Virus record (IMG/VR): IMGVR_UViG_3300047510_001118 | Span: 62,001-126,000 of that record | Strand: one strand, 5' to 3' | Length of the DNA stretch: 64,000 bases | Translations under genes and position numbers: made by a program | Notes under the pieces: model-generated | What the model was told of the DNA's origin: nothing | Seen by the model: the letters and a program-made list of their open reading frames with translations, nothing else | Database searches by the model: none | Part shown: positions 1-64,000 of the stretch, one piece after another | Layout: the number at the start of each line of letters is the position of its first letter | How positions within the stretch are numbered: the stretch's first letter is position 1

Positions 1-1227
1 CATTATTTGATAGCGTCCTGCAGCACTGGAACCTGCTCTACGAGCATGTGCTAACTGATAAGATGCTAACTCTTCCATAGTCATATTTAAAATAGCCGGA
101 TCACGTTTGCCACCAAACATTATATCATATTGGCCGCCACTTTCTGGACCAGCAACAAAATTAAGCACTTGTCCAACTTTGCCTTTTGTAACAGCATCAA
201 GTTGTAAAGGTTTGCTGACATCTACCTTGCTTTGAGCTGGTCTAACTTCAGCCTGCGAACTCTTTTTCAATGTAGCCAATAGTTCTGGTTTGGCTTTAAG
301 CATGGCATTCATCTTATCAACTGTTGCTTTGTCAGCATCACCAGTGGCCGGCAATCCATTCTTTTCTTGGAATGTTCTAATAGCAGCCGTTGTTTCTTTT
401 CCTTGTAAGCCGTCAACACCAAATTTTGGTAATGGAACACCTAATGCTATCAATGCCTTCTGTACGTCAGCAGTTTGTGGGCTTCTTAAACTTGGTGGAA
501 CTTCAACTACAAAGGATTGTTTATTAGGATCTTGTTCTTTATCACCTAACCCAACTTTGTTTAATACTTTATTACCAAATCTATCAAGAGAAGATTTTGG
601 TTCTTTTGGTTCTTCTTTTGAACTTGATCCTGGTTCATTACTTCCAAAAGCAGTTGGTTTGGCTGAACTAACTACCTGTGATGCTACAACCTTATATGTA
701 GACATACCAGCATGTACACCATCAGTTAGTGGTTTGCCGTTGATGTCAATAATCGGTATACCGCCAAGAGCACTTCTAATTGCAGCACGTACCTCTTCTT
801 GAAACTCACCACCATAGAACTTGGCTTCTTTACTACCTCGTCCTGGACCGTTAGGGAATAATAAGAAAAGTACTTTTGAAGGTTGCTGTGCGTTAATTCT
901 ATCTACCACACTGGAAACATCAGATGCGATTGATTGAGCAGTGCGGGATGGTTTTCCCGGAACCATGGCGTTAGCAGTATCGTTGGCTCCTAACGCTACT
1001 AATACCACAGAACCTTTGGGTATTTTTGGAATATTGGCCAACATCTGTTGTGTTCTTGGTGCTGGACCTTTGCTGGCCGCTGAAGGCACTCCTAAATTAA
1101 GCCATTTTACGCCTTTCATTACACCGCCCATTACGCCTACTGCATGTGCGTGGCTGTCACCGATAGCAACATAGACTGGTTCGGGTTCTGATTCAAAAAT
1201 TTGGGTTATAAATTCACGTGCTCTCAT
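1..1227 (-). CDS. SGNH/GDSL hydrolase + PG-binding + lysozyme-like (lambda/T4-type muramidase or transglycosylase) fusion; 3' end runs off the window
   Basis: Not in the ORF track; translated by hand from ATG at 1227 and open to base 1. Contains SGNH blocks (AIGDSHA, LGANDT, TDGVHA), a PG_binding_1-like segment (VQKALIALG..GVDGLQGKETTAAIRTFQEKNGLPATG) and a lysozyme-like start (ESGGQYDIMFGG...SSAAGRYQIM). TAAATA late motif upstream at 1235-1240. Confidence 0.8.
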   Translation of the reverse strand, partial: MRAREFITQIFESEPEPVYVAIGDSHAHAVGVMGGVMKGVKWLNLGVPSAASKGPAPRTQQMLANIPKIPKGSVVLVALGANDTANAMVPGKPSRTAQSIASDVSSVVDRINAQQPSKVLFLLFPNGPGRGSKEAKFYGGEFQEEVRAAIRSALGGIPIIDINGKPLTDGVHAGMSTYKVVASQVVSSAKPTAFGSNEPGSSSKEEPKEPKSSLDRFGNKVLNKVGLGDKEQDPNKQSFVVEVPPSLRSPQTADVQKALIALGVPLPKFGVDGLQGKETTAAIRTFQEKNGLPATGDADKATVDKMNAMLKAKPELLATLKKSSQAEVRPAQSKVDVSKPLQLDAVTKGKVGQVLNFVAGPESGGQYDIMFGGKRDPAILNMTMEELASYQLAHARRAGSSAAGRYQIM

Positions 1228-1272
1228 AGTACAGTATTTAGTATTTTTTATCTTTGACTAATAAATATTTTT

Positions 1273-1704
1273 GTGAAGGACATCTACGTTCGTACTTTTT
1301 ACACGCTGATCAAAGAGCGTGAACAGGAAACGGGATTTACTATGCCCGAACCAGTAGAACACTACTGTGTATTTTTGTTGGCAGAACGGGTTGAAAAAAC
1401 AGAGTTAATACCAGATCCTAGTTTTGCTGAAAAATATCTACAACTATACAGTGCCAAAGATCATACTGAAATAAAACATTTTGCTGACGACTGTTTATTT
1501 TTTACCAGTATACTTCCAGACTATGGAAAAAGACGCGGGTTAAACATGGACTACTACGCTACGTTAGGCATTAGCAGTTATTATGCTTATGGAGATCTAG
1601 TTAATGAATCGCTGTATACACACCTAGGAAATTACTTTTACCATCTACAAAAGTTTTTAGAATCAACGATCAAAAACAGACCGCTAATTAGTTTTGTTCT
1701 CTAA
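1273..1704 (+). CDS. hypothetical protein
   Basis: 143-aa ORF with GTG start just after TAAATA (1262-1267). Confidence 0.65.
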   Translation: MKDIYVRTFYTLIKEREQETGFTMPEPVEHYCVFLLAERVEKTELIPDPSFAEKYLQLYSAKDHTEIKHFADDCLFFTSILPDYGKRRGLNMDYYATLGISSYYAYGDLVNESLYTHLGNYFYHLQKFLESTIKNRPLISFVL

Positions 1705-2842
1705 CTTTTTCTACAGTAAAATCATCTCTGGTTAACGAAGGGTGACGTTCAATTACTCTATTAATAATATCTTCTTTGCTCTCGCCTTCAATTCTAGCCT
1801 GTTTACCATTTCTAGTCAGTGTAACAACATAGGTGCCAGGGCCTTGATCTTGGTCAACTTCTTCGTCATCTTTCTTTTCTTCTTCGCCGGAAGCAAAACT
1901 TAGAGGAAATCTCTGTTTTAGATCTTCAATTGCTGTGCCAACATCGTAGCCACCTGGAACTATTTCTTTGCTGGCGTCTTTGATTTCAGCAGCCTTAGAT
2001 TTAATGGCCGCTACAATTTTCTTCATTAGACCCGGAAACAATTCAGCAAACTTTTCGTCTCTGCGTACAGTTTGATTACCATTGTTGATTTGATTAGTTG
2101 GAGCATGAATCTGCCATTTACCATTAACATCTTCGTAGTTGTCTTTATCTACTACACTGATCACAGGACCGTCTTTAGCATAGCGATCAAACCATGTTGC
2201 TCCTGAACTAGAGCCTGTACAGAAACTTGCTTTGAATCCAGCACTGTTGTTAAATGTATAACAACTACCGTAGTTCATTGGCACAACAACTAGATACCGT
2301 TCATCGTCAATAAGTTCTACTTCTTTACGCTCACGCTTATGACGCTCAATAGTTTCCTGATCTTTAATTTTTTCTAATTCGTTGCGATATTCACGACTTT
2401 GAATTATGCTCTGTAGTTGACGCAGATTTTTAAATCTATTAAAATCTTGATGTTCTGGTTTTAATTTACCGCGAATACTCAGAGCCTTCCAAGCACCTAG
2501 AGCATCGCCGCCTTCACCGTTGATATCTTCGTAGTCTAGTATGCCATTCATATAAAGACGTGTCAGCCAATCATCAAACTTGCCGTCTGCTGATATATCA
2601 CCGTAGTCCGTTGATCGTAGACTGTTATCTAATAATTCACTCCAAAGATTAAGAAGTTTTTGATTGTTTTCTTCCTGTTTAGCAGGATCTGATTCACTGC
2701 GAAACACAGATGAACCTAGTGCCGCTACTTTATTTTTAGGCAGAGTAGCATCATGACGCATGGCAATACCAATCATCTTAATGGTCTTAGGATCTTTAAT
2801 TTTAGCCGCTACGTTGGCTTCTAATAAATGTATGACTTTCAT
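1688..2842 (-). CDS. hypothetical, probable virion/internal head protein
   Basis: 384-aa ORF, N-terminus MKVIHLLEA, coupled to upstream gene. Confidence 0.7.
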   Translation of the reverse strand: MKVIHLLEANVAAKIKDPKTIKMIGIAMRHDATLPKNKVAALGSSVFRSESDPAKQEENNQKLLNLWSELLDNSLRSTDYGDISADGKFDDWLTRLYMNGILDYEDINGEGGDALGAWKALSIRGKLKPEHQDFNRFKNLRQLQSIIQSREYRNELEKIKDQETIERHKRERKEVELIDDERYLVVVPMNYGSCYTFNNSAGFKASFCTGSSSGATWFDRYAKDGPVISVVDKDNYEDVNGKWQIHAPTNQINNGNQTVRRDEKFAELFPGLMKKIVAAIKSKAAEIKDASKEIVPGGYDVGTAIEDLKQRFPLSFASGEEEKKDDEEVDQDQGPGTYVVTLTRNGKQARIEGESKEDIINRVIERHPSLTRDDFTVEKVREQN

Positions 2843-3723
2843 CCTGATATCAATGTCCTTTTAAAGAATCCTAAAACGGTTCCAAGTTTCTTTTGGTCGC
2901 CATTAGATATATCTTGAAGTAGTTTAGTGACTCCTTCTGATCGTTCTGGTTGATAATTTCCGCTATAGGCTCTTCTTATTTCACCGGTTTCGTTTGGATA
3001 ATGATAACTAGCAGCCATCATGATTGCGGTATTAACTGAAGATCGTACTGAGTCAGGACCATTTGAGTCTATGTTTCCAGATTCAAGACCTTCTATAGAA
3101 TTTTGTAATTTTTCAACTCTTTCTATTTTCTTTTTGGCTTTATCAAAGGCATCGTTCTTAATCATATTAGCCACGTGACCTTTGATATCTGCTATGGCAG
3201 CAGTTAACGCTCTTACCCATAAAGGTTTAAACTTTTTAACCAAGGTTTCCACATTCATTGGTTGAGGACCAACACCTTGTTGTCTATCTTTACGCTGACG
3301 TTGCTTGTCTGTTACTGCGGTTGTATTTCTAGAAGAAAAGAATTTTACAGGTTTGCCTACTTCTGATTTGATAAAATCTAAAATTGTGCCGCCGCGGCCG
3401 TCGGAAACTGATCGTGTTTCCCCGCCATCACTGACTACTGCTGTGTATGAACCTGTTGTTCCGCCTGTGGCTTTGATCGCGGCAGTACCATTTGAACAGC
3501 GCATGATTACCCAAGCACCTCTGTAACTGTCTTTTAAGTCACTCCAGGAAATCTTAGGTATTTCTTGATACTCTAAATTATGAGCTAACGACATACCTTG
3601 ATGTAGTTTTTTAATAACCTGCTGACCACCTGGATGATCTGTTATTAAATTCATAGATGTGCTGGCTTCTGTGATAGATTCACAGAGATGAGCAAATGCT
3701 TTGTAGGCTTGAGCTGTTAACAT
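2839..3723 (-). CDS. hypothetical, probable virion/internal head protein
   Basis: 294-aa ORF, N-terminal LCESITEAS, 4-nt overlap with next gene. Confidence 0.7.
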   Translation of the reverse strand: MLTAQAYKAFAHLCESITEASTSMNLITDHPGGQQVIKKLHQGMSLAHNLEYQEIPKISWSDLKDSYRGAWVIMRCSNGTAAIKATGGTTGSYTAVVSDGGETRSVSDGRGGTILDFIKSEVGKPVKFFSSRNTTAVTDKQRQRKDRQQGVGPQPMNVETLVKKFKPLWVRALTAAIADIKGHVANMIKNDAFDKAKKKIERVEKLQNSIEGLESGNIDSNGPDSVRSSVNTAIMMAASYHYPNETGEIRRAYSGNYQPERSEGVTKLLQDISNGDQKKLGTVLGFFKRTLISG

Positions 3724-4158
3724 TTAATTACACCAACTTTGTTTTGCGTCACCATAGTATTCTCTAGCAAAGCCGTTGGCAATGAGTTGACTACGTAGAC
3801 TTTGTCCGTTTAGAATGATGTCGCCTAGAACACGCCCACCAAACTTATCCCATCCATAAAGGACCACTTGTCGTTTTTGACTGGCTTGAACGAGATTTTT
3901 AGTAAAAACTGATGCGGCTTCTCCTCGTTGTTTTTCACTATCGCATTGTCCACGAAAGCCTTTTTCGGGTGTGTCAACTCCGTAGATACGTACAGCAAGT
4001 TCTGGTTTAAGAGGCTGTGGGAGAAAGGGAGCGGCAATTACAATAGTATCGCCATCGCTTACTCTTAGTATTTGTGCGTCATACATAACGCCCTGCGGTG
4101 TTTTTTGTGCCAGTGCTAGTGTAGGAATTGCCAACAATAATAGTAGTAGTTTTTTCAT
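3724..4158 (-). CDS. thermonuclease (SNase-like) with signal peptide
   Basis: RVSDGDT, VRIYGVDTPE, DKFGGRVLG motifs; hydrophobic N-terminus. Confidence 0.9.
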   Translation of the reverse strand: MKKLLLLLLAIPTLALAQKTPQGVMYDAQILRVSDGDTIVIAAPFLPQPLKPELAVRIYGVDTPEKGFRGQCDSEKQRGEAASVFTKNLVQASQKRQVVLYGWDKFGGRVLGDIILNGQSLRSQLIANGFAREYYGDAKQSWCN

Positions 4159-4190
4159 CAGTGAACCTTTGGATTAATATGAATATTTAT

Positions 4191-4814
4191 CTATACAGAT
4201 TTTTCTGTGTATTCTGCTTTGGTCCACCCTATTAAACTGCTGGCTTTCCAATGATTTTGTTCAAATCCCTGTAAGGTCTGCCATAGACTGCGAGTATTCC
4301 ATATATATTTGGCCGCATCCTGCCAATCTGTGTGCCGTACTGTGTAGTCAAAATTTATCATTCGATCTTTAAAATGATCGTAATCATAGTTGTCGTACTC
4401 AACATGTAGAACTTCAAATACTGTTCCATCTTCTGAGACAGCATCTAGGGCAAAATCAAACCCCCATTTTGCTTTTGTGCGTATAAGGTAATCAGCAGTT
4501 GGTATAGATTGTTTGAGTTTTTTTAATTGATCTAGTGCTTCGCCGTTATAAGAGCAACGACATAAAAACATACTGTGATCAAGTATTAAATTCAGATTAT
4601 CGTGTTCTAATTCAAACCAAGGCTCTTGCCAACACGTATGATTTAACAGTGGATATTGAATAGGATGACCCATAGCAGAATAAAACTTCTGTTCTGCTCG
4701 ATTTAATTCAAATCCATCTTTGTCGTAGTATTGAAAATCGTTAGATTCAATATCAAGTACTGGTTTTAAACAAAGCGGATTTGACATCAATGTAACATTG
4801 TGTCTACGAAACAT
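4191..4814 (-). CDS. hypothetical protein
   Basis: 207-aa ORF within the operon. Confidence 0.7.
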   Translation of the reverse strand: MFRRHNVTLMSNPLCLKPVLDIESNDFQYYDKDGFELNRAEQKFYSAMGHPIQYPLLNHTCWQEPWFELEHDNLNLILDHSMFLCRCSYNGEALDQLKKLKQSIPTADYLIRTKAKWGFDFALDAVSEDGTVFEVLHVEYDNYDYDHFKDRMINFDYTVRHTDWQDAAKYIWNTRSLWQTLQGFEQNHWKASSLIGWTKAEYTEKSV

Positions 4815-4820
4815 TTGTTA

Positions 4821-4943
4821 TTACACTTGATCAAGGTTGTCGTGCTCGCAGAGATCACAAGCACATTCAGTACAGTGGTCACAGGTATCATCTAAACAAC
4901 TGTGTCCACAGTGAGCCGTATGTTTACAACTGTTACATATCAT
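4821..4943 (-). CDS. 40-aa Cys/His-rich metallothionein-like peptide
   Basis: Hand translation MICNSCKHTAHCGHSCLDDTCDHCTECACDLCEHDNLDQV (9 Cys, 5 His); fills the gap exactly between neighbouring genes. Confidence 0.65.
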   Translation of the reverse strand: MICNSCKHTAHCGHSCLDDTCDHCTECACDLCEHDNLDQV

Positions 4944-4944
4944 T

Positions 4945-5370
4945 TCATTCTGTTCTGTCTTTGTCATCTATCGCTCCTCCAGTGACCCATGCTGTACAAC
5001 TACGTGTGCCAGCGCATTTAAAATGTAAAAAGTTACAGTAACCTAAATCTGCCTTGTGTATTGTAGCCATAGCATCTGCTGATTTCTCGTCACCCTTAAT
5101 ACCATCTTCAATACAAGACCACATCTTATCTGAAACATCAAAGGCCGCACAGTTACCGCAACGCATTGTCTTAGCAGTCTTTTCGTCTATGTCCCAACGC
5201 TTGGCCGCATCCTTCCAGTAGTTACCTGACTCTTCAGGATTCGCAGGTCCATAATGATATTCGTCTATGGCTTTCTGACGATTTTTTAAGTTGACATCTA
5301 TGTCGTAGGTAGCAATGGGACAGCCTTTATTGGCTGCTTCTACTATGTTGATATATTTTCTGTAGATCAT
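4945..5370 (-). CDS. conserved phage Cys-containing hypothetical protein
   Basis: 141 aa, CGNC and C..H..C..TRSC motifs; N-terminus INIVEAA. Confidence 0.75.
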   Translation of the reverse strand: MIYRKYINIVEAANKGCPIATYDIDVNLKNRQKAIDEYHYGPANPEESGNYWKDAAKRWDIDEKTAKTMRCGNCAAFDVSDKMWSCIEDGIKGDEKSADAMATIHKADLGYCNFLHFKCAGTRSCTAWVTGGAIDDKDRTE

Positions 5371-6680
5371 AATTCATCCCATCCTATAGCCCAGCATTGT
5401 TGAGTTGAGTTAGTAGTTGTAGTTACAGCAATAAGAAACTCGTAATTTACACCTGTGAATGTGTTACGTTCTAACTGAAACTTGAAAGGAAATCCAGCCA
5501 GTGATGGTGCTATACTAGCCTGATTAGTGGCTATAACATACCCTTCATCAATCAGCCTACCGTTAGTATAACTAGTGGGTGTTAGGTTGTATTCTACTGA
5601 AGATGTTGTGCCGGTGTCTTGCCATTCACCACCAGTGGTGATAGCCTGCTGTATAATAAAGTATTGATAATTGGCTCCAGTTAATGGAGCAAAACTAAAA
5701 TTAGTAGGCACTACTATGGCGTTGTTTCTTCCTGCTTTGAGTCTTATACTGATCATAGGAACAGGAGTATTGACCTGTGCTTGGTTAGTAGTTCTCGGTG
5801 CGGTTATGTTATGGCCAATAACTCTAGGGCGACCTATGAGTTCATAGCCGCCTTCTGATATCACAGATTGGCAGATAAATTTTAGCGTGTCGCTGACTCC
5901 GGTGGCGCTGGTATTTTCTATCTCATAGCGAATAGGCAGTCGTGCTGTGCCCATATAGGTTGTGGTTATGCCAGCGTTGTTAGCATGATCCCATCTATGG
6001 CAGGGTATAAACTGTCCGTTGATTACAAATCCCATAGTCACTGATCCTACACCTAACCATTCTAAGTTGATATAAAGTATCTGCGATGTGGCTAGATTTA
6101 ATACGATCTTATCTGCGTCTGTGCCATCTAGTTTACTAATATTCCAATCTGCTTTGGCAATGCGAGTTGTATCTAAACTACCACTAGAACTGCTTCTTCG
6201 CACAAAGTAAACATCTGTTCCATCCTGTTCTAGATAGAAACCGTTGTCATTGTCAAAATATCCCACACGCTGTCTCAGTCCCACTCGGGCCTGTGCCATA
6301 CAGAATGTTTCTAATATCAACAAACTCTTGCCTGGTTGGTAGGCAAATGCCCTTGTACTTTCTCTGTAGACCTTACTGCCAGCGGTGCCATCTACGGTCA
6401 TTGCTAGGGCACTAGAATTTGTATTGTGTAAGGTACTGCCTCCGCTGGCAGTGAAGTTCACAAATCCATCTAAGTTGTCGTAGTACTTGCTGGAGTTGTC
6501 AAAAAGTGTAAAAGGCTCACTAGTACGAAATCGTCCAAACGCATCTACCGCCGTAGGACCTAATGTAGTTCTAATTATAGGGCGACCAAGTACATCGTAC
6601 TGCATGGCCATAGTTAAGTCATTGGTGTTTGGTTCGTAACTATGAAAGTAGTTGGTTGAGTTAGGATTTAAATTAGCCAT
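5367..6680 (-). CDS. virion structural protein (T4-like/cyanophage type)
   Basis: 437 aa, beta-rich, DAFGRFRTSEPFTLFD motif typical of such structural proteins. Confidence 0.6.
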   Translation of the reverse strand: MANLNPNSTNYFHSYEPNTNDLTMAMQYDVLGRPIIRTTLGPTAVDAFGRFRTSEPFTLFDNSSKYYDNLDGFVNFTASGGSTLHNTNSSALAMTVDGTAGSKVYRESTRAFAYQPGKSLLILETFCMAQARVGLRQRVGYFDNDNGFYLEQDGTDVYFVRRSSSSGSLDTTRIAKADWNISKLDGTDADKIVLNLATSQILYINLEWLGVGSVTMGFVINGQFIPCHRWDHANNAGITTTYMGTARLPIRYEIENTSATGVSDTLKFICQSVISEGGYELIGRPRVIGHNITAPRTTNQAQVNTPVPMISIRLKAGRNNAIVVPTNFSFAPLTGANYQYFIIQQAITTGGEWQDTGTTSSVEYNLTPTSYTNGRLIDEGYVIATNQASIAPSLAGFPFKFQLERNTFTGVNYEFLIAVTTTTNSTQQCWAIGWDEL

Positions 6681-6681
6681 A

Positions 6682-7134
6682 TCAAATCCAAGGCCTTCCT
6701 TGTACTAATCCGCTTGTGTTGACGTTATCGTCTGCGCCCGAAACATTACCGTTGTAAGTATCAGGCAACTGTGTTATATCGTAGGTATCTCTAGTATTAC
6801 CATCGCGTGTGCGTTTCTTCGCAGATATTTCAAGTTTTACAACTTGACGCTGTTGTTTGGTTAATCCTTCGTCTAGGGGGCGGGCAATGAATACGTCGCC
6901 CGGAACTAAAGTAATTCCTAAATCTGTTTCGATATCATCAAAAAAATCTGTTGGATAGTCTACACTGTTAAATCTACCGTCTCTTGCTAGGCTTAGATAA
7001 TAGTAACTCGAAGGTAAATCCTCTGCTAGGCGGATCACTTCGATATAGGCGTTAAACGTTGCAGTTTCCGTTCCTATGTTTAAAGTAGTCGGAGTTCTTA
7101 ATAACCCGTAGTATGTTGTATCAAAACTTGGCAT
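6682..7134 (-). CDS. hypothetical virion-associated protein
   Basis: 150-aa ORF after late motif TAAATA (7154-7159, minus strand). Confidence 0.6.
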   Translation of the reverse strand: MPSFDTTYYGLLRTPTTLNIGTETATFNAYIEVIRLAEDLPSSYYYLSLARDGRFNSVDYPTDFFDDIETDLGITLVPGDVFIARPLDEGLTKQQRQVVKLEISAKKRTRDGNTRDTYDITQLPDTYNGNVSGADDNVNTSGLVQGRPWI

Positions 7135-7175
7135 TTATTTTTCCTCGATACGATATTTATCGTTAAATATTGCTT

Positions 7176-7784
7176 ATGAAACCTTTGTTGATGATACATG
7201 AAGTTCGAGAATGGATGTTTGATCTTCCATTAAATGACTACATCCTAACCTTTGATGACGGACTTTACAGCCAGTATTATTACAACGATCGTTTCAAACA
7301 ATTAACTACACAGAGAATATACTACATCAGTTCGGGTATTGTTAGCAGTGGTAAACAAAACTTAGATTTTCCAACCTGTGTAGATGCTCACATAAAAGCT
7401 CGCCAGGGCAACACAGAAGACTACATGACTGTTGCCCAGATCAAAGAACTGATGAAAGACCCAAACGTAATCATTGGCGCACACAGTCACAGTCATATTC
7501 GCTTGGATAACTTTACTAGTCTAGCAGAAAAGGTTAGATATATCAATGAAGATACAGAGCAGATGATACAGTGGTTTGAAACAAACTTAGGATTTAAACC
7601 CACACACTTCTGTTTCCCTTACAACGAAGATCCACACGGACTGTACAAAGGACTAGTTAAAAAATTTGGGATTACGAACTGCGTTGGATACGGTCGAACA
7701 CCAATCGAAACGCTTCGGCATAATGTAAGCCAACTTGATAGCCTCGATATTTTGCCAGCGTGGTCATTGCCTCGATACTCCTAG
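7176..7784 (+). CDS. polysaccharide deacetylase (NodB/CE4 family)
   Basis: LTFDDG, HSHSH, FCFPY motifs; ATG 7176 preferred over the 7170 TTG. Confidence 0.85.
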   Translation: MKPLLMIHEVREWMFDLPLNDYILTFDDGLYSQYYYNDRFKQLTTQRIYYISSGIVSSGKQNLDFPTCVDAHIKARQGNTEDYMTVAQIKELMKDPNVIIGAHSHSHIRLDNFTSLAEKVRYINEDTEQMIQWFETNLGFKPTHFCFPYNEDPHGLYKGLVKKFGITNCVGYGRTPIETLRHNVSQLDSLDILPAWSLPRYS

Positions 7785-8331
7785 CGTCCGGAAACTCGTA
7801 AGTTTCTGTTTGATACCTTGACAGCGCCTGTTTCTTAACTTCAATATAATCACTGATGTCTATATAGGTAGTAGGTTGAAACGCAGGTGTTAGTTGATTA
7901 AATGTCCAATCTGTGCTAGACGGTACTTCAAAGAAATAAAGTCGATTAACAGTGCTATCCGGTTTAGGACGACTGGCTATCATAACAGCGTCTGCTAATA
8001 CTCTGTGGTCGTGATTGATATCTGATATGTTATGTGTGTAAACTACTTCAGGTTTATGTTGAGCAAATAACTGTGTGAGTAAATGAGCAGTATCATTGAG
8101 CTCTAGACTTAGATCTTTGTTATTCCAAATTTTCCATTCTATTCCTAGATGCTCGCAGTTGGCTTTGAGAGCAAACACTCTGTCAGCGGCCACTTGTTCA
8201 AAGCCCGGACGTTCTCCGTTACACAAACAGAACAGTGTGACCTTATGTCCTTCTGCTACCATTCTAGCCATAGTACCATACGGACCATATGCTTCATCGT
8301 CAGGGTGTGCTAGGACGAACAATATGTTCAC
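7672..8331 (-). CDS. PIG-L/LmbE family N-acetylsugar deacetylase
   Basis: LAHPDDE and DINHDH motifs. Confidence 0.9.
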   Translation of the reverse strand: MNILFVLAHPDDEAYGPYGTMARMVAEGHKVTLFCLCNGERPGFEQVAADRVFALKANCEHLGIEWKIWNNKDLSLELNDTAHLLTQLFAQHKPEVVYTHNISDINHDHRVLADAVMIASRPKPDSTVNRLYFFEVPSSTDWTFNQLTPAFQPTTYIDISDYIEVKKQALSRYQTETYEFPDARSIEAMTTLAKYRGYQVGLHYAEAFRLVFDRIQRSS

Positions 8332-9200
8332 AGCATGTCCCTGATGATGTCGTCTACACTGTGTCTTGCTACAAATCCTGTCATGTACTTTACTTTGGTT
8401 AGGTCAGGTACTCTGCTGATAATGTCACTGTGCGGTGTAGGTATGTACTGTATCTTAGAACTGGATCCAGACAATTCAATTACACGTTCTGCTAGACGTT
8501 TGATAGTAATAACACTGTCACTGCCTATGTTAAAAATTTCACCATTAATATTTTCTATCTTGAGCATAGTATCTATAGCATCTTCGATATGGCAGAAACT
8601 TCTAACCTGGTTGCCGTCACCGTAGACTGTGAGGTCTTTACCAGACTTAGCCGCATCAACAAATCGTGGCAGTACCATGCCGTGGTCTCCTATCTGTCCT
8701 GGGCCCGTGACATTAAAGAATCTAATTATAGTGTAAGGGAATGTACCTGCGGAGATCATAAACTCTGTTGCTAGTTTAGCAGCCGCATATCCCCAACGCA
8801 GGTCAGTGGGCGGACCTATGTGTAGAGTACTGTCTTCGCTAAATGGACCATCACCATAGACTTCCGATGTGGAACTAAAGATTACTTTCTTTTGATACCT
8901 TTCAAACAAAGGTATCAAACGAGACATTAGTTCTATGTTATTATGTAATGTTGTTGTTGGATTGTTGACGATGTTAGCAACGCCTACAGAGCCTGCTAGG
9001 TAATATACTACATCAGCATCTAACAGCAGTTCATCTAATGGAGCATATCTAATATCTGTTTTAATAAATTTAACAGGGAATGTCGGAGCCTTTGAAGTTA
9101 TCAGTGAATCTACTATTGTAACATCGTGTCCGTCTTTAATTAATCGCTGTGCTAAGTGGGCGCCAATAAATCCAGCGCCACCTAATAGTAGATACTTCAT
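8328..9200 (-). CDS. NAD-dependent nucleotide-sugar epimerase/dehydratase
   Basis: GGAGFIG, SSTSEVYG, YAAAK, RFFNVTGP. Confidence 0.92.
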   Translation of the reverse strand: MKYLLLGGAGFIGAHLAQRLIKDGHDVTIVDSLITSKAPTFPVKFIKTDIRYAPLDELLLDADVVYYLAGSVGVANIVNNPTTTLHNNIELMSRLIPLFERYQKKVIFSSTSEVYGDGPFSEDSTLHIGPPTDLRWGYAAAKLATEFMISAGTFPYTIIRFFNVTGPGQIGDHGMVLPRFVDAAKSGKDLTVYGDGNQVRSFCHIEDAIDTMLKIENINGEIFNIGSDSVITIKRLAERVIELSGSSSKIQYIPTPHSDIISRVPDLTKVKYMTGFVARHSVDDIIRDML

Positions 9201-9985
9201 AGATTAACGATTTCTACCGACCTCTGGAACTCGCCTTCCATAGCAGTAAGTTTTGTAACGAATTCAGTCTGTTCTGCGGTCAATGGGGCAAAGGGAAAGA
9301 AATAAGCCTTTGTCGCGTCGTACTTCTCTGATTCGCTAGGGACCATTATGACACCAAATTTAGCAGTAGGATTCTCGTCAAATATCATTAAATCAACACA
9401 ACTGATTTGATCGTTCTTGATAAACAGCCGGTCATTTAAGTTACTTAATAATGGATTTACATCTCCGTTAAAAGTATTTTTAATCTTATCTAATGTTGTC
9501 TTATCAAGGCTATCTATAGTAATTTTTACTCCTGGATCGTCAAACTGAAGAAACTGCGGAGTTTCAATTAGAAATTTAGGAAATCCTCCAGGAGGATTTT
9601 GAATTAAAGATTTTATAGCATCGACACTATCAGCACCAGCAATGGCATTTTTTGATGTTAAGACAGACTTTAAAAAATTATCAACTTCAACTTGATCAGA
9701 GTTTTGAACATCGGCGGCTCGATTTTGAGCATCTTCTGTGTAAAATTGTTCTAGGAAATTTTTGTAATAGTACATTTTACCTTCGTGTAAACAGTAAAGG
9801 TCCCACACTCCCCAAACCATTTCGGGGTCAACAAAGGTATCAAATTCTGCTTCAAGAGCAAAGATTGTATTTGTTCTGCGGCAGCCTTTTTGAGACTCTG
9901 TATCGTATTCACAAAGTCTGTAAGGATTGTCTTTTGAATTTTCTACCTGTGTTGCTGGGATAGAAATTTGTTCATGTTCTGTCAT
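9197..9985 (-). CDS. hypothetical protein
   Basis: 262-aa ORF coupled within the operon. Confidence 0.7.
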   Translation of the reverse strand: MTEHEQISIPATQVENSKDNPYRLCEYDTESQKGCRRTNTIFALEAEFDTFVDPEMVWGVWDLYCLHEGKMYYYKNFLEQFYTEDAQNRAADVQNSDQVEVDNFLKSVLTSKNAIAGADSVDAIKSLIQNPPGGFPKFLIETPQFLQFDDPGVKITIDSLDKTTLDKIKNTFNGDVNPLLSNLNDRLFIKNDQISCVDLMIFDENPTAKFGVIMVPSESEKYDATKAYFFPFAPLTAEQTEFVTKLTAMEGEFQRSVEIVNL

Positions 9986-9994
9986 GGTTGTTCC

Positions 9995-10639
9995 TCAATA
10001 TTCTATAATATTAGCATCTAATACAGGATAGTCAATACCCAAATGATCAGCAATGGGCTCCATATTTGTGCCTTTTTTAACGTATAGTGTATTTACCCTA
10101 TTATCTTCGTTGTAAAGGTAGATAAAGAAAGGCTTAGAATCCTTGGGTTCAAAGTGCTTAAAATCAATTAATTTAATTTGATCTCCGTTTCTAGCCAAAT
10201 TGTATGTCATACTGTTATAGAACGGAGTAAGTGCCAACTGCTCGTGCTGAGCGTTCAAATACTGAAACTCTTGCGCTGAGATTGATTCCACAGGGTCACC
10301 TTCCCAATACTCATAGACTAGGAAACTGTCGTTGCTTTCTAATAGTTTTGGTAACAGTGTTCCTTGATAGGATTCAAGAAATGTATAGATATCTGGAGGA
10401 CTAGTTTGTTTTGTTAGATAGCAGTAATAGGGATCAACTTCTTTGGTATATGTATCAGCATTAGTATAGACAAAGTTCAAAGCACGTTTGTGAATGTACT
10501 TTTTATTGTTGTGTTCAAAAAAATAAAAATATATCTTACGTGTAAAAGGAGTATGATCTAAGCCGTAGATTCTTTTAAAATCGTCACGGGCTTCTTTGAT
10601 AAAACGAACTTTGCTGTTAGTAAGATATGTATTGGTCAT
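9995..10639 (-). CDS. hypothetical, possible kinase-like fold
   Basis: LPKLL...LVYEY..G and IKLIDF segments; the catalytic HxD is not evident. Confidence 0.45.
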   Translation of the reverse strand: MTNTYLTNSKVRFIKEARDDFKRIYGLDHTPFTRKIYFYFFEHNNKKYIHKRALNFVYTNADTYTKEVDPYYCYLTKQTSPPDIYTFLESYQGTLLPKLLESNDSFLVYEYWEGDPVESISAQEFQYLNAQHEQLALTPFYNSMTYNLARNGDQIKLIDFKHFEPKDSKPFFIYLYNEDNRVNTLYVKKGTNMEPIADHLGIDYPVLDANIIEY

Positions 10640-11690
10640 CGCGTACTAAATCCAAAGTTGAACAGTGGATGCCGCCGGCAAAGATTTCTCCGTGCTCTAA
10701 TTTAACAGGAATAACTGTGAAGCCATTCTTGTCTAGTATATCAGAAACTCCTACGGCACGTTCTGTAACTAACACAGTATTTTCGTCAACGCTTAGTACA
10801 TTAACGTCCATACCACGACTGCTGGCCAGTCTAATATCGATGTCAGTCATACCACGCACATCAATGTTTGCTGTTAGGTCTTTAGGATATAGATAAGTCC
10901 AGTTGCGAAACTTACTAGGCAATAAATCTTTAATGTTTGGATATAAAGGATTAACTAAGAATACTCCTGGACGTAAACAAATCAAACAACCGTCAATATG
11001 ATTGTCTGCTACATGTAACACATGGAAGTCTGTATCCGGATAAAAGCTCTTGATCCACTCATAGCCCAAGTATTGATTGTAACTGTTGATATTGACTATA
11101 CAGTCTTTACCCATGCGTAGGAACTGTGCGCCATCTACGGCCATTACATAGTTACTGGGAATATTTGTATAGTCACGACTATCTCCCCAGTGTCCTAGAT
11201 CGATAGTGTCTTCTGTTAACTCAGTGTGCGGAGCCTTAATCCATTGCCCGCCACGTCCTCGGTCCCAGGCACGACTATACACATCATGTAACAAAGTATT
11301 CTCATAATAACGATTGCGTACAAACGTAGGAGTTTCAATTAACTTGTTACCATATACCAGTGTTAGGTCTCTAACATTACTTGCTGAACTTAGTTCGCTA
11401 CGAAAACTAGGAGTAGTAAACGGAACAATCTTATCTAACACATCGGGTCTGTGTACTGTTACTCCTAGACCTTCTAGAGTCTTTGCCAATCCATCTAACT
11501 GTTCATTACGCTGGTCAATCAACTCCATGCTGACTGTATAGTTTTCAAATGGTGCTTCGTAGATGCGTTCGTCTAAGGCTTCTCTATAAAACTGTTTGAA
11601 TGTAATGTCGCTGATACGCTTGGCTAGTTTTAATTCTCTGCCAACTACAACTTCTTTTAACCGACCAAAACTTGTGTGTGAGTTAATCAC
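10617..11690 (-). CDS. amidinotransferase (StrB1/glycine amidinotransferase family)
   Basis: NSHTSFGRLKEVVVG, HIDG, GGIHCSTLDLVR. Confidence 0.9.
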   Translation of the reverse strand: MINSHTSFGRLKEVVVGRELKLAKRISDITFKQFYREALDERIYEAPFENYTVSMELIDQRNEQLDGLAKTLEGLGVTVHRPDVLDKIVPFTTPSFRSELSSASNVRDLTLVYGNKLIETPTFVRNRYYENTLLHDVYSRAWDRGRGGQWIKAPHTELTEDTIDLGHWGDSRDYTNIPSNYVMAVDGAQFLRMGKDCIVNINSYNQYLGYEWIKSFYPDTDFHVLHVADNHIDGCLICLRPGVFLVNPLYPNIKDLLPSKFRNWTYLYPKDLTANIDVRGMTDIDIRLASSRGMDVNVLSVDENTVLVTERAVGVSDILDKNGFTVIPVKLEHGEIFAGGIHCSTLDLVRDDQYISY

Positions 11691-12531
11691 TTAACTTCCT
11701 CATTCTATTAAAGTATTCTACTTTCTCTCTAACCTTATCGTACACAGGATCGTGTATAAGATGTTCGTGCCAAAAGTATACTGTTCTAAGTTCATCATCT
11801 GTGAACTCCTTTACTGGAGTATACCACTCGCCTATCTGATACTTTTGTATTGGCTGTACTGGCCACAGTTTGTTGTTATAGATCTTGTCCATAACGTATT
11901 CTTCTAAGTAGTAGTCTCCGCTGACCGCACGAACCTTCTCCCACTCGGGATCATGGTTAGTCATAGTATCTGTTAGCACATCAAAGAAGAACTTGTAGAA
12001 ACCACTGTCACGTCTGCTAATGGTAAAGCCCGTGTCAAACGGATTGCTCCATCCTTCTTTAACTGTGCGCTGTTGTGCTGTACAGTAGTCATCGTACTGT
12101 CCGCAGATTAATGTTTCACTGTTAACCAACTGTTCAGGCAAGGGCTTGATCAAATTCATGTCTAGGTCTATTTTGATTAAGACATCCTCTGTAAGTCTCT
12201 GCTCTAACAACATACCCACTAACGGAACATTTAAGAAACCGCTGATAAATGTTTCTGTGATAGGCTGATACTCTTCTATGTAAGTTACATTTAATTCTTT
12301 AAATTGTTCTTTTGTTTTGTCAGTTACAACGTTGTGCGTGGGACAAAAGGTATAGATAGCACAGTCTTTTAACCATCCCGCATTCTTACGCCAGTTTTCA
12401 AAGCACAGTGTGGCTTCGCTTTCAAACAAACGTCTAGTGCCAACAATGCCTTTCTGTTCGTTAAGGTTGTTAGCATCTCCTTCGATGGCTGTGATCAAGG
12501 CATACTTCATAGAGCATAGTCCTTCAAACAC
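11683..12531 (-). CDS. putative GT-A-type glycosyltransferase
   Basis: KIDLDM DxD-like motif after a hydrophobic strand; sugar-pathway context. Confidence 0.4.
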   Translation of the reverse strand: MFEGLCSMKYALITAIEGDANNLNEQKGIVGTRRLFESEATLCFENWRKNAGWLKDCAIYTFCPTHNVVTDKTKEQFKELNVTYIEEYQPITETFISGFLNVPLVGMLLEQRLTEDVLIKIDLDMNLIKPLPEQLVNSETLICGQYDDYCTAQQRTVKEGWSNPFDTGFTISRRDSGFYKFFFDVLTDTMTNHDPEWEKVRAVSGDYYLEEYVMDKIYNNKLWPVQPIQKYQIGEWYTPVKEFTDDELRTVYFWHEHLIHDPVYDKVREKVEYFNRMRKLSD

Positions 12532-13142
12532 GCAAACTTTGAAATGTCTGGATAGTCTTTGTGTGATCCGTTAGTGTAATGTTCGCTGAGTTGATTAAGC
12601 AACAGTGTGCCACGTGCGGCTTCGTCTGGACTCATGTACATATGATAGCCCATAATGATGCCTGTGTCTTCTGCTGTGGGTATACTACTGTCTCTGCCAT
12701 CATGTCGCATACGTTTTAACTTTTCATACATCTCTTTGTCATCTAATAGTATGGCTCCGCCTTTGCCTATGTTTAATCTTTTCTTTTGCTGAAAACTTAG
12801 ACACTGTACCTGTCCTGGTACATACATATTCTTTTCAAAGCCCACAGCATAGTCATAGACATTAGTATGTCCAATGCGATAGTGCTCACTCCATTGAATG
12901 TTTTCTAACCAAACATTGTAGCCGTAGTTGATTAAAGTCATCGGAACGCTGAGATAAGTCTGCTTGGGTAACGTTACCTTATGTCTTTTATGTCCGTAGT
13001 ATTCCATTGCTAATAAGATAGCATTGGTACAACGATCTACGGCTACAGCATAGGGAGCGCCTGTGTACTCACAGAGTCGTTGCTCAAATAGTTCTACAAA
13101 ATCGTTGTTGTTGTGATAATTTCGTTCAATGTCTTTAGACAT
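12507..13142 (-). CDS. short DegT/DnrJ/EryC1/StrS PLP aminotransferase
   Basis: FEQRLCEYTGAPYAVAVDRCT and LSFQQKKRLNIGKGGAI; only 211 aa. Confidence 0.85.
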   Translation of the reverse strand: MSKDIERNYHNNNDFVELFEQRLCEYTGAPYAVAVDRCTNAILLAMEYYGHKRHKVTLPKQTYLSVPMTLINYGYNVWLENIQWSEHYRIGHTNVYDYAVGFEKNMYVPGQVQCLSFQQKKRLNIGKGGAILLDDKEMYEKLKRMRHDGRDSSIPTAEDTGIIMGYHMYMSPDEAARGTLLLNQLSEHYTNGSHKDYPDISKFACLKDYAL

Positions 13143-14083
13143 ATCTTATCCTTCTTTAGTTCATCAAGCAAAGTAACTATGTTAGTTATCATAGATACTG
13201 GGCGCCACTCAACTTTCTTAATCAAAGCATTGCCAGTATCCAGTAGTTGTTCGTAATCGTAGACTAATTCTTCTTGTAGTTTTTCTCCAGGTCTACGGCC
13301 AATTATAAGTTGCGGATAGTTCTTGGGTACTAAGTCCATTATAGATTGTTCTTCGCCCATGTCTAAGATATAAGTTGCTTTGGCAAACTCTAAGTGAACA
13401 ACATTAATGATCAACGACACAGCATCCTGTACTGAAATAAAATAACGTTTCATTTCAGGATCTGTAATAGTAATAGGCAAGTTGTTTGCTACCTGCCATT
13501 CTAAGGTTTCAACAAAGGAACCCGACGATTTATAAACATTGCCAAATCTTACTATCTTTATTTCTGCGTCAGAAGTTCTAGCATATTGTTGTACAATACG
13601 TTCACACCATAGTTTAGTATATCCCATGTTGTTAGTAGGATTAACTGCTTTGTCGCTGGATATGTGTATCATGGACTTGACTTGGTCAGCATGATCACAT
13701 AAGTTAATAACAGATAGAATATTATTCTTAACAACTGAATAAAAGTTATTTTCGTCTTCTAGTGTGTCTACATGTTTGTAAGCCGCGGCATTAAAAACGT
13801 AATCTATTTGATACTTGTTGAATATTAAATCTACTAGTTTCTTATCGCTAACATCTCCGACTATACAATGTACGTTCTTAGTGCCAATGCCGCGTTGTAG
13901 TTTATAGATAGCGTACTCGCTGATGTCAACTGCTATGATAGTTTTTGCCTGTATCTGATTTACCAGTTCACTGCCAATAGTTCCACCGGCGCCTGTCACT
14001 AGCACAGTGCTGTCCTTAAAACTTACAGGCTGATGTATTGGCAGTTTATTCTTCATTTTAATAGAAATTCCATTACTAGACAC
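13094..14083 (-). CDS. CapD/PglF-like UDP-GlcNAc 4,6-dehydratase
   Basis: VTGAGGTIGSEL, AAAYKHV, ISSDKAVNP, MGYTK, RFGNV, GRRPGEKL; real start probably MKNKL. Confidence 0.9.
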   Translation of the reverse strand: MSSNGISIKMKNKLPIHQPVSFKDSTVLVTGAGGTIGSELVNQIQAKTIIAVDISEYAIYKLQRGIGTKNVHCIVGDVSDKKLVDLIFNKYQIDYVFNAAAYKHVDTLEDENNFYSVVKNNILSVINLCDHADQVKSMIHISSDKAVNPTNNMGYTKLWCERIVQQYARTSDAEIKIVRFGNVYKSSGSFVETLEWQVANNLPITITDPEMKRYFISVQDAVSLIINVVHLEFAKATYILDMGEEQSIMDLVPKNYPQLIIGRRPGEKLQEELVYDYEQLLDTGNALIKKVEWRPVSMITNIVTLLDELKKDKICLKTLNEIITTTTIL

Positions 14084-14709
14084 AATCGATGGTCGTCACT
14101 CTTGTGTTCTCCAACTGCGTGTGGAAGGTCAACTTTATGTATAACTAGATCTCCGGTTTTAACTGACACAGGAAATATTTCTTCCTTAGGTATGGATCGA
14201 GGATCTATACCCATCTCACAATATCTTCTAGTATTTTTTAAAATTAGTAAATCAGCACTGTTATCCGGTGCTTGTAGATAAAAGATTGCTACGACTTTTT
14301 TAGGTGAATTAGGATCGCTGTCATCGTCGTGCGTATGACAATTACCAAAGGATCCGTTATACATTACATTCATCCAGTTGATAGTTAACTGCGGTTTAGA
14401 TGTCAAATCTAAATCAAAGTGCTCTGCTACGGACTGTACTTTTTCTGATATCCATTCTAACAACATTTCTGAATTTTGAAAATCAAAAAAAGACCTTGCT
14501 GGAGTTTCAAAACTACTCCATACTAATGTTTCTCCGCTGACGCTATTTTTGTCTAGGTTACATGACTGATTATCTCTTATATTTGAATCTTTAAGTTCTT
14601 TTAAGGCAGAATCAATCCAGACTGGTTGTATATGTTTTCCGTCGTCGGCCAAGTTAAACTTGTAAATGTCATAGCCAAATGCTGATATTTTCTCTTTAAA
14701 ATTGTTCAT
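14053..14709 (-). CDS. putative 2OG-Fe(II) oxygenase
   Basis: HTHD...H...R pattern (CHTHD, LPHAV, HRL). Confidence 0.7.
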   Translation of the reverse strand: MNNFKEKISAFGYDIYKFNLADDGKHIQPVWIDSALKELKDSNIRDNQSCNLDKNSVSGETLVWSSFETPARSFFDFQNSEMLLEWISEKVQSVAEHFDLDLTSKPQLTINWMNVMYNGSFGNCHTHDDDSDPNSPKKVVAIFYLQAPDNSADLLILKNTRRYCEMGIDPRSIPKEEIFPVSVKTGDLVIHKVDLPHAVGEHKSDDHRLCLVMEFLLK

Positions 14710-16217
14710 TTGAAACTGTATCCTAGTTTATTATTTTTATAGTTTTCTAAAAATATAGGAAAATTTCTATAGTAAGGACCTAAAGACTTAGCACTTCCCC
14801 TTATTTTTTCTTTTAATGAAATAATTTTTCCATTATCATCTGGTAATATATTTGAAAGATAAAAAGGATCTAACCTTGACAAATCGTGCTGTCCTACTTT
14901 CCAAATATCGAAAAACTCTTTTACCCATTTATGAACTTGAATAACATTTAAATGATCATTTTCCCATGCTATGCTTCCAAAACTGCTGTGCTTAATCATA
15001 TCTTTAAATGCGGCTTTTACTTTTTCATCATCTGTTATATTCATCTCTCTGTAGCCATATTTTTTATAATCTAGTGATAACTCTGATGGCCTAAACTCAT
15101 CTGCTATTCGTTGTATCTCTAATGTATTAGCCATAGCCACTTGATCTGTCCAGTTTTTTCTAAACCAGTCACTTGTTTCATTTAAAGATTCAATAGTCTC
15201 ATACGGCAATCCACCGATCATTGCGATTATAGCACGATATAATCCATTGGATTTTTCTGTAAAGTATTTTTTAACTTCTATTAGTCCTTCTTTTACTTTA
15301 TCCGGATGCATGCCTTTGCCAATGACTTTTCCGCTTGCGTGGTTAAATGTTTCAACACCGTAAAAGTGTCCTAGAAACCCCATACGGATTAAATGATCCC
15401 AATCTTGTCTACGACTAATCAATAAGTCTGCTCTTATATAACCTGTAAAATATGGTTTGAATGGCAATGTTTCAACAACGTCAGCAAATTTAATAATTTT
15501 TTCTGTATGATCATTAAACGTTTCATCTGATACAATATAATTTTCAATTCCAAACTCGTCGTAATTTCTTAATAATTGATTTTTTACACTATCAGCATCT
15601 CTAGTATGATCCTCTTTAACTCCTAAGATAGGATAGTTACAGTACAAACATTTAAATTTACATCCCCTAGTAAACTCAATCATACCCCACTCGCCTGGTT
15701 GAATAAAATCTCGTTTTTCGTAAAAGATTGTTGCGTCTTTAAAAGGATAAGCCGGATACATATGAAGCGCATTAATAATTTTTGTATTGCCTTTAGATCT
15801 AACTACGTCAAATTTGGGTTTTTCGCCGTTACTAAACAAATATTTTAGAAGGGCATCTAAAGCATATTCTCCATACCCGGCAATATGATAATCAAAGTGT
15901 TTCATATCGGGTAGCATAGTTTGACCGCCGGACATTAACACAATATTGGGATATTTTTCTTTAATCCAAACACATAAATCTCGTATCTTATTTTCCGCAT
16001 CGGCATTGTTAAACAAAAAACTAAAACCAAAAAATTTCATGTTTTCGTCAACTCTGCTATCTACTAATTCTTTTAGTTCTTCTAATTCCCAGTAATCAAC
16101 AAAGTCTATAACTTCAACATCCCAGTCTTGTTTTCTAAGGTGAGTAGCGATTCTGTGAGCGCCAGAACTTCTATACATTGTATAATTGTTAACGGTAAAA
16201 AATAAACTTTTGTTCAT
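14706..16217 (-). CDS. B12-binding-domain radical SAM enzyme (class B-like)
   Basis: N-terminal Rossmann-like domain with GYGEY; EFTRGCKFKCLYC; DETFN; GVETF. Confidence 0.85.
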   Translation of the reverse strand: MNKSLFFTVNNYTMYRSSGAHRIATHLRKQDWDVEVIDFVDYWELEELKELVDSRVDENMKFFGFSFLFNNADAENKIRDLCVWIKEKYPNIVLMSGGQTMLPDMKHFDYHIAGYGEYALDALLKYLFSNGEKPKFDVVRSKGNTKIINALHMYPAYPFKDATIFYEKRDFIQPGEWGMIEFTRGCKFKCLYCNYPILGVKEDHTRDADSVKNQLLRNYDEFGIENYIVSDETFNDHTEKIIKFADVVETLPFKPYFTGYIRADLLISRRQDWDHLIRMGFLGHFYGVETFNHASGKVIGKGMHPDKVKEGLIEVKKYFTEKSNGLYRAIIAMIGGLPYETIESLNETSDWFRKNWTDQVAMANTLEIQRIADEFRPSELSLDYKKYGYREMNITDDEKVKAAFKDMIKHSSFGSIAWENDHLNVIQVHKWVKEFFDIWKVGQHDLSRLDPFYLSNILPDDNGKIISLKEKIRGSAKSLGPYYRNFPIFLENYKNNKLGYSFK

Positions 16218-17125
16218 ATAATGTATCTTAAGTCTTTCTTATCACATAGCTCTATTACAGCACGATCACAATACTTACAGACTTCGTACTGCATACTTAG
16301 AATCTTTTCGTAGTCGCCATCCCATTCTTTGCCTTTGCTGGCTTCTAAGAAGAGATAACAGGGATATACTTTGCCGTTTATGTCTACCTGCTGACTCTTG
16401 TTTTCCCAACTCATACAGTAAGCCTTACCTTTGACAGGACTAGCATATTTGGCCCTAGCAAACTTATCCATGTACATGTAATCATCGATCTTTTTAGGAT
16501 TAGGACGCAGTTTAATTAAGTTTGTTTTGTCCACATAGTTGGCTTCATCTTTCTGTAAGAAAGTCTCAGTCCAATACACATGACTAAACTCACTAACCAT
16601 TTCTTTAAATTTAGGACTGTCAAAGTCCTCCGAGTTGTAGTAGAACCTGATACACTGGGCATAGTCATTTTTACTAGGTCCACGGAAAGCGCGAGCATTT
16701 TCTAATATCCTTTTTAAATTTGTTCCTGTACGATAAATTTCGTGTAGTTCTTGTGTGCTACCGCAGATACTAAAATATACTTTGTCGTTGGCATTCATCA
16801 GTGTGGCTAGCTCTGCCCACCATTCTGGCTTGTGCGTATCTCCGTTAGTACAGATTTCAATCTTTAATCCTCGATCCTTCATGTACTTGACTAAAGGAAA
16901 GAAATATTTGTACATGGTAGGTTCTGATATAGTACCAACAAGACGTATCCATTCTAAATCAGGGAAGGTTTCTAACTGTGCTATAACTTCATCCAAGGGT
17001 CTAACTTTATCTTCGGGATAGTGTTCTTTAAATGCTGTGTAGTTACGATAACACAGGCCGCACTTGGCATTACAGTATGTTGTAAGTTCTAACTCTAGGT
17101 CAATGACCTTAGGCATCTTCAGCAT
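16214..17125 (-). CDS. radical SAM protein (paralogue A1)
   Basis: CNAKCGLC, SEPT, TNG; C-terminal Cys cluster. Confidence 0.9.
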   Translation of the reverse strand: MLKMPKVIDLELELTTYCNAKCGLCYRNYTAFKEHYPEDKVRPLDEVIAQLETFPDLEWIRLVGTISEPTMYKYFFPLVKYMKDRGLKIEICTNGDTHKPEWWAELATLMNANDKVYFSICGSTQELHEIYRTGTNLKRILENARAFRGPSKNDYAQCIRFYYNSEDFDSPKFKEMVSEFSHVYWTETFLQKDEANYVDKTNLIKLRPNPKKIDDYMYMDKFARAKYASPVKGKAYCMSWENKSQQVDINGKVYPCYLFLEASKGKEWDGDYEKILSMQYEVCKYCDRAVIELCDKKDLRYII

Positions 17126-18048
17126 ACAAAGTCCAATCCCATTTTATCAATAAAGGTACGTGTGCGCTTCTCACATAGGAAACAATCTGGAAACTTAAAG
17201 GATAGGATATCACCGTAGTCCATGTCATCCTTGTCTGCTGGAAAGTAGTCTTGCTCGTTCTCAGCGTGAGTATAGCAGGCACTGACCTGTCCCCATTGAT
17301 TGATATAAATCTTTTTAGATTGCATACTACGACATTGTATGGTATATTGTTTTCCATCATTAGGCTCTGGGCGATTCTTAAACAACAACTTGATAGTTTG
17401 CTCCCGGGTCTTAACTGGACGAATGCCTAGTTCCACTTCTTTATTGTAGACGTTTACTCTACGCACACCTTCTGTTTCAACTTTCATTACACGACTAAAT
17501 TGATCAAAGATTGCTTTCATCGCAGGGCTTTCTCTATCCTCAGCATTGTACTCAAATCGTATATGTTGTATCCAATCGTTCTTGCGACCATTTTTACGAA
17601 AAGCAGCCGCATTATCTAATATTTGTTGTAGGTCACTGCCCACACGATACTTGGCATGTATTTCCTGTGTACTTCCGCAAACAGTAAAACAACACATACA
17701 CTTTTCAGGTACGATACTGCCTAACTGTTCCCACCATTCAGTATCGCGTGTATTGCCGTTGGTAAAGATTTCATAATAGATGTCACGACTGTTTAGGTAT
17801 TCAATAAACTTAATAAAGTCTTTGTACATTGTAGGTTCACTGACTACACCCGCAACAAAGAAACGTTTAAGTCCCGTGTATTGATCTAATTGTTTAATAA
17901 TAGTATCAATGTCACGTACATTCTTTTCTACTAGATGATTTGCGTGTTGATAGTTACGAGTACATAGTGGGCAGGAAAGGTTACAGACTCCTGTTAAGTC
18001 CATTTCCATTTCTTCCACTTCACTCTTTTTCATCGTAACCTGCGTCAT
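17119..18048 (-). CDS. radical SAM protein (paralogue A2)
   Basis: CNLSCPLC, SEPT, TNG; C-terminal Cys cluster. Confidence 0.9.
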   Translation of the reverse strand: MTQVTMKKSEVEEMEMDLTGVCNLSCPLCTRNYQHANHLVEKNVRDIDTIIKQLDQYTGLKRFFVAGVVSEPTMYKDFIKFIEYLNSRDIYYEIFTNGNTRDTEWWEQLGSIVPEKCMCCFTVCGSTQEIHAKYRVGSDLQQILDNAAAFRKNGRKNDWIQHIRFEYNAEDRESPAMKAIFDQFSRVMKVETEGVRRVNVYNKEVELGIRPVKTREQTIKLLFKNRPEPNDGKQYTIQCRSMQSKKIYINQWGQVSACYTHAENEQDYFPADKDDMDYGDILSFKFPDCFLCEKRTRTFIDKMGLDFVC

Positions 18049-18962
18049 CCCATTCGCTCCATACCATTACTTTCTAACATTGTCTTAGTCATGCTTTCGC
18101 ATTCGTAGCAGTAACGATTATTAAATTCAAATATATCGCTGTAGTCGTTGTGATCAAACGTCCTATTGTCATATATTCTATGTAGGAAGCAAGGATGCTC
18201 TCCTCCAAAATTATCAACAAACAAAAATTTTAATTCAAAACTCTTACATTTCATTGAACACTTAGTTCCGCTGTCATATCGTTTAAGGACAGCATTACGA
18301 ATTACATTGTATTTTTCACCCAACTTGCCGGCCATCTTTATATCGTTGTTAGGATCTTTAATTATATTAAACCGTTCTTGATAAGGAGCAGACTCGCAGA
18401 CATACAAATGATTAAATTCTTTAATAATCTTTTTCATGTCATCTGATTCTAGATTATCTTTGTTGTATTCAAAACGGATCAACTGTATCCAGTCGCTGGT
18501 ACATCCCGATTTACGAAATGCTTCAGCATGTCTTAACACTTGTTCTAAACTAGAATTGACACGATATTTTTCGTGTAACTCTTGTGTTGTGCCACAGACT
18601 GTAAACAGCACACGGTCTCTATCTTTAACTAGAGTTCCTAGTTCTTCCCACCACTCTTCTTTGTGTGTGTTAGCATTAGTGTATAGATCAAAACAAATGT
18701 TTCTAGAATTGAGGTATTTTATTAACTCTAAGAATTCTTTGTACATTGTAGGTTCACTGACTGCTCCACTTAGACAAGTGTATTTTAAATTTGGAAAACT
18801 ATCTAGGTGAGCAATCCATTCCTCTAAAGGACGGATGTGCTTGACATTAAGATGTTTAGCATTTTCATAACTTCTAGAACAAAGTGGGCAATCAAGATTA
18901 CAAGTACCCGTAAGCTCAAGTTCCAATTCTAGTATTTCTTCGCGTTTTAATCCAATAGTCAT
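18045..18962 (-). CDS. radical SAM protein (paralogue A3)
   Basis: CNLDCPLC, SEPT; C-terminal Cys cluster. Confidence 0.9.
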   Translation of the reverse strand: MTIGLKREEILELELELTGTCNLDCPLCSRSYENAKHLNVKHIRPLEEWIAHLDSFPNLKYTCLSGAVSEPTMYKEFLELIKYLNSRNICFDLYTNANTHKEEWWEELGTLVKDRDRVLFTVCGTTQELHEKYRVNSSLEQVLRHAEAFRKSGCTSDWIQLIRFEYNKDNLESDDMKKIIKEFNHLYVCESAPYQERFNIIKDPNNDIKMAGKLGEKYNVIRNAVLKRYDSGTKCSMKCKSFELKFLFVDNFGGEHPCFLHRIYDNRTFDHNDYSDIFEFNNRYCYECESMTKTMLESNGMERMG

Positions 18963-19582
18963 AGGTATATTATACTGTCAAAGTCTTTCTCTTTAAACAC
19001 TCTCATTTTTGATTCTTCGCTCATTCTGTTATGGTGTTTGGCCAGCATGGCGTGTTTTAATTTGGTAGATAGTATTACTCCATTAATACCTTCTGGATTA
19101 GTAGCCGCAACAAGATGGAACTGTATCTGTGGGTATTTATTGAGGAACGCTTCTAGATTTTTAAAATTGTTATCTGTTACTATTAATAGATACTGTAAAT
19201 TTAATTCTGAATCAATTATTATATCGTCCTCCGGATCTAAGTTCTCGCTACAGTGATATAGGACAGTATCAAAACGAGGCAACAGATCACGATAGCGTTT
19301 GATAAACAGTCCGTTAGTGTTGATGCTAGGACGGCAACCTTTCTTCTCTAGTTCGTCTAGGATGTATTCAATGTCTTTGCGTTTCATACTACCCACTTCA
19401 CCGCCACTGAGTGTTACATTATATCCAGGAATAACTTTATCTAACTTGGCTTTTACTTCATCCATGGTCAGTGTAGGACGATTGTGTGTATCAACACAGC
19501 AATAGTCACAGTGCCAGTTACATACCCATGTAACAACTAATTCAATTTCTCGTTCTTGTGCGTGAATTGCCATTAGTGCCAC
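18959..19582 (-). CDS. short radical SAM protein (paralogue B1)
   Basis: CNWHCDYC, SGGE, NTNG. Confidence 0.88.
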   Translation of the reverse strand: MALMAIHAQEREIELVVTWVCNWHCDYCCVDTHNRPTLTMDEVKAKLDKVIPGYNVTLSGGEVGSMKRKDIEYILDELEKKGCRPSINTNGLFIKRYRDLLPRFDTVLYHCSENLDPEDDIIIDSELNLQYLLIVTDNNFKNLEAFLNKYPQIQFHLVAATNPEGINGVILSTKLKHAMLAKHHNRMSEESKMRVFKEKDFDSIIYL

Positions 19583-20151
19583 CTTGCCACAACTGTGATG
19601 AATTCTTGTAATGATCCTGGATGTACTTTATCTCCGTGTTCATTAAAGAAGTCCATCATTAAGTTTAAGTTAATCTTCTTTTGACTACGCACATCTGGTA
19701 ACAACAGAAACTTAATGTGCGGATAACGTCTAATCATTTCATGTATGCTTCCATCTAAGAAGTTTGTGTTTGTAACTACAAGTCCGTAGGCTACATGATC
19801 TAACTGTAAGTCCGGAAACTCTATGTCGTCGGGCAAGTATTCAACACAATGATAATGTATCTTACCAAACTCGTGTACCAACGGCATATGACGTTTAAAG
19901 AACAGTCCGTTGGTTAATAAATCAATTACACAGTCTTTATTTTTCAAGATGCCAATTATTTCTTCTAACTGTTCACGCTTTAACAGTCCAGGTTCACCAC
20001 CACCAAAGGTAACTTCTGTGCCTGGTTCGATGGCATGTACTCTACGCAGAACTTCTTCGTAAGGCAACTCTGGACGATTGTGTGTGTCTGCTACACAATA
20101 GTCACAGTGCCAATTACACTTATAAGTTAAAGGAAGTTCTATTTCTTTCAT
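19573..20151 (-). CDS. short radical SAM protein (paralogue B2)
   Basis: CNWHCDYC, GGGEP, LTNG. Confidence 0.88.
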   Translation of the reverse strand: MKEIELPLTYKCNWHCDYCVADTHNRPELPYEEVLRRVHAIEPGTEVTFGGGEPGLLKREQLEEIIGILKNKDCVIDLLTNGLFFKRHMPLVHEFGKIHYHCVEYLPDDIEFPDLQLDHVAYGLVVTNTNFLDGSIHEMIRRYPHIKFLLLPDVRSQKKINLNLMMDFFNEHGDKVHPGSLQEFITVVARWH

Positions 20152-20816
20152 CTCAGTGCTTTTAATTTCCGTATATCATTTACTTCTCTACAGGTCGTAA
20201 TCAAATGTATGTAACTGTTTGGATCAATACGATCTTTAAATTCTTGATACACTTTAAATCCGTTTGTTCTACTAAGTCCTTTGCCAATAACGTTATCTGC
20301 GCCAAATACTAAAAATTTAATATCTGGATACTTGTTGATATAGTATTCTAATCTATTCATAGTATCATCGGTGATTACTAATTGGAAGTCTATCCTAGAC
20401 TGTTCAACATAATTTGGAATCCATATTTCATCGTCATCCAGGTGCTCACTACAGTGATATAAAAAACTATCAGGTATATGGCAAAGGTTACGATGCTTTT
20501 TAAAAAATGTACCATTGGTGTTTACATTTATGAAACAGCCCTTGTCTTTCAATGTAGTCAGTAGCCAAAGCATTACTTCTTTGTTTAATGTTCCGGGCTC
20601 ACCGCCTGTAATGGCCACATCTGCTCCCTGAGGTATCTTATCTACTTTCTCTTTTAATTGCTCAATCGTTATATCTTTTCTATTATGTGTATCTTCACTA
20701 CAGTAATCGCAGAACCAATTACATTTGTAAGTCACATAGAGAGTATAGGAATTGGCTCCGTCTAGGCCTCCTTGAAAGAACTCGTAGTTTTCGTGTAGAT
20801 TATTCCCAGCAATCAT
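20148..20816 (-). CDS. short radical SAM protein (paralogue B3)
   Basis: CNWFCDYC, TGGEP, NTNG; start placed at MIAG (20816) to avoid a long overlap with the SDR gene. Confidence 0.85.
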   Translation of the reverse strand: MIAGNNLHENYEFFQGGLDGANSYTLYVTYKCNWFCDYCSEDTHNRKDITIEQLKEKVDKIPQGADVAITGGEPGTLNKEVMLWLLTTLKDKGCFINVNTNGTFFKKHRNLCHIPDSFLYHCSEHLDDDEIWIPNYVEQSRIDFQLVITDDTMNRLEYYINKYPDIKFLVFGADNVIGKGLSRTNGFKVYQEFKDRIDPNSYIHLITTCREVNDIRKLKALR

Positions 20817-21432
20817 ATACTCTTCCGTTCTGTGTATCGCCAAATATGTGTTCGTAAACTGTGTTAAATTGTCTGTGATACTTTTCTTTGTCTTCATAGT
20901 CAAACATAGGACTCACTGAACTAACATTTACACCTTTGTCGTTATGTTCAGCCAAGGCTAACATTAACTGATGTTGATAGGCTTTGCCGCCATAATATCC
21001 TAACTTGTCTAAACCAAAACTACGTTCTCTATCGTAAATTACATCAGTGGTCATGAACACAATTTTAGATTGACTGTTCATTTTCTTTAATGCTTCTATG
21101 GATAACGTGTGTGGTATAATTGTCTGTACATAAAATCCCTGTATGTATAACTTTTCTTTTATTATTCCTTTGCTGGTAAAAGAGTCAGGTTCATTGGGAT
21201 ATCCTTTATAAGCAGAGTTGTATAATAAAATATCAATTGTATCTAAGTCCTCTGTTACGGTATTAAATTTAACAACCGCATCTTCCGCAGTTAAGAATGT
21301 TAAAGTCGCATCAGTATCGTTGCCAGTCCTATGAGATAGTACACGAACAGCATGTCCGTTGGACTTTGCTTGGCGAACAAAGTCGTTACCAAATTGTCCA
21401 AACCTACTGCCGCCGACTACAACAATATTCAT
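20800..21432 (-). CDS. SDR-like NAD(P)-dependent oxidoreductase
   Basis: VVVGGSRFGQFG, YYGGK. Confidence 0.7.
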   Translation of the reverse strand: MNIVVVGGSRFGQFGNDFVRQAKSNGHAVRVLSHRTGNDTDATLTFLTAEDAVVKFNTVTEDLDTIDILLYNSAYKGYPNEPDSFTSKGIIKEKLYIQGFYVQTIIPHTLSIEALKKMNSQSKIVFMTTDVIYDRERSFGLDKLGYYGGKAYQHQLMLALAEHNDKGVNVSSVSPMFDYEDKEKYHRQFNTVYEHIFGDTQNGRVYDCWE

Positions 21433-22454
21433 TTGTAGTATCCTTGTCTATAGAAGTTTACCTGATCAATCTTTTCGCCAGGTTCGGGTCTCAGTGTTAC
21501 ATTCTTAATCTGTTTCTCTACACCGTCACAGATATAGTAATGCTTACAGTTTAAACAGTCTTTGGTTTTATAATAAGTTCTATTGCGTTTGAATGCCGCC
21601 GCATCATACAGAGCCTTGTGTGGGTCCGCACGATACACCTGTGGATCTATGTCACCATTGTACACAGCAATATTCCAATCGTAGATGTCATAGATATGTT
21701 GATAGTAATTACAGACATACTGCTCATAGCCCTTCATAAAACAATAGGGCGTGTATCGAACATTGATCTTCTCTACAATATCTTTAAGTAAGTCTATGGC
21801 CTGATGTACATAGGGAGTAACTTCAGCATAGTCTATGGTTTCCTGTGCGCCAGCATCGTCCCAATAGTTCAGTGTTAGGAAGTTTACTTCAAATGGTTTG
21901 AGTTCTTTGACTAGCTCAACAAACTTAGTAGGCAAGCTCTTATAATTCTTATGTGTGACTGTACAGTTAACTCTAACCAACACTCCTAGTTCGTGTGCGT
22001 TTTTAATTGCCTGTACAATGTTCTCAAAGCCTTTGCGATGTCCTACTAGGATGTTGTGGCTTTCTTTATCATAGCCGTGTACTGAGAACAGTATTTCTTC
22101 TAAGCCGTGCTCTTTGCTTTTACGTAAGAACTCTTTGTCGGCAAACTTGTAGCCGTTGCTCAGTGTGCTGACCTTTAGTCCTTTACTCTTACAGTAGTCC
22201 AGTATGTCAAACCATTGCTTGTGTATACTACTTTCTCCGCCACTGAGATCTGCTTCTTTGATGCCGCAGGCTACAAGATAGTCTATTCGTTGTCGTATGG
22301 CATCGAACTCAGTTACATCATTTAACTGTGTTTTGTAATAGCAGAATTCGCAACGATAGTTACAGTGAGTGCCAGTGTCTAACTTGGCACGTTCACAGAT
22401 TGGTTCGTCACGGTCTATCTGTAACTTGTTGCTGAGTTCGTTGTAAAGTCTCAC
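21429..22454 (-). CDS. radical SAM protein with C-terminal Cys cluster
   Basis: CNYRCEFC, SGGE, SNG; CLNCKHYYICDG. Confidence 0.9.
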   Translation of the reverse strand: MRLYNELSNKLQIDRDEPICERAKLDTGTHCNYRCEFCYYKTQLNDVTEFDAIRQRIDYLVACGIKEADLSGGESSIHKQWFDILDYCKSKGLKVSTLSNGYKFADKEFLRKSKEHGLEEILFSVHGYDKESHNILVGHRKGFENIVQAIKNAHELGVLVRVNCTVTHKNYKSLPTKFVELVKELKPFEVNFLTLNYWDDAGAQETIDYAEVTPYVHQAIDLLKDIVEKINVRYTPYCFMKGYEQYVCNYYQHIYDIYDWNIAVYNGDIDPQVYRADPHKALYDAAAFKRNRTYYKTKDCLNCKHYYICDGVEKQIKNVTLRPEPGEKIDQVNFYRQGYYK

Positions 22455-23271
22455 GTTCTATCTCTTGGTATTGTTGATCAACTGGCACAGGATTGATCAT
22501 ATATTTCTTTTTACTTTCGGCCATTAGTTTAAAACTGCTGATGCTTTCCTTGTAACAGGTTCTACTAAAACTACTACAGTGTTTGACACAGATGCTTTGA
22601 CTGTCAAAAAACTTGTAGCGTATTGGATCTGTCAGTGCGTCTTTTAATGATGTATTGTGTAAGTTAGCAAAGGCTACCCTATCGTTAGGTGGTGTGTTGT
22701 CTTTGACAAACTTACAGAATACTACATCGCCATTGGCCATAATCTTAGGCATACTATGGAAGTGGCATTTGAGTTTAGGATCAAACTCTTCTGTTATCTT
22801 TGTGCCTGTGTAGTTAAACTCGTAACCATAATCTCTACGCTCTAGTTTATATTGTATGCCGTTAGCATCTAATTCTTCTAAACGTTTATGTACAATATCA
22901 AATAGATTCTTATCCATTGCTGTTAGTTCTTTGAAACGAGCAGGAGTATCTCCGTAGTAACTGACACAGAGTTTAATATTGTTCATAGGAACTTCTGCCA
23001 ACTTACGTACATTAACTGCGGTAACATTAGTAAACACAATGGTATACTTCATATGTTCGTTGAGGAACGCTAACATTTCATAGATGTCAGGATGTAAGAA
23101 TGGCTCTCCCTTTGCGGGGATAAGATCTATTTCAGTAATGCCCATTTCCTTTGCTTCAAGTATTATTCGTTTGAACAAGTCCAACGGCATATACTTTGGT
23201 TCAGTAATGTCTTTGGCTTTACAAAAATAACACTTGAAGTTACAGTACTCTAGGATCTCTACAACAATCAT
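22408..23271 (-). CDS. radical SAM protein with twitch/SPASM-like C-terminus
   Basis: CNFKCYFC, KGEPFLHP; C...GDVVFC...C. Confidence 0.88.
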   Translation of the reverse strand: MIVVEILEYCNFKCYFCKAKDITEPKYMPLDLFKRIILEAKEMGITEIDLIPAKGEPFLHPDIYEMLAFLNEHMKYTIVFTNVTAVNVRKLAEVPMNNIKLCVSYYGDTPARFKELTAMDKNLFDIVHKRLEELDANGIQYKLERRDYGYEFNYTGTKITEEFDPKLKCHFHSMPKIMANGDVVFCKFVKDNTPPNDRVAFANLHNTSLKDALTDPIRYKFFDSQSICVKHCSSFSRTCYKESISSFKLMAESKKKYMINPVPVDQQYQEIERETLQRTQQQVTDRP

Positions 23272-24164
23272 ATTATACCTTTAAGTATGTTCACAAGGTC
23301 GTCACTGGGTCTTAGACACAGACTATCAAAGTCGTTTTCTATATCCCAGTTGCGCCAGTACAATCCGCGATCCTCGTCCCAATAATCGATATTGTGGAAA
23401 ATTACGGATTTACCGTAATATTTACATTCTGCTATGAACCTGGGACTACAATCCCATTTACGCTTAACTGGAGTATAGACGTAAGTGCCAAACTGTTCAA
23501 ACAAGTCGTTCACAGGAGGAATTACAAAAGTAAATCCATTTATAGATTTAGGCATATTCTCTTTGTTTGTTATAACTAGGATGTCATTGCCGTACTGCGT
23601 TAGTTCTTCATAGGAGTCTAACTGTCTACAGTTCTTAGTAGCATAGACCAACACTGAATCCTTACTAGGACCCAGTGTTTTTAATCTATCAAATAGAATC
23701 TTCTTTTTATAATTGACACCGTTTTTCTTTACAAGTTCGTAGACGCGATTGTCTTGTAAGATCCATACATTATCTTTGTCGTTGTCTTTGATTTCTTTAT
23801 TGCCGCAGGCAAAGTAAAAGATGTTATCAAATAACAGTGTCACCGGCCGCATATTAACTATGCCGCCGTCTGTGAATATTATGTTGCGTCCCTTGACCAA
23901 TGTAGGTCTATTGGCAAACACTGTGTTAGATTTGATATCCTCTATCTCTTCGTCTGTGAAATTGTATTTGCCACGGATACTGGATTCAAACGTTGGCCAG
24001 TCAATGTCTTCGCAGAGCAGTACTCCAACTTTGAAATCATTTCTTAGAGTAAAGTAATAATCTATAACTTCATAGGTGTGTCCACAGATGCCATGATTGT
24101 TATTGCTCCAAGAGTAACTAAGCCAAAGATCATAGGAGTCGTCTAACTGTGTTATCTTAGACAT
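23268..24164 (-). CDS. hypothetical, possible GT-B-like glycosyltransferase
   Basis: C-terminal SPRFIAECKYYGK resembles the GT-B donor-binding E..G motif. Confidence 0.4.
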   Translation of the reverse strand: MSKITQLDDSYDLWLSYSWSNNNHGICGHTYEVIDYYFTLRNDFKVGVLLCEDIDWPTFESSIRGKYNFTDEEIEDIKSNTVFANRPTLVKGRNIIFTDGGIVNMRPVTLLFDNIFYFACGNKEIKDNDKDNVWILQDNRVYELVKKNGVNYKKKILFDRLKTLGPSKDSVLVYATKNCRQLDSYEELTQYGNDILVITNKENMPKSINGFTFVIPPVNDLFEQFGTYVYTPVKRKWDCSPRFIAECKYYGKSVIFHNIDYWDEDRGLYWRNWDIENDFDSLCLRPSDDLVNILKGII

Positions 24165-24940
24165 GCTCGCACCATAGGACAGTTTTCTGTGAGAGTATAG
24201 TTACCTAGTCCGTTGACAACTATATCGTTGTAGCGTAATTGTATCGAGTCAGTGTTGAGATTGTAGGGTTCTTCTACAGTCACAGTCTTACCATAAAAGA
24301 ATCCTTCTGGTATGATCCTGTTGTTGGTATCTCTGACTACATGGATGTAATGAACAGCATCAATTTGATCAAATAGATCTCCAATGCCTGTATGTTGTTT
24401 TTTTAATAAGATAGGACGATTGAATTGTGTCTTTAATCTTTCATATTCATAGCGTATGTACTTTGGATCAAGACAACTGACAAATACGCCAGATTGACTC
24501 TTACAGGGTCTGAATATTTCAAAGTTTAATTTTAAGATACATTCTACATCGTAGCGTTGATATGGATACAATCCATAGTAGGTAACTGTGCGATTATTCT
24601 TATAACGAAACATCTCGTGTGTGTCATTGCTGAAACAATGTATTTCGTTGGTTAAGAATTCTTTACAGTCATAGAAAGTGTTTACATCGAGGATGAGTGT
24701 ACGATCAAGATTGAGTTTATATAACTCAACTAAGGTAACTGGAATTATGTTGTCAACTACAGTGTCGTATTTTGCCGTAAGGATTTCAACGACTAGTTCT
24801 AGATCCTTTGCGTCTATACCAACAATATAAAACTTTGCGTCAACATACTTTCTTAGAAATTTAAAGTATTCGAAACAGTAAAACAATGTTCCGTTGATCT
24901 TATTGTGTGGTTTAAACTTGTATACAACACCATAGTTCAT
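24152..24940 (-). CDS. hypothetical, paralogue of 23268-24164
   Basis: GTLFYCFEYF and NNRIIPEGFFYGK align with the neighbour's GHTYEVIDYY and SPRFIAECKYYGK. Confidence 0.45.
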   Translation of the reverse strand: MNYGVVYKFKPHNKINGTLFYCFEYFKFLRKYVDAKFYIVGIDAKDLELVVEILTAKYDTVVDNIIPVTLVELYKLNLDRTLILDVNTFYDCKEFLTNEIHCFSNDTHEMFRYKNNRTVTYYGLYPYQRYDVECILKLNFEIFRPCKSQSGVFVSCLDPKYIRYEYERLKTQFNRPILLKKQHTGIGDLFDQIDAVHYIHVVRDTNNRIIPEGFFYGKTVTVEEPYNLNTDSIQLRYNDIVVNGLGNYTLTENCPMVRACLR

Positions 24941-24942
24941 TA

Positions 24943-25560
24943 TCAGAAGTTTGCGTAGAATCGCTCTAAGAATCGCTCTTCTATGGCTTTGATTTCTTCA
25001 ACTGTGGTAGCCGCACGTATTTCATTTCTAAATGCCGTGAACTTACGTTCTAAGTGTGCCACTGCTTCAATTTCGTCTTTGTAGTTGAGATAATCTTCTA
25101 ACTTGGCGATTAGTTTTTCGTCGCCAGTTTCTAAAATTTCTAGATACTTTTCTTCACGATTTTCATTAGTGATAAAATATCCGTTGGCGGCCATGTCGTT
25201 GTTTAATACAATAAATCCGTACATGGCAAAGCCGCTGATCTTAGATAGTTCTGGAGTTACCAGCATACGTATTTTGACTACAGACGCATCTCTGGCTTCT
25301 TGAATTGGATCTGTTTCTTTTAGATCAATGACATCAAACTCTCCAGGTAATACTTCTCCTGTCTGTAGAGTCTTGTGGATGTGTACTCGCTTGCCTTCCA
25401 TCAGTGCCTGTTTGATCAACTGATGGCTCATGTAAGAAAGACGCAGAATCTTTTCGTCTTTGTCTGCTTGATTATCTAGTGTGTTTTGAGTTACGTTTGT
25501 TACAAACCAATGTGTGCCACGGTCTTGTACTGTGGCTAAATCATATATGATGCTACTCAT
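24943..25560 (-). CDS. hypothetical protein adjacent to the Cys-rich S74 protein
   Basis: 205-aa ORF with a helical C-terminus. Confidence 0.65.
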   Translation of the reverse strand: MSSIIYDLATVQDRGTHWFVTNVTQNTLDNQADKDEKILRLSYMSHQLIKQALMEGKRVHIHKTLQTGEVLPGEFDVIDLKETDPIQEARDASVVKIRMLVTPELSKISGFAMYGFIVLNNDMAANGYFITNENREEKYLEILETGDEKLIAKLEDYLNYKDEIEAVAHLERKFTAFRNEIRAATTVEEIKAIEERFLERFYANF

Positions 25561-25561
25561 C

Positions 25562-26350
25562 TTATTCCTTTACTGTTGTTGGTTCGCTCCAAAGTTCTCC
25601 GTTGTTAGGTAGTCTGTCGTAGTGTACTCTAAAGAACCCTTGCTCATCGATTTCAACAGCATGAGAGTATTCGCTTTGTAATATCTCTCCAGCCATAACA
25701 CCGATATACTTTGTTTCAGGATCCCATGTATAAGTGTAACTGTAGATATTAATTCCTTCACGTGTGCCAAGGAATTTGATGTTTTGTTTTAGACGCTCGT
25801 CACTGTAGTTACAGCCGCAGTCTCTGTGGCAGTTACATACAGCATTACAGGTACAGTCTGAGTTACAAATACAATCTTGACGCATGATGTTGTATTTGTC
25901 ACGTAGAGCAATCCAGTGACTGTCGTCAATTAGTGCGCCTGAGCTATAACTATTGGCAGGAGTCGTAGCATCTGCCGGGTTAGTATACACAGCCGCGGTG
26001 CTACCTACAGGCTCAGTAACGTTATTTGTCTGTTGAACCATTAATTCTAAATCGTTAATCTGTGCGGCGGAAATAACAGTGCTAGTGCCGAACGCACTAG
26101 TTTGGCGATTAGCAACACCGCTGAAATGATTAACTGTTCCGCTGTTAGTTGTATGTGTTTTATAGCGGTCTAATTCTGCATTTATTTTACTACGTAAATC
26201 TTCGATATCAGCCGCAGTAACACGACCTGTGGTTACAGCAAATTCTGTACTAGATGACAATGGTCTGTTTGTAGAGCAGGCTCCACGATGATTTGAACAG
26301 GTTGTTGTTCCTGAACTATTTAAATTACAAAATGTTCCGCTACAAGCCAT
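25562..26350 (-). CDS. Cys-rich fibre-like protein with C-terminal S74 intramolecular chaperone/autoprotease
   Basis: (CxCxxx)4 at 25802-25873 immediately followed by YSDERLKQNI...GVMAGE...VHY. Confidence 0.8.
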   Translation of the reverse strand: MACSGTFCNLNSSGTTTCSNHRGACSTNRPLSSSTEFAVTTGRVTAADIEDLRSKINAELDRYKTHTTNSGTVNHFSGVANRQTSAFGTSTVISAAQINDLELMVQQTNNVTEPVGSTAAVYTNPADATTPANSYSSGALIDDSHWIALRDKYNIMRQDCICNSDCTCNAVCNCHRDCGCNYSDERLKQNIKFLGTREGINIYSYTYTWDPETKYIGVMAGEILQSEYSHAVEIDEQGFFRVHYDRLPNNGELWSEPTTVKE

Positions 26351-26351
26351 T

Positions 26352-27524
26352 TTAATATATTTCCTCTTGTTTGATTTCCTCGGGCTTTTTGGCTAGTTCT
26401 TTGTCTAGATAAGCCTGAACTGTGCGATCGATTTCCCCAAATGCTTTGTAGAAACCGCACATGTTATTTACCCAACGATCAGTCCAACGATCAAAGTAAT
26501 CTTCTTTCTTGCTGTTATCTAAGCTCGAAACAGGGCAAATCATACAGGTTGTGGCCACACAGCCCTTACAGATATCGCTGACTTCACGTGCTTTTGGCTG
26601 ATAAGTTGTGGCCATTTTAATAACTTTATCGATAAAATCAGCATCATCGATATTGCCGCCCGATGCCATTTGCTCTTTATTTGGACTATATAACGAACCG
26701 TGGCAAGCGTAACTGTTACCATCTACGTTGATAGCATGCATTGATGCTCCGCTTTGGCAATGACTCTTAGCATCCCCACCGTCAAACCAAGTACACAAAT
26801 GATGTCCGTATTTTTTAACAAACGCAATCTCTTCCTTGGCAATCATCAACATCTCTTTGCGGAAGTCTGCTACCATATCCGGCATTTTATCTATAGGAAG
26901 ATCTGTTACGTAGTCAATCGTAGGTGCGTACTCAACGCGGCAGTTAGGGCCAATGTCTTTGAATCTCTCATACAATGTTTTATAATCTTGCCAAGCATTG
27001 TAGATACCTCTCATTGTTGATAGGGGAACTGTGGCCTTTAGGCTTAGGTTAACACCCTTGCGAGCAAAGTATTCAAAGTTCTCAATAACCTGTGCTGATG
27101 TAGGTTTACCGCTGTGTGTTAATCGGAACTTGTCGTTGATGTTCTTACCATCGTAACTAAACTGAATGTTTAGTTTTTTAATATTGATATTATCTAATAC
27201 ATGTTCTAAACGTTTACGATTGTAACCGTTGGTATAGATATGGAATCCAATGTTTTCAATGTGTTGGAATTCCTTCATAATATCAATAATTAGATCTCCA
27301 TTAAGGGTTGGCTCACCGCCCCAAAAGTCGATCATCAGTTCATCATAGTTCTCTTTGAACCAAGCACTTTCGTAGAACTCTCTGATACGTACTTTTAAAA
27401 TATCTACTTTATCGTCGAGTCGGCGTGTATCTGTCTTTACACCTTCGAAGCAATATGAGCAACCTAGATTACACAGTGCTGTGGTTGTAACTTCTAGTGT
27501 AAATGATCCTTTTGATACTTTCAT
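26352..27524 (-). CDS. radical SAM/SPASM maturase
   Basis: CNLGCSYC, FWGGEP, YTNG; SPASM-like CQSG...GNSYACH...CKGC...CMIC...C. Confidence 0.92.
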   Translation of the reverse strand: MKVSKGSFTLEVTTTALCNLGCSYCFEGVKTDTRRLDDKVDILKVRIREFYESAWFKENYDELMIDFWGGEPTLNGDLIIDIMKEFQHIENIGFHIYTNGYNRKRLEHVLDNINIKKLNIQFSYDGKNINDKFRLTHSGKPTSAQVIENFEYFARKGVNLSLKATVPLSTMRGIYNAWQDYKTLYERFKDIGPNCRVEYAPTIDYVTDLPIDKMPDMVADFRKEMLMIAKEEIAFVKKYGHHLCTWFDGGDAKSHCQSGASMHAINVDGNSYACHGSLYSPNKEQMASGGNIDDADFIDKVIKMATTYQPKAREVSDICKGCVATTCMICPVSSLDNSKKEDYFDRWTDRWVNNMCGFYKAFGEIDRTVQAYLDKELAKKPEEIKQEEIY

Positions 27525-27751
27525 TTGATATCCTCAATGTTTAATATTTCGTCTAAGACTGACATCATTGTTTCCTCGCTGACCTTTTCTGGTTCTTCTT
27601 GGATGATGCCTAGCATATCTTCAGCAAGTTTGGCTAGATATTCTGCTTCCTCTTGAAACAGTTCTTCGTTGGACAAATGCTTGCTGGCTTCTAATAAGTG
27701 GAAGCTCGCATTGTATAGTGCCCTATTCATTTTCTTAATACTCGTAGCCAT
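27521..27751 (-). CDS. small acidic helical protein between two SPASM enzymes
   Basis: 76 aa, overlaps both neighbours. Confidence 0.65.
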   Translation of the reverse strand: MATSIKKMNRALYNASFHLLEASKHLSNEELFQEEAEYLAKLAEDMLGIIQEEPEKVSEETMMSVLDEILNIEDIK

Positions 27752-28760
27752 CTTCGTATTCCTTTTCCATTTCTTCTTTAACGACTTGTTTAAAATCTGG
27801 GTTATTTTTTAGGGCCGCTGTCATGCGTTTAACTTCTCTATACGTATATTTATAGATATCGCAGAGCTCGACTATAGGACCTTGGTTTTTAATCTGCTCA
27901 AATAAACAGCCCTTTTTACAGTAATTCTTAACTTCACAGGTCTGACAAACGGGCATTTGGGCATATTTGGGTATAGCCGCTATCATGTCCGGACTGTCTT
28001 TAAAACGTGTACAGGGCACAACTTTGTTTTCGCTGAACATAAACATATTTGTACCAGCACCGCAGTTATCCGTAGTAACACCTTTGCTGTGATAATCCAA
28101 AAAGTGTCTTAGATAGAACAGCACAAAGTAAGGCATGCCCTGTTCTGGATTGGCAATATACCAGTCAAACATCTCAGTAATGCCTACTTTGAGTTTATCA
28201 ACGCTGTCCTGATCCCAAGTACCTACGTCACGTACCAGTGTAAGTTCTGGGTTAAATCCAAAGTGCTCTTTGATCCATAGATGATTTTCCAATAAGTTAT
28301 AACAGCCTTTGGTTATCATGCTGTGGCAACTGACTTCGGGTAACTTCTTAAACAGTTCTCGCTTTTCAAAGAAACGTTGTTTAGTTCCTTTGCCGTTTAA
28401 CTGTAGTCTATTCTTATCCTGCCATAGTCCATCAAAACTGATAGAAACTTCTATGTTGTTTCTAACTAGGAAGTCTACAGTTTCTTCTGTAAGCAGTAAT
28501 CCATTTGTAGGCATGAATAGTTTGATGTTGCCATCATCACGCACACCTTCTAGTATCTCTTCTATCAAATCTATCTGTAGCAAGGGCTCGCCACCAAAGA
28601 AGTCTATCTTAATTGTTTCATCTGGATATTGCTCACGCATCTTACGGAACTCAGCCAAATACAACACAGGGTCAATACGATTCTTAGACCACTTGTCTAC
28701 TCCGCAATATGAGCAGTTAAGATTACATTTTTCGGATAGAACAACTAATAATGTCTTCAC
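27735..28760 (-). CDS. radical SAM/SPASM maturase
   Basis: CNLNCSYC, FFGGEP, PTNG; CGAG...VVPC...CQTC...CKKGC...C. Confidence 0.92.
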   Translation of the reverse strand: MKTLLVVLSEKCNLNCSYCGVDKWSKNRIDPVLYLAEFRKMREQYPDETIKIDFFGGEPLLQIDLIEEILEGVRDDGNIKLFMPTNGLLLTEETVDFLVRNNIEVSISFDGLWQDKNRLQLNGKGTKQRFFEKRELFKKLPEVSCHSMITKGCYNLLENHLWIKEHFGFNPELTLVRDVGTWDQDSVDKLKVGITEMFDWYIANPEQGMPYFVLFYLRHFLDYHSKGVTTDNCGAGTNMFMFSENKVVPCTRFKDSPDMIAAIPKYAQMPVCQTCEVKNYCKKGCLFEQIKNQGPIVELCDIYKYTYREVKRMTAALKNNPDFKQVVKEEMEKEYEDGYEY

Positions 28761-29494
28761 TGTCTATATACCTTGTTTAACAACAGCACAACATCTAGCA
28801 AAGGTACATCAAACTCTTTGGCCAATACTTCTGTGTCTTTGGGTAGGCATGGGCCTCCGAACCCTCGCTCTCCATCTGGTCCCGGCACTTCAAAATGATG
28901 TGTGCCCATCCATGGATGATTGCGTAGGATACCTGTAACCATTGGCCAGTCTGCGCCTACTTGATTTGCCACATCATACATCTGATTCATAAATGTAAGT
29001 TTGGTAGCATAAAAACTGTTCATACAGTATTTGGCCATACAGGCATTTTCCACTGTGGTCAACACTACTCTGTCTAAATTAACTGTGCTCAGTGTTTCAT
29101 ATATATTTAATAGACGCTGTGCTTTATCCGAGTCTCCACCTATGATCACCATAGGAGGATTTACAAAGTCTTCGTTGGCTGTGGCTCTACTTAAAAACTC
29201 AGGATTAAACAACACGTCATAATCTTTGATATACTTTGGCAGTATCGTACTCTTAACTACTGTGATGCCTTGATAGCCTGTGGCTTTGATTTGATCCAGC
29301 ACAGAGGTCAGTGTGGAATAATTACTGTCATCTGTAGGTGTAGGTACACAGACAAATATAGCCAGGGGCTCTTGTCTACAGATTGCTTCAACAGTTACAG
29401 TATTATATTTTGGGTCTGAGTAAACAGCAGTGGTTTTAGAAAAGCCAAACTTTACTGCCTTGCCCACCATGCCTAGGCCAATTATTCCAATCAT
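28757..29494 (-). CDS. UDP-glucose/GDP-mannose dehydrogenase family (short)
   Basis: [29 protein letters not shown]. Confidence 0.92.
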
Positions 29495-29500
29495 CTTATT

Positions 29501-29528
29501 ATTATACTTTCTTATTTGTAATTGTCAA
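29501..29528 (-). promoter_or_regulatory. sigma70 promoter for the biosynthetic island (probably leaderless)
   Basis: TTGACA-16-TATAAT on the minus strand; ATG 7 nt after the -10 box; a late TAAATA also lies at 29551-29556. Confidence 0.7.
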
Positions 29529-29574
29529 CTCTTTTAACATATTTGTGGAATATTTATTGGTTAAATACTATACT

Positions 29575-30777
29575 ATGATTAACAAAGATCCCTTCAAAAA
29601 ACTAATCCAAGACATGAAAGACAACGGCAAATACCGTGTCTTCAACGACATTGTACGCGAAAACGGCAAGTTCCCACAGGCAATATGGTACGGCCCGTAC
29701 AATATTAAAAACATCATCAATTGGTGTTCAAACGACTATCTAGGCATGGGACAGCATAAAGTTGTTCTTGATGCCATGCACACCGCTCTTGACCATACAG
29801 GATCGGGATCAGGCGGTACTCGTAACATTGGCGGTACCAGTCACTATCACGTTGCTCTAGAGCGTGAACTAGCCAGTCTACATAATAAGACAGGCGCACT
29901 GTTATTCAGCAGTGCCTATGTGGCTAACGAATGGACTTTAATTGCCCTATCGAAGATCATAGACAATATAGAATTCATATCAGATGCCAATAATCATAAC
30001 AGTCTTATTATTGGTATGAGTCACAGTCGTGCGCCCAAACAGGTATTCAAACACAACGACCTAGCAGACTTAGAAAACAAATTAGCCAACAGTAAACTCA
30101 GTGGACGCACTCCTTGTATTGTATTCGAAAGTGTTTACAGTATGGACGGAGATGTGGGATTGATTGAGGAAATCTGTGATCTAGCAGATAGATATCATGC
30201 CATTACATATATTGATGAAGTACACGCTGTGGGACTATATGGTGACGAAGGCGCAGGTAAATTAGAAGAGTTGGGCTTACAGGATCGTGTTGACATAGTT
30301 AACGGTACACTTGGTAAAGCATTTGGTACACAAGGTGGGTACATTGCCGCAGACAAAACAGTGGTAGATGCTATTCGTAGTGTGGCTGCTGGCTTTATCT
30401 TTACAACGAGTATGAGTCCAGTTACCTGTGCTGGAGCCTTGGCCGCAGTAAAATATCTACGTGAACATCAAGACGTTCGCGATCAACATCAACGACAGGC
30501 TCGTAAACTCAAAGAAGAATTAAAGAAAGCAGACTTGCCAGTAATGGACTGTTCAACTACACACATTGTTCCTGTGCTTGTTGGTGATGCTAAACGTTGT
30601 AAGGCAATGAGTGATAAACTGTTAGAACAGTTTAATATCTATGTACAGCCTATTAACTATCCAACTGTAGATGTGGGAACGGAGCGGTTACGTTTCGCAC
30701 CTACTCCGTTTCATGATGATGGAATGATTGAGGATCTAGTTAATGCGTTGAAAGTTGTGTTTAAAGAAAATTATTAA
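29575..30777 (+). CDS. hemA: 5-aminolevulinate synthase
   Basis: [53 protein letters not shown]; ATG 29575 follows TAAATA (29562-29567). Confidence 0.93.
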
Positions 30778-31231
30778 ACCAACCAATCTTGCGACCTTCG
30801 GCGATTCTCTTGTCGTGTTCTTCAACTGAACTAGGATAACGCCAAGCCCACACAGCAACCAATGCCATAAAGATTGCTGTACTAATAATACCAATTGGTT
30901 TAACTCCGCCAGTATACATCAGCACCAAACTCAACGACATCATGCCTAGCATGAAGTATTTCATCTTTAATGGGAACACACGCTTTTGGTTCCAGTTGGT
31001 TAGGAACGGACCAAACAGTTTATGATTGTATAGCCAAGCATGCATCTTAGGACTGCCTTTGGCAAAACAGTATGCGGCAAATACAACAAATGGACTGTAG
31101 GGGATGCCTGGTGTGACAACCCCTACATACGCCATTCCTAGGCTACAGAATCCTAGTATTTTCCAAAAGAATTTTTTCATATAATTATTTAATATAGTCA
31201 AGCCAACTAGGATGACGAACTTGAAAATCAA
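30761..31231 (-). CDS. YbaN/DUF454 membrane protein
   Basis: [35 protein letters not shown]; start probably MKKFF. Confidence 0.85.
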
Positions 31232-31697
31232 GTTGTTTCCGTTTATTGACTAACTCCCAATAGTCTGGCTTCTGAGGTTTAGTCAACGGTTTGATTTTTT
31301 TGTTGTTACCTTTGCTGGCATTACATGGACCGCAGGCAGTAACAGTATTATCAAATGTAGTCTTACCACCGTGGCTGACTGGCAGTACATGATCTAAAGT
31401 ACATTCGCGTTTCTCTAACTTATCACTACAGTATTGACAGGTATATTTGTCACGTAGGAACACGTTGCCTTTAGAAAATCTAACAGTCATCTTTGGCTTC
31501 ATATACTCAGTCAGCATCATCACTGCCGGAACTGGGGTTTCCCATCTAGCCGATCTAACGATCCAACCGTCGTGCCACTCCAGTACTCGTGCTTTGTCGA
31601 GTACCATATATTTGATAGCATCCTGCCAGGTCAATGTGCTCAAAGGCAACCATGACGCTGGTTGGGCATCACTGTTAAGCAAAAGAGTGTCAGCCAT
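31185..31697 (-). CDS. HNH endonuclease
   Basis: RDKYTCQYC...TLDHVLPVSHGG...ACGPCN. Confidence 0.92.
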   Translation of the reverse strand: MADTLLLNSDAQPASWLPLSTLTWQDAIKYMVLDKARVLEWHDGWIVRSARWETPVPAVMMLTEYMKPKMTVRFSKGNVFLRDKYTCQYCSDKLEKRECTLDHVLPVSHGGKTTFDNTVTACGPCNASKGNNKKIKPLTKPQKPDYWELVNKRKQLDFQVRHPSWLDYIK

Positions 31698-31768
31698 TTT
31701 GATTCTGCGTTTAAGTTATTTATAATGTTAGTATTTTATGGCCAAGTAACAGCCATTGTCAACCGTTT

Positions 31769-32326
31769 TTAGATAGAAAAGTAACTGCTGACCATGTCTT
31801 TGGCGGCAAGATCTATACTTCGTTTCCAAATACGTTCACCGTCCTTGCCGAATAAGATTGATTCGTTAGTCGGAGCAGTTACCCAGGAATTCTTTTTGTT
31901 CCATGGAGGACTACCTTTGAGTTCACCTTCTAACTGCATTGGTGCCCATACTGTCATGCCAAGAAATAGTTTCCATTTCTTTGGAGCATCACCTTCGGTT
32001 AATCTTTCAATCATATCTCGATCAGAACTGATCATTATGTTTCCAGATATGTGCATGGTGTTCTTTGAAGACCAGTCGTCTGTGTGTAGCATTATAAGAC
32101 TGGATGGATTTACTGGCCCGCCTACGTAGAGAGGTTCGGCGCCATCATAGTGGTGTCCGTGATGTGTGGCCAGTTCAGACACATAACGTTCGCTGGGTTT
32201 ATTCAGCATTAGTCCTACTATACTGGCTGGGGATTTTTCGTAGATATAGATTACTGCGTGTTCCCAGTAATCGTCCTTCTGTGCGGGTGGCGCAACGAGA
32301 AGCGTACCAATCATTGTTAACTCCAA
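31769..32326 (-). CDS. YqgE/AlgH (DUF179) family protein
   Basis: LLVAPP, GLMLNKP, YVGGPV, W...QLEGE...W. Confidence 0.88.
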   Translation of the reverse strand: MELTMIGTLLVAPPAQKDDYWEHAVIYIYEKSPASIVGLMLNKPSERYVSELATHHGHHYDGAEPLYVGGPVNPSSLIMLHTDDWSSKNTMHISGNIMISSDRDMIERLTEGDAPKKWKLFLGMTVWAPMQLEGELKGSPPWNKKNSWVTAPTNESILFGKDGERIWKRSIDLAAKDMVSSYFSI

Positions 32327-32562
32327 TCAGGCAATGGCCCGCCGTAGCGTTTTCCTTTGATCTTTTTGCCGCCCACCGTTTTGCGAGTCTTGCCGACCAA
32401 ATGACTTTTCTTTCCGTCTCGAGCTCTTAGTCCTTGGCTTTTACAACTAGCCAAATTAGAAGCGCCAAGTTCGGAATCGGACTTTTGACTCGCACAGAGT
32501 TTTCTGGAAGCCTTTTCGTCCAACGCTGTTTCAATGTTTTCGATTATTTCAATTACTCGCAT
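32317..32562 (-). CDS. small late protein
   Basis: 81 aa, TAAATA at 32571-32576, N-terminal ALDEKA. Confidence 0.65.
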   Translation of the reverse strand: MRVIEIIENIETALDEKASRKLCASQKSDSELGASNLASCKSQGLRARDGKKSHLVGKTRKTVGGKKIKGKRYGGPLPDWS

Positions 32563-32563
32563 A

Positions 32564-32779
32564 TTATCTATATTTATCTGCTGGGTTAAGCCAGTCCTCT
32601 GCGTAGGTTGGAGCCAATTTAAACGTAAGTGCTTTCCTTGGTCCTTTTGTTGTGTTTATTGTTACTTCTCCACTCTTTTCATGATACTCAATTTTAGTAA
32701 TTGTAGCATGTTCGTCATTTGGGCCCACTACAATTTCTTGACCTACTACCAAATTAATGGCAAGATTACGCAGGGTCAT
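32564..32779 (-). CDS. hypothetical protein
   Basis: 71-aa ORF. Confidence 0.6.
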   Translation of the reverse strand: MTLRNLAINLVVGQEIVVGPNDEHATITKIEYHEKSGEVTINTTKGPRKALTFKLAPTYAEDWLNPADKYR

Positions 32780-32827
32780 GATTATCTCCTTTTGGACACA
32801 AACTTATTTATTGGGTTTGGGTTTTAG

Positions 32828-32856
32828 TTGACAAATTCTGTGAATGGTCATATAAT
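32828..32856 (+). promoter_or_regulatory. sigma70 promoter
   Basis: TTGACA-17-TATAAT. Confidence 0.85.
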
Positions 32857-32888
32857 AATAACATCATAAACACACAGACACTAGATCA

Positions 32889-33083
32889 ATGCGCCCAATT
32901 TTGGTATTATTAACTGCTGTTATTTTAACTGGTTGTGCTTCTACAGAATGGATGACTGTGGATAACTGTAGTTATGGTTATCGACCAGAGGATCCAAAAA
33001 TTCGCTGTGGTGAAAAATGGGATCAAGTACATCGACATCCGTTTGATGCTCAAATTCGTAGAGCTCGAGGAGAACAATGGTGA
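32889..33083 (+). CDS. small lipoprotein-like protein
   Basis: LTGC lipobox after a hydrophobic stretch. Confidence 0.6.
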   Translation: MRPILVLLTAVILTGCASTEWMTVDNCSYGYRPEDPKIRCGEKWDQVHRHPFDAQIRRARGEQW

Positions 33084-33424
33084 AGCTCAAAGTCTACAAT
33101 ACAATGTATGAACGCAGGACTTCATACTTCTTTGAAATACCTGAATTCAATTACTATGAAGGCGATGAAGTTAAAGTCAAATGGGTAAAACCTGAAGAGA
33201 TTGCTCTGAGTACAGGACTCAAAGACTTTTCATTTCGTGTCATACAAAGAAAATACATTAGAGAAATAGATGGTAAGCCTTATTCATTTGAAGTCAAGGA
33301 TAAGAAAGAAGAAGTTCGATTGGTACAGGGCAGTAATGGCAAGGTATACGAAGTAACCAGTCATAGTTGTACTTGTCCGGGGTTCACGTTTAGAGGTTCA
33401 TGTAAACATATAGGAGTTAAATGA
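33077..33424 (+). CDS. SWIM zinc-finger protein
   Basis: CTCPGF..RGSCKH. Confidence 0.8.
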   Translation: MVKLKVYNTMYERRTSYFFEIPEFNYYEGDEVKVKWVKPEEIALSTGLKDFSFRVIQRKYIREIDGKPYSFEVKDKKEEVRLVQGSNGKVYEVTSHSCTCPGFTFRGSCKHIGVK

Positions 33425-33666
33425 TGACTGAAGTTTTATTTGCGTTAATGCTAGTGTCTAAGACACCAAATTTTCCTGACCAACAAGTGGCTGTGTTTGC
33501 CAGTCGATCCGAATGTGTTAAAGAAGCACAGGCCATCATACAACAAGGACCTAGTGCCTATTGTGTTCCTGTTAACCAACAACCCAGTCCTGAAGAAGCA
33601 ATTAAAAGAATGACTGCTTTAATGAAAACTATGATGAAGGAAATGGAAAATGGGAACCGTAATTGA
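33421..33666 (+). CDS. hypothetical protein
   Basis: coupled ORF with GGAG RBS. Confidence 0.6.
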   Translation: MMTEVLFALMLVSKTPNFPDQQVAVFASRSECVKEAQAIIQQGPSAYCVPVNQQPSPEEAIKRMTALMKTMMKEMENGNRN

Positions 33667-34006
33667 TTTTGAAAAGGAACGCGATCTCCGATATATGGGG
33701 ATGGAGATTCCTGAACATACCAAAGACAGTCTAGATCGTTATTTCGTTAATGGATTACGTCCAGGAGGCTTCTGTGAAGCCATGCTGGCACAGGATTACG
33801 ATCGAGCTCTTACTATAGCAGACACAGCCAATCGACAGATGTTTTGGGCTATTGCTACTTGGATTAGAGAAAATGCTCCGTTGGGCAGTGCTGGCAATTA
33901 CTCTATTATCGATGACTGGATTAAAGATAAAAACTCAGTTCGTTCAACCTTTGCTCGTCGAGCAGAAAAAGATTACACATGGCGAAGTCTAAAAAACGTG
34001 GACTAG
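33650..34006 (+). CDS. hypothetical protein
   Basis: 118-aa coupled ORF. Confidence 0.65.
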   Translation: MGTVIDFEKERDLRYMGMEIPEHTKDSLDRYFVNGLRPGGFCEAMLAQDYDRALTIADTANRQMFWAIATWIRENAPLGSAGNYSIIDDWIKDKNSVRSTFARRAEKDYTWRSLKNVD

Positions 34007-34317
34007 GTTATTATCTAGCATATTTTGATAGCCTAGGATTTGAAACTATAATTGATCTCAGTGCCTACGAAAAGGATCTTACCTGGGCGGCACTTAAAGG
34101 TGAACAACCAAAAATGAAATTGCCTGTAGGAATGTTAATCATGCGAGCCAAAGCCAATCCACAACGATTTCCAGAGATTTGGACATTTCAATCAGAGGTT
34201 GACATAAAGACATTAAGACAGTATAGTATTGACTCGCCGCAGGGCCTGGCTGACTTGATACGTGAGCACGGATCTAAGGTATTTGTGACTCTTAGAGAAA
34301 AGGAAGTAATTCAATGA
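33979..34317 (+). CDS. hypothetical protein
   Basis: 112-aa coupled ORF. Confidence 0.65.
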   Translation: MAKSKKRGLGYYLAYFDSLGFETIIDLSAYEKDLTWAALKGEQPKMKLPVGMLIMRAKANPQRFPEIWTFQSEVDIKTLRQYSIDSPQGLADLIREHGSKVFVTLREKEVIQ

Positions 34318-34934
34318 TCACACTAAAAGAATATATGGAGTTGGTGAACTACAGAATCACCGAAGGTAGTAACTACTGCTGGGACTGCTATGGCAATGAT
34401 GCTTATAGATTGGACAGTTGGAATCAAGATCAAAATGGACACACTGTCAGCATTGTGTTTGATACTAGAACTCAAACAGTCTACGAAGCAAGTGCCTATG
34501 ACTACAGTCGTAATCGTGCTTACAGATTGATCAATCCAGAATTCAAACATTATCATGACCAAGAAGCAGAAGTGCGGGGCATAGATGCCAATGAAGCATG
34601 GGATGATGTCAAATATATTGATTTGGATGTGGACGATGACTTTATCCAAAAAGCATTGGCCATTGTTGCTGGTGAAGATTATGATGATCGTGTAAAAGTT
34701 CCTATTGAACTTACAGATGAAGAACTACTGGAATACATGAAACTGGCACATGAGCGTGATATTACTTTCAATCAATTAGTTGAAGAAGCACTACGACATG
34801 CCATTGACGATTTACAACGTGATCCTGAAGGCATGAAAGCAAGAGCCGAACAATGGAAGTCTGTTCATGTGTCTAACACAGACAATCCTATAGATTTTCC
34901 TGTACCAAAAAAGAAAAGAAAAGGTAAGAAATGA
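34314..34934 (+). CDS. hypothetical protein
   Basis: 206-aa coupled ORF. Confidence 0.7.
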   Translation: MITLKEYMELVNYRITEGSNYCWDCYGNDAYRLDSWNQDQNGHTVSIVFDTRTQTVYEASAYDYSRNRAYRLINPEFKHYHDQEAEVRGIDANEAWDDVKYIDLDVDDDFIQKALAIVAGEDYDDRVKVPIELTDEELLEYMKLAHERDITFNQLVEEALRHAIDDLQRDPEGMKARAEQWKSVHVSNTDNPIDFPVPKKKRKGKK

Positions 34935-35149
34935 TTACTAAACTATTAAAACCGCAACCAAATTTTTCTTATCCATTAATGCGAGATCCTAAGCGTAATC
35001 CCAAATGTTATGAAATGACCGACGAAGAACGTAAAGAAGCAACTCAACGAGTAGAAAAAATCTTGGCTAATAAAAAGTCAGAACCTTATTTTGTCAATGA
35101 GTCCGGTCTTAAAATTAGTGCTGTTACCGGAGAATTAGTTAATGACTAA
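34931..35149 (+). CDS. hypothetical protein
   Basis: 72-aa coupled ORF. Confidence 0.6.
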   Translation: MITKLLKPQPNFSYPLMRDPKRNPKCYEMTDEERKEATQRVEKILANKKSEPYFVNESGLKISAVTGELVND

Positions 35150-35264
35150 GATTAGAATAGCCCTTGCTCGTTGGATATTGGGTAAACATTGTCCTTGCTA
35201 CAAAATGGGCTATCATAATCTCTGTGACTATAGAAAACACAGAATCGGAAACAAAAATATTTAA
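35142..35264 (+). CDS. 40-aa small protein
   Basis: hand-translated, fills the gap: MTKIRIALARWILGKHCPCYK... Confidence 0.5.
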   Translation: MTKIRIALARWILGKHCPCYKMGYHNLCDYRKHRIGNKNI

Positions 35265-35290
35265 TTATCTCAAAAAGAAAGGGCACTAAT

Positions 35291-35551
35291 TTGTCAATAA
35301 ACGAAAACGAAGCATTTGAATATAACAATGAAGAAGAAGCCGAAATGGCTCAACTTCATAGTATCCATTTACATTTGAACGCAATTGGTAAAGTTCAAGA
35401 ACAGTTAGCCAAACAGCGTAGTCAACCTAGTTTAGAAGAGTGCGAAGACTGCGGAGAAGAAATTCCCAAAGCACGGCAAGAAGCACAGCCAGGTGTAACT
35501 CGCTGTATCTACTGCCAAGAAAAATTTGAACGTAAACAACGAGGCCTATGA
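35291..35551 (+). CDS. TraR/DksA C4-type zinc-finger protein
   Basis: CEDCGEEIPKARQEAQPGVTRCIYCQ. Confidence 0.9.
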   Translation: MSINENEAFEYNNEEEAEMAQLHSIHLHLNAIGKVQEQLAKQRSQPSLEECEDCGEEIPKARQEAQPGVTRCIYCQEKFERKQRGL

Positions 35552-36030
35552 AAAAACAAACCATATTCTACAAAAAAGCAGGACGTAGATATGTTCCCGT
35601 GTCAGAATATGACAGCGAGTATTGTGATAGTTACCCCAAAGGCAGTCATCTTGTAGTATCAAAACCTGGATCGACTATGCGTATGTTTAATATTGATCCT
35701 GCCCTGGCTCCTATGGTTGCCGCAGGAACTTACGCCTTAGATGAAATCAGCGATAAAATTAGACAGGCCACAGAACTGCGCCCAGTTAATAGAGAAATGA
35801 CTGAAGAAGATAATCGTCGTTGGAAAGAGTTTATTAAGACCATGCCCGACGACATGCGGTTCATGATGACACACGGGTCAGCACGTGATGCTGCCGAAGC
35901 CGGTGTCAAAGCCATGACCAAAGAAGTAGAAAAACTTATGTCCAACCCGGCAGTGCGTAAAGCCTATGAAAGGTTTATGTTTGTCTGCCAACTTACTAAA
36001 GAAAGTGAGCGTAGTAAAAATGAGCAGTGA
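35548..36030 (+). CDS. hypothetical protein
   Basis: 160-aa coupled ORF. Confidence 0.7.
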   Translation: MKKQTIFYKKAGRRYVPVSEYDSEYCDSYPKGSHLVVSKPGSTMRMFNIDPALAPMVAAGTYALDEISDKIRQATELRPVNREMTEEDNRRWKEFIKTMPDDMRFMMTHGSARDAAEAGVKAMTKEVEKLMSNPAVRKAYERFMFVCQLTKESERSKNEQ

Positions 36031-36316
36031 ATTATTATGTAAAGATTGTAAACATAGTTTTAGAACCATCTCTAGTATTATAACACACGGCTTTAACAGT
36101 GAGTATGCTTACCAGTGCCGAAAAAGTTTTAAAGAAACGCATATTGAACCTAATCCTGTTGTAGGATCTAAAAAGGTACTAGCCAAATACGATTCCTGCG
36201 GTGTTACCCGAATTGGTCGTCCAGACAGAGATGATCGATGTGGTGAATTAGGTAAGTGGTGGGAACCCAAGAGCAAAAAGTTTTTGTTCCTACAGATTAA
36301 ACACAGTGAACAATGA
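36020..36316 (+). CDS. Cys-containing hypothetical protein
   Basis: CKDC...C...C...C; start placed at MSSELLC. Confidence 0.6.
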   Translation: MSSELLCKDCKHSFRTISSIITHGFNSEYAYQCRKSFKETHIEPNPVVGSKKVLAKYDSCGVTRIGRPDRDDRCGELGKWWEPKSKKFLFLQIKHSEQ

Positions 36317-36585
36317 GTCGTAAAAGACAGATCGCCGAAATGGTTGCCGAGGATATGGCCAAGGATATGTCCGCGGCCATTGACTTTGAAGTCCTAGCAG
36401 GTATGTTAGTGGAACTTGGTTGGATCAGAGTTGACCTTATCTATACTCCTCCCGAACGTGCCTGGTATAAGATAAAAGATTGGGTTGATCAAAACTGTCA
36501 AGGGCATCATGAAGAACACATGGGAACATGGGTGTTTGAAAAGCAACAAGATGCCAATTGGTTTGTGCTAAGGTGGGGAAACTAA
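36313..36585 (+). CDS. small protein, WFxL(R/K)W family
   Basis: ends DANWFVLRWG. Confidence 0.65.
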   Translation: MSRKRQIAEMVAEDMAKDMSAAIDFEVLAGMLVELGWIRVDLIYTPPERAWYKIKDWVDQNCQGHHEEHMGTWVFEKQQDANWFVLRWGN

Positions 36586-36881
36586 TGTCCTTGAAATTAG
36601 AATTTGACATTGACAAAGGTTACACAAACATTGTAACAAGGCAGGTATTGATACTCGAAGACTATCTCTGTCAACCAGTTATATCCTGGTGCCATGAAAG
36701 GATTGGACCAATGCTGTGGCCCAAAGACGTCAATGAAATACTTAGAGGCGACGGTTGGGAGATATCAGCAGACTGGAACACATGGATATACGATCATGAT
36801 AAAAAGCCTAGGACCAGTGTTATAATTCACAAAGACATAGACCCGCAACTGATTACAGAATTTTGGATGAGGTTTCAATAA
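36585..36881 (+). CDS. small protein, WFxL(R/K)W family
   Basis: SWCHERIG...EFWMRF; start placed at MSLKL. Confidence 0.55.
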   Translation: MSLKLEFDIDKGYTNIVTRQVLILEDYLCQPVISWCHERIGPMLWPKDVNEILRGDGWEISADWNTWIYDHDKKPRTSVIIHKDIDPQLITEFWMRFQ

Positions 36882-37195
36882 TGCCACGTAAAAAGAAAAC
36901 AGTCAACACACAGACAGTGAATACAGCAGTCACTAATCCCAGTGCTATTTTTAACAACATCACACTGCCCGCTCCATCAGGCGAAGATAAAAAAGGTCCT
37001 AAGATTGAAACCTGTGAAGTTGGTATGTTTAGACTTCCCGGAGTGAAACTGGATTTAGAACAGTTCACAGAAGACCAAATTAATGAAATGCGTAGTTGGG
37101 CCAAAGACAATGGCGCATACACTGATCCCGGCAATGGACTTTTCAGTTGGAAGGATCCTGCTAAACGTGATTGGTTTATACTCAAATGGAGTTAA
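36881..37195 (+). CDS. small protein, WFxL(R/K)W family
   Basis: ends KRDWFILKWS. Confidence 0.65.
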   Translation: MPRKKKTVNTQTVNTAVTNPSAIFNNITLPAPSGEDKKGPKIETCEVGMFRLPGVKLDLEQFTEDQINEMRSWAKDNGAYTDPGNGLFSWKDPAKRDWFILKWS

Positions 37196-37439
37196 TGTTG
37201 TGGGCACATCTAAAGAAGAACGTGATAGATACTTTAATTCTATTCGCAGAATGCGGCGTGAATATATCGAAGAGCACAAAGGTATCTATGATCTAACTGC
37301 TAGGCCCACGGTACATCATTGGGCAGAAAAGAAATACGGATTTGCCATGGCACTGGATGGCACTGGTAATTACACAGCCGATTATACTGTAACCAATCCA
37401 AAGAAGTTTATGTTGTTTCAAATAAAGTATTGGAAATGA
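37185..37439 (+). CDS. small protein, WFxL(R/K)W family (start uncertain)
   Basis: HWAEKKYG...FMLFQIKYW. Confidence 0.5.
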   Translation, partial: NGVNVVGTSKEERDRYFNSIRRMRREYIEEHKGIYDLTARPTVHHWAEKKYGFAMALDGTGNYTADYTVTNPKKFMLFQIKYWK

Positions 37440-37445
37440 AATAAT

Positions 37446-37486
37446 TTGACAAAAACAACACAGTGACAGTATAATGCTATTAAATA
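37446..37486 (+). promoter_or_regulatory. tandem sigma70 + late-type promoter
   Basis: TTGACA-18-TATAAT followed by TAAATA at 37481. Confidence 0.7.
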
Positions 37487-37505
37487 CACACACAGGAGTG
37501 AGATT

Positions 37506-37940
37506 ATGGACATACTAGGATTTTTGATTCAAGTGGCTTTATTTTATGCTGTTTTTAAATTAGGTCAGTGGAGTATCCTAGTACCTATGAAATTAACACT
37601 TGCGAAATTGGCAAAAGAAAAAGGTATTGATCTTGAAAAGGTATTAGAAGAACTAAGATCTGAACAAGAAGATGAAGTAACAGAAGTAAGTAAGCAAGAA
37701 GAATTTCTAGATATTGAACGAGTAGACGGAGTTTATTTTGCCTATGGCGATCAGGGCAGATTCCTAGCACAGGGCGCAGACTTCCGATCTATGTTTGAAA
37801 ACGTCAAACAGCGATTTCCTGGAAAGAGTTTTCGTGTCAATAACTACAATGCTAATCTCACAGAAGAAGAAGCAGGTCGTTTAGTCAAGGCTGTTTTTGA
37901 AACTTTTGGAGGAAATAATGACGCAGGTAGAACAAGGTAG
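37506..37940 (+). CDS. membrane-anchored hypothetical protein
   Basis: AGGAG RBS, N-terminal TM segment. Confidence 0.7.
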   Translation: MDILGFLIQVALFYAVFKLGQWSILVPMKLTLAKLAKEKGIDLEKVLEELRSEQEDEVTEVSKQEEFLDIERVDGVYFAYGDQGRFLAQGADFRSMFENVKQRFPGKSFRVNNYNANLTEEEAGRLVKAVFETFGGNNDAGRTR

Positions 37941-38121
37941 TCGTTGGTACGGCAACACTAGAGATTTTTATCACGTGCTCAGCGTGGTCGAAATAAACGG
38001 ACAGACTTGGGTACACTATCGTAGAGAAAATCCCTCTTCTGAAACACACAATGTAGAATTCAGTTGTTACTTAGAAAGTTTTCTTAGTAGGTTCTCTAGA
38101 TATGAAAACACCAGTCGTTAA
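37918..38121 (+). CDS. hypothetical protein
   Basis: GGAGG RBS before MTQVEQG. Confidence 0.6.
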   Translation: MTQVEQGSRWYGNTRDFYHVLSVVEINGQTWVHYRRENPSSETHNVEFSCYLESFLSRFSRYENTSR

Positions 38122-38278
38122 GAATTTTAGAACCTGGGCACAGGAAATATGGTTCCAAAACTGTGAGGAACACGACTTATACTATCTGCCCAGATATACA
38201 CAACAAGAGTATTTTCATCAGTATAAATGGTGGCTTCGAGCTCGTTATCAACAGCTCAAACGCCAAGGGCTAGTATGA
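38102..38278 (+). CDS. 58-aa hypothetical protein
   Basis: hand-translated gap-filling ORF with ATGA coupling. Confidence 0.55.
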   Translation: MKTPVVKNFRTWAQEIWFQNCEEHDLYYLPRYTQQEYFHQYKWWLRARYQQLKRQGLV

Positions 38279-38622
38279 CACTATCAGAATTAGAAACATT
38301 GGCCGGACGACCCAGAGGCGGCAATCAGATCACTGAGTGGCAGTGCTGGGGCGATGATCCCTGTTATTACATCGACTGGGGCACAGAAGACAGTCACCTA
38401 ATGAGTGTGGTAGCCCTGGAAAACGAAACAGTGGTCTGCGTTGAACTGTTTGCGGCCAATGGTGCGTTTCGTTGGATTGAATCAGAATTCCGCAATGACT
38501 TTATGACAGAATGTCTAAACAAAAAGATAGATCCAGAGGACTCAGGTTGGGGACTTTGGCAAGATATTCAAGACCCGCAACAGATCCTAGTACTGTTAGC
38601 ACATATCACAGGTGAACTATGA
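38275..38622 (+). CDS. hypothetical protein
   Basis: start placed at MTLSE. Confidence 0.6.
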   Translation: MTLSELETLAGRPRGGNQITEWQCWGDDPCYYIDWGTEDSHLMSVVALENETVVCVELFAANGAFRWIESEFRNDFMTECLNKKIDPEDSGWGLWQDIQDPQQILVLLAHITGEL

Positions 38623-38933
38623 CACTGCCAGATGAACGTTATCGTGCTGTTTTGTGGGCTGGTAGATTCCTACAGAGCCTCTGCTACAGCAGTGAAACAC
38701 CACGTGTGCCCTTAAAGATTCGACAAGAAGCACGTAGCATACTTAGGCACTTTCCCAGCCAATGGGACATGGATCGTGCCAGCACAGCCGCACCAGATGT
38801 ATTCCAACAACAGATGGAAGCCGTTAGTCGCTTGTTCGCCCAATACGAGTTAAATAAACTAAAGGAGAACACAAATGGCACAGATTTGGACAGTGATGGC
38901 ATTCAGTCCGTCAAAAAATCAACTACAGCGTGA
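38619..38933 (+). CDS. conserved phage hypothetical protein
   Basis: MTLPDERYRAV...LRHFP. Confidence 0.7.
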   Translation: MTLPDERYRAVLWAGRFLQSLCYSSETPRVPLKIRQEARSILRHFPSQWDMDRASTAAPDVFQQQMEAVSRLFAQYELNKLKENTNGTDLDSDGIQSVKKSTTA

Positions 38934-39087
38934 GTTTGACGAAGACAGCCTCAAAGGGCGTCATACCCAGGATCGCAAGTTGGCTCAGCAAAAAGCAGAG
39001 AGTTTCGCACAGCGCCTGAATCAACGTCAGTTCCTACGCACACAGGACTGGCAACCTAAAGTCGAATTAATCGAAACACTGATTTAA
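38875..39087 (+). CDS. hypothetical protein
   Basis: AAGGAG RBS. Confidence 0.6.
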   Translation: MAQIWTVMAFSPSKNQLQREFDEDSLKGRHTQDRKLAQQKAESFAQRLNQRQFLRTQDWQPKVELIETLI

Positions 39088-39089
39088 GG

Positions 39090-39118
39090 TTGACAGCCCA
39101 GGTCTAGTATTGTATAAT
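39090..39118 (+). promoter_or_regulatory. sigma70 promoter (leaderless start at 39125)
   Basis: TTGACA-17-TATAAT, ATG 7 nt later. Confidence 0.8.
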
Positions 39119-39124
39119 ACTAGC

Positions 39125-39808
39125 ATGAGTAAACAATTTCACCAAGCCCTCAAGACTATACTTGACATGCCCTACTATAAGAACGACCAAGCTCGTTCTG
39201 GGGCCACAGACGCAGGACACGAACAGGCCGTGGCCGACAGAGTTGAATCCGCAGGATTCACAGCAGTGTCCAAAGCACAACACCCAAAACTGACCAAAAG
39301 CCTACTGCGTCGATGGGCAGAGGGTGGCAGCGATCAAGACCTACGTCGAGCCACAGAAGGCATGCCTCCGGGTTCATTTATTGTACAGCCCGCAGGATCA
39401 CAGGGCTTTCCAGATATCCTAGTTCGAGACTTCAACGACAGATTCATAGCCCTTGAATGTAAAAGCGGTAAAAATGGACAGTGTCCCATGTGGAATGACA
39501 ACACTCCCAAACCCATGGCTATCTATGTGCTGAGTTCGGGCGTACAGAACAGCACCACAGTGTTCATGGGTCGTGATGTGATCACAGCAGAAGAACAGAG
39601 CCTAATGGATGAGCTACAGACCAAACTCACAGCCATAGTCAAAGAGTATGCTGTGAAGTTAACCAAAGTAGATCGTTTTAACAGGGGTTGGATACAAAAG
39701 GCACGTAAACAACATTTTCAAGGCGGGGGCTCGGAAAAGACTAATTACTTTACACACAGCCAACGATCAATCTGCGAAAAGAATGCCCTAGACTATGCCC
39801 AACAGTAA
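39125..39808 (+). CDS. putative PD-(D/E)xK restriction endonuclease
   Basis: GFPDILV...ALECKS; directly upstream of and overlapping an MTase. Confidence 0.65.
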   Translation: MSKQFHQALKTILDMPYYKNDQARSGATDAGHEQAVADRVESAGFTAVSKAQHPKLTKSLLRRWAEGGSDQDLRRATEGMPPGSFIVQPAGSQGFPDILVRDFNDRFIALECKSGKNGQCPMWNDNTPKPMAIYVLSSGVQNSTTVFMGRDVITAEEQSLMDELQTKLTAIVKEYAVKLTKVDRFNRGWIQKARKQHFQGGGSEKTNYFTHSQRSICEKNALDYAQQ

Positions 39809-40748
39809 ACCATTAAAGCCAGTTAACCTACACCTAAACTCTGTGACCCTCACAGACATTGAAAATCATAAGAACATCACTACCAAAGAACTGCGCAGGG
39901 ATTTGGATAACCTGAATCGCTTTGACGCCCGAGCCAATGCCAACAACTTTGCGGGCAATCCATTCCTTTATCACTATCAGTTTAAGAATCTGCTGAAATG
40001 CCGCAGACAGGATGGCAAGACCATCTATGACATACACAGTGACCCCCAGGCCTGGGCTAAACTGATTGCGGATACCAAAGTACGCAATCGCGGGGGTCGT
40101 ACTGCCGCAGGCAACGTGTTTGAGTGCTTTCGTATCAACTTGGGCAGTATCGTAATGTTCAAGGCCACCACTGCCAAATACCTGTATAAAAAGTATCGTG
40201 CTAAGAGTGTGTTAGACCCTACTGCGGGTTGGGGTGGACGTATGTTGGGTGCTTGGAGCCTGGGCATTGACTACACAGGCATTGACACCAACGTGGAAAT
40301 GAAGCCAGCATACGCAGACATGATGGCATTCTTAAAAGCAGAAACGGGCTTTGACAATGCCCTGTTTGAAGTAGACAACGGGTCTAAGTTAAACATGATT
40401 TGGCGTAGTTGCCTAGACGTAGACTTCAGCGAGCTTGACTACGACTTTGTATTAACCAGCCCACCCTATGTTAATCTAGAGCTCTACGAGCACATGACAC
40501 CCTGGCAACGGGATGAAGACTTTTACACAAACTTCTTTATACCCTTACACACCAAATGTGTCACACACATTAGGCCAGGCGGGCATGTGGCATTTAACAT
40601 TAGCCCAAAGATGTACGCAGATGCTGTCAAGCACGGACTTAGACCCTGTGATGAAGAAGAGGATCTAAAACAGCAGATGGGCCAAAAGGTGGCTGCTCTA
40701 AAAAAGGGTAAAAAGTCGCAGGACAAGATCTACGTTTGGCAGTGCTAG
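39795..40748 (+). CDS. amino (N4-C/N6-A) DNA methyltransferase
   Basis: motif I VLDPTAGWGGR, motif IV DFVLTSPPY. Confidence 0.88.
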   Translation: MPNSKPLKPVNLHLNSVTLTDIENHKNITTKELRRDLDNLNRFDARANANNFAGNPFLYHYQFKNLLKCRRQDGKTIYDIHSDPQAWAKLIADTKVRNRGGRTAAGNVFECFRINLGSIVMFKATTAKYLYKKYRAKSVLDPTAGWGGRMLGAWSLGIDYTGIDTNVEMKPAYADMMAFLKAETGFDNALFEVDNGSKLNMIWRSCLDVDFSELDYDFVLTSPPYVNLELYEHMTPWQRDEDFYTNFFIPLHTKCVTHIRPGGHVAFNISPKMYADAVKHGLRPCDEEEDLKQQMGQKVAALKKGKKSQDKIYVWQC

Positions 40749-40750
40749 TG

Positions 40751-40924
40751 TCACTGTAGTTCAATCCAAGTGGCCATGCGATCATCACACTCTACCAGTG
40801 TAACATAGTGATCAGTGAGATCGTCATACATGATGTGTATGATGCGAAAGTAGCCCTGGAACCGGAGATCCTGTACACGATTCAATTGGCTGAGGTTAAG
40901 GTCAAAGGTCCTGATTCTAGTCAT
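40751..40924 (-). CDS. 57-aa hypothetical protein
   Basis: hand-translated ORF with TAAATA (40932-40937) upstream. Confidence 0.45.
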   Translation of the reverse strand: MTRIRTFDLNLSQLNRVQDLRFQGYFRIIHIMYDDLTDHYVTLVECDDRMATWIELQ

Positions 40925-40952
40925 GGTCAAATATTTATGGATAACTACTGAT

Positions 40953-41243
40953 ATGAACTTATTACGTGCAACCCGTGACTTCTGGGTGAGAAGTTATACT
41001 AGTGATCGCAGGGCATTTTACTATGAAACCATAGCCGCAGTATGCCTATTCACATCAACTACCTATTTGGCAGTCACTGCCAATCAACCCTTGATGTACT
41101 ACATATATCCCATAAACTTCCTGGGTGCGATCTTTAGTATCTTGAGTTTCCTACGCAGAGGCGCAGGCTGGCCCTTGGTCATGACCATATATTTCGCACA
41201 CCTACACGTATTTGGCTTTGGACGCAGTCTAGGCTTTTGGTAG
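40953..41243 (+). CDS. small multi-TM membrane protein
   Basis: three hydrophobic segments. Confidence 0.65.
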   Translation: MNLLRATRDFWVRSYTSDRRAFYYETIAAVCLFTSTTYLAVTANQPLMYYIYPINFLGAIFSILSFLRRGAGWPLVMTIYFAHLHVFGFGRSLGFW

Positions 41244-41244
41244 A

Positions 41245-41436
41245 CTAGGCCACGTGGTCTTTACGGGGCACAGGTGTCATCTCTGGGTCTATCATCAGGG
41301 CCCAAAATACCCGATCTTCCCGTATGTAGAACTCTGCGTATGGCTCCACGGCGCAGGCATGTACCCACTCTGCGCACTGCCATAACTGCTCCTGAACACC
41401 CTCGGGTGCCGAAGTTCTATAACAACGTATGTACAT
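41245..41436 (-). CDS. hypothetical protein
   Basis: AGGAGCGAA RBS (41439-41447) before ATG 41436. Confidence 0.65.
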   Translation of the reverse strand: MYIRCYRTSAPEGVQEQLWQCAEWVHACAVEPYAEFYIREDRVFWALMIDPEMTPVPRKDHVA

Positions 41437-41496
41437 AATTCGCTCCTCGCTCACTGTTATTTACACAGAGCTTTAAATACTTCAAGGAGCGGGATT

Positions 41497-41709
41497 ATGA
41501 CCAAACAACAGCAGAGAACTCAGCGAATCATAGCACAGATGCGGATTCTAGCAGAAACACGCTACAGAGATCGAAATCTACAGCAGTTATATATGGTGGG
41601 ATTTCTAGCAGAACACCTGAGCAGGGCCATGGGTCAAGACAGCAAGGTCTACACAGACTTTTGGGATAATATTCAAGAGCTGGGACTTACAGAACCCGGC
41701 CCCAACTGA
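41497..41709 (+). CDS. hypothetical protein
   Basis: TAAATA at 41474, AAGGAG RBS. Confidence 0.6.
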   Translation: MTKQQQRTQRIIAQMRILAETRYRDRNLQQLYMVGFLAEHLSRAMGQDSKVYTDFWDNIQELGLTEPGPN

Positions 41710-41896
41710 TTCTAGCCCATATACGATCATAAAGATAGTAGGATGTCATCCAAACAGCATTGATGATCAAGGTGGGCACTAGAGCGGATTCCAAGCTCTG
41801 CCCTGTGACCAATAACATAATATAGGTAGTGATCAAAACCCATATTCTGTATATGACAGTTTTAACTAGACTGCGAGTAGGTGTTTCGTAGAGCAT
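41687..41896 (-). CDS. DUF2061-like membrane protein
   Basis: ETPTRSLVKTVIYR...YYLYDRIWARISWG. Confidence 0.75.
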   Translation of the reverse strand: MLYETPTRSLVKTVIYRIWVLITTYIMLLVTGQSLESALVPTLIINAVWMTSYYLYDRIWARISWGRVL

Positions 41897-41949
41897 AAAT
41901 TCCCGTTCAAGAGTCCCCTAAGCCCTAGAAGGGCCAGCGCAAAAATTTT

Positions 41950-42135
41950 TTAGTGTATGTACTCTATATAATAAGCAACAGCAGACAATAACAAAGTCAC
42001 ATATATCCAACCAAACTGTGATAAATGACCCAACTCTTCTGGCTCCGGTACTGGATAATAGCAGTCATAGTCCGGGTCATAGCGATACCGTCGGCCACTG
42101 CGTACTATGTATTCGTTGTATAGATCGTTGTTCAT
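41950..42135 (-). CDS. hypothetical protein with C-terminal TM
   Basis: 61-aa ORF. Confidence 0.5.
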   Translation of the reverse strand: MNNDLYNEYIVRSGRRYRYDPDYDCYYPVPEPEELGHLSQFGWIYVTLLLSAVAYYIEYIH

Positions 42136-42525
42136 ATTAGACTAGATCACTGGCCAGTTCGCGAGCTAGATCCTGACTGGGATCTCTTGACAAATACAAA
42201 ACAGCAAATACTGACCAAAACAACCCAAATGCTAGATAACCTATCATATAGTTTACTCCTTTGTAGTATATATGCGATGCCATTTTGGCTAGCACAGAGT
42301 CTGAATAGCCGCGAAGCGGCAGCGCCGCGGTTTTTTTGGCCTCCTAACTTCAACAGTGTATACACTATATTCTACTGTACTCACACTGTACGCTACTGTA
42401 CGCTACTGTATACGCAGCCTAAACGCACTGGCCCCGCTGCACCCACCTAGACCCATTGGTGTAATCTACCTGAGTGAACTGCCAAACTCCATTGACCCCG
42501 CTGCACTGATCTAGTATAATAAGGG

Positions 42526-42825
42526 ATGGACTCTAGACTTAGACAGTTTCTCTTGGGAATTTTGGCTATGTGCACAGTTGTGACCCTATGGCTGTGGGTC
42601 TCTGCCATAGAGATTGAAGAAGAGTTGATGGAACCTGAGTGGACAGTGCCGGAACGGTTCCTTAAGCCCGAAATCGCTGGCCCTAACTCAGTAGAAGATG
42701 ACGTAGACACTACAAAGATCTTAGAGCCCGAACCCCAGCATGGGTGGATAGTGCCTCCAGAACCCCTACGCAAGGCTGCGGGTAAGGTTAAACGGAAGAT
42801 CAAAAAGACTGTGAAAAAAGGGTGA
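42526..42825 (+). CDS. membrane-anchored hypothetical protein
   Basis: TTGACC-17-TATAAT at 42492-42520, ATG 6 nt later; N-terminal TM. Confidence 0.65.
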   Translation: MDSRLRQFLLGILAMCTVVTLWLWVSAIEIEEELMEPEWTVPERFLKPEIAGPNSVEDDVDTTKILEPEPQHGWIVPPEPLRKAAGKVKRKIKKTVKKG

Positions 42826-42847
42826 GAGTATTTGAACTATGCCTATC

Positions 42848-43416
42848 ATCGGTACGGACCGGTCAAGAAAAATATTGCTCATATCCTAGGTTTACCAGTA
42901 GCGACCGGTTGGGAAAACAGTGGCCGGTAGTGACCGCCGGTGTCTACCACCGTGAACCGGTATAGACCGAAACAGTGTTTTCACCATAAAAATCCCCTAG
43001 ATCGATGATAAATTACCATTCGGTCGCGACCGGTTCAAGGGTCTTTTAACCCTAGACACGGTAGGGTCACAGAGGATCTAAGTTAGTGTACGCTAACTCT
43101 AGATGCGAATAGTTCTTATCTACAGCGAAAAAACCGTTGTTCAAAAGCCACATCGGTCTCGACCGGCGGGTTAGTTAGTGCTTACTTAGAGAGAAAGTTA
43201 GTTGGCGCTTACATTTCTAGAAATGACAGGCACCCTCCACGTCCACCCCCGGACTGCCCGATCGAACGCATGTAGGACTAAGGTGTTATTATTATCGCTC
43301 TCTTAGTGTTTGCAGTATACTGTCACTCAGAGATTCTGTCAACCGGTAGTGACCGAATAGTTGAGTAGACTCTAGGGCTTTTCGGTAGTGACCGGTTGAC
43401 ATCGGTAGCGACCGGT
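42848..43416. repeat. non-coding hub of ACCGGT-N4-ACCGGT-like operator repeats
   Basis: copies at 42848, 42894, 42923, 42956, 43019, 43152, 43342, 43381, 43401; no credible ORF. Confidence 0.8.
43314..43342 (-). promoter_or_regulatory. leftward sigma70 promoter into the non-coding hub
   Basis: TTGACA-17-TATACT on the minus strand, with no start codon after its RBS-like AAGAGAGCGA. Confidence 0.7.
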
Positions 43417-43456
43417 GTTATACTATAGACTAGTTAATTAATTCAGGAGCGAACTG

Positions 43457-44158
43457 ATGAAACTGTTAAGTACTGCCAACCCAAAGATCCAGAAGGGTAC
43501 GAAACTGGGTTACTTGAGCTTTATCCTACACCTTGCGCCCGCAGATCTCAGTGGTCGTGAGACTTGCCCCAAGCGCACTCAAGGCTGCACCAGTGCATGT
43601 CTTAATACAGCGGGTCGTGGGGGTATGTTTAAACGGGGTGAAACGACTAACATGATCCAACAAGCTCGCATTCGTAAGACAAGGATGTTCTTTGAAGCTC
43701 GCGACGAATTCATGGCTCAACTAGAGAAAGACATTCGTTTAGGTATTAAGCAGGCCTCTAAGTTGGGATTGACACCCGTATTCCGTTTAAATGGTACCAG
43801 CGATCTTGCCTGGGAGAAGTACGGGATCATTGACAAGTTCCCAGGTGTACAGTTCTATGACTATACTAAGGTTTTGGGTCGCAAGGTCAGCCACTTAAAG
43901 AACTATCACTTGACGTTTTCAGCGGCAGATGGCAACGACAGAGATGTCCAAAAGGCCGTAGATCAAGGCATGAATGTGGCTGTGGTGTTCGATCGTTTGC
44001 CCGAAACTTACATGGGCAGGCGTGTGGAAGACGCTGATCAGCACGATCTGCGCTTCTTAGACCCTAAGGGTACAGTGGCAGGACTCAAAGCCAAGGGCCG
44101 TGCTAAGAAGGACACCACCGGATTTGTTCGTAAGACTATTATCTTGGAGGTTGCATAA
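43457..44158 (+). CDS. GP88-like phage protein
   Basis: CPKRTQGCTSACLNTAGRG, FRLNGTSD, FYDYTK, DLRFLDP. Confidence 0.75.
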   Translation: MKLLSTANPKIQKGTKLGYLSFILHLAPADLSGRETCPKRTQGCTSACLNTAGRGGMFKRGETTNMIQQARIRKTRMFFEARDEFMAQLEKDIRLGIKQASKLGLTPVFRLNGTSDLAWEKYGIIDKFPGVQFYDYTKVLGRKVSHLKNYHLTFSAADGNDRDVQKAVDQGMNVAVVFDRLPETYMGRRVEDADQHDLRFLDPKGTVAGLKAKGRAKKDTTGFVRKTIILEVA

Positions 44159-44346
44159 TGGCTCAATATGATCCGCAGGACGATCTACTGTTAGAGGACT
44201 TGGAGTATCGTAAGCAGATGGCCGTGGCCACCCTAAACGATGCCATCAATCAGATCTATAACATAGAGGGCGATCGCTGGCAAATGGCCTATGATACCCT
44301 GGAAGCCGTCATGGGTAATCTCAAGATAGAGGTTGACAACCGGTAG
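44158..44346 (+). CDS. hypothetical early protein
   Basis: GGAGG RBS; ends EVDNR. Confidence 0.6.
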   Translation: MAQYDPQDDLLLEDLEYRKQMAVATLNDAINQIYNIEGDRWQMAYDTLEAVMGNLKIEVDNR

Positions 44347-44391
44347 GGACCGGTGCTATACTATAGGCTAGATAGTTAAAAAGGAGCGAAG

Positions 44392-44655
44392 ATGTTTACA
44401 GTTGAAATCTACAAGAAGGATGCCCGTACTAAAGTGGGTGAGCGCATGGTCCACAAGGCAGATCATAATACCGATAACCTCTCAATGCTAGAGCACTCTG
44501 TGAAGAATACTTGGCGTGCATCACAGGGCTATCGCTACGAGATCCACGAGACCTATGTAACCCGACGGAACTTGATGGGCGGTGCGGAGTTCAAAGAACG
44601 CTATGACACGCCCTACTATTGCTCACCCAGTTCTGAATCTTATTGGAGTATGTGA
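44392..44655 (+). CDS. hypothetical early protein
   Basis: AAGGAGCGAA RBS; ends SPSSESYWSM. Confidence 0.75.
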   Translation: MFTVEIYKKDARTKVGERMVHKADHNTDNLSMLEHSVKNTWRASQGYRYEIHETYVTRRNLMGGAEFKERYDTPYYCSPSSESYWSM

Positions 44656-44656
44656 T

Positions 44657-44854
44657 ATGGCTACTGTAGACGGCGTAAGAGTACAGGTAGGGGACTGGGT
44701 CTCGTTTAAGAGCGACATAGAACAGTCGGGCAAGATCCAAGCAGTACTGTCGGGCAATAGGTTAGTGCTCACTAACCCTAACGGATTCCAGGGTGACTAC
44801 ATTGGTGGCTCGGAGACTACGATAGAACGTGCAGAGGACTGTTGGATCGAATAG
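44657..44854 (+). CDS. hypothetical early protein
   Basis: GGAG RBS before MATVDG. Confidence 0.6.
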   Translation: MATVDGVRVQVGDWVSFKSDIEQSGKIQAVLSGNRLVLTNPNGFQGDYIGGSETTIERAEDCWIE

Positions 44855-44916
44855 TGGTTGACAACCGGTACTGACCGGTTGTATACTGCAGTTATAGTAA
44901 ACAAAAAGGAGCGAAG

Positions 44917-45180
44917 ATGAATATCAGTACACTGCAAGCATTGGTAGAACAAGAGAATCGTTGGGGTAAATTGTTTGGGCGTCGTGAGCTCAGCCTGCTC
45001 CGCGCAGAAGATCGTCAGAAGATCGCTGGGATCATTGACAGCAGACTCAGCCCTGAGAACTTGACCTGCGATGGCGAGTTAAGCCGTGCAGAAGTGAACA
45101 GTCGCTATCGTCAATTGACCCGTGCGGCAGAAGAGTTGTTGAGCATTGACTCTAGTGTGACCTTTTACGAATTTAACTAA
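44917..45180 (+). CDS. hypothetical early protein
   Basis: AAGGAGCGAA RBS; LSPENLTCDGE. Confidence 0.75.
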   Translation: MNISTLQALVEQENRWGKLFGRRELSLLRAEDRQKIAGIIDSRLSPENLTCDGELSRAEVNSRYRQLTRAAEELLSIDSSVTFYEFN

Positions 45181-45190
45181 GGAGATTGAT

Positions 45191-45328
45191 ATGAACACCT
45201 ATCGTATTCAAGTGCGACTCAGTAACGGTATGGTCACTGAGACCGCTGTACAGGCTATTAGCCCTGCGATCGCCCGTGCCATGGTTGAGAGTCAGTATGG
45301 CGCAGGTTCCTTTTTGGGCTACCTTTAA
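45191..45328 (+). CDS. 45-aa early protein
   Basis: hand-translated, AAGGAG RBS. Confidence 0.6.
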   Translation: MNTYRIQVRLSNGMVTETAVQAISPAIARAMVESQYGAGSFLGYL

Positions 45329-45364
45329 TTGACAACCGGTCATGACCGGTAGTAAAGTATAACT

Positions 45365-45655
45365 ATGAAAGCAGTCAAACACACCGACGGAATACGCAGG
45401 ATCACCATGAAGATGGAGGTTGCTGTGGATGTTCGCCACTTGACCCTGTATGCACTGGACATGGTCAAAGGCGAGCAGTTCCCGGTGGACGTGATTTGTT
45501 CTGCTAACAAAAGGGAGATCTTTGCCCTAGCTCGAGCCAATATTCAGTCATTTGGTAAGGACACAGCAATTCAGAACGTGCCGCTGAGTCTAAACCCTGT
45601 AGAGATACAGCGAGCAATGGATCACGTTCGTAGTGTTTTTCCGGAGATTGATTAA
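45365..45655 (+). CDS. hypothetical early protein (leaderless)
   Basis: ATG 7 nt after the -10 box. Confidence 0.6.
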   Translation: MKAVKHTDGIRRITMKMEVAVDVRHLTLYALDMVKGEQFPVDVICSANKREIFALARANIQSFGKDTAIQNVPLSLNPVEIQRAMDHVRSVFPEID

Positions 45656-45960
45656 TGAATTCGATGCTTAGTTTGTATGGTAGACCTGTGGTCATGTTCG
45701 ATGTTAAGAACAAAGAACATCGTAGGATGGCACACCGGTTCTTGGTGGAACGTTCATGGGGTGGGTGCCCGGTGAGATTCGCCCTGCCCATTGGTGAGGG
45801 CAATGTCTACTCTATGGTCATGCGACTGTTGACCCAGTACTATTCTGCCAAAGAGTTTGGCCCTATTCCACAAGAGGACAGCGATCGTTGGCGTGAAGAT
45901 CTTGTGGCAAATACGCCACAGGTTGAATGGCGTAGAGCAACAGAGGTTGACAACCGGTAG
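45655..45960 (+). CDS. hypothetical early protein
   Basis: WGGCPVRF; ends EVDNR. Confidence 0.65.
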   Translation: MNSMLSLYGRPVVMFDVKNKEHRRMAHRFLVERSWGGCPVRFALPIGEGNVYSMVMRLLTQYYSAKEFGPIPQEDSDRWREDLVANTPQVEWRRATEVDNR

Positions 45961-46092
45961 GGACCGGTGCTATACTAATGATACTGTGAAAGTTAAGGGT
46001 GGTTCTGGCAGTCCTAGGTAAAACCTTAATTCAGAGTCAAATCAAGTGCGTGCCAACTCTGAGCCCAACTATTTTTGAAAAGGAGCGAACCT

Positions 46093-46290
46093 ATGTATGA
46101 CATCGTAAAGAACCCAATCCCCCGTAGCGGTCTATTCACTACGCCTACCCTGGAAGAGATCCAACGTCACATCAGCGGTCTACCCAGCGGTGAGCAGGCA
46201 GTGGCCAGCATGGTGTTCATGTTCACGCTGAACGCCTGTAACAAACTCGTAGAAGACGAGATCCTCTCTAAAGATGTATTCGCACAGTAA
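46093..46290 (+). CDS. hypothetical early protein
   Basis: AAGGAGCGAA RBS before MYDIV. Confidence 0.7.
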   Translation: MYDIVKNPIPRSGLFTTPTLEEIQRHISGLPSGEQAVASMVFMFTLNACNKLVEDEILSKDVFAQ

Positions 46291-46300
46291 GGAGCAGACT

Positions 46301-46576
46301 ATGAAGTCAGTACAAGAGATCAACTCAGCAATCATCCAAGGTACCTTTACCAATGACGAGCTCACTAGCATGATTGACGCTGTGAAGTTTGCACGTAGCC
46401 GTCTAAGTAACCAAATCAAATTCCAGGTGCGCAATGGTAGCACAGTGACATTCACTAGCAAACACGGTATGACTTATAGGGGCACTGTGGAGAAGGTGGC
46501 TATCAAATACGCCACAGTCAACACCCAAGTAGGTCGTTACAAGGTTCCTATGAACATGTTAGAGGTTGTTGCGTAA
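46301..46576 (+). CDS. hypothetical early protein (SH3-like C-terminus)
   Basis: AAGGAG RBS. Confidence 0.7.
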   Translation: MKSVQEINSAIIQGTFTNDELTSMIDAVKFARSRLSNQIKFQVRNGSTVTFTSKHGMTYRGTVEKVAIKYATVNTQVGRYKVPMNMLEVVA

Positions 46577-46656
46577 ACGCAACACACCGGTAACTACCGG
46601 TTGACAAGATAGCGGACCGGTAGTATACTATAGGCTAAGTTAACAAGGAGCGAACT

Positions 46657-46926
46657 ATGTTAAACATCAGCAAAATCGTCAAAGTCTACAACGGACGCAT
46701 AGGTTGTATGTGCGGCTGTAACGGAAAATATTCCTATACCGAAGACGGTGCCAGGAACTATGGCCCGGGCTACGACGTCACAGACAGCATCAATGAGCGT
46801 AGTGTGCGCATCATTGCTAAGAAGATCCTCAGCAATCCGAATGTAGAGTTTGAAAACAATTATGCGTTCGTAGAGGATCGCGTTCGTAACAAAATGCAAA
46901 TGGTGGTTTTTAAGGAGCAGGCATGA
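46657..46926 (+). CDS. hypothetical early protein
   Basis: AAGGAGCGAA RBS; GCMCGCNG. Confidence 0.75.
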   Translation: MLNISKIVKVYNGRIGCMCGCNGKYSYTEDGARNYGPGYDVTDSINERSVRIIAKKILSNPNVEFENNYAFVEDRVRNKMQMVVFKEQA

Positions 46927-47273
46927 TTAAATTTAATTGCGTATTAGAGACAGCCGGAAACGGCTACTGGTCGGACGTTGCTAAGTCTGTGAACGTCACT
47001 AAGATCAGCGTACCCTATGTCAACGAAGACGAGGACTTTGGTGAGCTCTGCGTTTACTTTGACAAGCAATGGGACACCCGCAAGGACGGGTTGATCTATA
47101 CGGACAGCCAGTTCCTTACAATGCTGAAAGACCGGCTCACAGAGTGTGGCTTTGATGCCACAGATGTAGACTACTCAGAGCAGGGCATGCAGGGCAACGA
47201 CTACGTGAGCTTAGACGTAGGCGAAAAGTTCCTAAAAAGTTGGTTCAATGTGGTTGACAAAGTTCTGGATTGA
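46923..47273 (+). CDS. hypothetical early protein
   Basis: coupled ORF; YSEQGMQG. Confidence 0.75.
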   Translation: MIKFNCVLETAGNGYWSDVAKSVNVTKISVPYVNEDEDFGELCVYFDKQWDTRKDGLIYTDSQFLTMLKDRLTECGFDATDVDYSEQGMQGNDYVSLDVGEKFLKSWFNVVDKVLD

Positions 47274-47315
47274 GCTTATACTATTAAAACAGTAACAAAT
47301 TAAGGAGCGAAACTT

Positions 47316-47795
47316 ATGGCAACTCGAAGCAGAATTGGCGTCATGCACGGAGATGTGGTCAAACACGTTTACTGTCACTGGGACGGTTATTTGAGCAATA
47401 ATGGTCAAATCCTACAAGAACACTACGATTCAACAAAGGCCAACAACTTGGTCGCGCTGGGTGACATTAGCAGTCTGCGCCCCGACATTGGTGAGAAGCA
47501 CGACTTTAGCCGTTTGGACAGCCCCCTGTCTGAAGACGAGTACGAAAAGCTCTACGGCAACATGACCACGTTCTACGGACGTGATCGCGGCGAAGAGAAC
47601 ACAGGTTGGAAGGTCAGCCACTCGTTTGAGGACTTCTTGGATCACGCTGCCGGATGCGGTGCTGAATGGTACTACATTCTCAGAGACGGTGTTTGGTATT
47701 GTGGCAACTTGTACAGCAGTGATTCACGCCACTACAAGAACTTGGTAGTACTGCGTGACAGCATTGAGTTGGAGTTGGCAGAGGAGGCAGCATGA
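47316..47795 (+). CDS. conserved phage early protein
   Basis: MATRSRIG...VYCHWDGY. Confidence 0.8.
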   Translation: MATRSRIGVMHGDVVKHVYCHWDGYLSNNGQILQEHYDSTKANNLVALGDISSLRPDIGEKHDFSRLDSPLSEDEYEKLYGNMTTFYGRDRGEENTGWKVSHSFEDFLDHAAGCGAEWYYILRDGVWYCGNLYSSDSRHYKNLVVLRDSIELELAEEAA

Positions 47796-48004
47796 AAGTT
47801 ATCGTAGAGACTGTGCTGACCCAAGAGCTTGAGGTTCCTGACAACTGGGATAGGTACGATGTGTTTGACTTCCTAGCAGAGAATCAATCCTTCCGTACAG
47901 CGTTCCAGGGTGTGAGCAACACGGACCAAACAGCCCGCATCATTGACGTGGGTGTGGTAACTGAAACAGTAACCGAAATGGGCGAGGAGGCCTTTGATGA
48001 GTAA
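47792..48004 (+). CDS. hypothetical early protein
   Basis: GGAGG RBS. Confidence 0.65.
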   Translation: MKVIVETVLTQELEVPDNWDRYDVFDFLAENQSFRTAFQGVSNTDQTARIIDVGVVTETVTEMGEEAFDE

Positions 48005-48179
48005 AATGGCAGAATTGGATATGTATGCTTACGATATTGAGCAACTGTATATCGATGGCTTGACTGAAAAGAACATTGCCAAGACCCTGGACATCCCCGT
48101 AGAGTACGTCTACGCTTGGATGGAGATGAATGGTGTGTGCGACGAAGAGTTCAGCCCTAACGCAACTATTAACTCCTAA
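47994..48179 (+). CDS. small HTH-like protein
   Basis: DGLTEKNIAKTLDIPVEYV. Confidence 0.55.
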   Translation: MMSKMAELDMYAYDIEQLYIDGLTEKNIAKTLDIPVEYVYAWMEMNGVCDEEFSPNATINS

Positions 48180-48190
48180 GGCCCCGCTAT

Positions 48191-48418
48191 ATGCAGATCA
48201 CAATTCAGAACCTTAGCCCTGTTGAAATCGAAATTGCGGATGCGCTTTGGGCCTGCGAGGATTTGAATGAGGTCAGAGACTACGTTCTCAGACTGCCAAA
48301 ATCATTGAGAGATCGGGCTCATGCTCTTTATCATACAATGATCTACGAAGTTATTGATCAGGAAATGGATGTTAACGATCTAGAAATGGCGAATCAAGTC
48401 ATTGACAAATATCGTTAA
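48191..48418 (+). CDS. hypothetical early protein
   Basis: 75-aa ORF. Confidence 0.6.
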   Translation: MQITIQNLSPVEIEIADALWACEDLNEVRDYVLRLPKSLRDRAHALYHTMIYEVIDQEMDVNDLEMANQVIDKYR

Positions 48419-48476
48419 TCTGCTATAATAATAAGACGATGCGGAACAGCATCTCTTTAACTACAGAGGAATTAAA

Positions 48477-48752
48477 ATGAAATACACTTTTTCTAAAGAA
48501 AGCAAGACTTTTAAAGTTTTCAACGCTCTTTATCAGGGCGAGCGTTTGACACAGAGCCAAGCCGTTAAACGTTTCGGCGTTAAGAATTTGGCTGCTGAAG
48601 CAAGCCGTATCCGTCAAAACGGTTACGCTGTCTACGCAAAGAGCCGTACTGCTGGTAATGGTGTTACCGTTACTGAGTACGAAATGGGTAATCCAAGTCG
48701 TGAGATCGTTGCTTTAGGTTACAAAGCCAAAGCAATGGGCATCACTATCTAA
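48477..48752 (+). CDS. winged-HTH DNA-binding protein
   Basis: LTQSQAVKRFGVKNLAAEASRIRQNGYAV followed by a beta-hairpin wing; own promoter; strong codon bias. Confidence 0.7.
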   Translation: MKYTFSKESKTFKVFNALYQGERLTQSQAVKRFGVKNLAAEASRIRQNGYAVYAKSRTAGNGVTVTEYEMGNPSREIVALGYKAKAMGITI

Positions 48753-48758
48753 GAATAA

Positions 48759-48895
48759 ACTCGCCGCGATGGCGATGTGAAGTCCTAGGATTCGCTCCCC
48801 TAGGCAACGGCTGAACCGATTCGCTCCCGGGTAGGCCACCGGAAGGGTACTGTAAAAGGTACCCTTCCACCTTATGTGGGTATTCAAAATACCAG
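48759..48895. ncRNA. structured intergenic RNA carrying two hairpins with identical ATTCGCTCC loops
   Basis: hairpins at 48762-48776, 48784-48804, 48809-48837 and 48841-48868 (10-bp perfect stem). Confidence 0.6.
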
Positions 48896-48954
48896 TTGAC
48901 AGTTTGGAGGATCGGCGCTATACTATGCACATAGTAAGAAGTTAGGAGCGAAAG

Positions 48955-49239
48955 ATGGAAAAAGGAACTTGCCCAGTCTGTAATGGATCAACCCGTGTGC
49001 CCGCTGGGGATAACAAATATAAATCAGTTATCGCTGGCTACGACCAGGCTACTGATACTTTTGGTTGTACCAACTGCGGGGGTCAGTATATGTACGGTCG
49101 CCCAACAGGTGAAGTTCGCTTGAACAAGGCGGGAGAGCCCTGCACTCACAAATATTCTTCTAAGACAGTGGGACGGTGCTTGACGGAATACACCTGCGAG
49201 CATTGTGGGGATCGATTCCAGATTGACAGCGGTGACTGA
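48955..49239 (+). CDS. zinc-ribbon early protein
   Basis: CPVC, CTNC, CEHC; AGGAGCGAA RBS. Confidence 0.75.
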   Translation: MEKGTCPVCNGSTRVPAGDNKYKSVIAGYDQATDTFGCTNCGGQYMYGRPTGEVRLNKAGEPCTHKYSSKTVGRCLTEYTCEHCGDRFQIDSGD

Positions 49240-49281
49240 TTGTGCTATACTATAGGTATAGTGAATGATAAGGAGCGAAAA

Positions 49282-49533
49282 ATGTTGACACTAGATAAAA
49301 TCCGTAAAATTGAATTCCGTGGCGAAGAGTTTGAACAGTTCCACGGCAGTCCGTTTGATCGCGGTGCAGCAGATAGTTATTACGGGAGACCTCAGGACCC
49401 GCATTGGTTTCCTGAAGGCACTTACAAGGGACGCCGCATTGACAGCCCTGACATGACTATGAAAGAACTTCGTGCTTACTTCGCAGGCTACGAATACAAC
49501 GAACAGCATGGCGACAAGAAGGACTGGGGTTAA
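49282..49533 (+). CDS. conserved phage early protein
   Basis: HGSPFDRGAADSYYGR; AAGGAGCGAA RBS. Confidence 0.75.
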   Translation: MLTLDKIRKIEFRGEEFEQFHGSPFDRGAADSYYGRPQDPHWFPEGTYKGRRIDSPDMTMKELRAYFAGYEYNEQHGDKKDWG

Positions 49534-49625
49534 TGGCTGACCTTGTAACCTATGTCCTACTTCGCATCATCCAGGTGGCGATACTGGTGTTTGCGATAGC
49601 AGTTTTTATCAACGGTTTTTTCTAA
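49533..49625 (+). CDS. 30-aa hydrophobic peptide
   Basis: hand-translated, coupled ORF. Confidence 0.45.
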   Translation: MADLVTYVLLRIIQVAILVFAIAVFINGFF

Positions 49626-49634
49626 GGAGCGAAT

Positions 49635-50258
49635 ATGCCTAATTGGTGCAATAACAGAGTGGTGATCAGCCACGAAGACTCAAGCAAGATGGAAGCCTTG
49701 GTAGAGGCTATCAAAGATGGTAAGTTCTGTAATCATGTGATTCCTGTGCCCGAAAGTCTACATATCGTAGCAGGCTCTGTAGGTGACCCTGATGAGCAGA
49801 AGAAGCTCGAAGAGGACACAGCCCGTAACCTAGAAGTCCACGGCTATGGCAACTGGTATGACTTCTGTGTGAATCGCTGGGGAACCAAGTGGGATGTAGA
49901 CCCTTACGATCCTACAGATGTTAAGGTTGAGAACAACACCATTGAGTTTGGTTTTGATTCAGCCTGGGCACCACCCGTGGGAGTCTACGATGAACTAGTG
50001 AATCAGGGCTTCGAAGTAGAGGCAACTTACTACGAGCCAGGCATGGCCTTTGTGGGTCGTTGGCATAATGGCTATGATGACTGCGTTGAGTTCGGCGGTG
50101 AGACCTCTGCGACTGTGCGTGATGTCATCGGAGAAGAGCTAGATGATGAGTATGGTATCTCAGAGACCATGGCTGAATACGAAGAGATGGACAAGGACGA
50201 AACTACCCAGTGGTATGAAGAGGGTGTGGAATCCAAAGGTTTAGAGCCACACAAATAA
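49635..50258 (+). CDS. YubB/DUF1281-like ferredoxin-domain protein
   Basis: MPNWCNN, WYDFC...WGTKWD, FDSAWAPP, YYEPG. Confidence 0.8.
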   Translation: MPNWCNNRVVISHEDSSKMEALVEAIKDGKFCNHVIPVPESLHIVAGSVGDPDEQKKLEEDTARNLEVHGYGNWYDFCVNRWGTKWDVDPYDPTDVKVENNTIEFGFDSAWAPPVGVYDELVNQGFEVEATYYEPGMAFVGRWHNGYDDCVEFGGETSATVRDVIGEELDDEYGISETMAEYEEMDKDETTQWYEEGVESKGLEPHK

Positions 50259-50412
50259 CAGCCACTAGGCCCTGCAACACGCCTGGGCACTTCGCTGGTG
50301 TGGCTTTTTTACAACAGGAATACCCTACTTAACCGTAGGGTTTTTCTGCTTTTTGGTTGACGGTTTGGGTGGCCCCTGCTATACTATAGAAACTGTAACA
50401 AAGGAGCGAGCA

Positions 50413-50565
50413 ATGCTGACACTGAAAGACGCTAAGAAACTGTGTGGGATGGATCCGCGCACTACGGCACGTTGGTATGCGCAGGGCTACTATATGAAGG
50501 CTGACGGACGCTGGTACATTACTGTAGGCGGTGTAGAGTATGTGAAATACTACACCGGAAACTAG
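50413..50565 (+). CDS. small early protein
   Basis: AAGGAGCGAG RBS before MLTLKD. Confidence 0.65.
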   Translation: MLTLKDAKKLCGMDPRTTARWYAQGYYMKADGRWYITVGGVEYVKYYTGN

Positions 50566-50610
50566 GGTTTTTGGTTGACAACCGGTAGTGACCGGTGCTA
50601 TAATATGAAC

Positions 50611-50829
50611 ATGAACTTAGAAACTATCGCCAAACACACAGCCCTGTTCTTTACCCTAGTAGGGGCCCTATTCACAGCACTAGCCTGGGATCCCATGAAC
50701 ATCCTGTTCTTGAACTTGGGCAGTCTGCTGTATCTCTTTTGGGCCTACAGGGTTAGGGATTGGAATCTCGTAGCAGTCAATGCAGGACTGTTGACAATCT
50801 ATGTGATTGGCGCTATAATTAGACTATGA
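50611..50829 (+). CDS. small multi-TM protein (PnuC-like segment)
   Basis: three hydrophobic helices; leaderless start. Confidence 0.55.
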   Translation: MNLETIAKHTALFFTLVGALFTALAWDPMNILFLNLGSLLYLFWAYRVRDWNLVAVNAGLLTIYVIGAIIRL

Positions 50830-50972
50830 TGAAACTTCAAGTAAAGATTCCCCAAAAGACTCGTGCACATCGTGTGCTTTGGGACAGAGACTTGCCTTTT
50901 CGTCCAAAAACGGAACAGAGCAAGACACAGTATCGCCGCAAGGCTAAACATCCTAACAAGGAGATTGCATAA
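50826..50972 (+). CDS. 48-aa basic protein
   Basis: hand-translated; RAHRVLWDRDLPFRPK...YRRKAKH. Confidence 0.6.
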   Translation: MMKLQVKIPQKTRAHRVLWDRDLPFRPKTEQSKTQYRRKAKHPNKEIA

Positions 50973-51154
50973 TGAAAGAAGGCTTCATGTTTGTCACTGG
51001 ACTCTTGCTGACGCTGGGCGGAGTGGGTGGAATTGAGAACTCTATGACGGACAGCGAACTGCTCTCATCGCTTGCTGTTGCTGTTGTGGGCTTGGGAATC
51101 TTTGGTTGTTCTGCTCTGATGATTCAGCAGAAAGAATTGGACAACCAAATCTAA
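50972..51154 (+). CDS. two-TM small protein
   Basis: AAGGAG RBS. Confidence 0.65.
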   Translation: MKEGFMFVTGLLLTLGGVGGIENSMTDSELLSSLAVAVVGLGIFGCSALMIQQKELDNQI

Positions 51155-51249
51155 AATATTGGTTGACACCCAATCCAAACGGTGTTACAATATGGATACA
51201 GTGAAAGGTTCACTGTTAACTTTAGGCAACTATAGAAAGGCAACTTAAA

Positions 51250-51618
51250 ATGGCAACTAGTAAACTGTACAACGTGGTAGGTATCTCTACCCTCAATGGC
51301 GACGCCAAAGTTCGCTTCGCAAATGATGTGATGCGCATCAAAGTGTTGGCTAAGAATGGTCACACTGACATCAATCTTGTAGAGCTTCCCTCTGCGATGT
51401 TGAAAACTGATGCAGCTCGCTTCTTGAGCAATCTCCCTGAGTTCCAAACTGCTGTGGCCAAGGCTGCTGTAGCAGAGTACCTTGACAAGAACGATCGTGC
51501 TCCTAAGGCACGTGTCGAAGTCAAGACTGCGGTGAAGAAAGCCGTTGAGACCAAGCCCGCAAAGGCCAAGGCTCCACGTGTGACTACTCCTGCTGAGGAC
51601 GAAGACGCACCCTTCTAA
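51250..51618 (+). CDS. hypothetical early protein with Ala/Lys-rich tail
   Basis: own promoter at 51163. Confidence 0.7.
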   Translation: MATSKLYNVVGISTLNGDAKVRFANDVMRIKVLAKNGHTDINLVELPSAMLKTDAARFLSNLPEFQTAVAKAAVAEYLDKNDRAPKARVEVKTAVKKAVETKPAKAKAPRVTTPAEDEDAPF

Positions 51619-51689
51619 GGTAGGGATCAAAAGCGGTTGACAACAGCCGCTTTTGGTGCTATACTTTAACAAATAGTAAGGAGCGTGAG

Positions 51690-51824
51690 ATGGAACTTAT
51701 TCTAGCATTCGTAGCAGGACTCATCGTAATGGATCTTCTCTGGGCTTGGCGCATGGGCATTCCCCAAATGCTTTGGGCTCGTTGGAAGTATCGTAAATCT
51801 CTCAAAGATCAGGAGCAATCATGA
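51690..51824 (+). CDS. 44-aa membrane peptide
   Basis: AAGGAGCGTG RBS. Confidence 0.55.
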   Translation: MELILAFVAGLIVMDLLWAWRMGIPQMLWARWKYRKSLKDQEQS

Positions 51825-51949
51825 CCAGTCATATCATAGCATTCATCGCAGGTGTCGTAGTGGCCACAGTAGGTTTCACAGGCGTGGCTCAGATCGCAGA
51901 CTCAGGCATCCAGAAGGTTCAGGCAATATCAAAAGAAGCGGCTAAGTAA
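51821..51949 (+). CDS. 42-aa membrane peptide
   Basis: AGGAG RBS, ATGA coupling. Confidence 0.55.
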   Translation: MTSHIIAFIAGVVVATVGFTGVAQIADSGIQKVQAISKEAAK

Positions 51950-51956
51950 TCAACCT

Positions 51957-52034
51957 GGGCCTCTAGCTCATGTTGGTTAGAGCAGTGGACTCATAATCCA
52001 TTGGTGCGGAGTTCGACTCTCCGGGGGCCCACCA
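51957..52034 (+). tRNA. tRNA CAT anticodon, probably Ile2 (lysidine, reads AUA)
   Basis: cloverleaf with GTGGA-CTCATAA-TCCAT arm, GTTCG T-loop, encoded CCA; resembles ileX rather than Met tRNAs. Confidence 0.9.
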
Positions 52035-52038
52035 GATC

Positions 52039-52123
52039 GCGACTGTGGTGAAATCGGTAGACACAAGAGACTTAAAATCTCTCGCTGCAAGGCGTGCCAG
52101 TTCGATTCTGGCCAGTCGCACCA
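52039..52123 (+). tRNA. tRNA-Leu(TAA)
   Basis: AGAGA-CTTAAAA-TCTCT arm, long variable arm, CCA. Confidence 0.93.
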
Positions 52124-52129
52124 AACAAT

Positions 52130-52206
52130 CTGCCCGTAGCTCAACCGGATAGAGCAACGGCCTTCTAAGCCGTAGGTTGGGGGTTCGATTCCCTCCGGGC
52201 AGGCCA
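52130..52206 (+). tRNA. tRNA-Arg(TCT)
   Basis: ACGGC-CTTCTAA-GCCGT arm, CTGCCCG/CGGGCAG acceptor stem, CCA. Confidence 0.93.
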
Positions 52207-52291
52207 GTGTTGCGAAAAAACAACACATTTTTTGGTTGACAATTTGGCTGACCCCTGCTATACTATTGATACTGTGATAACGAAGGAGCGA

Positions 52292-52633
52292 ATGATGATA
52301 CTAGTAATCGACACACAATACATGGAAAACTACGGTGCCCACGATTGGGACGGCAAGGGCGAGTGCCCCCAGTACTGGAAGATGAAGGGCGGCAGTTCCT
52401 ACAAGATCACCGGCATTCCTTCCGGTGTAGACTTCCAGGCAGTCATCGAACAGGTGACCCCAGAGATCGAGCGTAGCAACGACTACTGCCGTGAATACAT
52501 CATCGGCACCCACAGTGAAGCAGATGACTACCTCTCTGAGTTTGAGAAGAGCCAACTGGACTACGAGGGTGAGATCCAGTTTCCGGAACCCACAATCCAG
52601 TACGGGTCTTTGGTTGACAAAGTCGCGGCTTGA
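52292..52633 (+). CDS. conserved phage early protein
   Basis: TQYMENYGAHDWDGKGECPQYWKMKGG. Confidence 0.75.
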   Translation: MMILVIDTQYMENYGAHDWDGKGECPQYWKMKGGSSYKITGIPSGVDFQAVIEQVTPEIERSNDYCREYIIGTHSEADDYLSEFEKSQLDYEGEIQFPEPTIQYGSLVDKVAA

Positions 52634-52671
52634 TCGTATACTATTAAAACTGTAACTAAGGAGCGAACCAA

Positions 52672-53004
52672 ATGACAGACATCAAAACTATCGTAGATCA
52701 AGCAGTGGCCCTGGCTCAGGACGCTAGCCAGCAGTACTTCCAAAACACACTGAAAGGCCAGGATCAATTCGCCTGCGGCTTTGCCTGGGTTGATGTATAC
52801 GTAGAGCGTACCAATTCAAAAGAAGCCAAAGAGCTAATCGCTGCAGGCTTTAAGAAAGACTACAAGCCCAAGTGCTTGAGCATGTGGAACCCAGGCGGTA
52901 TCAACGTACAGAACATTGACACCAAAGAAGCGGGTGCTGATGCTATGGCTCGTTATCTACAGGCCCAGGGCTTCAAAGCCTACGCAGGCAGTCGATTAGA
53001 CTAA
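52672..53004 (+). CDS. conserved phage early protein
   Basis: ACGFAWV...QNIDTKEAGA. Confidence 0.75.
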   Translation: MTDIKTIVDQAVALAQDASQQYFQNTLKGQDQFACGFAWVDVYVERTNSKEAKELIAAGFKKDYKPKCLSMWNPGGINVQNIDTKEAGADAMARYLQAQGFKAYAGSRLD

Positions 53005-53064
53005 GTATTGACAGCCCCCAGGGGGCTGTAGTATAATTACATTTTTAACAGAGAAAGAGCGAAC

Positions 53065-53916
53065 ATGACTAATTTGGCAACTAAACCCGCAGGCTATCGT
53101 GTACTGAGTCTTGAGCAAGAAAGTCCTGCTCAAACACGTGAAACAGACGCAGAGATCATTGAACGCTTGCGTGAGCGTTTTGACATCCTTGATGACATGA
53201 CTCGTGCTGTAAAGAAAGGCGCTGTACGTGCAATGATCGTCAGTGGTGCTCCAGGCGTAGGTAAGAGCTTTGGTGTTGAGAAAGTTCTGGGCAAGCATGA
53301 TCTAATGGCCAATATCGCCAACGATGAAAAGCTCAAGAAGTACGAGATCGTCAAGGGTGCGATGTCAGCAATTGGCTTGTACTCAAAGCTCTATGAGTTC
53401 TCAGCAGAGAAGAACATCCTAGTGTTCGACGACTGTGACTCAGTACTGTTAGATGATCTTAGCCTTAACATTCTAAAGGCTGCTCTAGATACAAGTAAGA
53501 AGCGTACCATCCATTGGAACACTGACAGCAGACTGTTACGCAGTGAAGGTGTGCCCAATTCGTTTGAGTTCAAGGGTGGTGCTATCTTTATTACCAATAT
53601 CAACTTTCAGAACATCAAGAGCAAGAAGTTACAGGATCACTTGGCAGCTCTGGAAAGCCGTTGCCACTACATTGATCTAACCATACACACAGAGCGTGAG
53701 AAGATGTTGCGCATCAAACAGATCGTAGGCGATGGCATGCTCAACGAGTATGAGTTCTCAGAAGAGCAGACAGCAGAGCTTATTGGGTTTATTGACCTTA
53801 ACAAGAAGCGTCTACGCGAGCTGAGCCTGCGTACAGTACTAAAGACTGCAGACCTTATGCGCAGTTTCCCTGGGGACAAATGGCAGCGTGTAGCACAGAT
53901 CAGCCTAATGAAGTAA
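53065..53916 (+). CDS. P-loop AAA-like ATPase
   Basis: Walker A GAPGVGKS, Walker B LVFDDCD, FITN. Confidence 0.85.
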   Translation: MTNLATKPAGYRVLSLEQESPAQTRETDAEIIERLRERFDILDDMTRAVKKGAVRAMIVSGAPGVGKSFGVEKVLGKHDLMANIANDEKLKKYEIVKGAMSAIGLYSKLYEFSAEKNILVFDDCDSVLLDDLSLNILKAALDTSKKRTIHWNTDSRLLRSEGVPNSFEFKGGAIFITNINFQNIKSKKLQDHLAALESRCHYIDLTIHTEREKMLRIKQIVGDGMLNEYEFSEEQTAELIGFIDLNKKRLRELSLRTVLKTADLMRSFPGDKWQRVAQISLMK

Positions 53917-53917
53917 C

Positions 53918-53934
53918 GCTAGTTCGCTCCTAGC
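53918..53934. other. hairpin displaying TTCGCTC(C), antisense to the early RBS
   Basis: GCTAG-TTCGCTC-CTAGC. Confidence 0.6.
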
Positions 53935-53937
53935 CTT

Positions 53938-53965
53938 AGAGGATCCTTCGGGGTCCTCTTTTTTT
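53938..53965 (+). terminator. intrinsic terminator ending the early array
   Basis: AGAGGATCC-TTCG-GGGTCCTCT followed by a T-run. Confidence 0.9.
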
Positions 53966-54176
53966 ATCAAAAATTTTTTCGTCGAGGAGGTTAGAAAAAA
54001 TCTTTTCGAAAAAAAATTCGGTGAGGGGTAGTAAAATAAAACTGTTGTAAAAAAACAACATAGTGGTAACAAATCACCAGGCCACCGAAAAAATACCCTA
54101 TACTTTAATTTTTTACGGTGCAGTTTTTTAAAACCAGAGTGGACCCATTCGGGCCAAGTTCCTCGCTATATACTGT

Positions 54177-54398
54177 ATGATCAGATTCCCCCAAGAAACT
54201 ATCCAAAAGATTGTTCAAACACTCGCAGCCATAACAGCCACAGGTTTTATTACCTTTACAGTAACGCACCTACATGCGCCATTGATATCCTGGCTGTTAT
54301 GGTTTACACATTGGATTGTTGCCATCCCCATAGCCTTAGGCACTGTGTTTTGGCTAGCACCCCTATACAGTCGGTGGCTTAAAAAACTGGTTGGATAA
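54177..54398 (+). CDS. two-TM small protein (DUF2798-like)
   Basis: hydrophobic 73-aa ORF. Confidence 0.55.
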   Translation: MIRFPQETIQKIVQTLAAITATGFITFTVTHLHAPLISWLLWFTHWIVAIPIALGTVFWLAPLYSRWLKKLVG

Positions 54399-54469
54399 GT
54401 ATATAAGTACTCCGCAAATTTTTTTTGCGGGCTATTTTTTAAAACCGGGCAGGACCCATTGGAGCAACT

Positions 54470-54748
54470 GTGGCAAAACGTAAATCTGCAACTGTAGACA
54501 TAGAAACAAACCTCCCCAACGACGACTTTTCAAAACTCACTGAAGACCAAACTCTGGATCTATTAGAACTAACGTTCACAGCACTGTGTCAACGCTTAGA
54601 GCAAGGTGGAGTAGACCCAGAACTGATCACTGGCACACTGTTTGGCATATTTGCTGATCGTATGGCTGAGCTAGGAGATCGTGAATCATTTGACTGTATG
54701 TTAGCCGAAGCCATCGAAACACCATGGCAGGACTATACTCTACACTAA
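54470..54748 (+). CDS. hypothetical protein
   Basis: GGAG RBS, GTG start. Confidence 0.65.
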   Translation: MAKRKSATVDIETNLPNDDFSKLTEDQTLDLLELTFTALCQRLEQGGVDPELITGTLFGIFADRMAELGDRESFDCMLAEAIETPWQDYTLH

Positions 54749-54869
54749 CGAGTTTCTGTACAGTCTTTTAATGATATTCACTATGTACTTTATGGTCATT
54801 TAGTCATATAATACTGATACATACTAATGCAATACCTAGTATGTTTTATCAACACAAAGGAGTATTATT

Positions 54870-54941
54870 ATGTGGACCAAACCAACTGCAACTGAAATGC
54901 GTTACGGTTTTGAAGTAACCATGTACATCATGAACAGATAA
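54870..54941 (+). CDS. pqqA: PQQ precursor peptide
   Basis: hand translation MWTKPTATEMRYGFEVTMYIMNR with the conserved E-x3-Y; AAGGAG RBS. Confidence 0.92.
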   Translation: MWTKPTATEMRYGFEVTMYIMNR

Positions 54942-54965
54942 TCTCTGTCACTGTGTATAAGGAAC

Positions 54966-54989
54966 AGCCCACATAATAGTGGGCTTTTT
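54966..54989 (+). terminator. intrinsic terminator after pqqA
   Basis: AGCCCAC-ATAATA-GTGGGCT-TTTT. Confidence 0.8.
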
Positions 54990-55042
54990 CTTGGCTAAAA
55001 ATTTGTTTTTGACCGCTACGCGGCTTCGCCGCTACGTGACTC

Positions 55043-56482
55043 TCAGACAGGATCACCTGTGCCAATATTACTGAGGAATTGGCGCAGTTTAGTTGAATCT
55101 GCCTGTGCCCGTATTTTGGGCAAGGGTGCGCCCTGTGTGGGATCAGTGACTTCTCCAGTTTCTGGATCTGTTGCCGTATTACTGGTGCGTTTGATCTGAT
55201 CTAATATAGCAGTACTCTTGGGTCTATAGTCTGTGTCGCCTTCTATGCCCGGATCTGTGATACGCAGTGTGTCAATGTCAAAGTCTAGATCAATCTTCAT
55301 GCCCACACCACTTGATGAGCGTGTCTTCATCAACTGTATCTGATACTTGCCACGCTCACGCATAGCACGGCTGGTAAAGATACCTATGACGTTGTCTGCT
55401 GTTTGAATTTTACTGAGTCCGCCTGAAATGTGGCTGTGATCAAACTCTACTTCTTCTACAGCCGCACGGTTTAACTGGCTGGCAGTGACAAACACACACT
55501 GTTTTTCCATGGCTAGATTTCTGAGTTCTTCACTGACAAACTTGTCCTTGACAAACAGATCTGCGGGGCTGATCTTTTTGTTTATGGGCATCATTAGATC
55601 TAGGTAGTCCACTAATAACACGTCTACTTTACGATCTGTTTTGATTTCATACTCTTTTAAGTAAGCACGTATGTCATTGGCGTTCTTGCCTGAAGCCATG
55701 TATTTGACTTGGAATGCGCCCGATTTCTTGCCAATCATCTTGACCTTCATTTCCACGCCGTCTAAATCTTTGAAAATGTCCTTGGTTGATATGCCCGTGG
55801 TCATTGAATCTACACGCATACTTACCAGTGCTTCACTGAGCTCAAAGGTCAAGTACATGACGTTCAAGCCCGCCAGGGCCCAATTAACGCCCAAGTTGGC
55901 CAAGAATAGACTTTTACCTGCGCCCGAACCGCCAGCAAAGATATTCAACTCTCCGCGATTCATTCCGCCAAATAGGCGTTTGTCCACAGTTTCCCAACCA
56001 GTCTTTACCTGTCCGTTTTTGTCTTTTAGGCCTAGTAGTCTGCCCTTGGGATCACGCCAGTAGTCTGTGCCCAGATCTTTTTGAAGTCCTATCTGTACGG
56101 CCTGTTTGATCATGTCTTCCACAGGACCATAGTTGCCTTCTTCCAGCATGTCTGCGGCTTTGAGTATGGCACGTTCTAGACCCTTGTGTCGGGTAAATGT
56201 TTCAAACTCTGTGAGCAGCCAATCATAGTGCTCGTCTTTGAGCTGTCCTGGATCTTTGAGTTCTGTTTTGGTTGCGGCCACCACCATGTCAAATGTGGGC
56301 AGAGCATTGTGTTCTGACACATAGTTGTTGATGAATTCCGCTGAGTCCTGTAGTCTGCGATCAAATAGAGTGTGATCAAAAATGCTTTGGCAGCGCACAA
56401 AAGTGGCGGCATCACTGAGCATCATTTCCAAATACAGTTTCTGTATGTCATGTCCGTAGTCTGTGTTTTGTCTTGTTGTCAT
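55043..56482 (-). CDS. replicative DnaB/gp41-like helicase
   Basis: GGSGAGKS, VDYLD, TASQLNR, LMKTR. Confidence 0.93.
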   Translation of the reverse strand: MTTRQNTDYGHDIQKLYLEMMLSDAATFVRCQSIFDHTLFDRRLQDSAEFINNYVSEHNALPTFDMVVAATKTELKDPGQLKDEHYDWLLTEFETFTRHKGLERAILKAADMLEEGNYGPVEDMIKQAVQIGLQKDLGTDYWRDPKGRLLGLKDKNGQVKTGWETVDKRLFGGMNRGELNIFAGGSGAGKSLFLANLGVNWALAGLNVMYLTFELSEALVSMRVDSMTTGISTKDIFKDLDGVEMKVKMIGKKSGAFQVKYMASGKNANDIRAYLKEYEIKTDRKVDVLLVDYLDLMMPINKKISPADLFVKDKFVSEELRNLAMEKQCVFVTASQLNRAAVEEVEFDHSHISGGLSKIQTADNVIGIFTSRAMRERGKYQIQLMKTRSSSGVGMKIDLDFDIDTLRITDPGIEGDTDYRPKSTAILDQIKRTSNTATDPETGEVTDPTQGAPLPKIRAQADSTKLRQFLSNIGTGDPV

Positions 56483-56490
56483 ATACTATA

Positions 56491-57483
56491 TTATATCTCC
56501 GAGAACCAACGTTTTGCCATTAATTTGACTTTTAATTCTGACTGCTCCCTGTGCTGATAGATCTGCTCCAAACACCAAATCTTACCATAGCGTTGAACAG
56601 CATCATGTGCGTCTTTGCAGCCTGGAAACTCAGGCAGGCTCACTGACCAACCCAATTCCAGTGCTCGTGACACTGTGCGACTGCCATCTGTGTCACGATC
56701 TGGAACCAGTATGATTTCACGATCCAATCTATTGATCAGCATGGCCTGTTTTTCCATGACGTCTGCGCCCAATATGGCCACACCGTCAATGCTGAGTGCG
56801 TCCATGGGTCCTTCAACCACTACCACAAACTGTCTGTCACCCTGCTGATCTAAATTGAACACATAGCCTGGCTTTTGATCTGAAATGTACTTGGGCTTGC
56901 CCTCTACGACCTTGCGGGCAGTATTGCCCACTATGTTGCCTTGATAACGGAATGGTATGATCACACGATCTTGATAGCCATTTAAGGGTGTCCAATAGAA
57001 GTCATCCATGGGGTCAAAGCCTCGACTGTACACATAGTCTATGACCTGATTGAACCACTCTGCCAAATCCGGGGGCAGTTGATCTAAACTGATCAACCAC
57101 TGCCTGATTGGCAAACTGCCCTGGGGCAATTCACGCTGTTCAAACGTGGGCAGAGTCACAGCGGCCAGGGCCTGCTCATCTGCTTCTATTTTCATGGCTT
57201 CAAGGCTGAGTTTGGTTATGGCATCGTCTGGTGCGCCCATCCACTGCAGCAGTTGACGCATCTTACGTGGCAAATGACGCCCTGCTACATAACTGGCTTT
57301 GTATCCACAGTTAAAGCAGTGATAACTACAGCCGTCACTGTTGCGTATAATACCGCCACGCTGACGTGTGTCTAGGGTAGTGCCGTTATGATGGCAGCAC
57401 ACAGCGTTGAACTTGGTCCAACCGCTGGGTGTCTGTTTCCGTTTTGCGGGAAGGTACGTATAGATCGCATCGACGATACTCAT
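56491..57483 (-). CDS. DNA primase (gp61-like)
   Basis: N-terminal CCHH...HCFNC Zn finger; TOPRIM VEGPMDAL, DRDTDG. Confidence 0.9.
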   Translation of the reverse strand: MSIVDAIYTYLPAKRKQTPSGWTKFNAVCCHHNGTTLDTRQRGGIIRNSDGCSYHCFNCGYKASYVAGRHLPRKMRQLLQWMGAPDDAITKLSLEAMKIEADEQALAAVTLPTFEQRELPQGSLPIRQWLISLDQLPPDLAEWFNQVIDYVYSRGFDPMDDFYWTPLNGYQDRVIIPFRYQGNIVGNTARKVVEGKPKYISDQKPGYVFNLDQQGDRQFVVVVEGPMDALSIDGVAILGADVMEKQAMLINRLDREIILVPDRDTDGSRTVSRALELGWSVSLPEFPGCKDAHDAVQRYGKIWCLEQIYQHREQSELKVKLMAKRWFSEI

Positions 57484-57492
57484 ACATACATT

Positions 57493-58557
57493 TTAGTTTC
57501 TTATTCGGATTTTGTCAATGGGATTGGGCGGTCTGCCTACGGGATCTGTGCCAATACTTTCATAGACATTGGAACCACTGGTGCCAGTGCCAGTCCAAGA
57601 AATTGTGTCTATGTTGCCCTGAGTGGTCACGCCGTTGATTAGGCCTGTGACTGTGACAGTGATGTCGTTGAGTCCATTTACACCACCTAGGAAACTGCCC
57701 AATATGGTCAATGTATCACCAACTAGATAGTTCTGCCCACGCAGTACAGGGGTTACTGCTGAGTAGACGCCCGCAGTTTTGGTCACTGCGAATCGTGCGC
57801 CTGAACCAGCACCTGAACCTCTATTTCTAAAGATACGGAAACGAACAAATCTCCAATCGCCTGTGAGCGTTTTGGTAGTGTCTACACCAGTGTCCCAAAC
57901 ACCAATATTTGTCCAAGTAACGCTGTTGGCTGTGCTCTTATCACGTGTGGCTTCAACAATAATGCCGCCTTCGTATGTGCCTTCGTAATCTACAGTTATG
58001 GTTCTAGTGGCGCCTATATCATCATTGATGCTGTTGCCAAACCGTCCAACTTCACTGACATATTCTTTGCGATCAAATTCATAGTTAAACACTGTAAGTT
58101 CTTCGATCACAGTGCCTGCGGCATTGAGTTCATTGTAGCCATTTAGTACTTCTACAGATCCAAACAATTCAAACTGTCCGTCAATATACAGTGGAGTAGT
58201 ATCGTCATCACCGTCAACTAATCTAACAGCCATCAACAGTTGTTGTGGATCTACGTCATCTAATGTTGCTGTGGGTATAACCATGGATAACTGTCCAGGT
58301 TGACTGACAATAGGTGTAGCAGTGACTTCAAACAGTTTTTTGTGTTCACTGTCAAAAAATAACACATCAGCAGTGTAGCCTACAACATTCTGCTTACGCT
58401 GTTCTGAATTGCGTACATCTATCTGTATGGCATTGTCCGTGCCTTTGTATAATTTTAATTTGCGCTGATACACTTTTCTAAACTCCGTGTTGAATCCTAC
58501 TCGATCTGTAGTAACTGTAATCCTATTTGGTACTAAATAAAACTGAATTTTTTGCAT
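57493..58557 (-). CDS. probable virion structural protein
   Basis: beta-rich, Gly/Thr-rich C-terminal segment; TAAATA at 58588-58593. Confidence 0.55.
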   Translation of the reverse strand: MQKIQFYLVPNRITVTTDRVGFNTEFRKVYQRKLKLYKGTDNAIQIDVRNSEQRKQNVVGYTADVLFFDSEHKKLFEVTATPIVSQPGQLSMVIPTATLDDVDPQQLLMAVRLVDGDDDTTPLYIDGQFELFGSVEVLNGYNELNAAGTVIEELTVFNYEFDRKEYVSEVGRFGNSINDDIGATRTITVDYEGTYEGGIIVEATRDKSTANSVTWTNIGVWDTGVDTTKTLTGDWRFVRFRIFRNRGSGAGSGARFAVTKTAGVYSAVTPVLRGQNYLVGDTLTILGSFLGGVNGLNDITVTVTGLINGVTTQGNIDTISWTGTGTSGSNVYESIGTDPVGRPPNPIDKIRIRN

Positions 58558-58592
58558 TGGGATAATTCACTCAATTTGTAGTTATTGTATTT

Positions 58593-58964
58593 ATGGTAAA
58601 ACTAACGGAAGAAATCAGAGAAAACTTTCCTTTTATTTCAGTGGTCCACTACGGGGGCTTGGAATACGTGGGAATCGTGATCAATCAAGATCAATATGTA
58701 ACCAGCCTTTATAATTATGAAGCTCTAAGGTCTGACCTTGAAAAACGCCAGTTTTTAGAGTTAGGCGAAGCGTGGTGGTGGGAAAGTAATCGCACTATTC
58801 CAATTAACATTTTCTTAAAAATAGAAATGGAACCCTACAAATACAGCATCATGACCATGAATACCAAAGATGTTAATGTGGTATTTGGTCCTACTATAAA
58901 CATTCACAATATTTCTATTAAACGTGTAAAACGCAAGGTCATACAGTTAATACGCAAACGTTAA
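58593..58964 (+). CDS. hypothetical protein
   Basis: 123-aa ORF. Confidence 0.7.
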   Translation: MVKLTEEIRENFPFISVVHYGGLEYVGIVINQDQYVTSLYNYEALRSDLEKRQFLELGEAWWWESNRTIPINIFLKIEMEPYKYSIMTMNTKDVNVVFGPTINIHNISIKRVKRKVIQLIRKR

Positions 58965-59539
58965 CTGTATCCGTAACTGAGACCTTCACAGATTAAATTC
59001 ATGTGTACTACCACAGCCATAGCGTAGCTCATCGCATGTGCTTTTTTAAAGTAGTATTCACCGTTCGCTGGTTTCGTCCAAATCTCCTGCCCAATCTCTG
59101 TCCAAGTCTTCCCAACTAGATGTCTCTTCGCCGGGCGGATCAAAGCGAGCAACATTGCCAACTCTTCTATACTGCGGGGTTTCATTTGTCTCAGCAACCC
59201 ACCGTGCCCATTTACGTGGAATAGTAAATCCGTGAACTCGTCCTGCTCTAGTAGATCCCATAGCGGTTCAGTCTCCATTAGTTCTGTGAGATGTTCTTCA
59301 TTGCGAACACCTGTATATATCCCTACATTTAAAAAGTCTATTTTAAAGTAGCCGCGCTGTTCAGCATCCTTGTAATCGATAGTTGATTGATTAGTTCTAT
59401 AATCTTTGGGAATAGGTGTAACATATATGCCTGTGTTATGAGGCTTTACTTCGCCGCGATCTTCTCGTACGGCCACAGTGTGTTCGAATAATTCTAAGGC
59501 TCGACTTCTATCAGCAAAGTCTATGTCAATGTCCGGCAT
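58961..59539 (-). CDS. minimal DnaE (Pol III alpha)-like catalytic core
   Basis: MPDIDIDF, HNTG, FKIDFL, FKKAHAMSY in 192 aa. Confidence 0.85.
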   Translation of the reverse strand: MPDIDIDFADRSRALELFEHTVAVREDRGEVKPHNTGIYVTPIPKDYRTNQSTIDYKDAEQRGYFKIDFLNVGIYTGVRNEEHLTELMETEPLWDLLEQDEFTDLLFHVNGHGGLLRQMKPRSIEELAMLLALIRPAKRHLVGKTWTEIGQEIWTKPANGEYYFKKAHAMSYAMAVVVHMNLICEGLSYGYS

Positions 59540-59706
59540 GTTTCAACCTTTTTCCAATCCTGAGATCCGTTAGTGTGATGTCCAATATAGCGTTCACCCG
59601 TTTCAAGATCTATTAACATCCATTTCTCTGGACACTTGGTTTTAACAACCAATGTCTTTGGTTCTGCCAATTCTTGAACTTCTTTTCCGTCTAACAGTTT
59701 TCTCAT
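59521..59706 (-). CDS. hypothetical protein
   Basis: 61-aa coupled ORF. Confidence 0.6.
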   Translation of the reverse strand: MRKLLDGKEVQELAEPKTLVVKTKCPEKWMLIDLETGERYIGHHTNGSQDWKKVETCRTLT

Positions 59707-60437
59707 AGTTTTCCTTCTTCAACAACACTACGAACCATTTCCATGTCAACTGGATAAATTCTAAATCGTTTAGACCAAAACTCTGGCTCTAACACAGCAA
59801 ATACAATGGCCAGTTGTTCGTCGTTGAATTTACTCAACAGTTGACGTCCTGACTCACAGTTTAACACTAACCAAGGACTGATTTTTCCGTCCTTAATATC
59901 ATAGACTGCTCTGTTAACACTGACGTATTTGAAATAATGATTCCATTGACTTTGATTATTATCTGCCCAGGCCATCATAGTTGATATAGATCGTTGTAGG
60001 GCCACATCAGCAGGTTCTTTCTTGATAAGGTCTAGAACATAGTCATAGTACAGTTCTTCTCTACACCAATGATCTAATTTAACTCCACTGGTTACTACAA
60101 AATCAATATATCGATCTGTATACAACGGATTAACGTTGCTTAGAAAACTGCCAAACTTGACAAAAGCATTGTAGTAAGGACTTTTGGCAAATTCTTCGTA
60201 GGTTTTTTGATTTTTTACTTTTTGCGTTAGTTGAAAAAATCTCACATAGGTCTGATAGCCTAATAAGACATGTTTCTCATCTTTGGCTAAATGTCTACGT
60301 TTCTGTTCGCACATGTGAACAGACAGAGTACTTTCTTTGGTGTACCCATTGTTACAGTACTGACAGACATATGGTTTTTCAACGGCAGTCAATTTTATCT
60401 TGATTCCTTTGTGTTTCTCGAAAACATCTAAATTCAT
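59703..60437 (-). CDS. protein with N-terminal C2H2-like zinc finger
   Basis: EKPYVCQYCNNGYTKESTLSVHMC. Confidence 0.65.
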   Translation of the reverse strand: MNLDVFEKHKGIKIKLTAVEKPYVCQYCNNGYTKESTLSVHMCEQKRRHLAKDEKHVLLGYQTYVRFFQLTQKVKNQKTYEEFAKSPYYNAFVKFGSFLSNVNPLYTDRYIDFVVTSGVKLDHWCREELYYDYVLDLIKKEPADVALQRSISTMMAWADNNQSQWNHYFKYVSVNRAVYDIKDGKISPWLVLNCESGRQLLSKFNDEQLAIVFAVLEPEFWSKRFRIYPVDMEMVRSVVEEGKL

Positions 60438-60901
60438 AATAATTTTTTAATTTCTTTGTCATCGTAACCTAGGTCTTTGGCTATTTCCTTAATTTCTTTT
60501 TCTGAAGTGATCTTTGCTAATAATTCTAATTCATCTGTTTTCATGTCAGGATAAACAGTTTCTAAAAACTTAAGAACTTTATTATTTTCACTTTTCTTTT
60601 TATAGCCAATCCATTCATGAAAGTAAATTTTCTTTTCTTCGTTGCCAGTCATACAGACTAGATACCATAATAGTTTAGGGTGCTTGCTGATATCAAAAAA
60701 GTTTTTATTATAGTATTCGTTGGTTTTAAACACAGCCAACTCTTGTGCGTCTCTATCGCTGGTTTTAATAGAACTGGCATATCGTAACAGAAGATAAAGA
60801 CTAATCTGTTTTCTTTGATCATCTGTGAAGTTATCCCAGAGATCTCTAGCACCCATATCAATGGCTGCGGTTTCGTCTTTGATAGTTAGTTTATCACTCA
60901 T
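60434..60901 (-). CDS. possible clamp-loader small subunit (gp62-like)
   Basis: size and NKNFFDISKHPKLLW segment; replication context. Confidence 0.4.
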   Translation of the reverse strand: MSDKLTIKDETAAIDMGARDLWDNFTDDQRKQISLYLLLRYASSIKTSDRDAQELAVFKTNEYYNKNFFDISKHPKLLWYLVCMTGNEEKKIYFHEWIGYKKKSENNKVLKFLETVYPDMKTDELELLAKITSEKEIKEIAKDLGYDDKEIKKLL

Positions 60902-61520
60902 CTTTAGGTCTCAATAATGCGTCAAAGGCCATAACAGTTCTAGTTCCTGTACCTGTCCACGGATATACAGTGTGCGGTATATGACTAGGGAATACTATTA
61001 TTGTGCCCGGATTTGGTGTGTATTTCCAAACATCGTTCATTACAAATTTAGTAATGTCTTTGGTCTGTGGCATTCTAAAAAGAATCTGTCCGTCCGATAC
61101 TTTTTTATTTTCATCAAAGTCTGGAGCAGTAATATACATGTTTCCACTGATATGTCCTCCAGGATGACTATGAAGTTCTTGATATTCGCCTTCGTGTTGT
61201 TGTATAGTCCAGATGCTGGTTATCAACGGTTTACATAATTTTAATTCTTCAGCACCACTTTGTGCTGTGACAAGGTCCATGTATCCTTGGCAGACATATT
61301 CCAAATACTTTACCAACCAACTGACGTCTATGTCTAATTGATTAGGATATACCTGTATTTGTTGTCCCCCACGCAGGCTGATGTTAGGATCACCGCCATC
61401 GTTTAATTCCGGGTGACTGTGAAACTCGTCAGCCAACTTATGAATTTTTACAAAGGTGGATGCTGGGATATCATCTAATGCTATAACAGTGGGTTGAAAG
61501 TATGCTACCTTAAATGCCAT
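60894..61520 (-). CDS. putative 2OG-Fe(II) oxygenase
   Basis: QELHSHPGGHISG...FPSHIPHTV...RTVMAF. Confidence 0.8.
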   Translation of the reverse strand: MAFKVAYFQPTVIALDDIPASTFVKIHKLADEFHSHPELNDGGDPNISLRGGQQIQVYPNQLDIDVSWLVKYLEYVCQGYMDLVTAQSGAEELKLCKPLITSIWTIQQHEGEYQELHSHPGGHISGNMYITAPDFDENKKVSDGQILFRMPQTKDITKFVMNDVWKYTPNPGTIIVFPSHIPHTVYPWTGTGTRTVMAFDALLRPKDE

Positions 61521-61795
61521 TATTTGTCCTTGATTGTCTGATATATTAGTATAGCACGGTCTAGGGCTTTTTGTAAAGTAGGATTGGTACGTGCTTCTCT
61601 CCGAATTTCACCCCACATCTTATCTTCCATTACGTGATCGTGTAACGGTCGTCCATCAACGGTTCTTGGATCATTTTTATCGTATTCCCAACCGATTGGT
61701 TTTCTTGTATCGGGGGCCGCACCAATCTCTCGAGCATAGACAGTGTTGCCGTCACGCTCGTATATGTAAGTTGCCCCAGGTGTTAGCGATCCCAT
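61520..61795 (-). CDS. hypothetical protein
   Basis: start placed at MGSLTPGATYIYER. Confidence 0.65.
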   Translation of the reverse strand: MGSLTPGATYIYERDGNTVYAREIGAAPDTRKPIGWEYDKNDPRTVDGRPLHDHVMEDKMWGEIRREARTNPTLQKALDRAILIYQTIKDK

Positions 61796-61796
61796 A

Positions 61797-62303
61797 TTAT
61801 AATAACTTGTAATGGTTGATAATTTCGCTCTGTCTACTAATGTCTTTAGTAAAAAACGCACACATAGGTTTTGGCCCATCAGTTAACGGTACGCTGAGCA
61901 ATTGATTATTTTTCATTTTAGGAAAGTACCATTTAACATCACTGTAAATGTTTACTATTTCAATCTGAGCATACTCGTGTTTAAATGCGCTCAATGGATT
62001 AAAAATAAATGCTTCAAATCCTCTGTCGTTTAAACTAGTCAAAGGTAGAACTTCTAACTCGTTTCCGCACTCACTGTCCCCTACTGCTATGCTCCAATCT
62101 ATAGGCATAGTTACTTCGTTGCCTCCAATGTTTAATACCATTGCTGGACTATTAAAACTTTCTAAAAAGATTAATGGAATAAAAAAGAAATCGGGATTAT
62201 TTGGATCGTTGTTATCTAGAACACTAAATCTAATATCTTCCTCAACTTCATCTGGCATTTTTGATAAATCAAATGTCTTGTTGTCTATTGTTAAAATTAA
62301 CAT
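61797..62303 (-). CDS. conserved hypothetical protein
   Basis: 168-aa coupled ORF. Confidence 0.7.
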   Translation of the reverse strand: MLILTIDNKTFDLSKMPDEVEEDIRFSVLDNNDPNNPDFFFIPLIFLESFNSPAMVLNIGGNEVTMPIDWSIAVGDSECGNELEVLPLTSLNDRGFEAFIFNPLSAFKHEYAQIEIVNIYSDVKWYFPKMKNNQLLSVPLTDGPKPMCAFFTKDISRQSEIINHYKLL

Positions 62304-62315
62304 CTTATCTCCGAG

Positions 62316-63776
62316 TTACAGCCAATTTATCTTTTCAAGAGTAAAAGGATACTTGGCTTCTTTGTAAAATTTTTTTCGCTCTGTTAAGTGTCGTTTCGCG
62401 TATTTGCACGTTGACGTGATGTCCCAGATTTGTACAAAGTCTTTATCTTCTGCCTTTCTAATCCCTCGCCCAATGCTTTGTATAACGCGGACAAAGCTCT
62501 TTCCGGGTTCAAGAAGAACCAGATTAAAAATCCTTGGAATATTAAGACCCACAGCGGCCACACCATAAGTCGCCACAATAACCTTGCTATCAGATTCTTT
62601 AACTTCATCATAATGTTCTTTTCTCTCTGTTAATTTAACTTCGCCGCTGATAAACACTGAATCTGGAATCGCTTCAACGATTTGTTTGCCTGCGTCTAGC
62701 CTATCTACTAATATTAATGTATTGCCTGCATCTTTTATTGAATTACATAATTTTGCGATATATCCTATACGTTCACTGTCTGTGACAAGATATTTTAATT
62801 CTTCTTGATAGGTTCTAAATTCTTTTACATCTAGCATCTGTACAATGTTAACATGACATTGTGCCAACACACCTCGCTCTTGTAGTTGATGTGCCGCTAT
62901 TCTATTAACCACTGGGCCAATTGTGGCTAGGATACTATGAAAATTAATTTCTTCTTTGGGTATAGTTCCTGTAAGTCCCCAACGTATAGGAGCATGAGCC
63001 ATGTTTTGACTCAGTAGTTTCTTTAACACATCTGCCTTGGCCTGGTGAACTTCGTCTATGATTACACAGACTACACCTTCTAAGAATTCCGCCAATGACA
63101 GTGTTTCAGAATCGTAACTTTTCTTATCTAGTATGTTTAAACTTTGCCAAGTACAGATAGTATGTGTACGATTTAATTCTTTTCTATCTCCAAAATATAC
63201 CCCAACATCTAACCCAACATTGCGATAGTCTTCTTCTGTTTGAACAACTAGGCTCTTATTTGGAACAATAACTAATGTTCGACCGTAAGGTTCACACAGT
63301 GCTGATAGAGTGGCTGTGATAATTGTTTTACCTGCGCCAGTGGCTAACTCTTGTAACCCTTGCGGGTTATCCATAAAGTTATTAATCGCATCTAGTTGAT
63401 AGTCACGTAATACAATAGGTTGCCCAGCCATAGGGTGACCTTTTGGCCATGTCTTACCTTGTTCAGCCCAATATTGATCTGTGATTTTAGCAAAATCAAA
63501 TTTGTGTGTTTGGCGTAGATCTTCAATTTCTTCAACGCTGACGTCGCACTCTTCTAATATAGGAAGAATAGTTTCTAAGTGATTTAGATAACCATTGCCT
63601 CCAAGACCAAAGAACGTAGTAGTACCATCCCATCGTCCTAATTTGTATTGTGGCATGTGACGAGCATATGGAAGCTCAAATTTTAATGCGTTAGAAATTT
63701 TCCTCCGTATTTCAACTGGAAGACCTTCTATTTTAATATTGACTTCGTCTCGAATAATTATTTTACAACTGTACAA
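62316..63776 (-). CDS. UvsW-like SF2 DNA helicase
   Basis: LRDYQ, ATGAGKT, IIDEVH, GLTGT, QSIGRGIR. Confidence 0.92.
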   Translation of the reverse strand: MYSCKIIIRDEVNIKIEGLPVEIRRKISNALKFELPYARHMPQYKLGRWDGTTTFFGLGGNGYLNHLETILPILEECDVSVEEIEDLRQTHKFDFAKITDQYWAEQGKTWPKGHPMAGQPIVLRDYQLDAINNFMDNPQGLQELATGAGKTIITATLSALCEPYGRTLVIVPNKSLVVQTEEDYRNVGLDVGVYFGDRKELNRTHTICTWQSLNILDKKSYDSETLSLAEFLEGVVCVIIDEVHQAKADVLKKLLSQNMAHAPIRWGLTGTIPKEEINFHSILATIGPVVNRIAAHQLQERGVLAQCHVNIVQMLDVKEFRTYQEELKYLVTDSERIGYIAKLCNSIKDAGNTLILVDRLDAGKQIVEAIPDSVFISGEVKLTERKEHYDEVKESDSKVIVATYGVAAVGLNIPRIFNLVLLEPGKSFVRVIQSIGRGIRKAEDKDFVQIWDITSTCKYAKRHLTERKKFYKEAKYPFTLEKINWL

Positions 63777-64000
63777 TTACTGAATTTCCTTTTCTAGTGT
63801 AATTAGAACGTAAGTTATTATTATAATAGTAAACTGTTAAAAAGTCACTGATATACGCAGATGTTTTTCCATATTCATATGTGGTCGCCACAACAGCAGT
63901 GTGTGGTTTCCAATCAGCATTTAACAAAGGTTTAGGAATACGATTTTTTGTGATAAAAACCACCTTAGTATCCGGACCAATGTAACTGTTCAATTTTTGA
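63763..64000 (-). CDS. partial hypothetical protein (5' end outside window)
   Basis: frame open at the right edge, overlapping the helicase start. Confidence 0.5.
   Translation of the reverse strand, partial: QKLNSYIGPDTKVVFITKNRIPKPLLNADWKPHTAVVATTYEYGKTSAYISDFLTVYYYNNNLRSNYTRKGNSVIVQL

What the first reader, a model, noticed from the sequence alone, without database searches (positions are those of the whole stretch)
54870..54941. Stand-alone phage pqqA
Seen: a 23-aa PqqA with its own RBS and terminator, and no pqqBCDE in the window. Established: PqqA is consumed stoichiometrically to make PQQ, the cofactor of methanol and glucose dehydrogenases. Inference: it raises precursor supply in a PQQ-using host. 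The sequence resembles methylotroph-type PqqA as I recall it, which sits oddly with the alphaproteobacterial-type ALAS and makes host identity informative.
Basis: partly seen in the sequence, partly recalled or inferred. Interest (0 to 1): 0.6.

Follow-up and report, generated by a model that had tools for sequence, protein, structure and literature searches.

The report
Phage copy of PQQ precursor gene
This kind of phage "helper" gene has been reported before, and it also sits, mostly unannotated, in the cultured phages of methanol-eating Methylophilaceae bacteria found here.

Summary
Window 54870-54941 (+) encodes a 23-aa peptide that passes both curated PqqA models. It has an AGGAG ribosome-binding site 7 nt upstream and a hairpin plus T-run terminator at 54966-54990. 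It lies between phage replication genes in a 278-kb IMG/VR virus record that has no pqqB, pqqC or pqqD, no true pqqE, and no PQQ alcohol dehydrogenase.

It is not unusual. At least 120 IMG/VR contigs carry the same kind of ORF. It evolves under strong purifying selection (dN/dS about 0.11, synonymous sites saturated). None of the 50 records tested has pqqC. The peptide type is that of Methylophilaceae. The same gene is present, unannotated, in cultured OM43/LD28 phages (Venkman, Melnitz, MEP301, MEP401/402, P19250A). These hosts keep 2-6 mostly orphan pqqA copies but a single pqqC.

The best reading is an auxiliary metabolic gene that keeps PQQ precursor supply, and so methanol oxidation, going during infection of a freshwater Methylophilaceae host. 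Viral pqqA was already published (Lake Baikal, 2020), so this is a new member of a known kind. Expression and function were not tested.

The parts
54768..54860 (+). Conserved upstream 'cassette' that travels with pqqA. It includes a perfect TATAAT at 54807-54812 and is a putative promoter/5'-UTR region.
   Evidence: About 75-78% identical over roughly 175 nt (upstream region plus gene) in four other viral contigs: L252, L116, L089 and L011. The motif occurs only once in the 278-kb genome. The sigma-70 scan found no full promoter on the + strand, so promoter function is inferred.
54816..54850 (+). Predicted 5' stem-loop of the transcript (stem ACAUACU/AGUAUGU).
   Evidence: It appears in both the MFE and the centroid fold of 54816-54992. 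For the whole stretch z = -3.34, and 0 of 200 shuffles fold as well. The stem is invariant while the loop length and sequence differ among the five aligned viral loci. There is no covariation.
54858..54862 (+). Ribosome-binding site AGGAG, 7 nt before the ATG.
   Evidence: Read directly from the sequence. AAGGAG-like sites lie at the same place in the aligned viral loci and in cultured methylophages.
54870..54941 (+). pqqA coding sequence: 23 codons plus a TAA stop. It encodes the PQQ precursor peptide with Glu15 and Tyr19.
   Evidence: PF08042 34.6 bits and TIGR02107 35.1 bits, both above their cut-offs. It is the only match in the whole record.
54966..54990 (+). Intrinsic-terminator-like hairpin plus T-run, lying between pqqA and the convergent DnaB gene.
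   Evidence: Terminator scan. A comparable GC hairpin plus T-run follows pqqA in L116, L089 and L011.

Best explanation
This is a functional, phage-borne copy of pqqA that acts as an auxiliary metabolic gene. During infection the phage transcribes a short, self-contained mRNA with a 5' hairpin, an RBS, 23 codons and a terminator. The peptide enters the host's own PqqD/PqqE/PqqB/PqqC pathway, where one peptide is consumed for each PQQ made. This sustains or raises the supply of PQQ for the periplasmic methanol dehydrogenases (XoxF/MxaF) that provide the energy of a methylotrophic host. The host is most likely a freshwater member of the Methylophilaceae. Shown here: the gene's identity, its intact signals, its viral context, the absence of the other pqq genes, its recurrence and purifying selection in phages, the match to the host peptide type, and the presence of pqqC in that host family. 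Inferred: expression, processing by host enzymes, the benefit to the phage, and the identity of the host.
For: Identity. Signals.

Viral context:
- A phrog_1250 ATPase (53065-53916), a DnaB-like helicase (55043-56482), a Toprim primase, a virion structural protein and a phage helicase lie in the window.
- The DnaB is about 50% identical to that of Pseudomonas jumbo phage PA5oct.

Other pqq genes:
- No pqqB, pqqC or pqqD, no true pqqE and no PQQ alcohol dehydrogenase in the record.
- The pqqC model was validated on 5 of 5 Methylophilaceae isolates.

Recurrence in phages:
- At least 120 IMG/VR contigs carry intact 23-25-aa PqqA ORFs.
- 0 of 50 of their records have pqqC or a PQQ alcohol dehydrogenase. 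Three of these are 96-99% complete: 36.6 kb, 38 kb and 356 kb.

Selection:
- There are 103 distinct viral nucleotide sequences.
- On codons not fixed by the search pattern, pS is 0.72, pN is 0.23 and dN/dS is about 0.11.
- Phe14 is kept in 102 of 103 sequences, using both codons.

Host type:
- The commonest viral peptide is identical to the commonest Methylophilaceae peptide.
- Of 80 listed genome titles with this peptide type, 52 are named Methylophilaceae taxa and only 4 name another family.
- Of the 12 GenBank phage records that hit, 9 are cultured Methylophilales/Methylophilaceae phages. Their ORFs are intact and pass TIGR02107.

Host pathway:
- pqqC is present in 117 of 121 genomes of that family, including 1.2-1.4-Mb streamlined ones.
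- These hosts keep 2-6 pqqA copies for one pqqC.
- Five 1.2-1.3-Mb genomes each keep 3 copies. In four of them every copy lies at least 108 kb from pqqC.
- The literature reports 3-12 pqqA copies against a single pqqBCDEFG set (PMC4109929).

Habitat and stability:
- The phage DNA occurs in freshwater and lake metagenomes across 12 studies.
- Contigs from two independent lake studies span 53352-55362 at about 97% identity, with pqqA in place.

Precedent: viral PqqA was proposed to boost methanol oxidation in Lake Baikal methylotroph phages (PMC7678222).
Against: - No expression evidence: none of the listed sequencing runs that hold this DNA is RNA.
- The promoter scan found no full sigma-70 promoter on the + strand. 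Only a TATAAT with a poor -35 is visible.
- It is not shown that PqqA supply limits PQQ synthesis in these hosts. Engineering reports describe only modest gains from over-expressing pqq genes (introduction of PMC9851590).
- The exact peptide variant (Tyr12, Ile20, Arg23) was not seen in any sampled cellular genome. The nearest match is 20 of 23.
- The host is inferred, not demonstrated.
- The record is only 75% complete.
- Most close relatives of this phage lack pqqA at this site: 1 of 80 DnaB-linked loci has it. It is therefore dispensable for the lineage.
Confidence: 0.72

Rival explanations
1. The gene has the same function, but the host is a PQQ-using freshwater bacterium outside the Methylophilaceae. 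Examples would be another Burkholderiales or a gammaproteobacterial methylotroph.
For: The host assignment rests on peptide type, the hosts of cultured phages and habitat only. A few genome hits carry other names: an Acidovorax MAG, a Pseudomonadales MAG, Thiotrichaceae and unresolved 'Gammaproteobacteria'. The Tyr12 variant occurs in two such unresolved genomes. The nearest cultured relatives by DnaB infect Pseudomonas and Agrobacterium.
Against: Of 80 listed titles, 52 are Methylophilaceae and a further 16 are unresolved beta/Burkholderiales MAGs. The window peptide shares Ala7-Thr8 and Met21-Asn22 with the Methylophilaceae type, not with the Tyr7/Phe20 variants. All nine cultured-phage records that hit infect Methylophilales or Methylophilaceae.
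Confidence: 0.2
2. The peptide is a decoy. It binds the host's PqqD/PqqE and blocks PQQ synthesis, or diverts it, as part of host takeover.
For: It cannot be excluded by sequence. The window variant differs from host peptides at three or more positions, including Phe12 to Tyr.
Against: Glu15 and Tyr19, which form the cross-link, are intact. 23 viral loci encode a peptide identical to the commonest host peptide, which is what a substrate would look like rather than an inhibitor. Shutting off the energy supply of an obligate methylotroph would hurt phage production (inference).
Confidence: 0.04
3. The peptide is the substrate of the phage's own radical-SAM/SPASM enzymes (window 14.7-28.8 kb) and yields a product other than PQQ.
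For: The window holds at least 11 radical-SAM ORFs. Two of them resemble SPASM peptide maturases: PapB-like at 113.7 and 80.4 bits.
Against: - All of them score far below any equivalog cut-off, PqqE included (at most 41.8 bits against 381).
- No PqqD/RRE domain is present in the record.
- They lie 26-40 kb away on the other strand, inside a nucleotide-sugar gene cluster.
- In relatives the radical-SAM count and pqqA do not co-vary. G059 has 18 radical-SAM matches (15 over the Pfam cut-off) and no pqqA, while G060 has 2 and carries pqqA.
Confidence: 0.03
4. It is non-functional passenger DNA recently picked up from a host, or a stretch of homology used for recombination or integration into host pqqA copies.
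For: Host genomes offer many pqqA copies as possible targets. The gene sits in a variable region between DnaB and the ATPase gene.
Against: Synonymous sites among viral copies are saturated while the peptide is conserved. Selection therefore acts on the peptide, not on nucleotide identity. The gene has its own conserved upstream region, RBS and terminator, shared with other viral contigs. The arrangement is stable in lake populations from independent studies.
Confidence: 0.03

Closest known systems
Viral PqqA of Lake Baikal methylotroph phages (VP_266; Coutinho et al. 2020, PMC7678222). pqqA is also listed among virus-encoded genes in reservoir sediments (PMC13188868).
   Same: A PqqA precursor peptide gene on an uncultured freshwater phage genome without the rest of the pathway. 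It was proposed to boost PQQ and methanol oxidation in Methylophilaceae hosts.
   Different: VP_266 also encodes a methanol dehydrogenase. This record has none, and neither do 50 other pqqA-bearing viral records. This one is a 278-kb jumbo-type phage with a PA5oct-like replication module.
Unannotated pqqA ORFs in cultured Methylophilales/Methylophilaceae phages: Venkman, Melnitz, MEP301, MEP401/402 and P19250A.
   Same: They encode 23-24-aa peptides, 74-83% identical to the window peptide. They have an RBS, pass TIGR02107 and stand alone.
   Different: These are unrelated phage lineages of 35-142 kb with different flanking genes. Their peptides carry the host-like Phe12. The gene is not annotated in any of the five records inspected. 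PQQ biosynthesis is not discussed in the papers on MEP301, MEP401/402 and Melnitz.
Orphan pqqA copies of Methylophilaceae genomes (Beck et al. 2014, PMC4109929).
   Same: Free-standing 23-aa genes away from pqqBCDE, with the same peptide type. There are 2-6 copies per genome against one pqqC.
   Different: They are chromosomal. Similarity to the window begins at or up to about 30 nt before the RBS, and the conserved upstream region of the viral cassette is not shared.
Canonical PqqA of pqqABCDE(F) operons, such as those of Klebsiella pneumoniae and Methylorubrum extorquens (own knowledge of the family; Pfam PF08042, TIGR02107).
   Same: Peptide length, the W-x-K-P leader, the Glu-x3-Tyr core and full-length matches to the models.
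   Different: It is not the first gene of an operon, and no pathway enzymes are encoded by the same genome.
Cyanophage psbA (an analogy from own knowledge, not a family relationship).
   Same: A phage copy of a fast-consumed component of the host's energy-harvesting machinery, widespread across unrelated phages of one host group.
   Different: psbA encodes a structural reaction-centre protein and has experimental support. Here the product is a sacrificial cofactor precursor and no experiment exists.

Membership tests
PqqA (PF08042 / TIGR02107) | Score above the curated cut-off of the family models | tested here: met
   PF08042 34.6 bits against a cut-off of 21.1. TIGR02107 35.1 bits against a cut-off of 20, covering the full model length.
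PqqA (PF08042 / TIGR02107) | Very short ribosomal peptide (about 20-40 aa) from a real translatable ORF | tested here: met
   23 codons with an ATG start, AGGAG 7 nt upstream and a TAA stop.
PqqA (PF08042 / TIGR02107) | Conserved Glu-x-x-x-Tyr pair that is cross-linked to form PQQ | tested here: met
   Glu15 and Tyr19 lie in the motif G-F-E-V-T-M-Y. The spacing matches the model consensus.
PqqA (PF08042 / TIGR02107) | Encoded next to pqqBCDE | tested here: not met
   The 278-kb record has no pqqB, pqqC or pqqD and no true pqqE. This feature is not universal in the family. Methylophilaceae carry mostly orphan copies (PMC4109929), so it does not exclude membership.
PqqA (PF08042 / TIGR02107) | Bound by PqqD, cross-linked by PqqE and converted to PQQ | not testable with these tools
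   The peptide (23 aa) is below the 30-residue minimum advised for complex prediction, so no job was sent. This needs biochemistry or genetics.
Phage auxiliary metabolic gene | Lies inside a bona fide phage genome, flanked by phage genes | tested here: met
   It is an IMG/VR virus record. DnaB, a primase, a phrog_1250 ATPase, a virion structural protein and a phage helicase lie in the window. The replication module is shared with 389 viral contigs.
Phage auxiliary metabolic gene | Close homologue of a host metabolic gene, and the host has the rest of the pathway | tested here: met
   Up to 20 of 23 residues and about 87% nucleotide identity to Methylophilaceae pqqA. pqqC is present in 117 of 121 genomes of that family. 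Host identity is itself inferred.
Phage auxiliary metabolic gene | Maintained by selection in phages | tested here: met
   dN/dS is about 0.11 over 103 distinct viral sequences on codons not fixed by the search pattern. The gene is present in at least 5 unrelated cultured phage types.
Phage auxiliary metabolic gene | Expressed during infection and changes host metabolism | not testable with these tools
   No RNA run holds the sequence, and no cultured host-phage pair exists for this phage.

The most novel reading that the evidence does not exclude
pqqA may be a near-universal but overlooked signature gene of phages that infect Methylophilaceae, the methylotroph counterpart of cyanophage psbA. 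It would have been acquired repeatedly by unrelated lineages, from 35-kb phages to 364-kb jumbo phages. It is routinely missed because it is only 72 nt long. It could serve as a host-prediction marker and as a handle on viral control of aquatic methanol oxidation. The Tyr12 viral sub-lineage, with its own conserved upstream cassette, would then be a pqqA that has been evolving within phages for a long time.
Probability: 0.55. Interest if true: 0.55.

Novelty: new member of a known kind. Interest (0 to 1): 0.38.

Why it matters
For this window, the gene gives the best available clue to the host: a freshwater Methylophilaceae. It also adds a jumbo phage to the viruses thought to prop up methanol oxidation.

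More generally, the checks suggest that stand-alone pqqA is common on viral contigs. It is also present but unannotated in the cultured OM43/LD28 phage records found by the search. Viral influence on PQQ-dependent C1 metabolism may therefore be under-counted, simply because gene callers skip a 23-codon ORF. Cultured pairs such as OM43 with Venkman or Melnitz make the idea directly testable.

Tried and rejected
A degenerate DNA pattern was used instead.
- Near-identity DNA search against GenBank phages found only tRNA matches.
- Synteny: the window's flanking proteins are not found next to pqqA in the 120 viral loci, apart from two distant DnaB hits and one small-ORF hit. Only 1 of 80 DnaB-linked relatives keeps pqqA nearby. 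There is therefore no conserved pqqA neighbourhood beyond the small ORF 54470-54748.
- A phage-wide promoter motif was rejected: the upstream motif occurs once in the genome.
- A known RNA family in 54300-55300: none at E<=1.
- A phage PqqE or PqqD partner was rejected.
- Linkage with the radical-SAM array was rejected.
- A phage methanol dehydrogenase, as in Baikal VP_266: none here or in 50 other records.
- ALAS as a host clue was rejected.
- No RNA run was found, so expression could not be examined.
- Complex prediction was not used, because the peptide is shorter than the 30 residues the tool advises.
- The large protein searches were not used, because the family models settled the identity.
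- No alternative genetic code was used.
The search patterns fix several residues (Trp2, Lys4, Pro5, Arg11, Gly13, Glu15, Thr17, Tyr19), so conservation of those residues in the pattern-derived sets is not evidence.

Full report
**1. Observation**

The ORF at 54870-54941 (+) translates to a 23-residue peptide, MWTKPTATEMRYGFEVTMYIMNR. Two curated models support it:
- Pfam PF08042 PqqA: 34.6 bits against a cut-off of 21.1, E 1.8e-8.
- NCBIfam equivalog TIGR02107: 35.1 bits against a cut-off of 20, matching the full model.

In a six-frame search of the whole genome record it is the only match (E 5.1e-8), so it is not a chance ORF. AGGAG lies at 54858-54862, 7 nt before the ATG. A 7-bp GC-rich hairpin at 54966-54985 followed by a T-run is called as a terminator. 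Glu15 and Tyr19, the residues that become PQQ, are present.

**2. Context**

The window is bases 62001-126000 of a 278,126-bp IMG/VR virus record (linear, CheckV about 75% complete).

pqqA lies between these genes:
- an ATPase gene of phage family phrog_1250 (53065-53916);
- two small ORFs (54177-54398 and 54470-54748);
- a convergent DnaB-like helicase (55043-56482) and a Toprim primase (56491-57483).

A virion structural protein (5367-6680), a phage helicase (62316-63776) and three tRNA genes (51957-52206) are also in the window. The helicase is about 50% identical to that of Pseudomonas jumbo phage PA5oct and to Agrobacterium phage Atu_ph07.

The whole record has no pqqB, pqqC or PqqD match at E<=1. 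The PqqE model hits only generic radical-SAM genes, at most 41.7 bits against a cut-off of 381. There is no PQQ-dependent alcohol dehydrogenase. The pqqC model rang above its cut-off in 5 of 5 Methylophilaceae isolates, so its silence in the phage is meaningful.

**3. The gene is common on viral contigs**

Every one carries an intact 23-25-aa PqqA ORF.
- None of the 50 parent records tested has pqqC or a PQQ alcohol dehydrogenase. Three of these are 96-99% complete: 36.6 kb, 38 kb and 356 kb.
- The flanking genes differ. The window's neighbours are not found beside pqqA elsewhere.

The replication module (ORFs 59703 to DnaB) is shared by 389 viral contigs. Among the 80 best, with 69-87% DnaB identity, only L252 has pqqA within 6 kb. 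There, as in the window, it sits next to a homologue of ORF 54470-54748. The stretch between DnaB and the ATPase gene varies in length and content among relatives.

Two other large relatives carry pqqA elsewhere in their genomes: G057 (364 kb, 100% complete) and G060. Three have none. The gene is therefore mobile and dispensable within this lineage, but it is repeatedly retained.

**4. Selection**

Among 113 viral 23-codon copies there are 103 distinct nucleotide sequences. On the twelve codons not fixed by my search pattern, synonymous sites are saturated (pS 0.72) while pN is 0.23, giving dN/dS of about 0.11. Unforced residues are nearly invariant:
- Thr3: 98 of 103.
- Phe14: 102 of 103, with both codons used.
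- Met18: 97 of 103.
- Asn22: 96 of 103.

Selection therefore acts on the peptide. This argues against passenger DNA and against a role as nucleotide homology for recombination.

**5. A self-contained expression cassette**

About 100 nt upstream of the ATG are conserved, at 74-78% over roughly 175 nt including the gene, in L252, L116, L089 and L011. The conserved stretch contains three elements:
- a TATAAT at 54807-54812;
- an invariant ACATACT/AGTATGT stem whose loop varies in length and sequence;
- the RBS.

The motif is unique in the 278-kb genome, so it belongs to pqqA and is not a general phage promoter. The stretch 54816-54992 folds with a 5' hairpin and the 3' terminator hairpin (z = -3.34; 0 of 200 shuffles fold as well). 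No Rfam family matches. A short mRNA capped by hairpins at both ends is my inference. The sigma-70 scan did not call a promoter on this strand, and the stem shows no covariation.

**6. Host**

The 80 titles shown break down as follows:
- 52 name Methylophilaceae taxa: Methylophilus, Methylotenera, Methylobacillus, Methylovorus, Novimethylophilus, Ca. Methylopumilus, or the family or order.
- 16 are unresolved Beta- or Burkholderiales MAGs.
- 8 are unresolved Proteobacteria or Gammaproteobacteria.
- Only 4 name another family.

The commonest viral peptide (23 loci) is identical to the commonest peptide in those genomes (56 of 131). The window variant is closest, at 20 of 23, to copies in two Methylophilaceae MAGs. 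Its Tyr12 is shared mainly with other viral contigs.

Independently, a tblastn of the peptide against 50,697 GenBank phage records hit 12 records:
- Nine are cultured phages of Methylophilales or Methylophilaceae: Venkman, MEP301, P19250A, four Melnitz records, MEP401 and MEP402.
- One is an uncultured spring-water phage.
- Two are weak hits in an 'Acinetobacter phage' assembly.

In the five records inspected the ORF is intact with an RBS, passes TIGR02107 at 34-41 bits, and is not annotated. In Melnitz, a hypothetical ORF on the opposite strand is annotated over it.

The phage DNA itself is found in freshwater and lake metagenomes from 12 studies. Contigs from two independent lake studies cover 53352-55362 at about 97% identity with pqqA in place. 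I conclude that the host is probably a freshwater Methylophilaceae (about 0.75). This is inference, not proof.

**7. The host side fits a dosage role**
- pqqC is present in 117 of 121 genomes of the family, including 1.2-1.4-Mb streamlined ones.
- Five named isolates have 2-6 pqqA copies for one pqqC. In three of them a single copy sits about 1.1 kb upstream of pqqC and the rest are orphans.
- Five 1.2-1.3-Mb genomes each keep three copies. In four of them every copy is at least 108 kb from pqqC.
- The literature reports 3-12 pqqA copies against a single pqqBCDEFG set in this family (PMC4109929).

A stand-alone pqqA is thus the native architecture of these hosts. Retention of several copies in highly reduced genomes suggests that precursor supply matters.

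**8. Mechanism proposed**

The phage makes the peptide, and the host's PqqD/E/B/C convert it to PQQ, consuming one peptide per cofactor. This keeps PQQ-dependent methanol dehydrogenases, and hence energy supply, going while host transcription declines. It is the reading already proposed for Lake Baikal phages (PMC7678222).

Rivals considered:
- **Decoy inhibitor.** Unlikely, because host-identical peptides are common in phages and the reactive residues are kept.
- **Substrate of the phage's own radical-SAM enzymes.** No PqqD or PqqE is present. The enzymes lie 26-40 kb away inside a sugar-modification cluster. Their number does not co-vary with pqqA in relatives.
- **Passenger or attachment DNA.** Contradicted by the selection pattern.

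**9. What is known, and novelty**

Viral pqqA was described in 2020 (PMC7678222) and is listed among viral genes in a 2026 reservoir study (PMC13188868). This is therefore a new member of a known kind.

The breadth appears under-appreciated. The gene is present but unannotated in the cultured methylophage records. Their papers held in the library do not mention pqqA or discuss PQQ biosynthesis. That generalisation is the most novel reading the data allow.

**10. The ALAS remark**

ORF 29545-30777 is a genuine 5-aminolevulinate synthase (TIGR01821, 568.9 bits against a cut-off of 338.6). None of 41 Methylophilaceae genomes searched reaches the cut-off; the best score is 284 bits and probably reflects BioF/Kbl-type paralogues. 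ALAS recurs in other large phage records:
- G058 and G059, DnaB relatives of this phage that lack pqqA;
- G020, a separate 356-kb pqqA-bearing viral record.

It is therefore a gene of these large phages and does not contradict the host inferred from pqqA.

**11. Limits**
- No RNA data and no experiment are available.
- Both collection scans were truncated at 120 rows.
- The pattern searches fix eight residues.
- MAG names are as deposited.
- The record is incomplete.
- The large protein-database searches were not needed and were not run.

Noticed in passing
window 14706-28760 (- strand), with flanks 7672-14709 and 28757-29494: A tandem array of at least 11 radical-SAM ORFs. One has a B12-binding domain, and two resemble SPASM peptide maturases but score far below any curated cut-off. 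The array sits in a nucleotide-sugar gene cluster: PIG-L deacetylase, epimerase/dehydratase, DegT aminotransferase, Polysacc_synt_2 dehydratase, 2OG-Fe oxygenase and UDP-glucose dehydrogenase. A related 275-kb phage record (G059) has 18 radical-SAM matches, 15 of them over the Pfam cut-off. The function is unknown, and it looks unrelated to pqqA.
   Followed up: partly
window 29545-30777 (+), with DUF454 at 30761-31231 (-) and HNH at 31185-31697 (-): A genuine 5-aminolevulinate synthase (TIGR01821, 568.9 bits). None of 41 Methylophilaceae genomes searched reaches the cut-off. It is present in the large viral records G058, G059 and G020. A phage route to the haem precursor, beside a PQQ precursor gene, could mean that both cofactors of the methanol-oxidation chain are targeted; that is speculation.
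   Followed up: partly
GenBank phage records MT375522 (about 9977-10045), KX815270 (28085-28153), MZ577097 (about 76134-76205), MW452941 (3316-3384), OP830907 (43050-43118); loci L329-L333: Intact pqqA ORFs with an RBS in cultured OM43/LD28 phages are not annotated. In Melnitz a hypothetical ORF on the opposite strand is annotated over the gene, and it sits beside tRNA-Leu. The papers checked do not mention pqqA or discuss PQQ biosynthesis.
   Followed up: yes
window 54768-54860; L252, L116, L089, L011: A conserved region of about 100 nt upstream travels with pqqA in several viral contigs. It holds a TATAAT, then an invariant 7-bp stem with a variable loop, then the RBS. It occurs only once in this genome. 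It may be a dedicated promoter and a stabilising 5' hairpin.
   Followed up: partly
window 53917-55042, compared with L249-L328: The stretch between the phrog_1250 ATPase gene and DnaB varies in length and content among relatives that share a well-conserved replication module. It behaves like an insertion hot spot for small genes.
   Followed up: partly
window 54812-54962 in lake metagenome runs X5, X6 and X7: Summed contig depth over the pqqA bin is 5- to 35-fold above the neighbouring bins upstream (159-554 against about 14-16 in X5 and X6). Many other pqqA copies, host or viral, in the same communities recruit to this short stretch.
   Followed up: no
viral loci such as L010, L017, L021, L025, L031, L082, L029, L063: Other PqqA peptide types occur on viral contigs, with I/V-R-L-G-F-E or L-G-M-E-I-T-A-Y cores and F-K-N/T-R tails. 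They do not match the Methylophilaceae type and may mark phages of other PQQ-using hosts.
   Followed up: no
genomes G082, G114, G133, G147, G165 (1.2-1.3 Mb Methylophilaceae): Genome-streamlined members keep three pqqA copies each. In four of them every copy lies at least 108 kb from pqqC. G133 and G147 have a tandem pair about 200 bp apart.
   Followed up: partly
window 51957-52206: A cluster of three tRNA genes, Met(CAT), Leu(TAA) and Arg(TCT), lies 2.7 kb upstream of pqqA. Melnitz also has tRNA-Arg and tRNA-Leu beside its pqqA.
   Followed up: no

What the first reader, a model, noticed from the sequence alone, without database searches (positions are those of the whole stretch)
58961..59539. 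192-aa C-family polymerase core retaining all three catalytic aspartates
Seen: PDIDID at the N-terminus, HNTG, KIDFL and FKKAHA in 192 aa, with no PHP, clamp-binding or OB domains, next to primase and helicase genes. Established: DnaE is >1000 aa, with these motifs spread over several hundred residues. Inference: a radically minimised or split replicase subunit, or a repurposed nucleotidyltransferase.
Basis: partly seen in the sequence, partly recalled or inferred. Interest (0 to 1): 0.6.

Follow-up and report, generated by a model that had tools for sequence, protein, structure and literature searches.

The report
Catalytic half of split mini-polymerase
This 192-residue protein of a freshwater jumbo phage is the catalytic back half of a stripped-down, two-piece relative of the bacterial replicative DNA polymerase (Pol III alpha); comparative genomics described this kind of enzyme in 2021, and I found no bench test of it.

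Summary
The ORF is real (window 58961-59539, minus strand, 192 aa) and its motifs are not chance. It matches PHROG 11778 end to end (E 6e-65) and hits DnaE profiles in three collinear pieces. Its AlphaFold model (pLDDT 96) aligns over 184-189 of 192 residues to Pol III alpha/PolC residues ~400-784 (Z 9-10; next unrelated hit Z 3.8). D3, D5 and D68 correspond to E. coli D401, D403 and D555 and are invariant in 91 diverse homologues. dN/dS is about 0.14.

It is not a complete core. It starts exactly at the DxD strand and lacks the NTP-binding GRGS half of the palm. Relatives encode that half as a separate ~170-aa protein (PHROG 11127) 31-224 kb away. A rare 375-aa natural fusion joins the two halves. 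A complex model pairs them (ipSAE 0.91, best control 0.00).

The partner gene is absent from this 278-kb record. The record is about 75% complete and also lacks the clamp-loader gene that sits beside the partner in relatives. The phage has its own 913-aa PolB, so this is an accessory enzyme.

Iyer et al. 2021 (PMC7824862) already described this split minimal Pol III alpha in group 2.2 jumbo phages. Verdict: a new member of a known kind; activity and role are untested.

The parts
58961..59539 (-). C-terminal unit of the split minimal Pol III alpha (192 aa, protein P0001): second half of the palm plus a reduced fingers domain
59516..59536 (-). P2-F8 'PDIDIDF', the first beta-strand. D3 and D5 correspond to the catalytic D401 and D403 of E. 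coli; D7 corresponds to D405.
   Evidence: D3 and D5 are invariant and D7 is kept in at least 90% of 91 diverse homologues; motif map; the complex model places this strand against N-unit residues 132-134
59429..59440 (-). H34-G37 'HNTG', matching E. coli HAGG 511-514. The thumb that lies between this motif and the DxD strand in DnaE (about 105 aa) is reduced here to a beta-hairpin of about 26 aa.
59330..59344 (-). K66-L70 'KIDFL'. K66 and D68 correspond to E. coli K553 and D555, the third catalytic aspartate.
   Evidence: K66 and D68 are invariant; hhalign against E. coli DnaE 545-642
59126..59137 (-). R135-K138 'RPAK', a fingers motif matching E. coli 'RPGP' 639-642
   Evidence: P136 is invariant; R135 and K138 are kept in at least 90%; Pfam DNA_pol3_finger
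59033..59050 (-). F164-A169 'FKKAHA', a fingers motif matching E. coli 'FNKSHS' 756-761
   Evidence: K165 and H168 are kept in at least 90%; residues 165-168 touch the N-unit in the complex model
59521..59706 (-). 61-aa ORF directly upstream, overlapping the C-unit start by 19 nt. Operon context only; no link to the enzyme is shown.
   Evidence: phrog_4098 positions 507-559 of 559; called as a gene on six independent contigs
59703..60437 (-). 244-aa ORF (phrog_11058) with a stop/start overlap of 4 nt to its neighbours. C2H2-like zinc knuckle followed by a helical body. Conserved upstream neighbour of the C-unit; function unknown.
60434..60901 (-). 155-aa ORF, homologous to the C-terminal part of the protein annotated 'sliding-clamp-loader small subunit' in phage Turkey3
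58593..58964 (+). 123-aa convergent ORF (phrog_11637) overlapping the C-unit's 3' end by 4 nt. This arrangement is conserved in all relatives examined, including the contig that carries the fused form.

Best explanation
The ORF encodes the C-terminal unit of a two-piece, minimal C-family (Pol III alpha-like) polymerase of the Rak2/121Q/PA5oct/Atu_ph07-type ('group 2.2') jumbo phages. It carries the metal-binding strand (D3, D5), the third catalytic aspartate (D68) and a cut-down fingers domain (RPxK, FKKxH). It begins exactly where the NTP-binding half of the palm ends. A separate ~165-180-aa protein (phrog_11127), ending in ...GVGRGSSVASY...EFL, supplies that half. The two are inferred to dock non-covalently, with the N-unit's GRGS strand lying beside the C-unit's DxD strand, and so to rebuild a complete Pol-beta-like nucleotidyltransferase active site. 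The enzyme has no PHP, thumb, clamp-binding or OB domain, and the phage has its own PolB. It is therefore inferred to be an accessory, probably distributive DNA polymerase of the T4-like replication/recombination module, for example for primer extension or hand-off next to the primase, or for recombination-dependent and repair synthesis. Shown here: homology, fold, residue conservation, purifying selection, co-occurrence with the N-unit, a natural fusion, and a supportive complex model. Inferred, not shown: physical binding, polymerase activity and the role in the cell.
For: Family and fold: phrog_11778 E 6e-65 and phrog_405 E 4e-11, with three collinear DnaE pieces. AF2 gives pLDDT 96.1 and pTM 0.88. 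The top 17 Foldseek PDB hits are all Pol III alpha/DnaE/PolC. VIA-align gives Z 9.9 to 3e0d_A (rmsd 3.5, 189 aligned, chain 461-841) and Z 9.2 to E. coli 2hnh (184 aligned, chain 400-784); the next unrelated hit has Z 3.8. Conservation: D3, D5, K66, D68 and P136 are invariant in 91 sequences that go down to 29% identity. Selection: median dN/dS is 0.14 (range 0.04-0.35) over 342 unsaturated pairs. Standalone family: 410 clusters at 50% identity, nearly all 185-215 aa, and about 8000 word-search hits of about 192 aa. Partner: the fused 375-aa P0214 carries phrog_11127 at residues 8-180 and phrog_11778 at 190-374, and its N half hits DnaE positions 357-462. The N-unit's GxGRGS...S aligns with E. 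coli DnaE 359-368. Both units are present in 3 of 3 isolates, 31-224 kb apart, and in 4 of 5 large IMG/VR relatives, including the 100%-complete one. Complex model of P0001 with the N-unit of relative G001: ipSAE 0.91 against a best control of 0.00, 152-156 contacts, partner pLDDT 91, runs agreeing in at least 98% of contacts (the tool's mark was reached by 58 of 80 solved complexes and 2 of 110 mismatched pairs). C-unit residues 2-9 contact N-unit residues 132-134. Context: the genome has a PolB, and the ORF sits in a cluster with gp32, UvsX, UvsY, UvsW, primase and DnaB. Prior description: Iyer et al. 2021, PMC7824862.
Against: The N-unit is not in this 278-kb record, so the pairing was modelled with a relative's N-unit, not the cognate one. 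The high complex score may simply reflect the model's memory of intact DnaE, where the two halves are one domain; it shows likeness, not binding. The thumb, the clamp-binding motif and much of the fingers are absent, so stable primer-template binding is doubtful without helpers. No biochemical or genetic data on any member turned up in the paper library. No RNA run holds the locus.
Confidence: 0.72

Rival explanations
1. A self-sufficient, radically minimised polymerase: the 192-aa protein alone is the enzyme.
For: All three catalytic aspartates and the fingers motifs are present and invariant. The model folds confidently as a single chain. No partner is found in this record.
Against: It lacks the GRGS NTP-binding half that every Pol-beta-like palm needs. 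That half co-occurs as a separate gene in 7 of 8 large relatives and is fused to the C-unit in P0214, P0272 and P0273. The complex model gives an interface of about 150 contacts that buries the catalytic strand. The record is only 75% complete and also lacks the clamp-loader large subunit that sits beside the N-unit in relatives.
Confidence: 0.04
2. A repurposed two-piece nucleotidyltransferase that is not a templated DNA polymerase, for example a terminal transferase, an enzyme that modifies primers or DNA ends, or a maker of a nucleotide signal or counter-defence molecule.
For: There is no thumb, clamp-binding motif, HhH or OB domain. The phage already has a full PolB. The Pol-beta fold supports many non-polymerase chemistries (established knowledge).
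Against: The fingers motifs (RPxK, FKKxH) serve templated synthesis in C-family polymerases (from memory, not tested here), and they are retained under strong constraint. Both halves sit in replication modules: the C-unit beside the clamp-loader small-subunit homologue, primase and helicase, and the N-unit beside the clamp-loader large subunit and, in Turkey3, gyrase.
Confidence: 0.17
3. A decaying fragment or pseudogene of a captured bacterial dnaE.
For: It covers only about a third of the DnaE region it matches, and the Pfam scores are below cut-off.
Against: dN/dS is about 0.14. Length is fixed at about 192 aa across thousands of homologues and 410 clusters at 50% identity. The catalytic residues are invariant. 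The fold is compact and confident. Synteny is conserved from E. coli phages to rhizobial phages.
Confidence: 0.01
4. Two halves joined after translation by a split intein, as in cyanobacterial dnaE.
For: The two halves are encoded far apart, as in the Synechocystis split dnaE (from memory).
Against: There is no room for intein halves. The N-unit stops just after the conserved EFL(R), and the C-unit has only M-P before the DxD strand. The natural fusion shows only about 10 linker residues. No intein family was hit in Pfam or PHROGs.
Confidence: 0.01

Closest known systems
Split minimal DNA polymerase III alpha of group 2.2 jumbo phages, C-terminal unit (Iyer, Anantharaman, Krishnan, Burroughs & Aravind 2021, Viruses 13:63, PMC7824862; PHROG 11778; GenBank labels such as 'DnaE-like DNA polymerase III alpha' in phage Phosso)
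   Same: Same family (phrog_11778, E 6e-65) and same length. It shows 34-54% identity to the copies in Phosso, Atu_ph07, PA5oct, 121Q/PBECO4, RaK2 and others. Synteny and the PolB-based T4-like replisome are the same.
   Different: This is an uncultured freshwater member, at most 54% identical to any isolate. Its N-terminal partner is not on the incomplete record. Three things here go beyond what I found in that paper's main text (its supplements are not held): a rare fused single-chain form, a quantified complex model, and a selection estimate.
Bacterial Pol III alpha / DnaE (E. coli 2hnh, Thermus aquaticus 3e0d and 2hpi, M. tuberculosis 5lew and 7pu7) and PolC (3f2b)
   Same: It has the Pol-beta-like palm with D401/D403/D555 equivalents, the K-x-D motif, and the fingers motifs RPxx and FxKxH. 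Nearly the whole model superposes on DnaE residues about 400-784 (Z 9-10).
   Different: There is no PHP domain, the thumb is reduced to a hairpin, and about 200 residues of insertions are gone. There is no beta-clamp motif, (HhH)2, OB or tau-binding domain. The palm is broken between the GS motif and the DxD strand into two polypeptides. It is not the main replicase.
Bacillus subtilis DnaE working beside PolC (two C-family polymerases at one fork; a functional analogy recalled from the literature, not tested here)
   Same: A second, less processive polymerase encoded alongside a main replicase, with a proposed role in extending primers before hand-off. The C-unit lies two genes from the primase.
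   Different: In this phage the main enzyme is a family-B polymerase. No activity data exist. The analogy is an inference only.
Split-intein dnaE of cyanobacteria
   Same: A C-family polymerase encoded by two distant genes.
   Different: There are no intein sequences, the break point is different (inside the palm), and the halves presumably stay separate.

Membership tests
C-family DNA polymerase catalytic subunit (Pol III alpha / DnaE / PolC) | Three catalytic aspartates on the Pol-beta-like palm (E. coli D401, D403, D555) | tested here: met
   D3, D5 and D68 align to them by motif and are invariant in 91 diverse homologues. The palm superposes on the solved polymerases.
C-family DNA polymerase catalytic subunit (Pol III alpha / DnaE / PolC) | N-terminal half of the palm, with the GS (GxGRGS) NTP-binding motif, in the same polypeptide | tested here: not met
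   The ORF starts at M-P-D-I-D. In relatives the GRGS half is a separate protein, phrog_11127.
C-family DNA polymerase catalytic subunit (Pol III alpha / DnaE / PolC) | Fingers domain with the conserved RPGP-like and FNKSH-like motifs | tested here: met
   RPAK at 135-138 and FKKAH at 164-168 are conserved. Pfam DNA_pol3_finger scores 0.0036, below cut-off. The structural alignment runs to E. coli residue ~784. The domain is much shortened.
C-family DNA polymerase catalytic subunit (Pol III alpha / DnaE / PolC) | PHP domain, full thumb, beta-clamp-binding motif, OB fold and tau-binding C-terminus | tested here: not met
   The full-length DnaE profile phrog_405 matches only positions 441-809, all inside this ORF, and nothing else in the 278-kb record. 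PF07733 finds only this ORF. The model has a 2-strand hairpin where the thumb would be.
C-family DNA polymerase catalytic subunit (Pol III alpha / DnaE / PolC) | Template-directed DNA synthesis | not testable with these tools
   No biochemical report on any member was found in the paper library.
Split minimal Pol III alpha of group 2.2 jumbo phages, C-terminal unit (Iyer et al. 2021; PHROG 11778) | Standalone protein of about 190 aa matching the family profile end to end | tested here: met
   phrog_11778 E 6e-65, residues 3-185 against profile positions 8-193 of 197. 96 phage records, all jumbo phages of this group.
Split minimal Pol III alpha of group 2.2 jumbo phages, C-terminal unit (Iyer et al. 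2021; PHROG 11778) | The phage carries a family-B polymerase and a T4-like replisome | tested here: met
   PolB in a 913-aa open frame at G000 267958-270696. DnaB, primase, UvsW, UvsX, UvsY and gp32 homologues are present.
Split minimal Pol III alpha of group 2.2 jumbo phages, C-terminal unit (Iyer et al. 2021; PHROG 11778) | A separate N-terminal NTP-binding unit encoded at a distant site in the same genome | tested here: inconclusive
   It is not found in G000. But G000 is 75% complete, and its end coincides with the edge of a block collinear with the complete relative G003. In G003 the N-unit lies about 11 kb past that edge, in a stretch with no counterpart in G000. The clamp-loader gene next to the N-unit is also missing from G000. 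The N-unit is present in 3 of 3 isolates and 4 of 5 large relatives.
Split minimal Pol III alpha of group 2.2 jumbo phages, C-terminal unit (Iyer et al. 2021; PHROG 11778) | Conserved gene neighbourhood | tested here: met
   The order is the same in Phosso, Atu_ph07, Turkey3 and metagenomic contigs: ORF244 family, small ORF, C-unit, convergent ORF123 family, structural-like gene, then primase and helicase (a single primase/helicase gene in Atu_ph07). The clamp-loader small-subunit homologue upstream of ORF244 was checked in Turkey3 only.

The most novel reading that the evidence does not exclude
The two pieces assemble into the smallest known active C-family DNA polymerase (about 360 aa in total, with no PHP, thumb or clamp tether). 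It would work beside the phage PolB as a dedicated primer-extension/hand-off or recombination-repair polymerase, giving a two-polymerase fork in a phage. The rare fused form offers a ready-made single-chain version for structure and enzymology. If, as Iyer et al. suggest, it reflects an ancestral state, it would be a living model of the pre-cellular Pol III core.
Probability: 0.3. Interest if true: 0.7.

Novelty: new member of a known kind. Interest (0 to 1): 0.35.

Why it matters
C-family polymerases are the bacterial replicases and an antibiotic target. All characterised members exceed 900 aa, and it is unclear which parts are truly needed for catalysis. A widespread, strongly conserved phage version cut down to a palm plus short fingers, and split inside the palm, defines a natural minimal core. 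It also raises the question of why a phage with a full PolB keeps a second polymerase. The family is very abundant: about 8000 word-search hits, 410 clusters at 50% identity, and hundreds of IMG/VR contigs, many from freshwater. I found no bench test of it. For this scan the result is mainly a correct re-discovery. The idea was published in 2021, so the window adds an environmental member and some supporting analyses, not a new kind of system.

Tried and rejected
(1) The nearby 354-aa ORF (57493-58557, minus strand) contains 'RGSGAGS', identical to the DnaE GS motif, and looked like a possible N-unit. The match is a 16-residue low-complexity stretch and lies in an insertion absent from the Turkey3, Atu_ph07 and Phosso homologues. 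I reject it as chance.

(2) Direct searches of G000 for the N-unit found nothing: PF07733, phrog_405 and phrog_11127, and tblastn plus hmmsearch --max with four N-units. I read this as record incompleteness, not loss.

(3) I tried to reach a longer contig carrying the identical protein (381 kb on record; a 246-kb JGI contig). That record is not held.

(4) hhalign of the shallow 25-sequence alignment against single-sequence E. coli DnaE gave only 3.6% probability. The aligned KxDFL-to-RP block was correct, but the test was uninformative.

(5) Alignment A6, meant to support a fold of the fused protein, misplaced the N-units, so I dropped it and did not fold the fused form.

(6) The upstream 244-aa ORF was folded (pLDDT 89). 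It has no convincing PDB relative (Foldseek best E 1.7; VIA-wide best Z 4.6, on AAA+-lid-like helices), so no function is assigned. Binding of any neighbour to the C-unit was not tested, because the only complex job went to the N-unit.

(7) There is no DnaQ/RNase_T exonuclease in G000.

(8) No RNA run holds the locus, so read laying was not used and expression is unknown.

(9) A split intein is rejected for lack of room.

Full report
OBSERVATION. An ATG-initiated ORF of 192 codons lies at exactly 58961-59539, on the minus strand; the plus-strand reading is full of stops. The product (P0001) begins MPDIDIDF and contains HNTG (34-37), KIDFL (66-70), LIRPAK (133-138) and FKKAHAMSY (164-172). I fetched E. 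coli dnaE for comparison. The same motifs occur there in the same order: PDFDVDF 400-406 (D401, D403), HAGG 511-514, KFDFL 553-557 (D555), LFRPGP 637-642 and FNKSHSAAY 756-764. So D3, D5 and D68 are the counterparts of the three catalytic aspartates, and about 365 residues of DnaE are compressed into about 170. Primase (56491-57483) and a DnaB-like helicase (55043-56482) lie on the same strand two genes downstream.

IS IT REAL HOMOLOGY? Yes.
- P0001 matches PHROG 11778 ('DNA polymerase', 197 positions) end to end at E 6e-65, and the full-length DnaE PHROG 405 at E 4e-11.
- A genome-wide scan with PHROG 405 finds three collinear pieces, at profile positions 441-455, 579-678 and 777-809, all inside this ORF and nowhere else in the record.
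- Pfam's DNA_pol3_finger and DNA_pol3_alpha score below their cut-offs, and phmmer against PDB gives only E 0.12 to Thermus Pol III alpha, again in three collinear pieces. Simple annotation would therefore miss it.
- An AlphaFold2 model built on 91 diverse homologues is very confident (pLDDT 96.1, pTM 0.88).
- The 17 best Foldseek matches in PDB are all C-family polymerases.
- VIA-align superposes 184-189 of the 192 residues on Thermus Pol III alpha 461-841 (Z 9.9, rmsd 3.5), E. coli alpha 400-784 (Z 9.2) and PolC (Z 9.8). The best unrelated chain scores Z 3.8.

IS IT A LIVING GENE? Yes.
- The word search scored 7992 relatives among 8000 candidates, nearly all about 192 aa.
- The exhaustive search over 1.84 billion cluster representatives found 410 clusters at E<=1e-3, almost all 185-215 aa.
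- Across 91 sequences down to 29% identity, D3, D5, K66, D68 and P136 are invariant. D7, H34, G37, R135, K138, K165 and H168 are kept in at least 90%.
- Nei-Gojobori dN/dS over 81 genes has a median of 0.14 (0.04-0.35) for the 342 pairs with unsaturated dS.

WHOSE GENE IS IT? The window is part of a 278,126-bp IMG/VR virus record judged 75% complete. tblastn finds the protein in 96 phage records. All listed are jumbo myophages of the RaK2/121Q/PBECO4/PA5oct/Atu_ph07/Phosso type, at 34-54% identity, and gene order is conserved. The surrounding genes on the minus strand form a T4-like replication/recombination module, in this order:
- gp32-like SSB, UvsX, UvsY, a 420-aa unknown, UvsW
- a 2OG-Fe(II) oxygenase
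- a homologue of the annotated clamp-loader small subunit
- a 244-aa zinc-knuckle protein and a 61-aa ORF
- the C-unit, then a convergent 123-aa ORF
- a structural-like 354-aa protein
- primase and DnaB

The record also encodes a 913-aa family-B polymerase, so this protein is not the main replicase. Near-identical DNA occurs in freshwater and lake metagenomes from about ten studies. No RNA run holds it.

WHAT IS MISSING, AND WHERE IS IT? A Pol-beta-like palm needs a glycine/serine NTP-binding motif just before the DxD strand. In E. coli this is GPGRGSGAGS (359-368). P0001 starts two residues before the DxD strand, so it lacks this half. One representative in the exhaustive search was longer: P0214 (375 aa) carries the C-unit at 190-374. 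Its residues 8-180 match PHROG 11127 ('DNA polymerase', 171 positions; E 5e-33) and DnaE profile positions 357-462, including GVGRGSSSAS. PHROG 11127 is thus the N-terminal unit.

In isolates it is a separate ORF of about 180 aa that ends right after ...EFL. It lies 31 kb (Turkey3), 182 kb (Atu_ph07) and 224 kb (Phosso) from the C-unit. Aligned with E. coli DnaE 255-399, GxGRGS...S is invariant. It is as common in IMG/VR as the C-unit: 591 of 600 matched stretches, against 552 of 600 for the C-unit.

This is exactly what Iyer et al. (2021, PMC7824862) reported for 'group 2.2' jumbo phages. They describe a previously unrecognised, phage-specific minimal Pol III alpha, split into an N-terminal NTP-binding protein and a C-terminal Mg2+- and template-binding protein encoded by distant genes, accompanying a family-B polymerase. 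I found no later paper and no experiment on it.

THE PARTNER IN THIS GENOME. No N-unit is detectable in the 278-kb record: PHROG 11127 at E<=1, and tblastn and hmmsearch --max with four N-units. I attribute this to the record being incomplete, for four reasons.
- Four of five large relatives (63-71% identical C-units) have the N-unit, including the one rated 100% complete. It lies 163-186 kb from the C-unit, a distance that would fall outside this record on either side.
- The complete relative G003 is collinear with G000 250.6-277.0 kb over its 145-181 kb, and G000 ends at 278.1 kb. The N-unit sits at G003 191.9-192.4 kb, inside a 22-kb stretch (181-203 kb) with no counterpart in G000.
- In all four relatives the clamp-loader large subunit lies 1-3 kb from the N-unit. 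The two records that lack the N-unit (G000 and G005, 75% and 79% complete) also lack this core replication gene.
- The genomes are not perfectly collinear: G003 203-206 kb matches G000 146-151 kb. The location is therefore an inference, not a demonstration.

DO THE HALVES FIT? I modelled P0001 with the N-unit of relative G001, each with its own alignment. The tool's verdict is that the model supports binding but does not show it.
- ipSAE was 0.91 (0.90-0.91 in three runs) against a best control of 0.00.
- There were 152-156 confident contacts, partner pLDDT was 91, and the runs agreed in at least 98% of contacts.
- The tool's mark was reached by 58 of 80 solved complexes and 2 of 110 mismatched pairs. 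These counts hold only roughly because my own alignments were used.
- The interface puts the C-unit's catalytic strand (residues 2-9) against N-unit residues 132-134, the strand leading into GRGS. It also puts the FKKAH segment (165-168) against N-unit residues 142 and 161. This is the arrangement expected if the two proteins rebuild one DnaE-like palm.
- Two caveats apply. The N-unit is not the cognate one. And the model may be recalling intact DnaE, so the pass shows likeness rather than binding.

THE FUSED FORM. Only three clusters (375-376 aa, 78-81% identical to each other, from ENA and Logan assemblies) carry both halves in one chain. On its contig, the fused gene is followed by a convergent homologue of the window's 123-aa ORF, so it occupies the C-unit locus. 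In a quick maximum-likelihood tree the three fused C-halves form one clade (SH-aLRT 100). That clade is nested within a starred clade of split C-units of 206-222 aa. A secondary re-fusion is therefore the most parsimonious reading. The deep forks are weak, the careful search did not finish, and the E. coli outgroup branch is very long, so I do not treat the polarity as settled. Either way, the fusion is independent 'Rosetta-stone' evidence that the two units work together. I did not see it mentioned in the 2021 paper's text.

MECHANISM (INFERRED). The N-unit would hold the incoming nucleotide's triphosphate through its GRGS loop. The C-unit would bind the two metals through D3, D5 and D68 and contact nucleotide and template through the remnant fingers. 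With no thumb, clamp-binding motif, (HhH)2 or OB domain, the enzyme should be distributive unless helped.

Its two genes sit next to clamp-loader subunit genes: the small-subunit homologue by the C-unit and the large subunit by the N-unit. The C-unit is also close to primase and helicase and to the UvsX/UvsY/UvsW/gp32 recombination genes. This fits an accessory role at the fork or in recombination-dependent and repair synthesis, as Iyer et al. also suggested. Primer extension before hand-off to PolB, as recalled for B. subtilis DnaE/PolC, is an attractive but untested version. A non-polymerase nucleotidyltransferase role cannot be excluded.

REJECTED ALTERNATIVES.
- Self-sufficient mini-polymerase: it lacks the NTP-binding half.
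- Pseudogene remnant: contradicted by selection, conservation and abundance.
- Split intein: there is no room for intein halves.
- The 354-aa neighbour as N-unit: its RGSGAGS sits in a non-conserved low-complexity insertion.

The 244-aa upstream neighbour folds confidently (pLDDT 89). It has a zinc knuckle (C25, C28, H41 and C43 invariant) followed by a helical body with no convincing PDB relative. Its function and any link to the enzyme remain open, and binding of neighbours was not tested.

VERDICT. The system was already described computationally in 2021, so this is a new, environmental member of a known kind. Interest is moderate: the biology is unusual and I found no bench test of it, but the finding is a re-discovery.

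Noticed in passing
window 59703-60437 (-): The 244-aa protein (phrog_11058) is translationally coupled to its neighbours by 4-nt stop/start overlaps, in a run that ends in the C-unit. It is as widespread in IMG/VR as the C-unit (599 of 600 stretches). It has an invariant C-C-H-C zinc knuckle and a confident all-helical model (pLDDT 89) with no convincing PDB match (Foldseek best E 1.7; VIA-wide best Z 4.6, to AAA+-lid-like bundles). It is a conserved replication-module protein of unknown fold and function.
   Followed up: partly
window 58593-58964 (+): The 123-aa ORF (phrog_11637) is convergent with the C-unit and overlaps its stop by 4 nt. This tail-to-tail pair is conserved in Phosso, Atu_ph07, Turkey3, all six metagenomic contigs examined, and next to the fused form. 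Function unknown.
   Followed up: partly
proteins P0214, P0272, P0273; locus L189:1066-2193: These are rare natural single-chain versions (375-376 aa) of the otherwise split enzyme, with only about 10 linker residues between the N-unit and the C-unit. They form one clade nested among split forms in a quick tree. They look like a useful construct for biochemistry.
   Followed up: partly
window 59521-59706 (-): The 61-aa ORF overlaps the C-unit start by 19 nt. It matches only the last 53 positions of a 559-position PHROG (4098, function unknown), so in other phages this segment may be the tail of a much larger protein.
   Followed up: no
window 57493-58557 (-): The 354-aa protein has a weak 'virion structural protein' PHROG hit, and its homologues are annotated as tail fibre or structural proteins. 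It sits in the middle of the replication module between the C-unit and the primase. It carries a lineage-specific insertion containing RGSGAGS that mimics the DnaE GS motif by chance.
   Followed up: yes
window 60894-61520 (-): A 2OG-Fe(II) oxygenase (PF13759, E 3e-19) is inserted between UvsW and the clamp-loader small-subunit homologue. It is not present at this position in Turkey3.
   Followed up: no
G000:C1 ~125.8-127.0 kb (L190:763-2025, -); the gene starts just past the window's right end: A 420-aa ORF between UvsY and UvsW has no Pfam or PHROG hit. Turkey3 has an annotated DnaQ-like 'Pol III epsilon' at the equivalent position. No RNase_T family match exists anywhere in G000.
   Followed up: partly
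G003 (L105-L108) against G000: The complete relative G003 and this record are collinear over about 36 kb up to G000's very end. After that, G003 203-206 kb matches G000 146-151 kb. This is either a rearrangement between relatives or an assembly or permutation effect.
   Followed up: partly
L271 (Turkey3 262771-265333), L272 (Phosso 97210-101308), G001-G004: The N-unit has its own conserved neighbourhood: N-unit, a small ORF, GroES co-chaperonin, then the clamp-loader large subunit (seen in the annotated isolates). In the metagenomic relatives the clamp-loader gene lies 1-3 kb from the N-unit. In Turkey3, gyrase B and A lie upstream. Each half of the enzyme thus sits beside one clamp-loader subunit gene.
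   Followed up: partly
window 56491-57483 (-): The primase start is called differently on near-identical contigs (256, 260 or 330 aa). The 330-aa ORF includes the N-terminal zinc-binding part.
   Followed up: no
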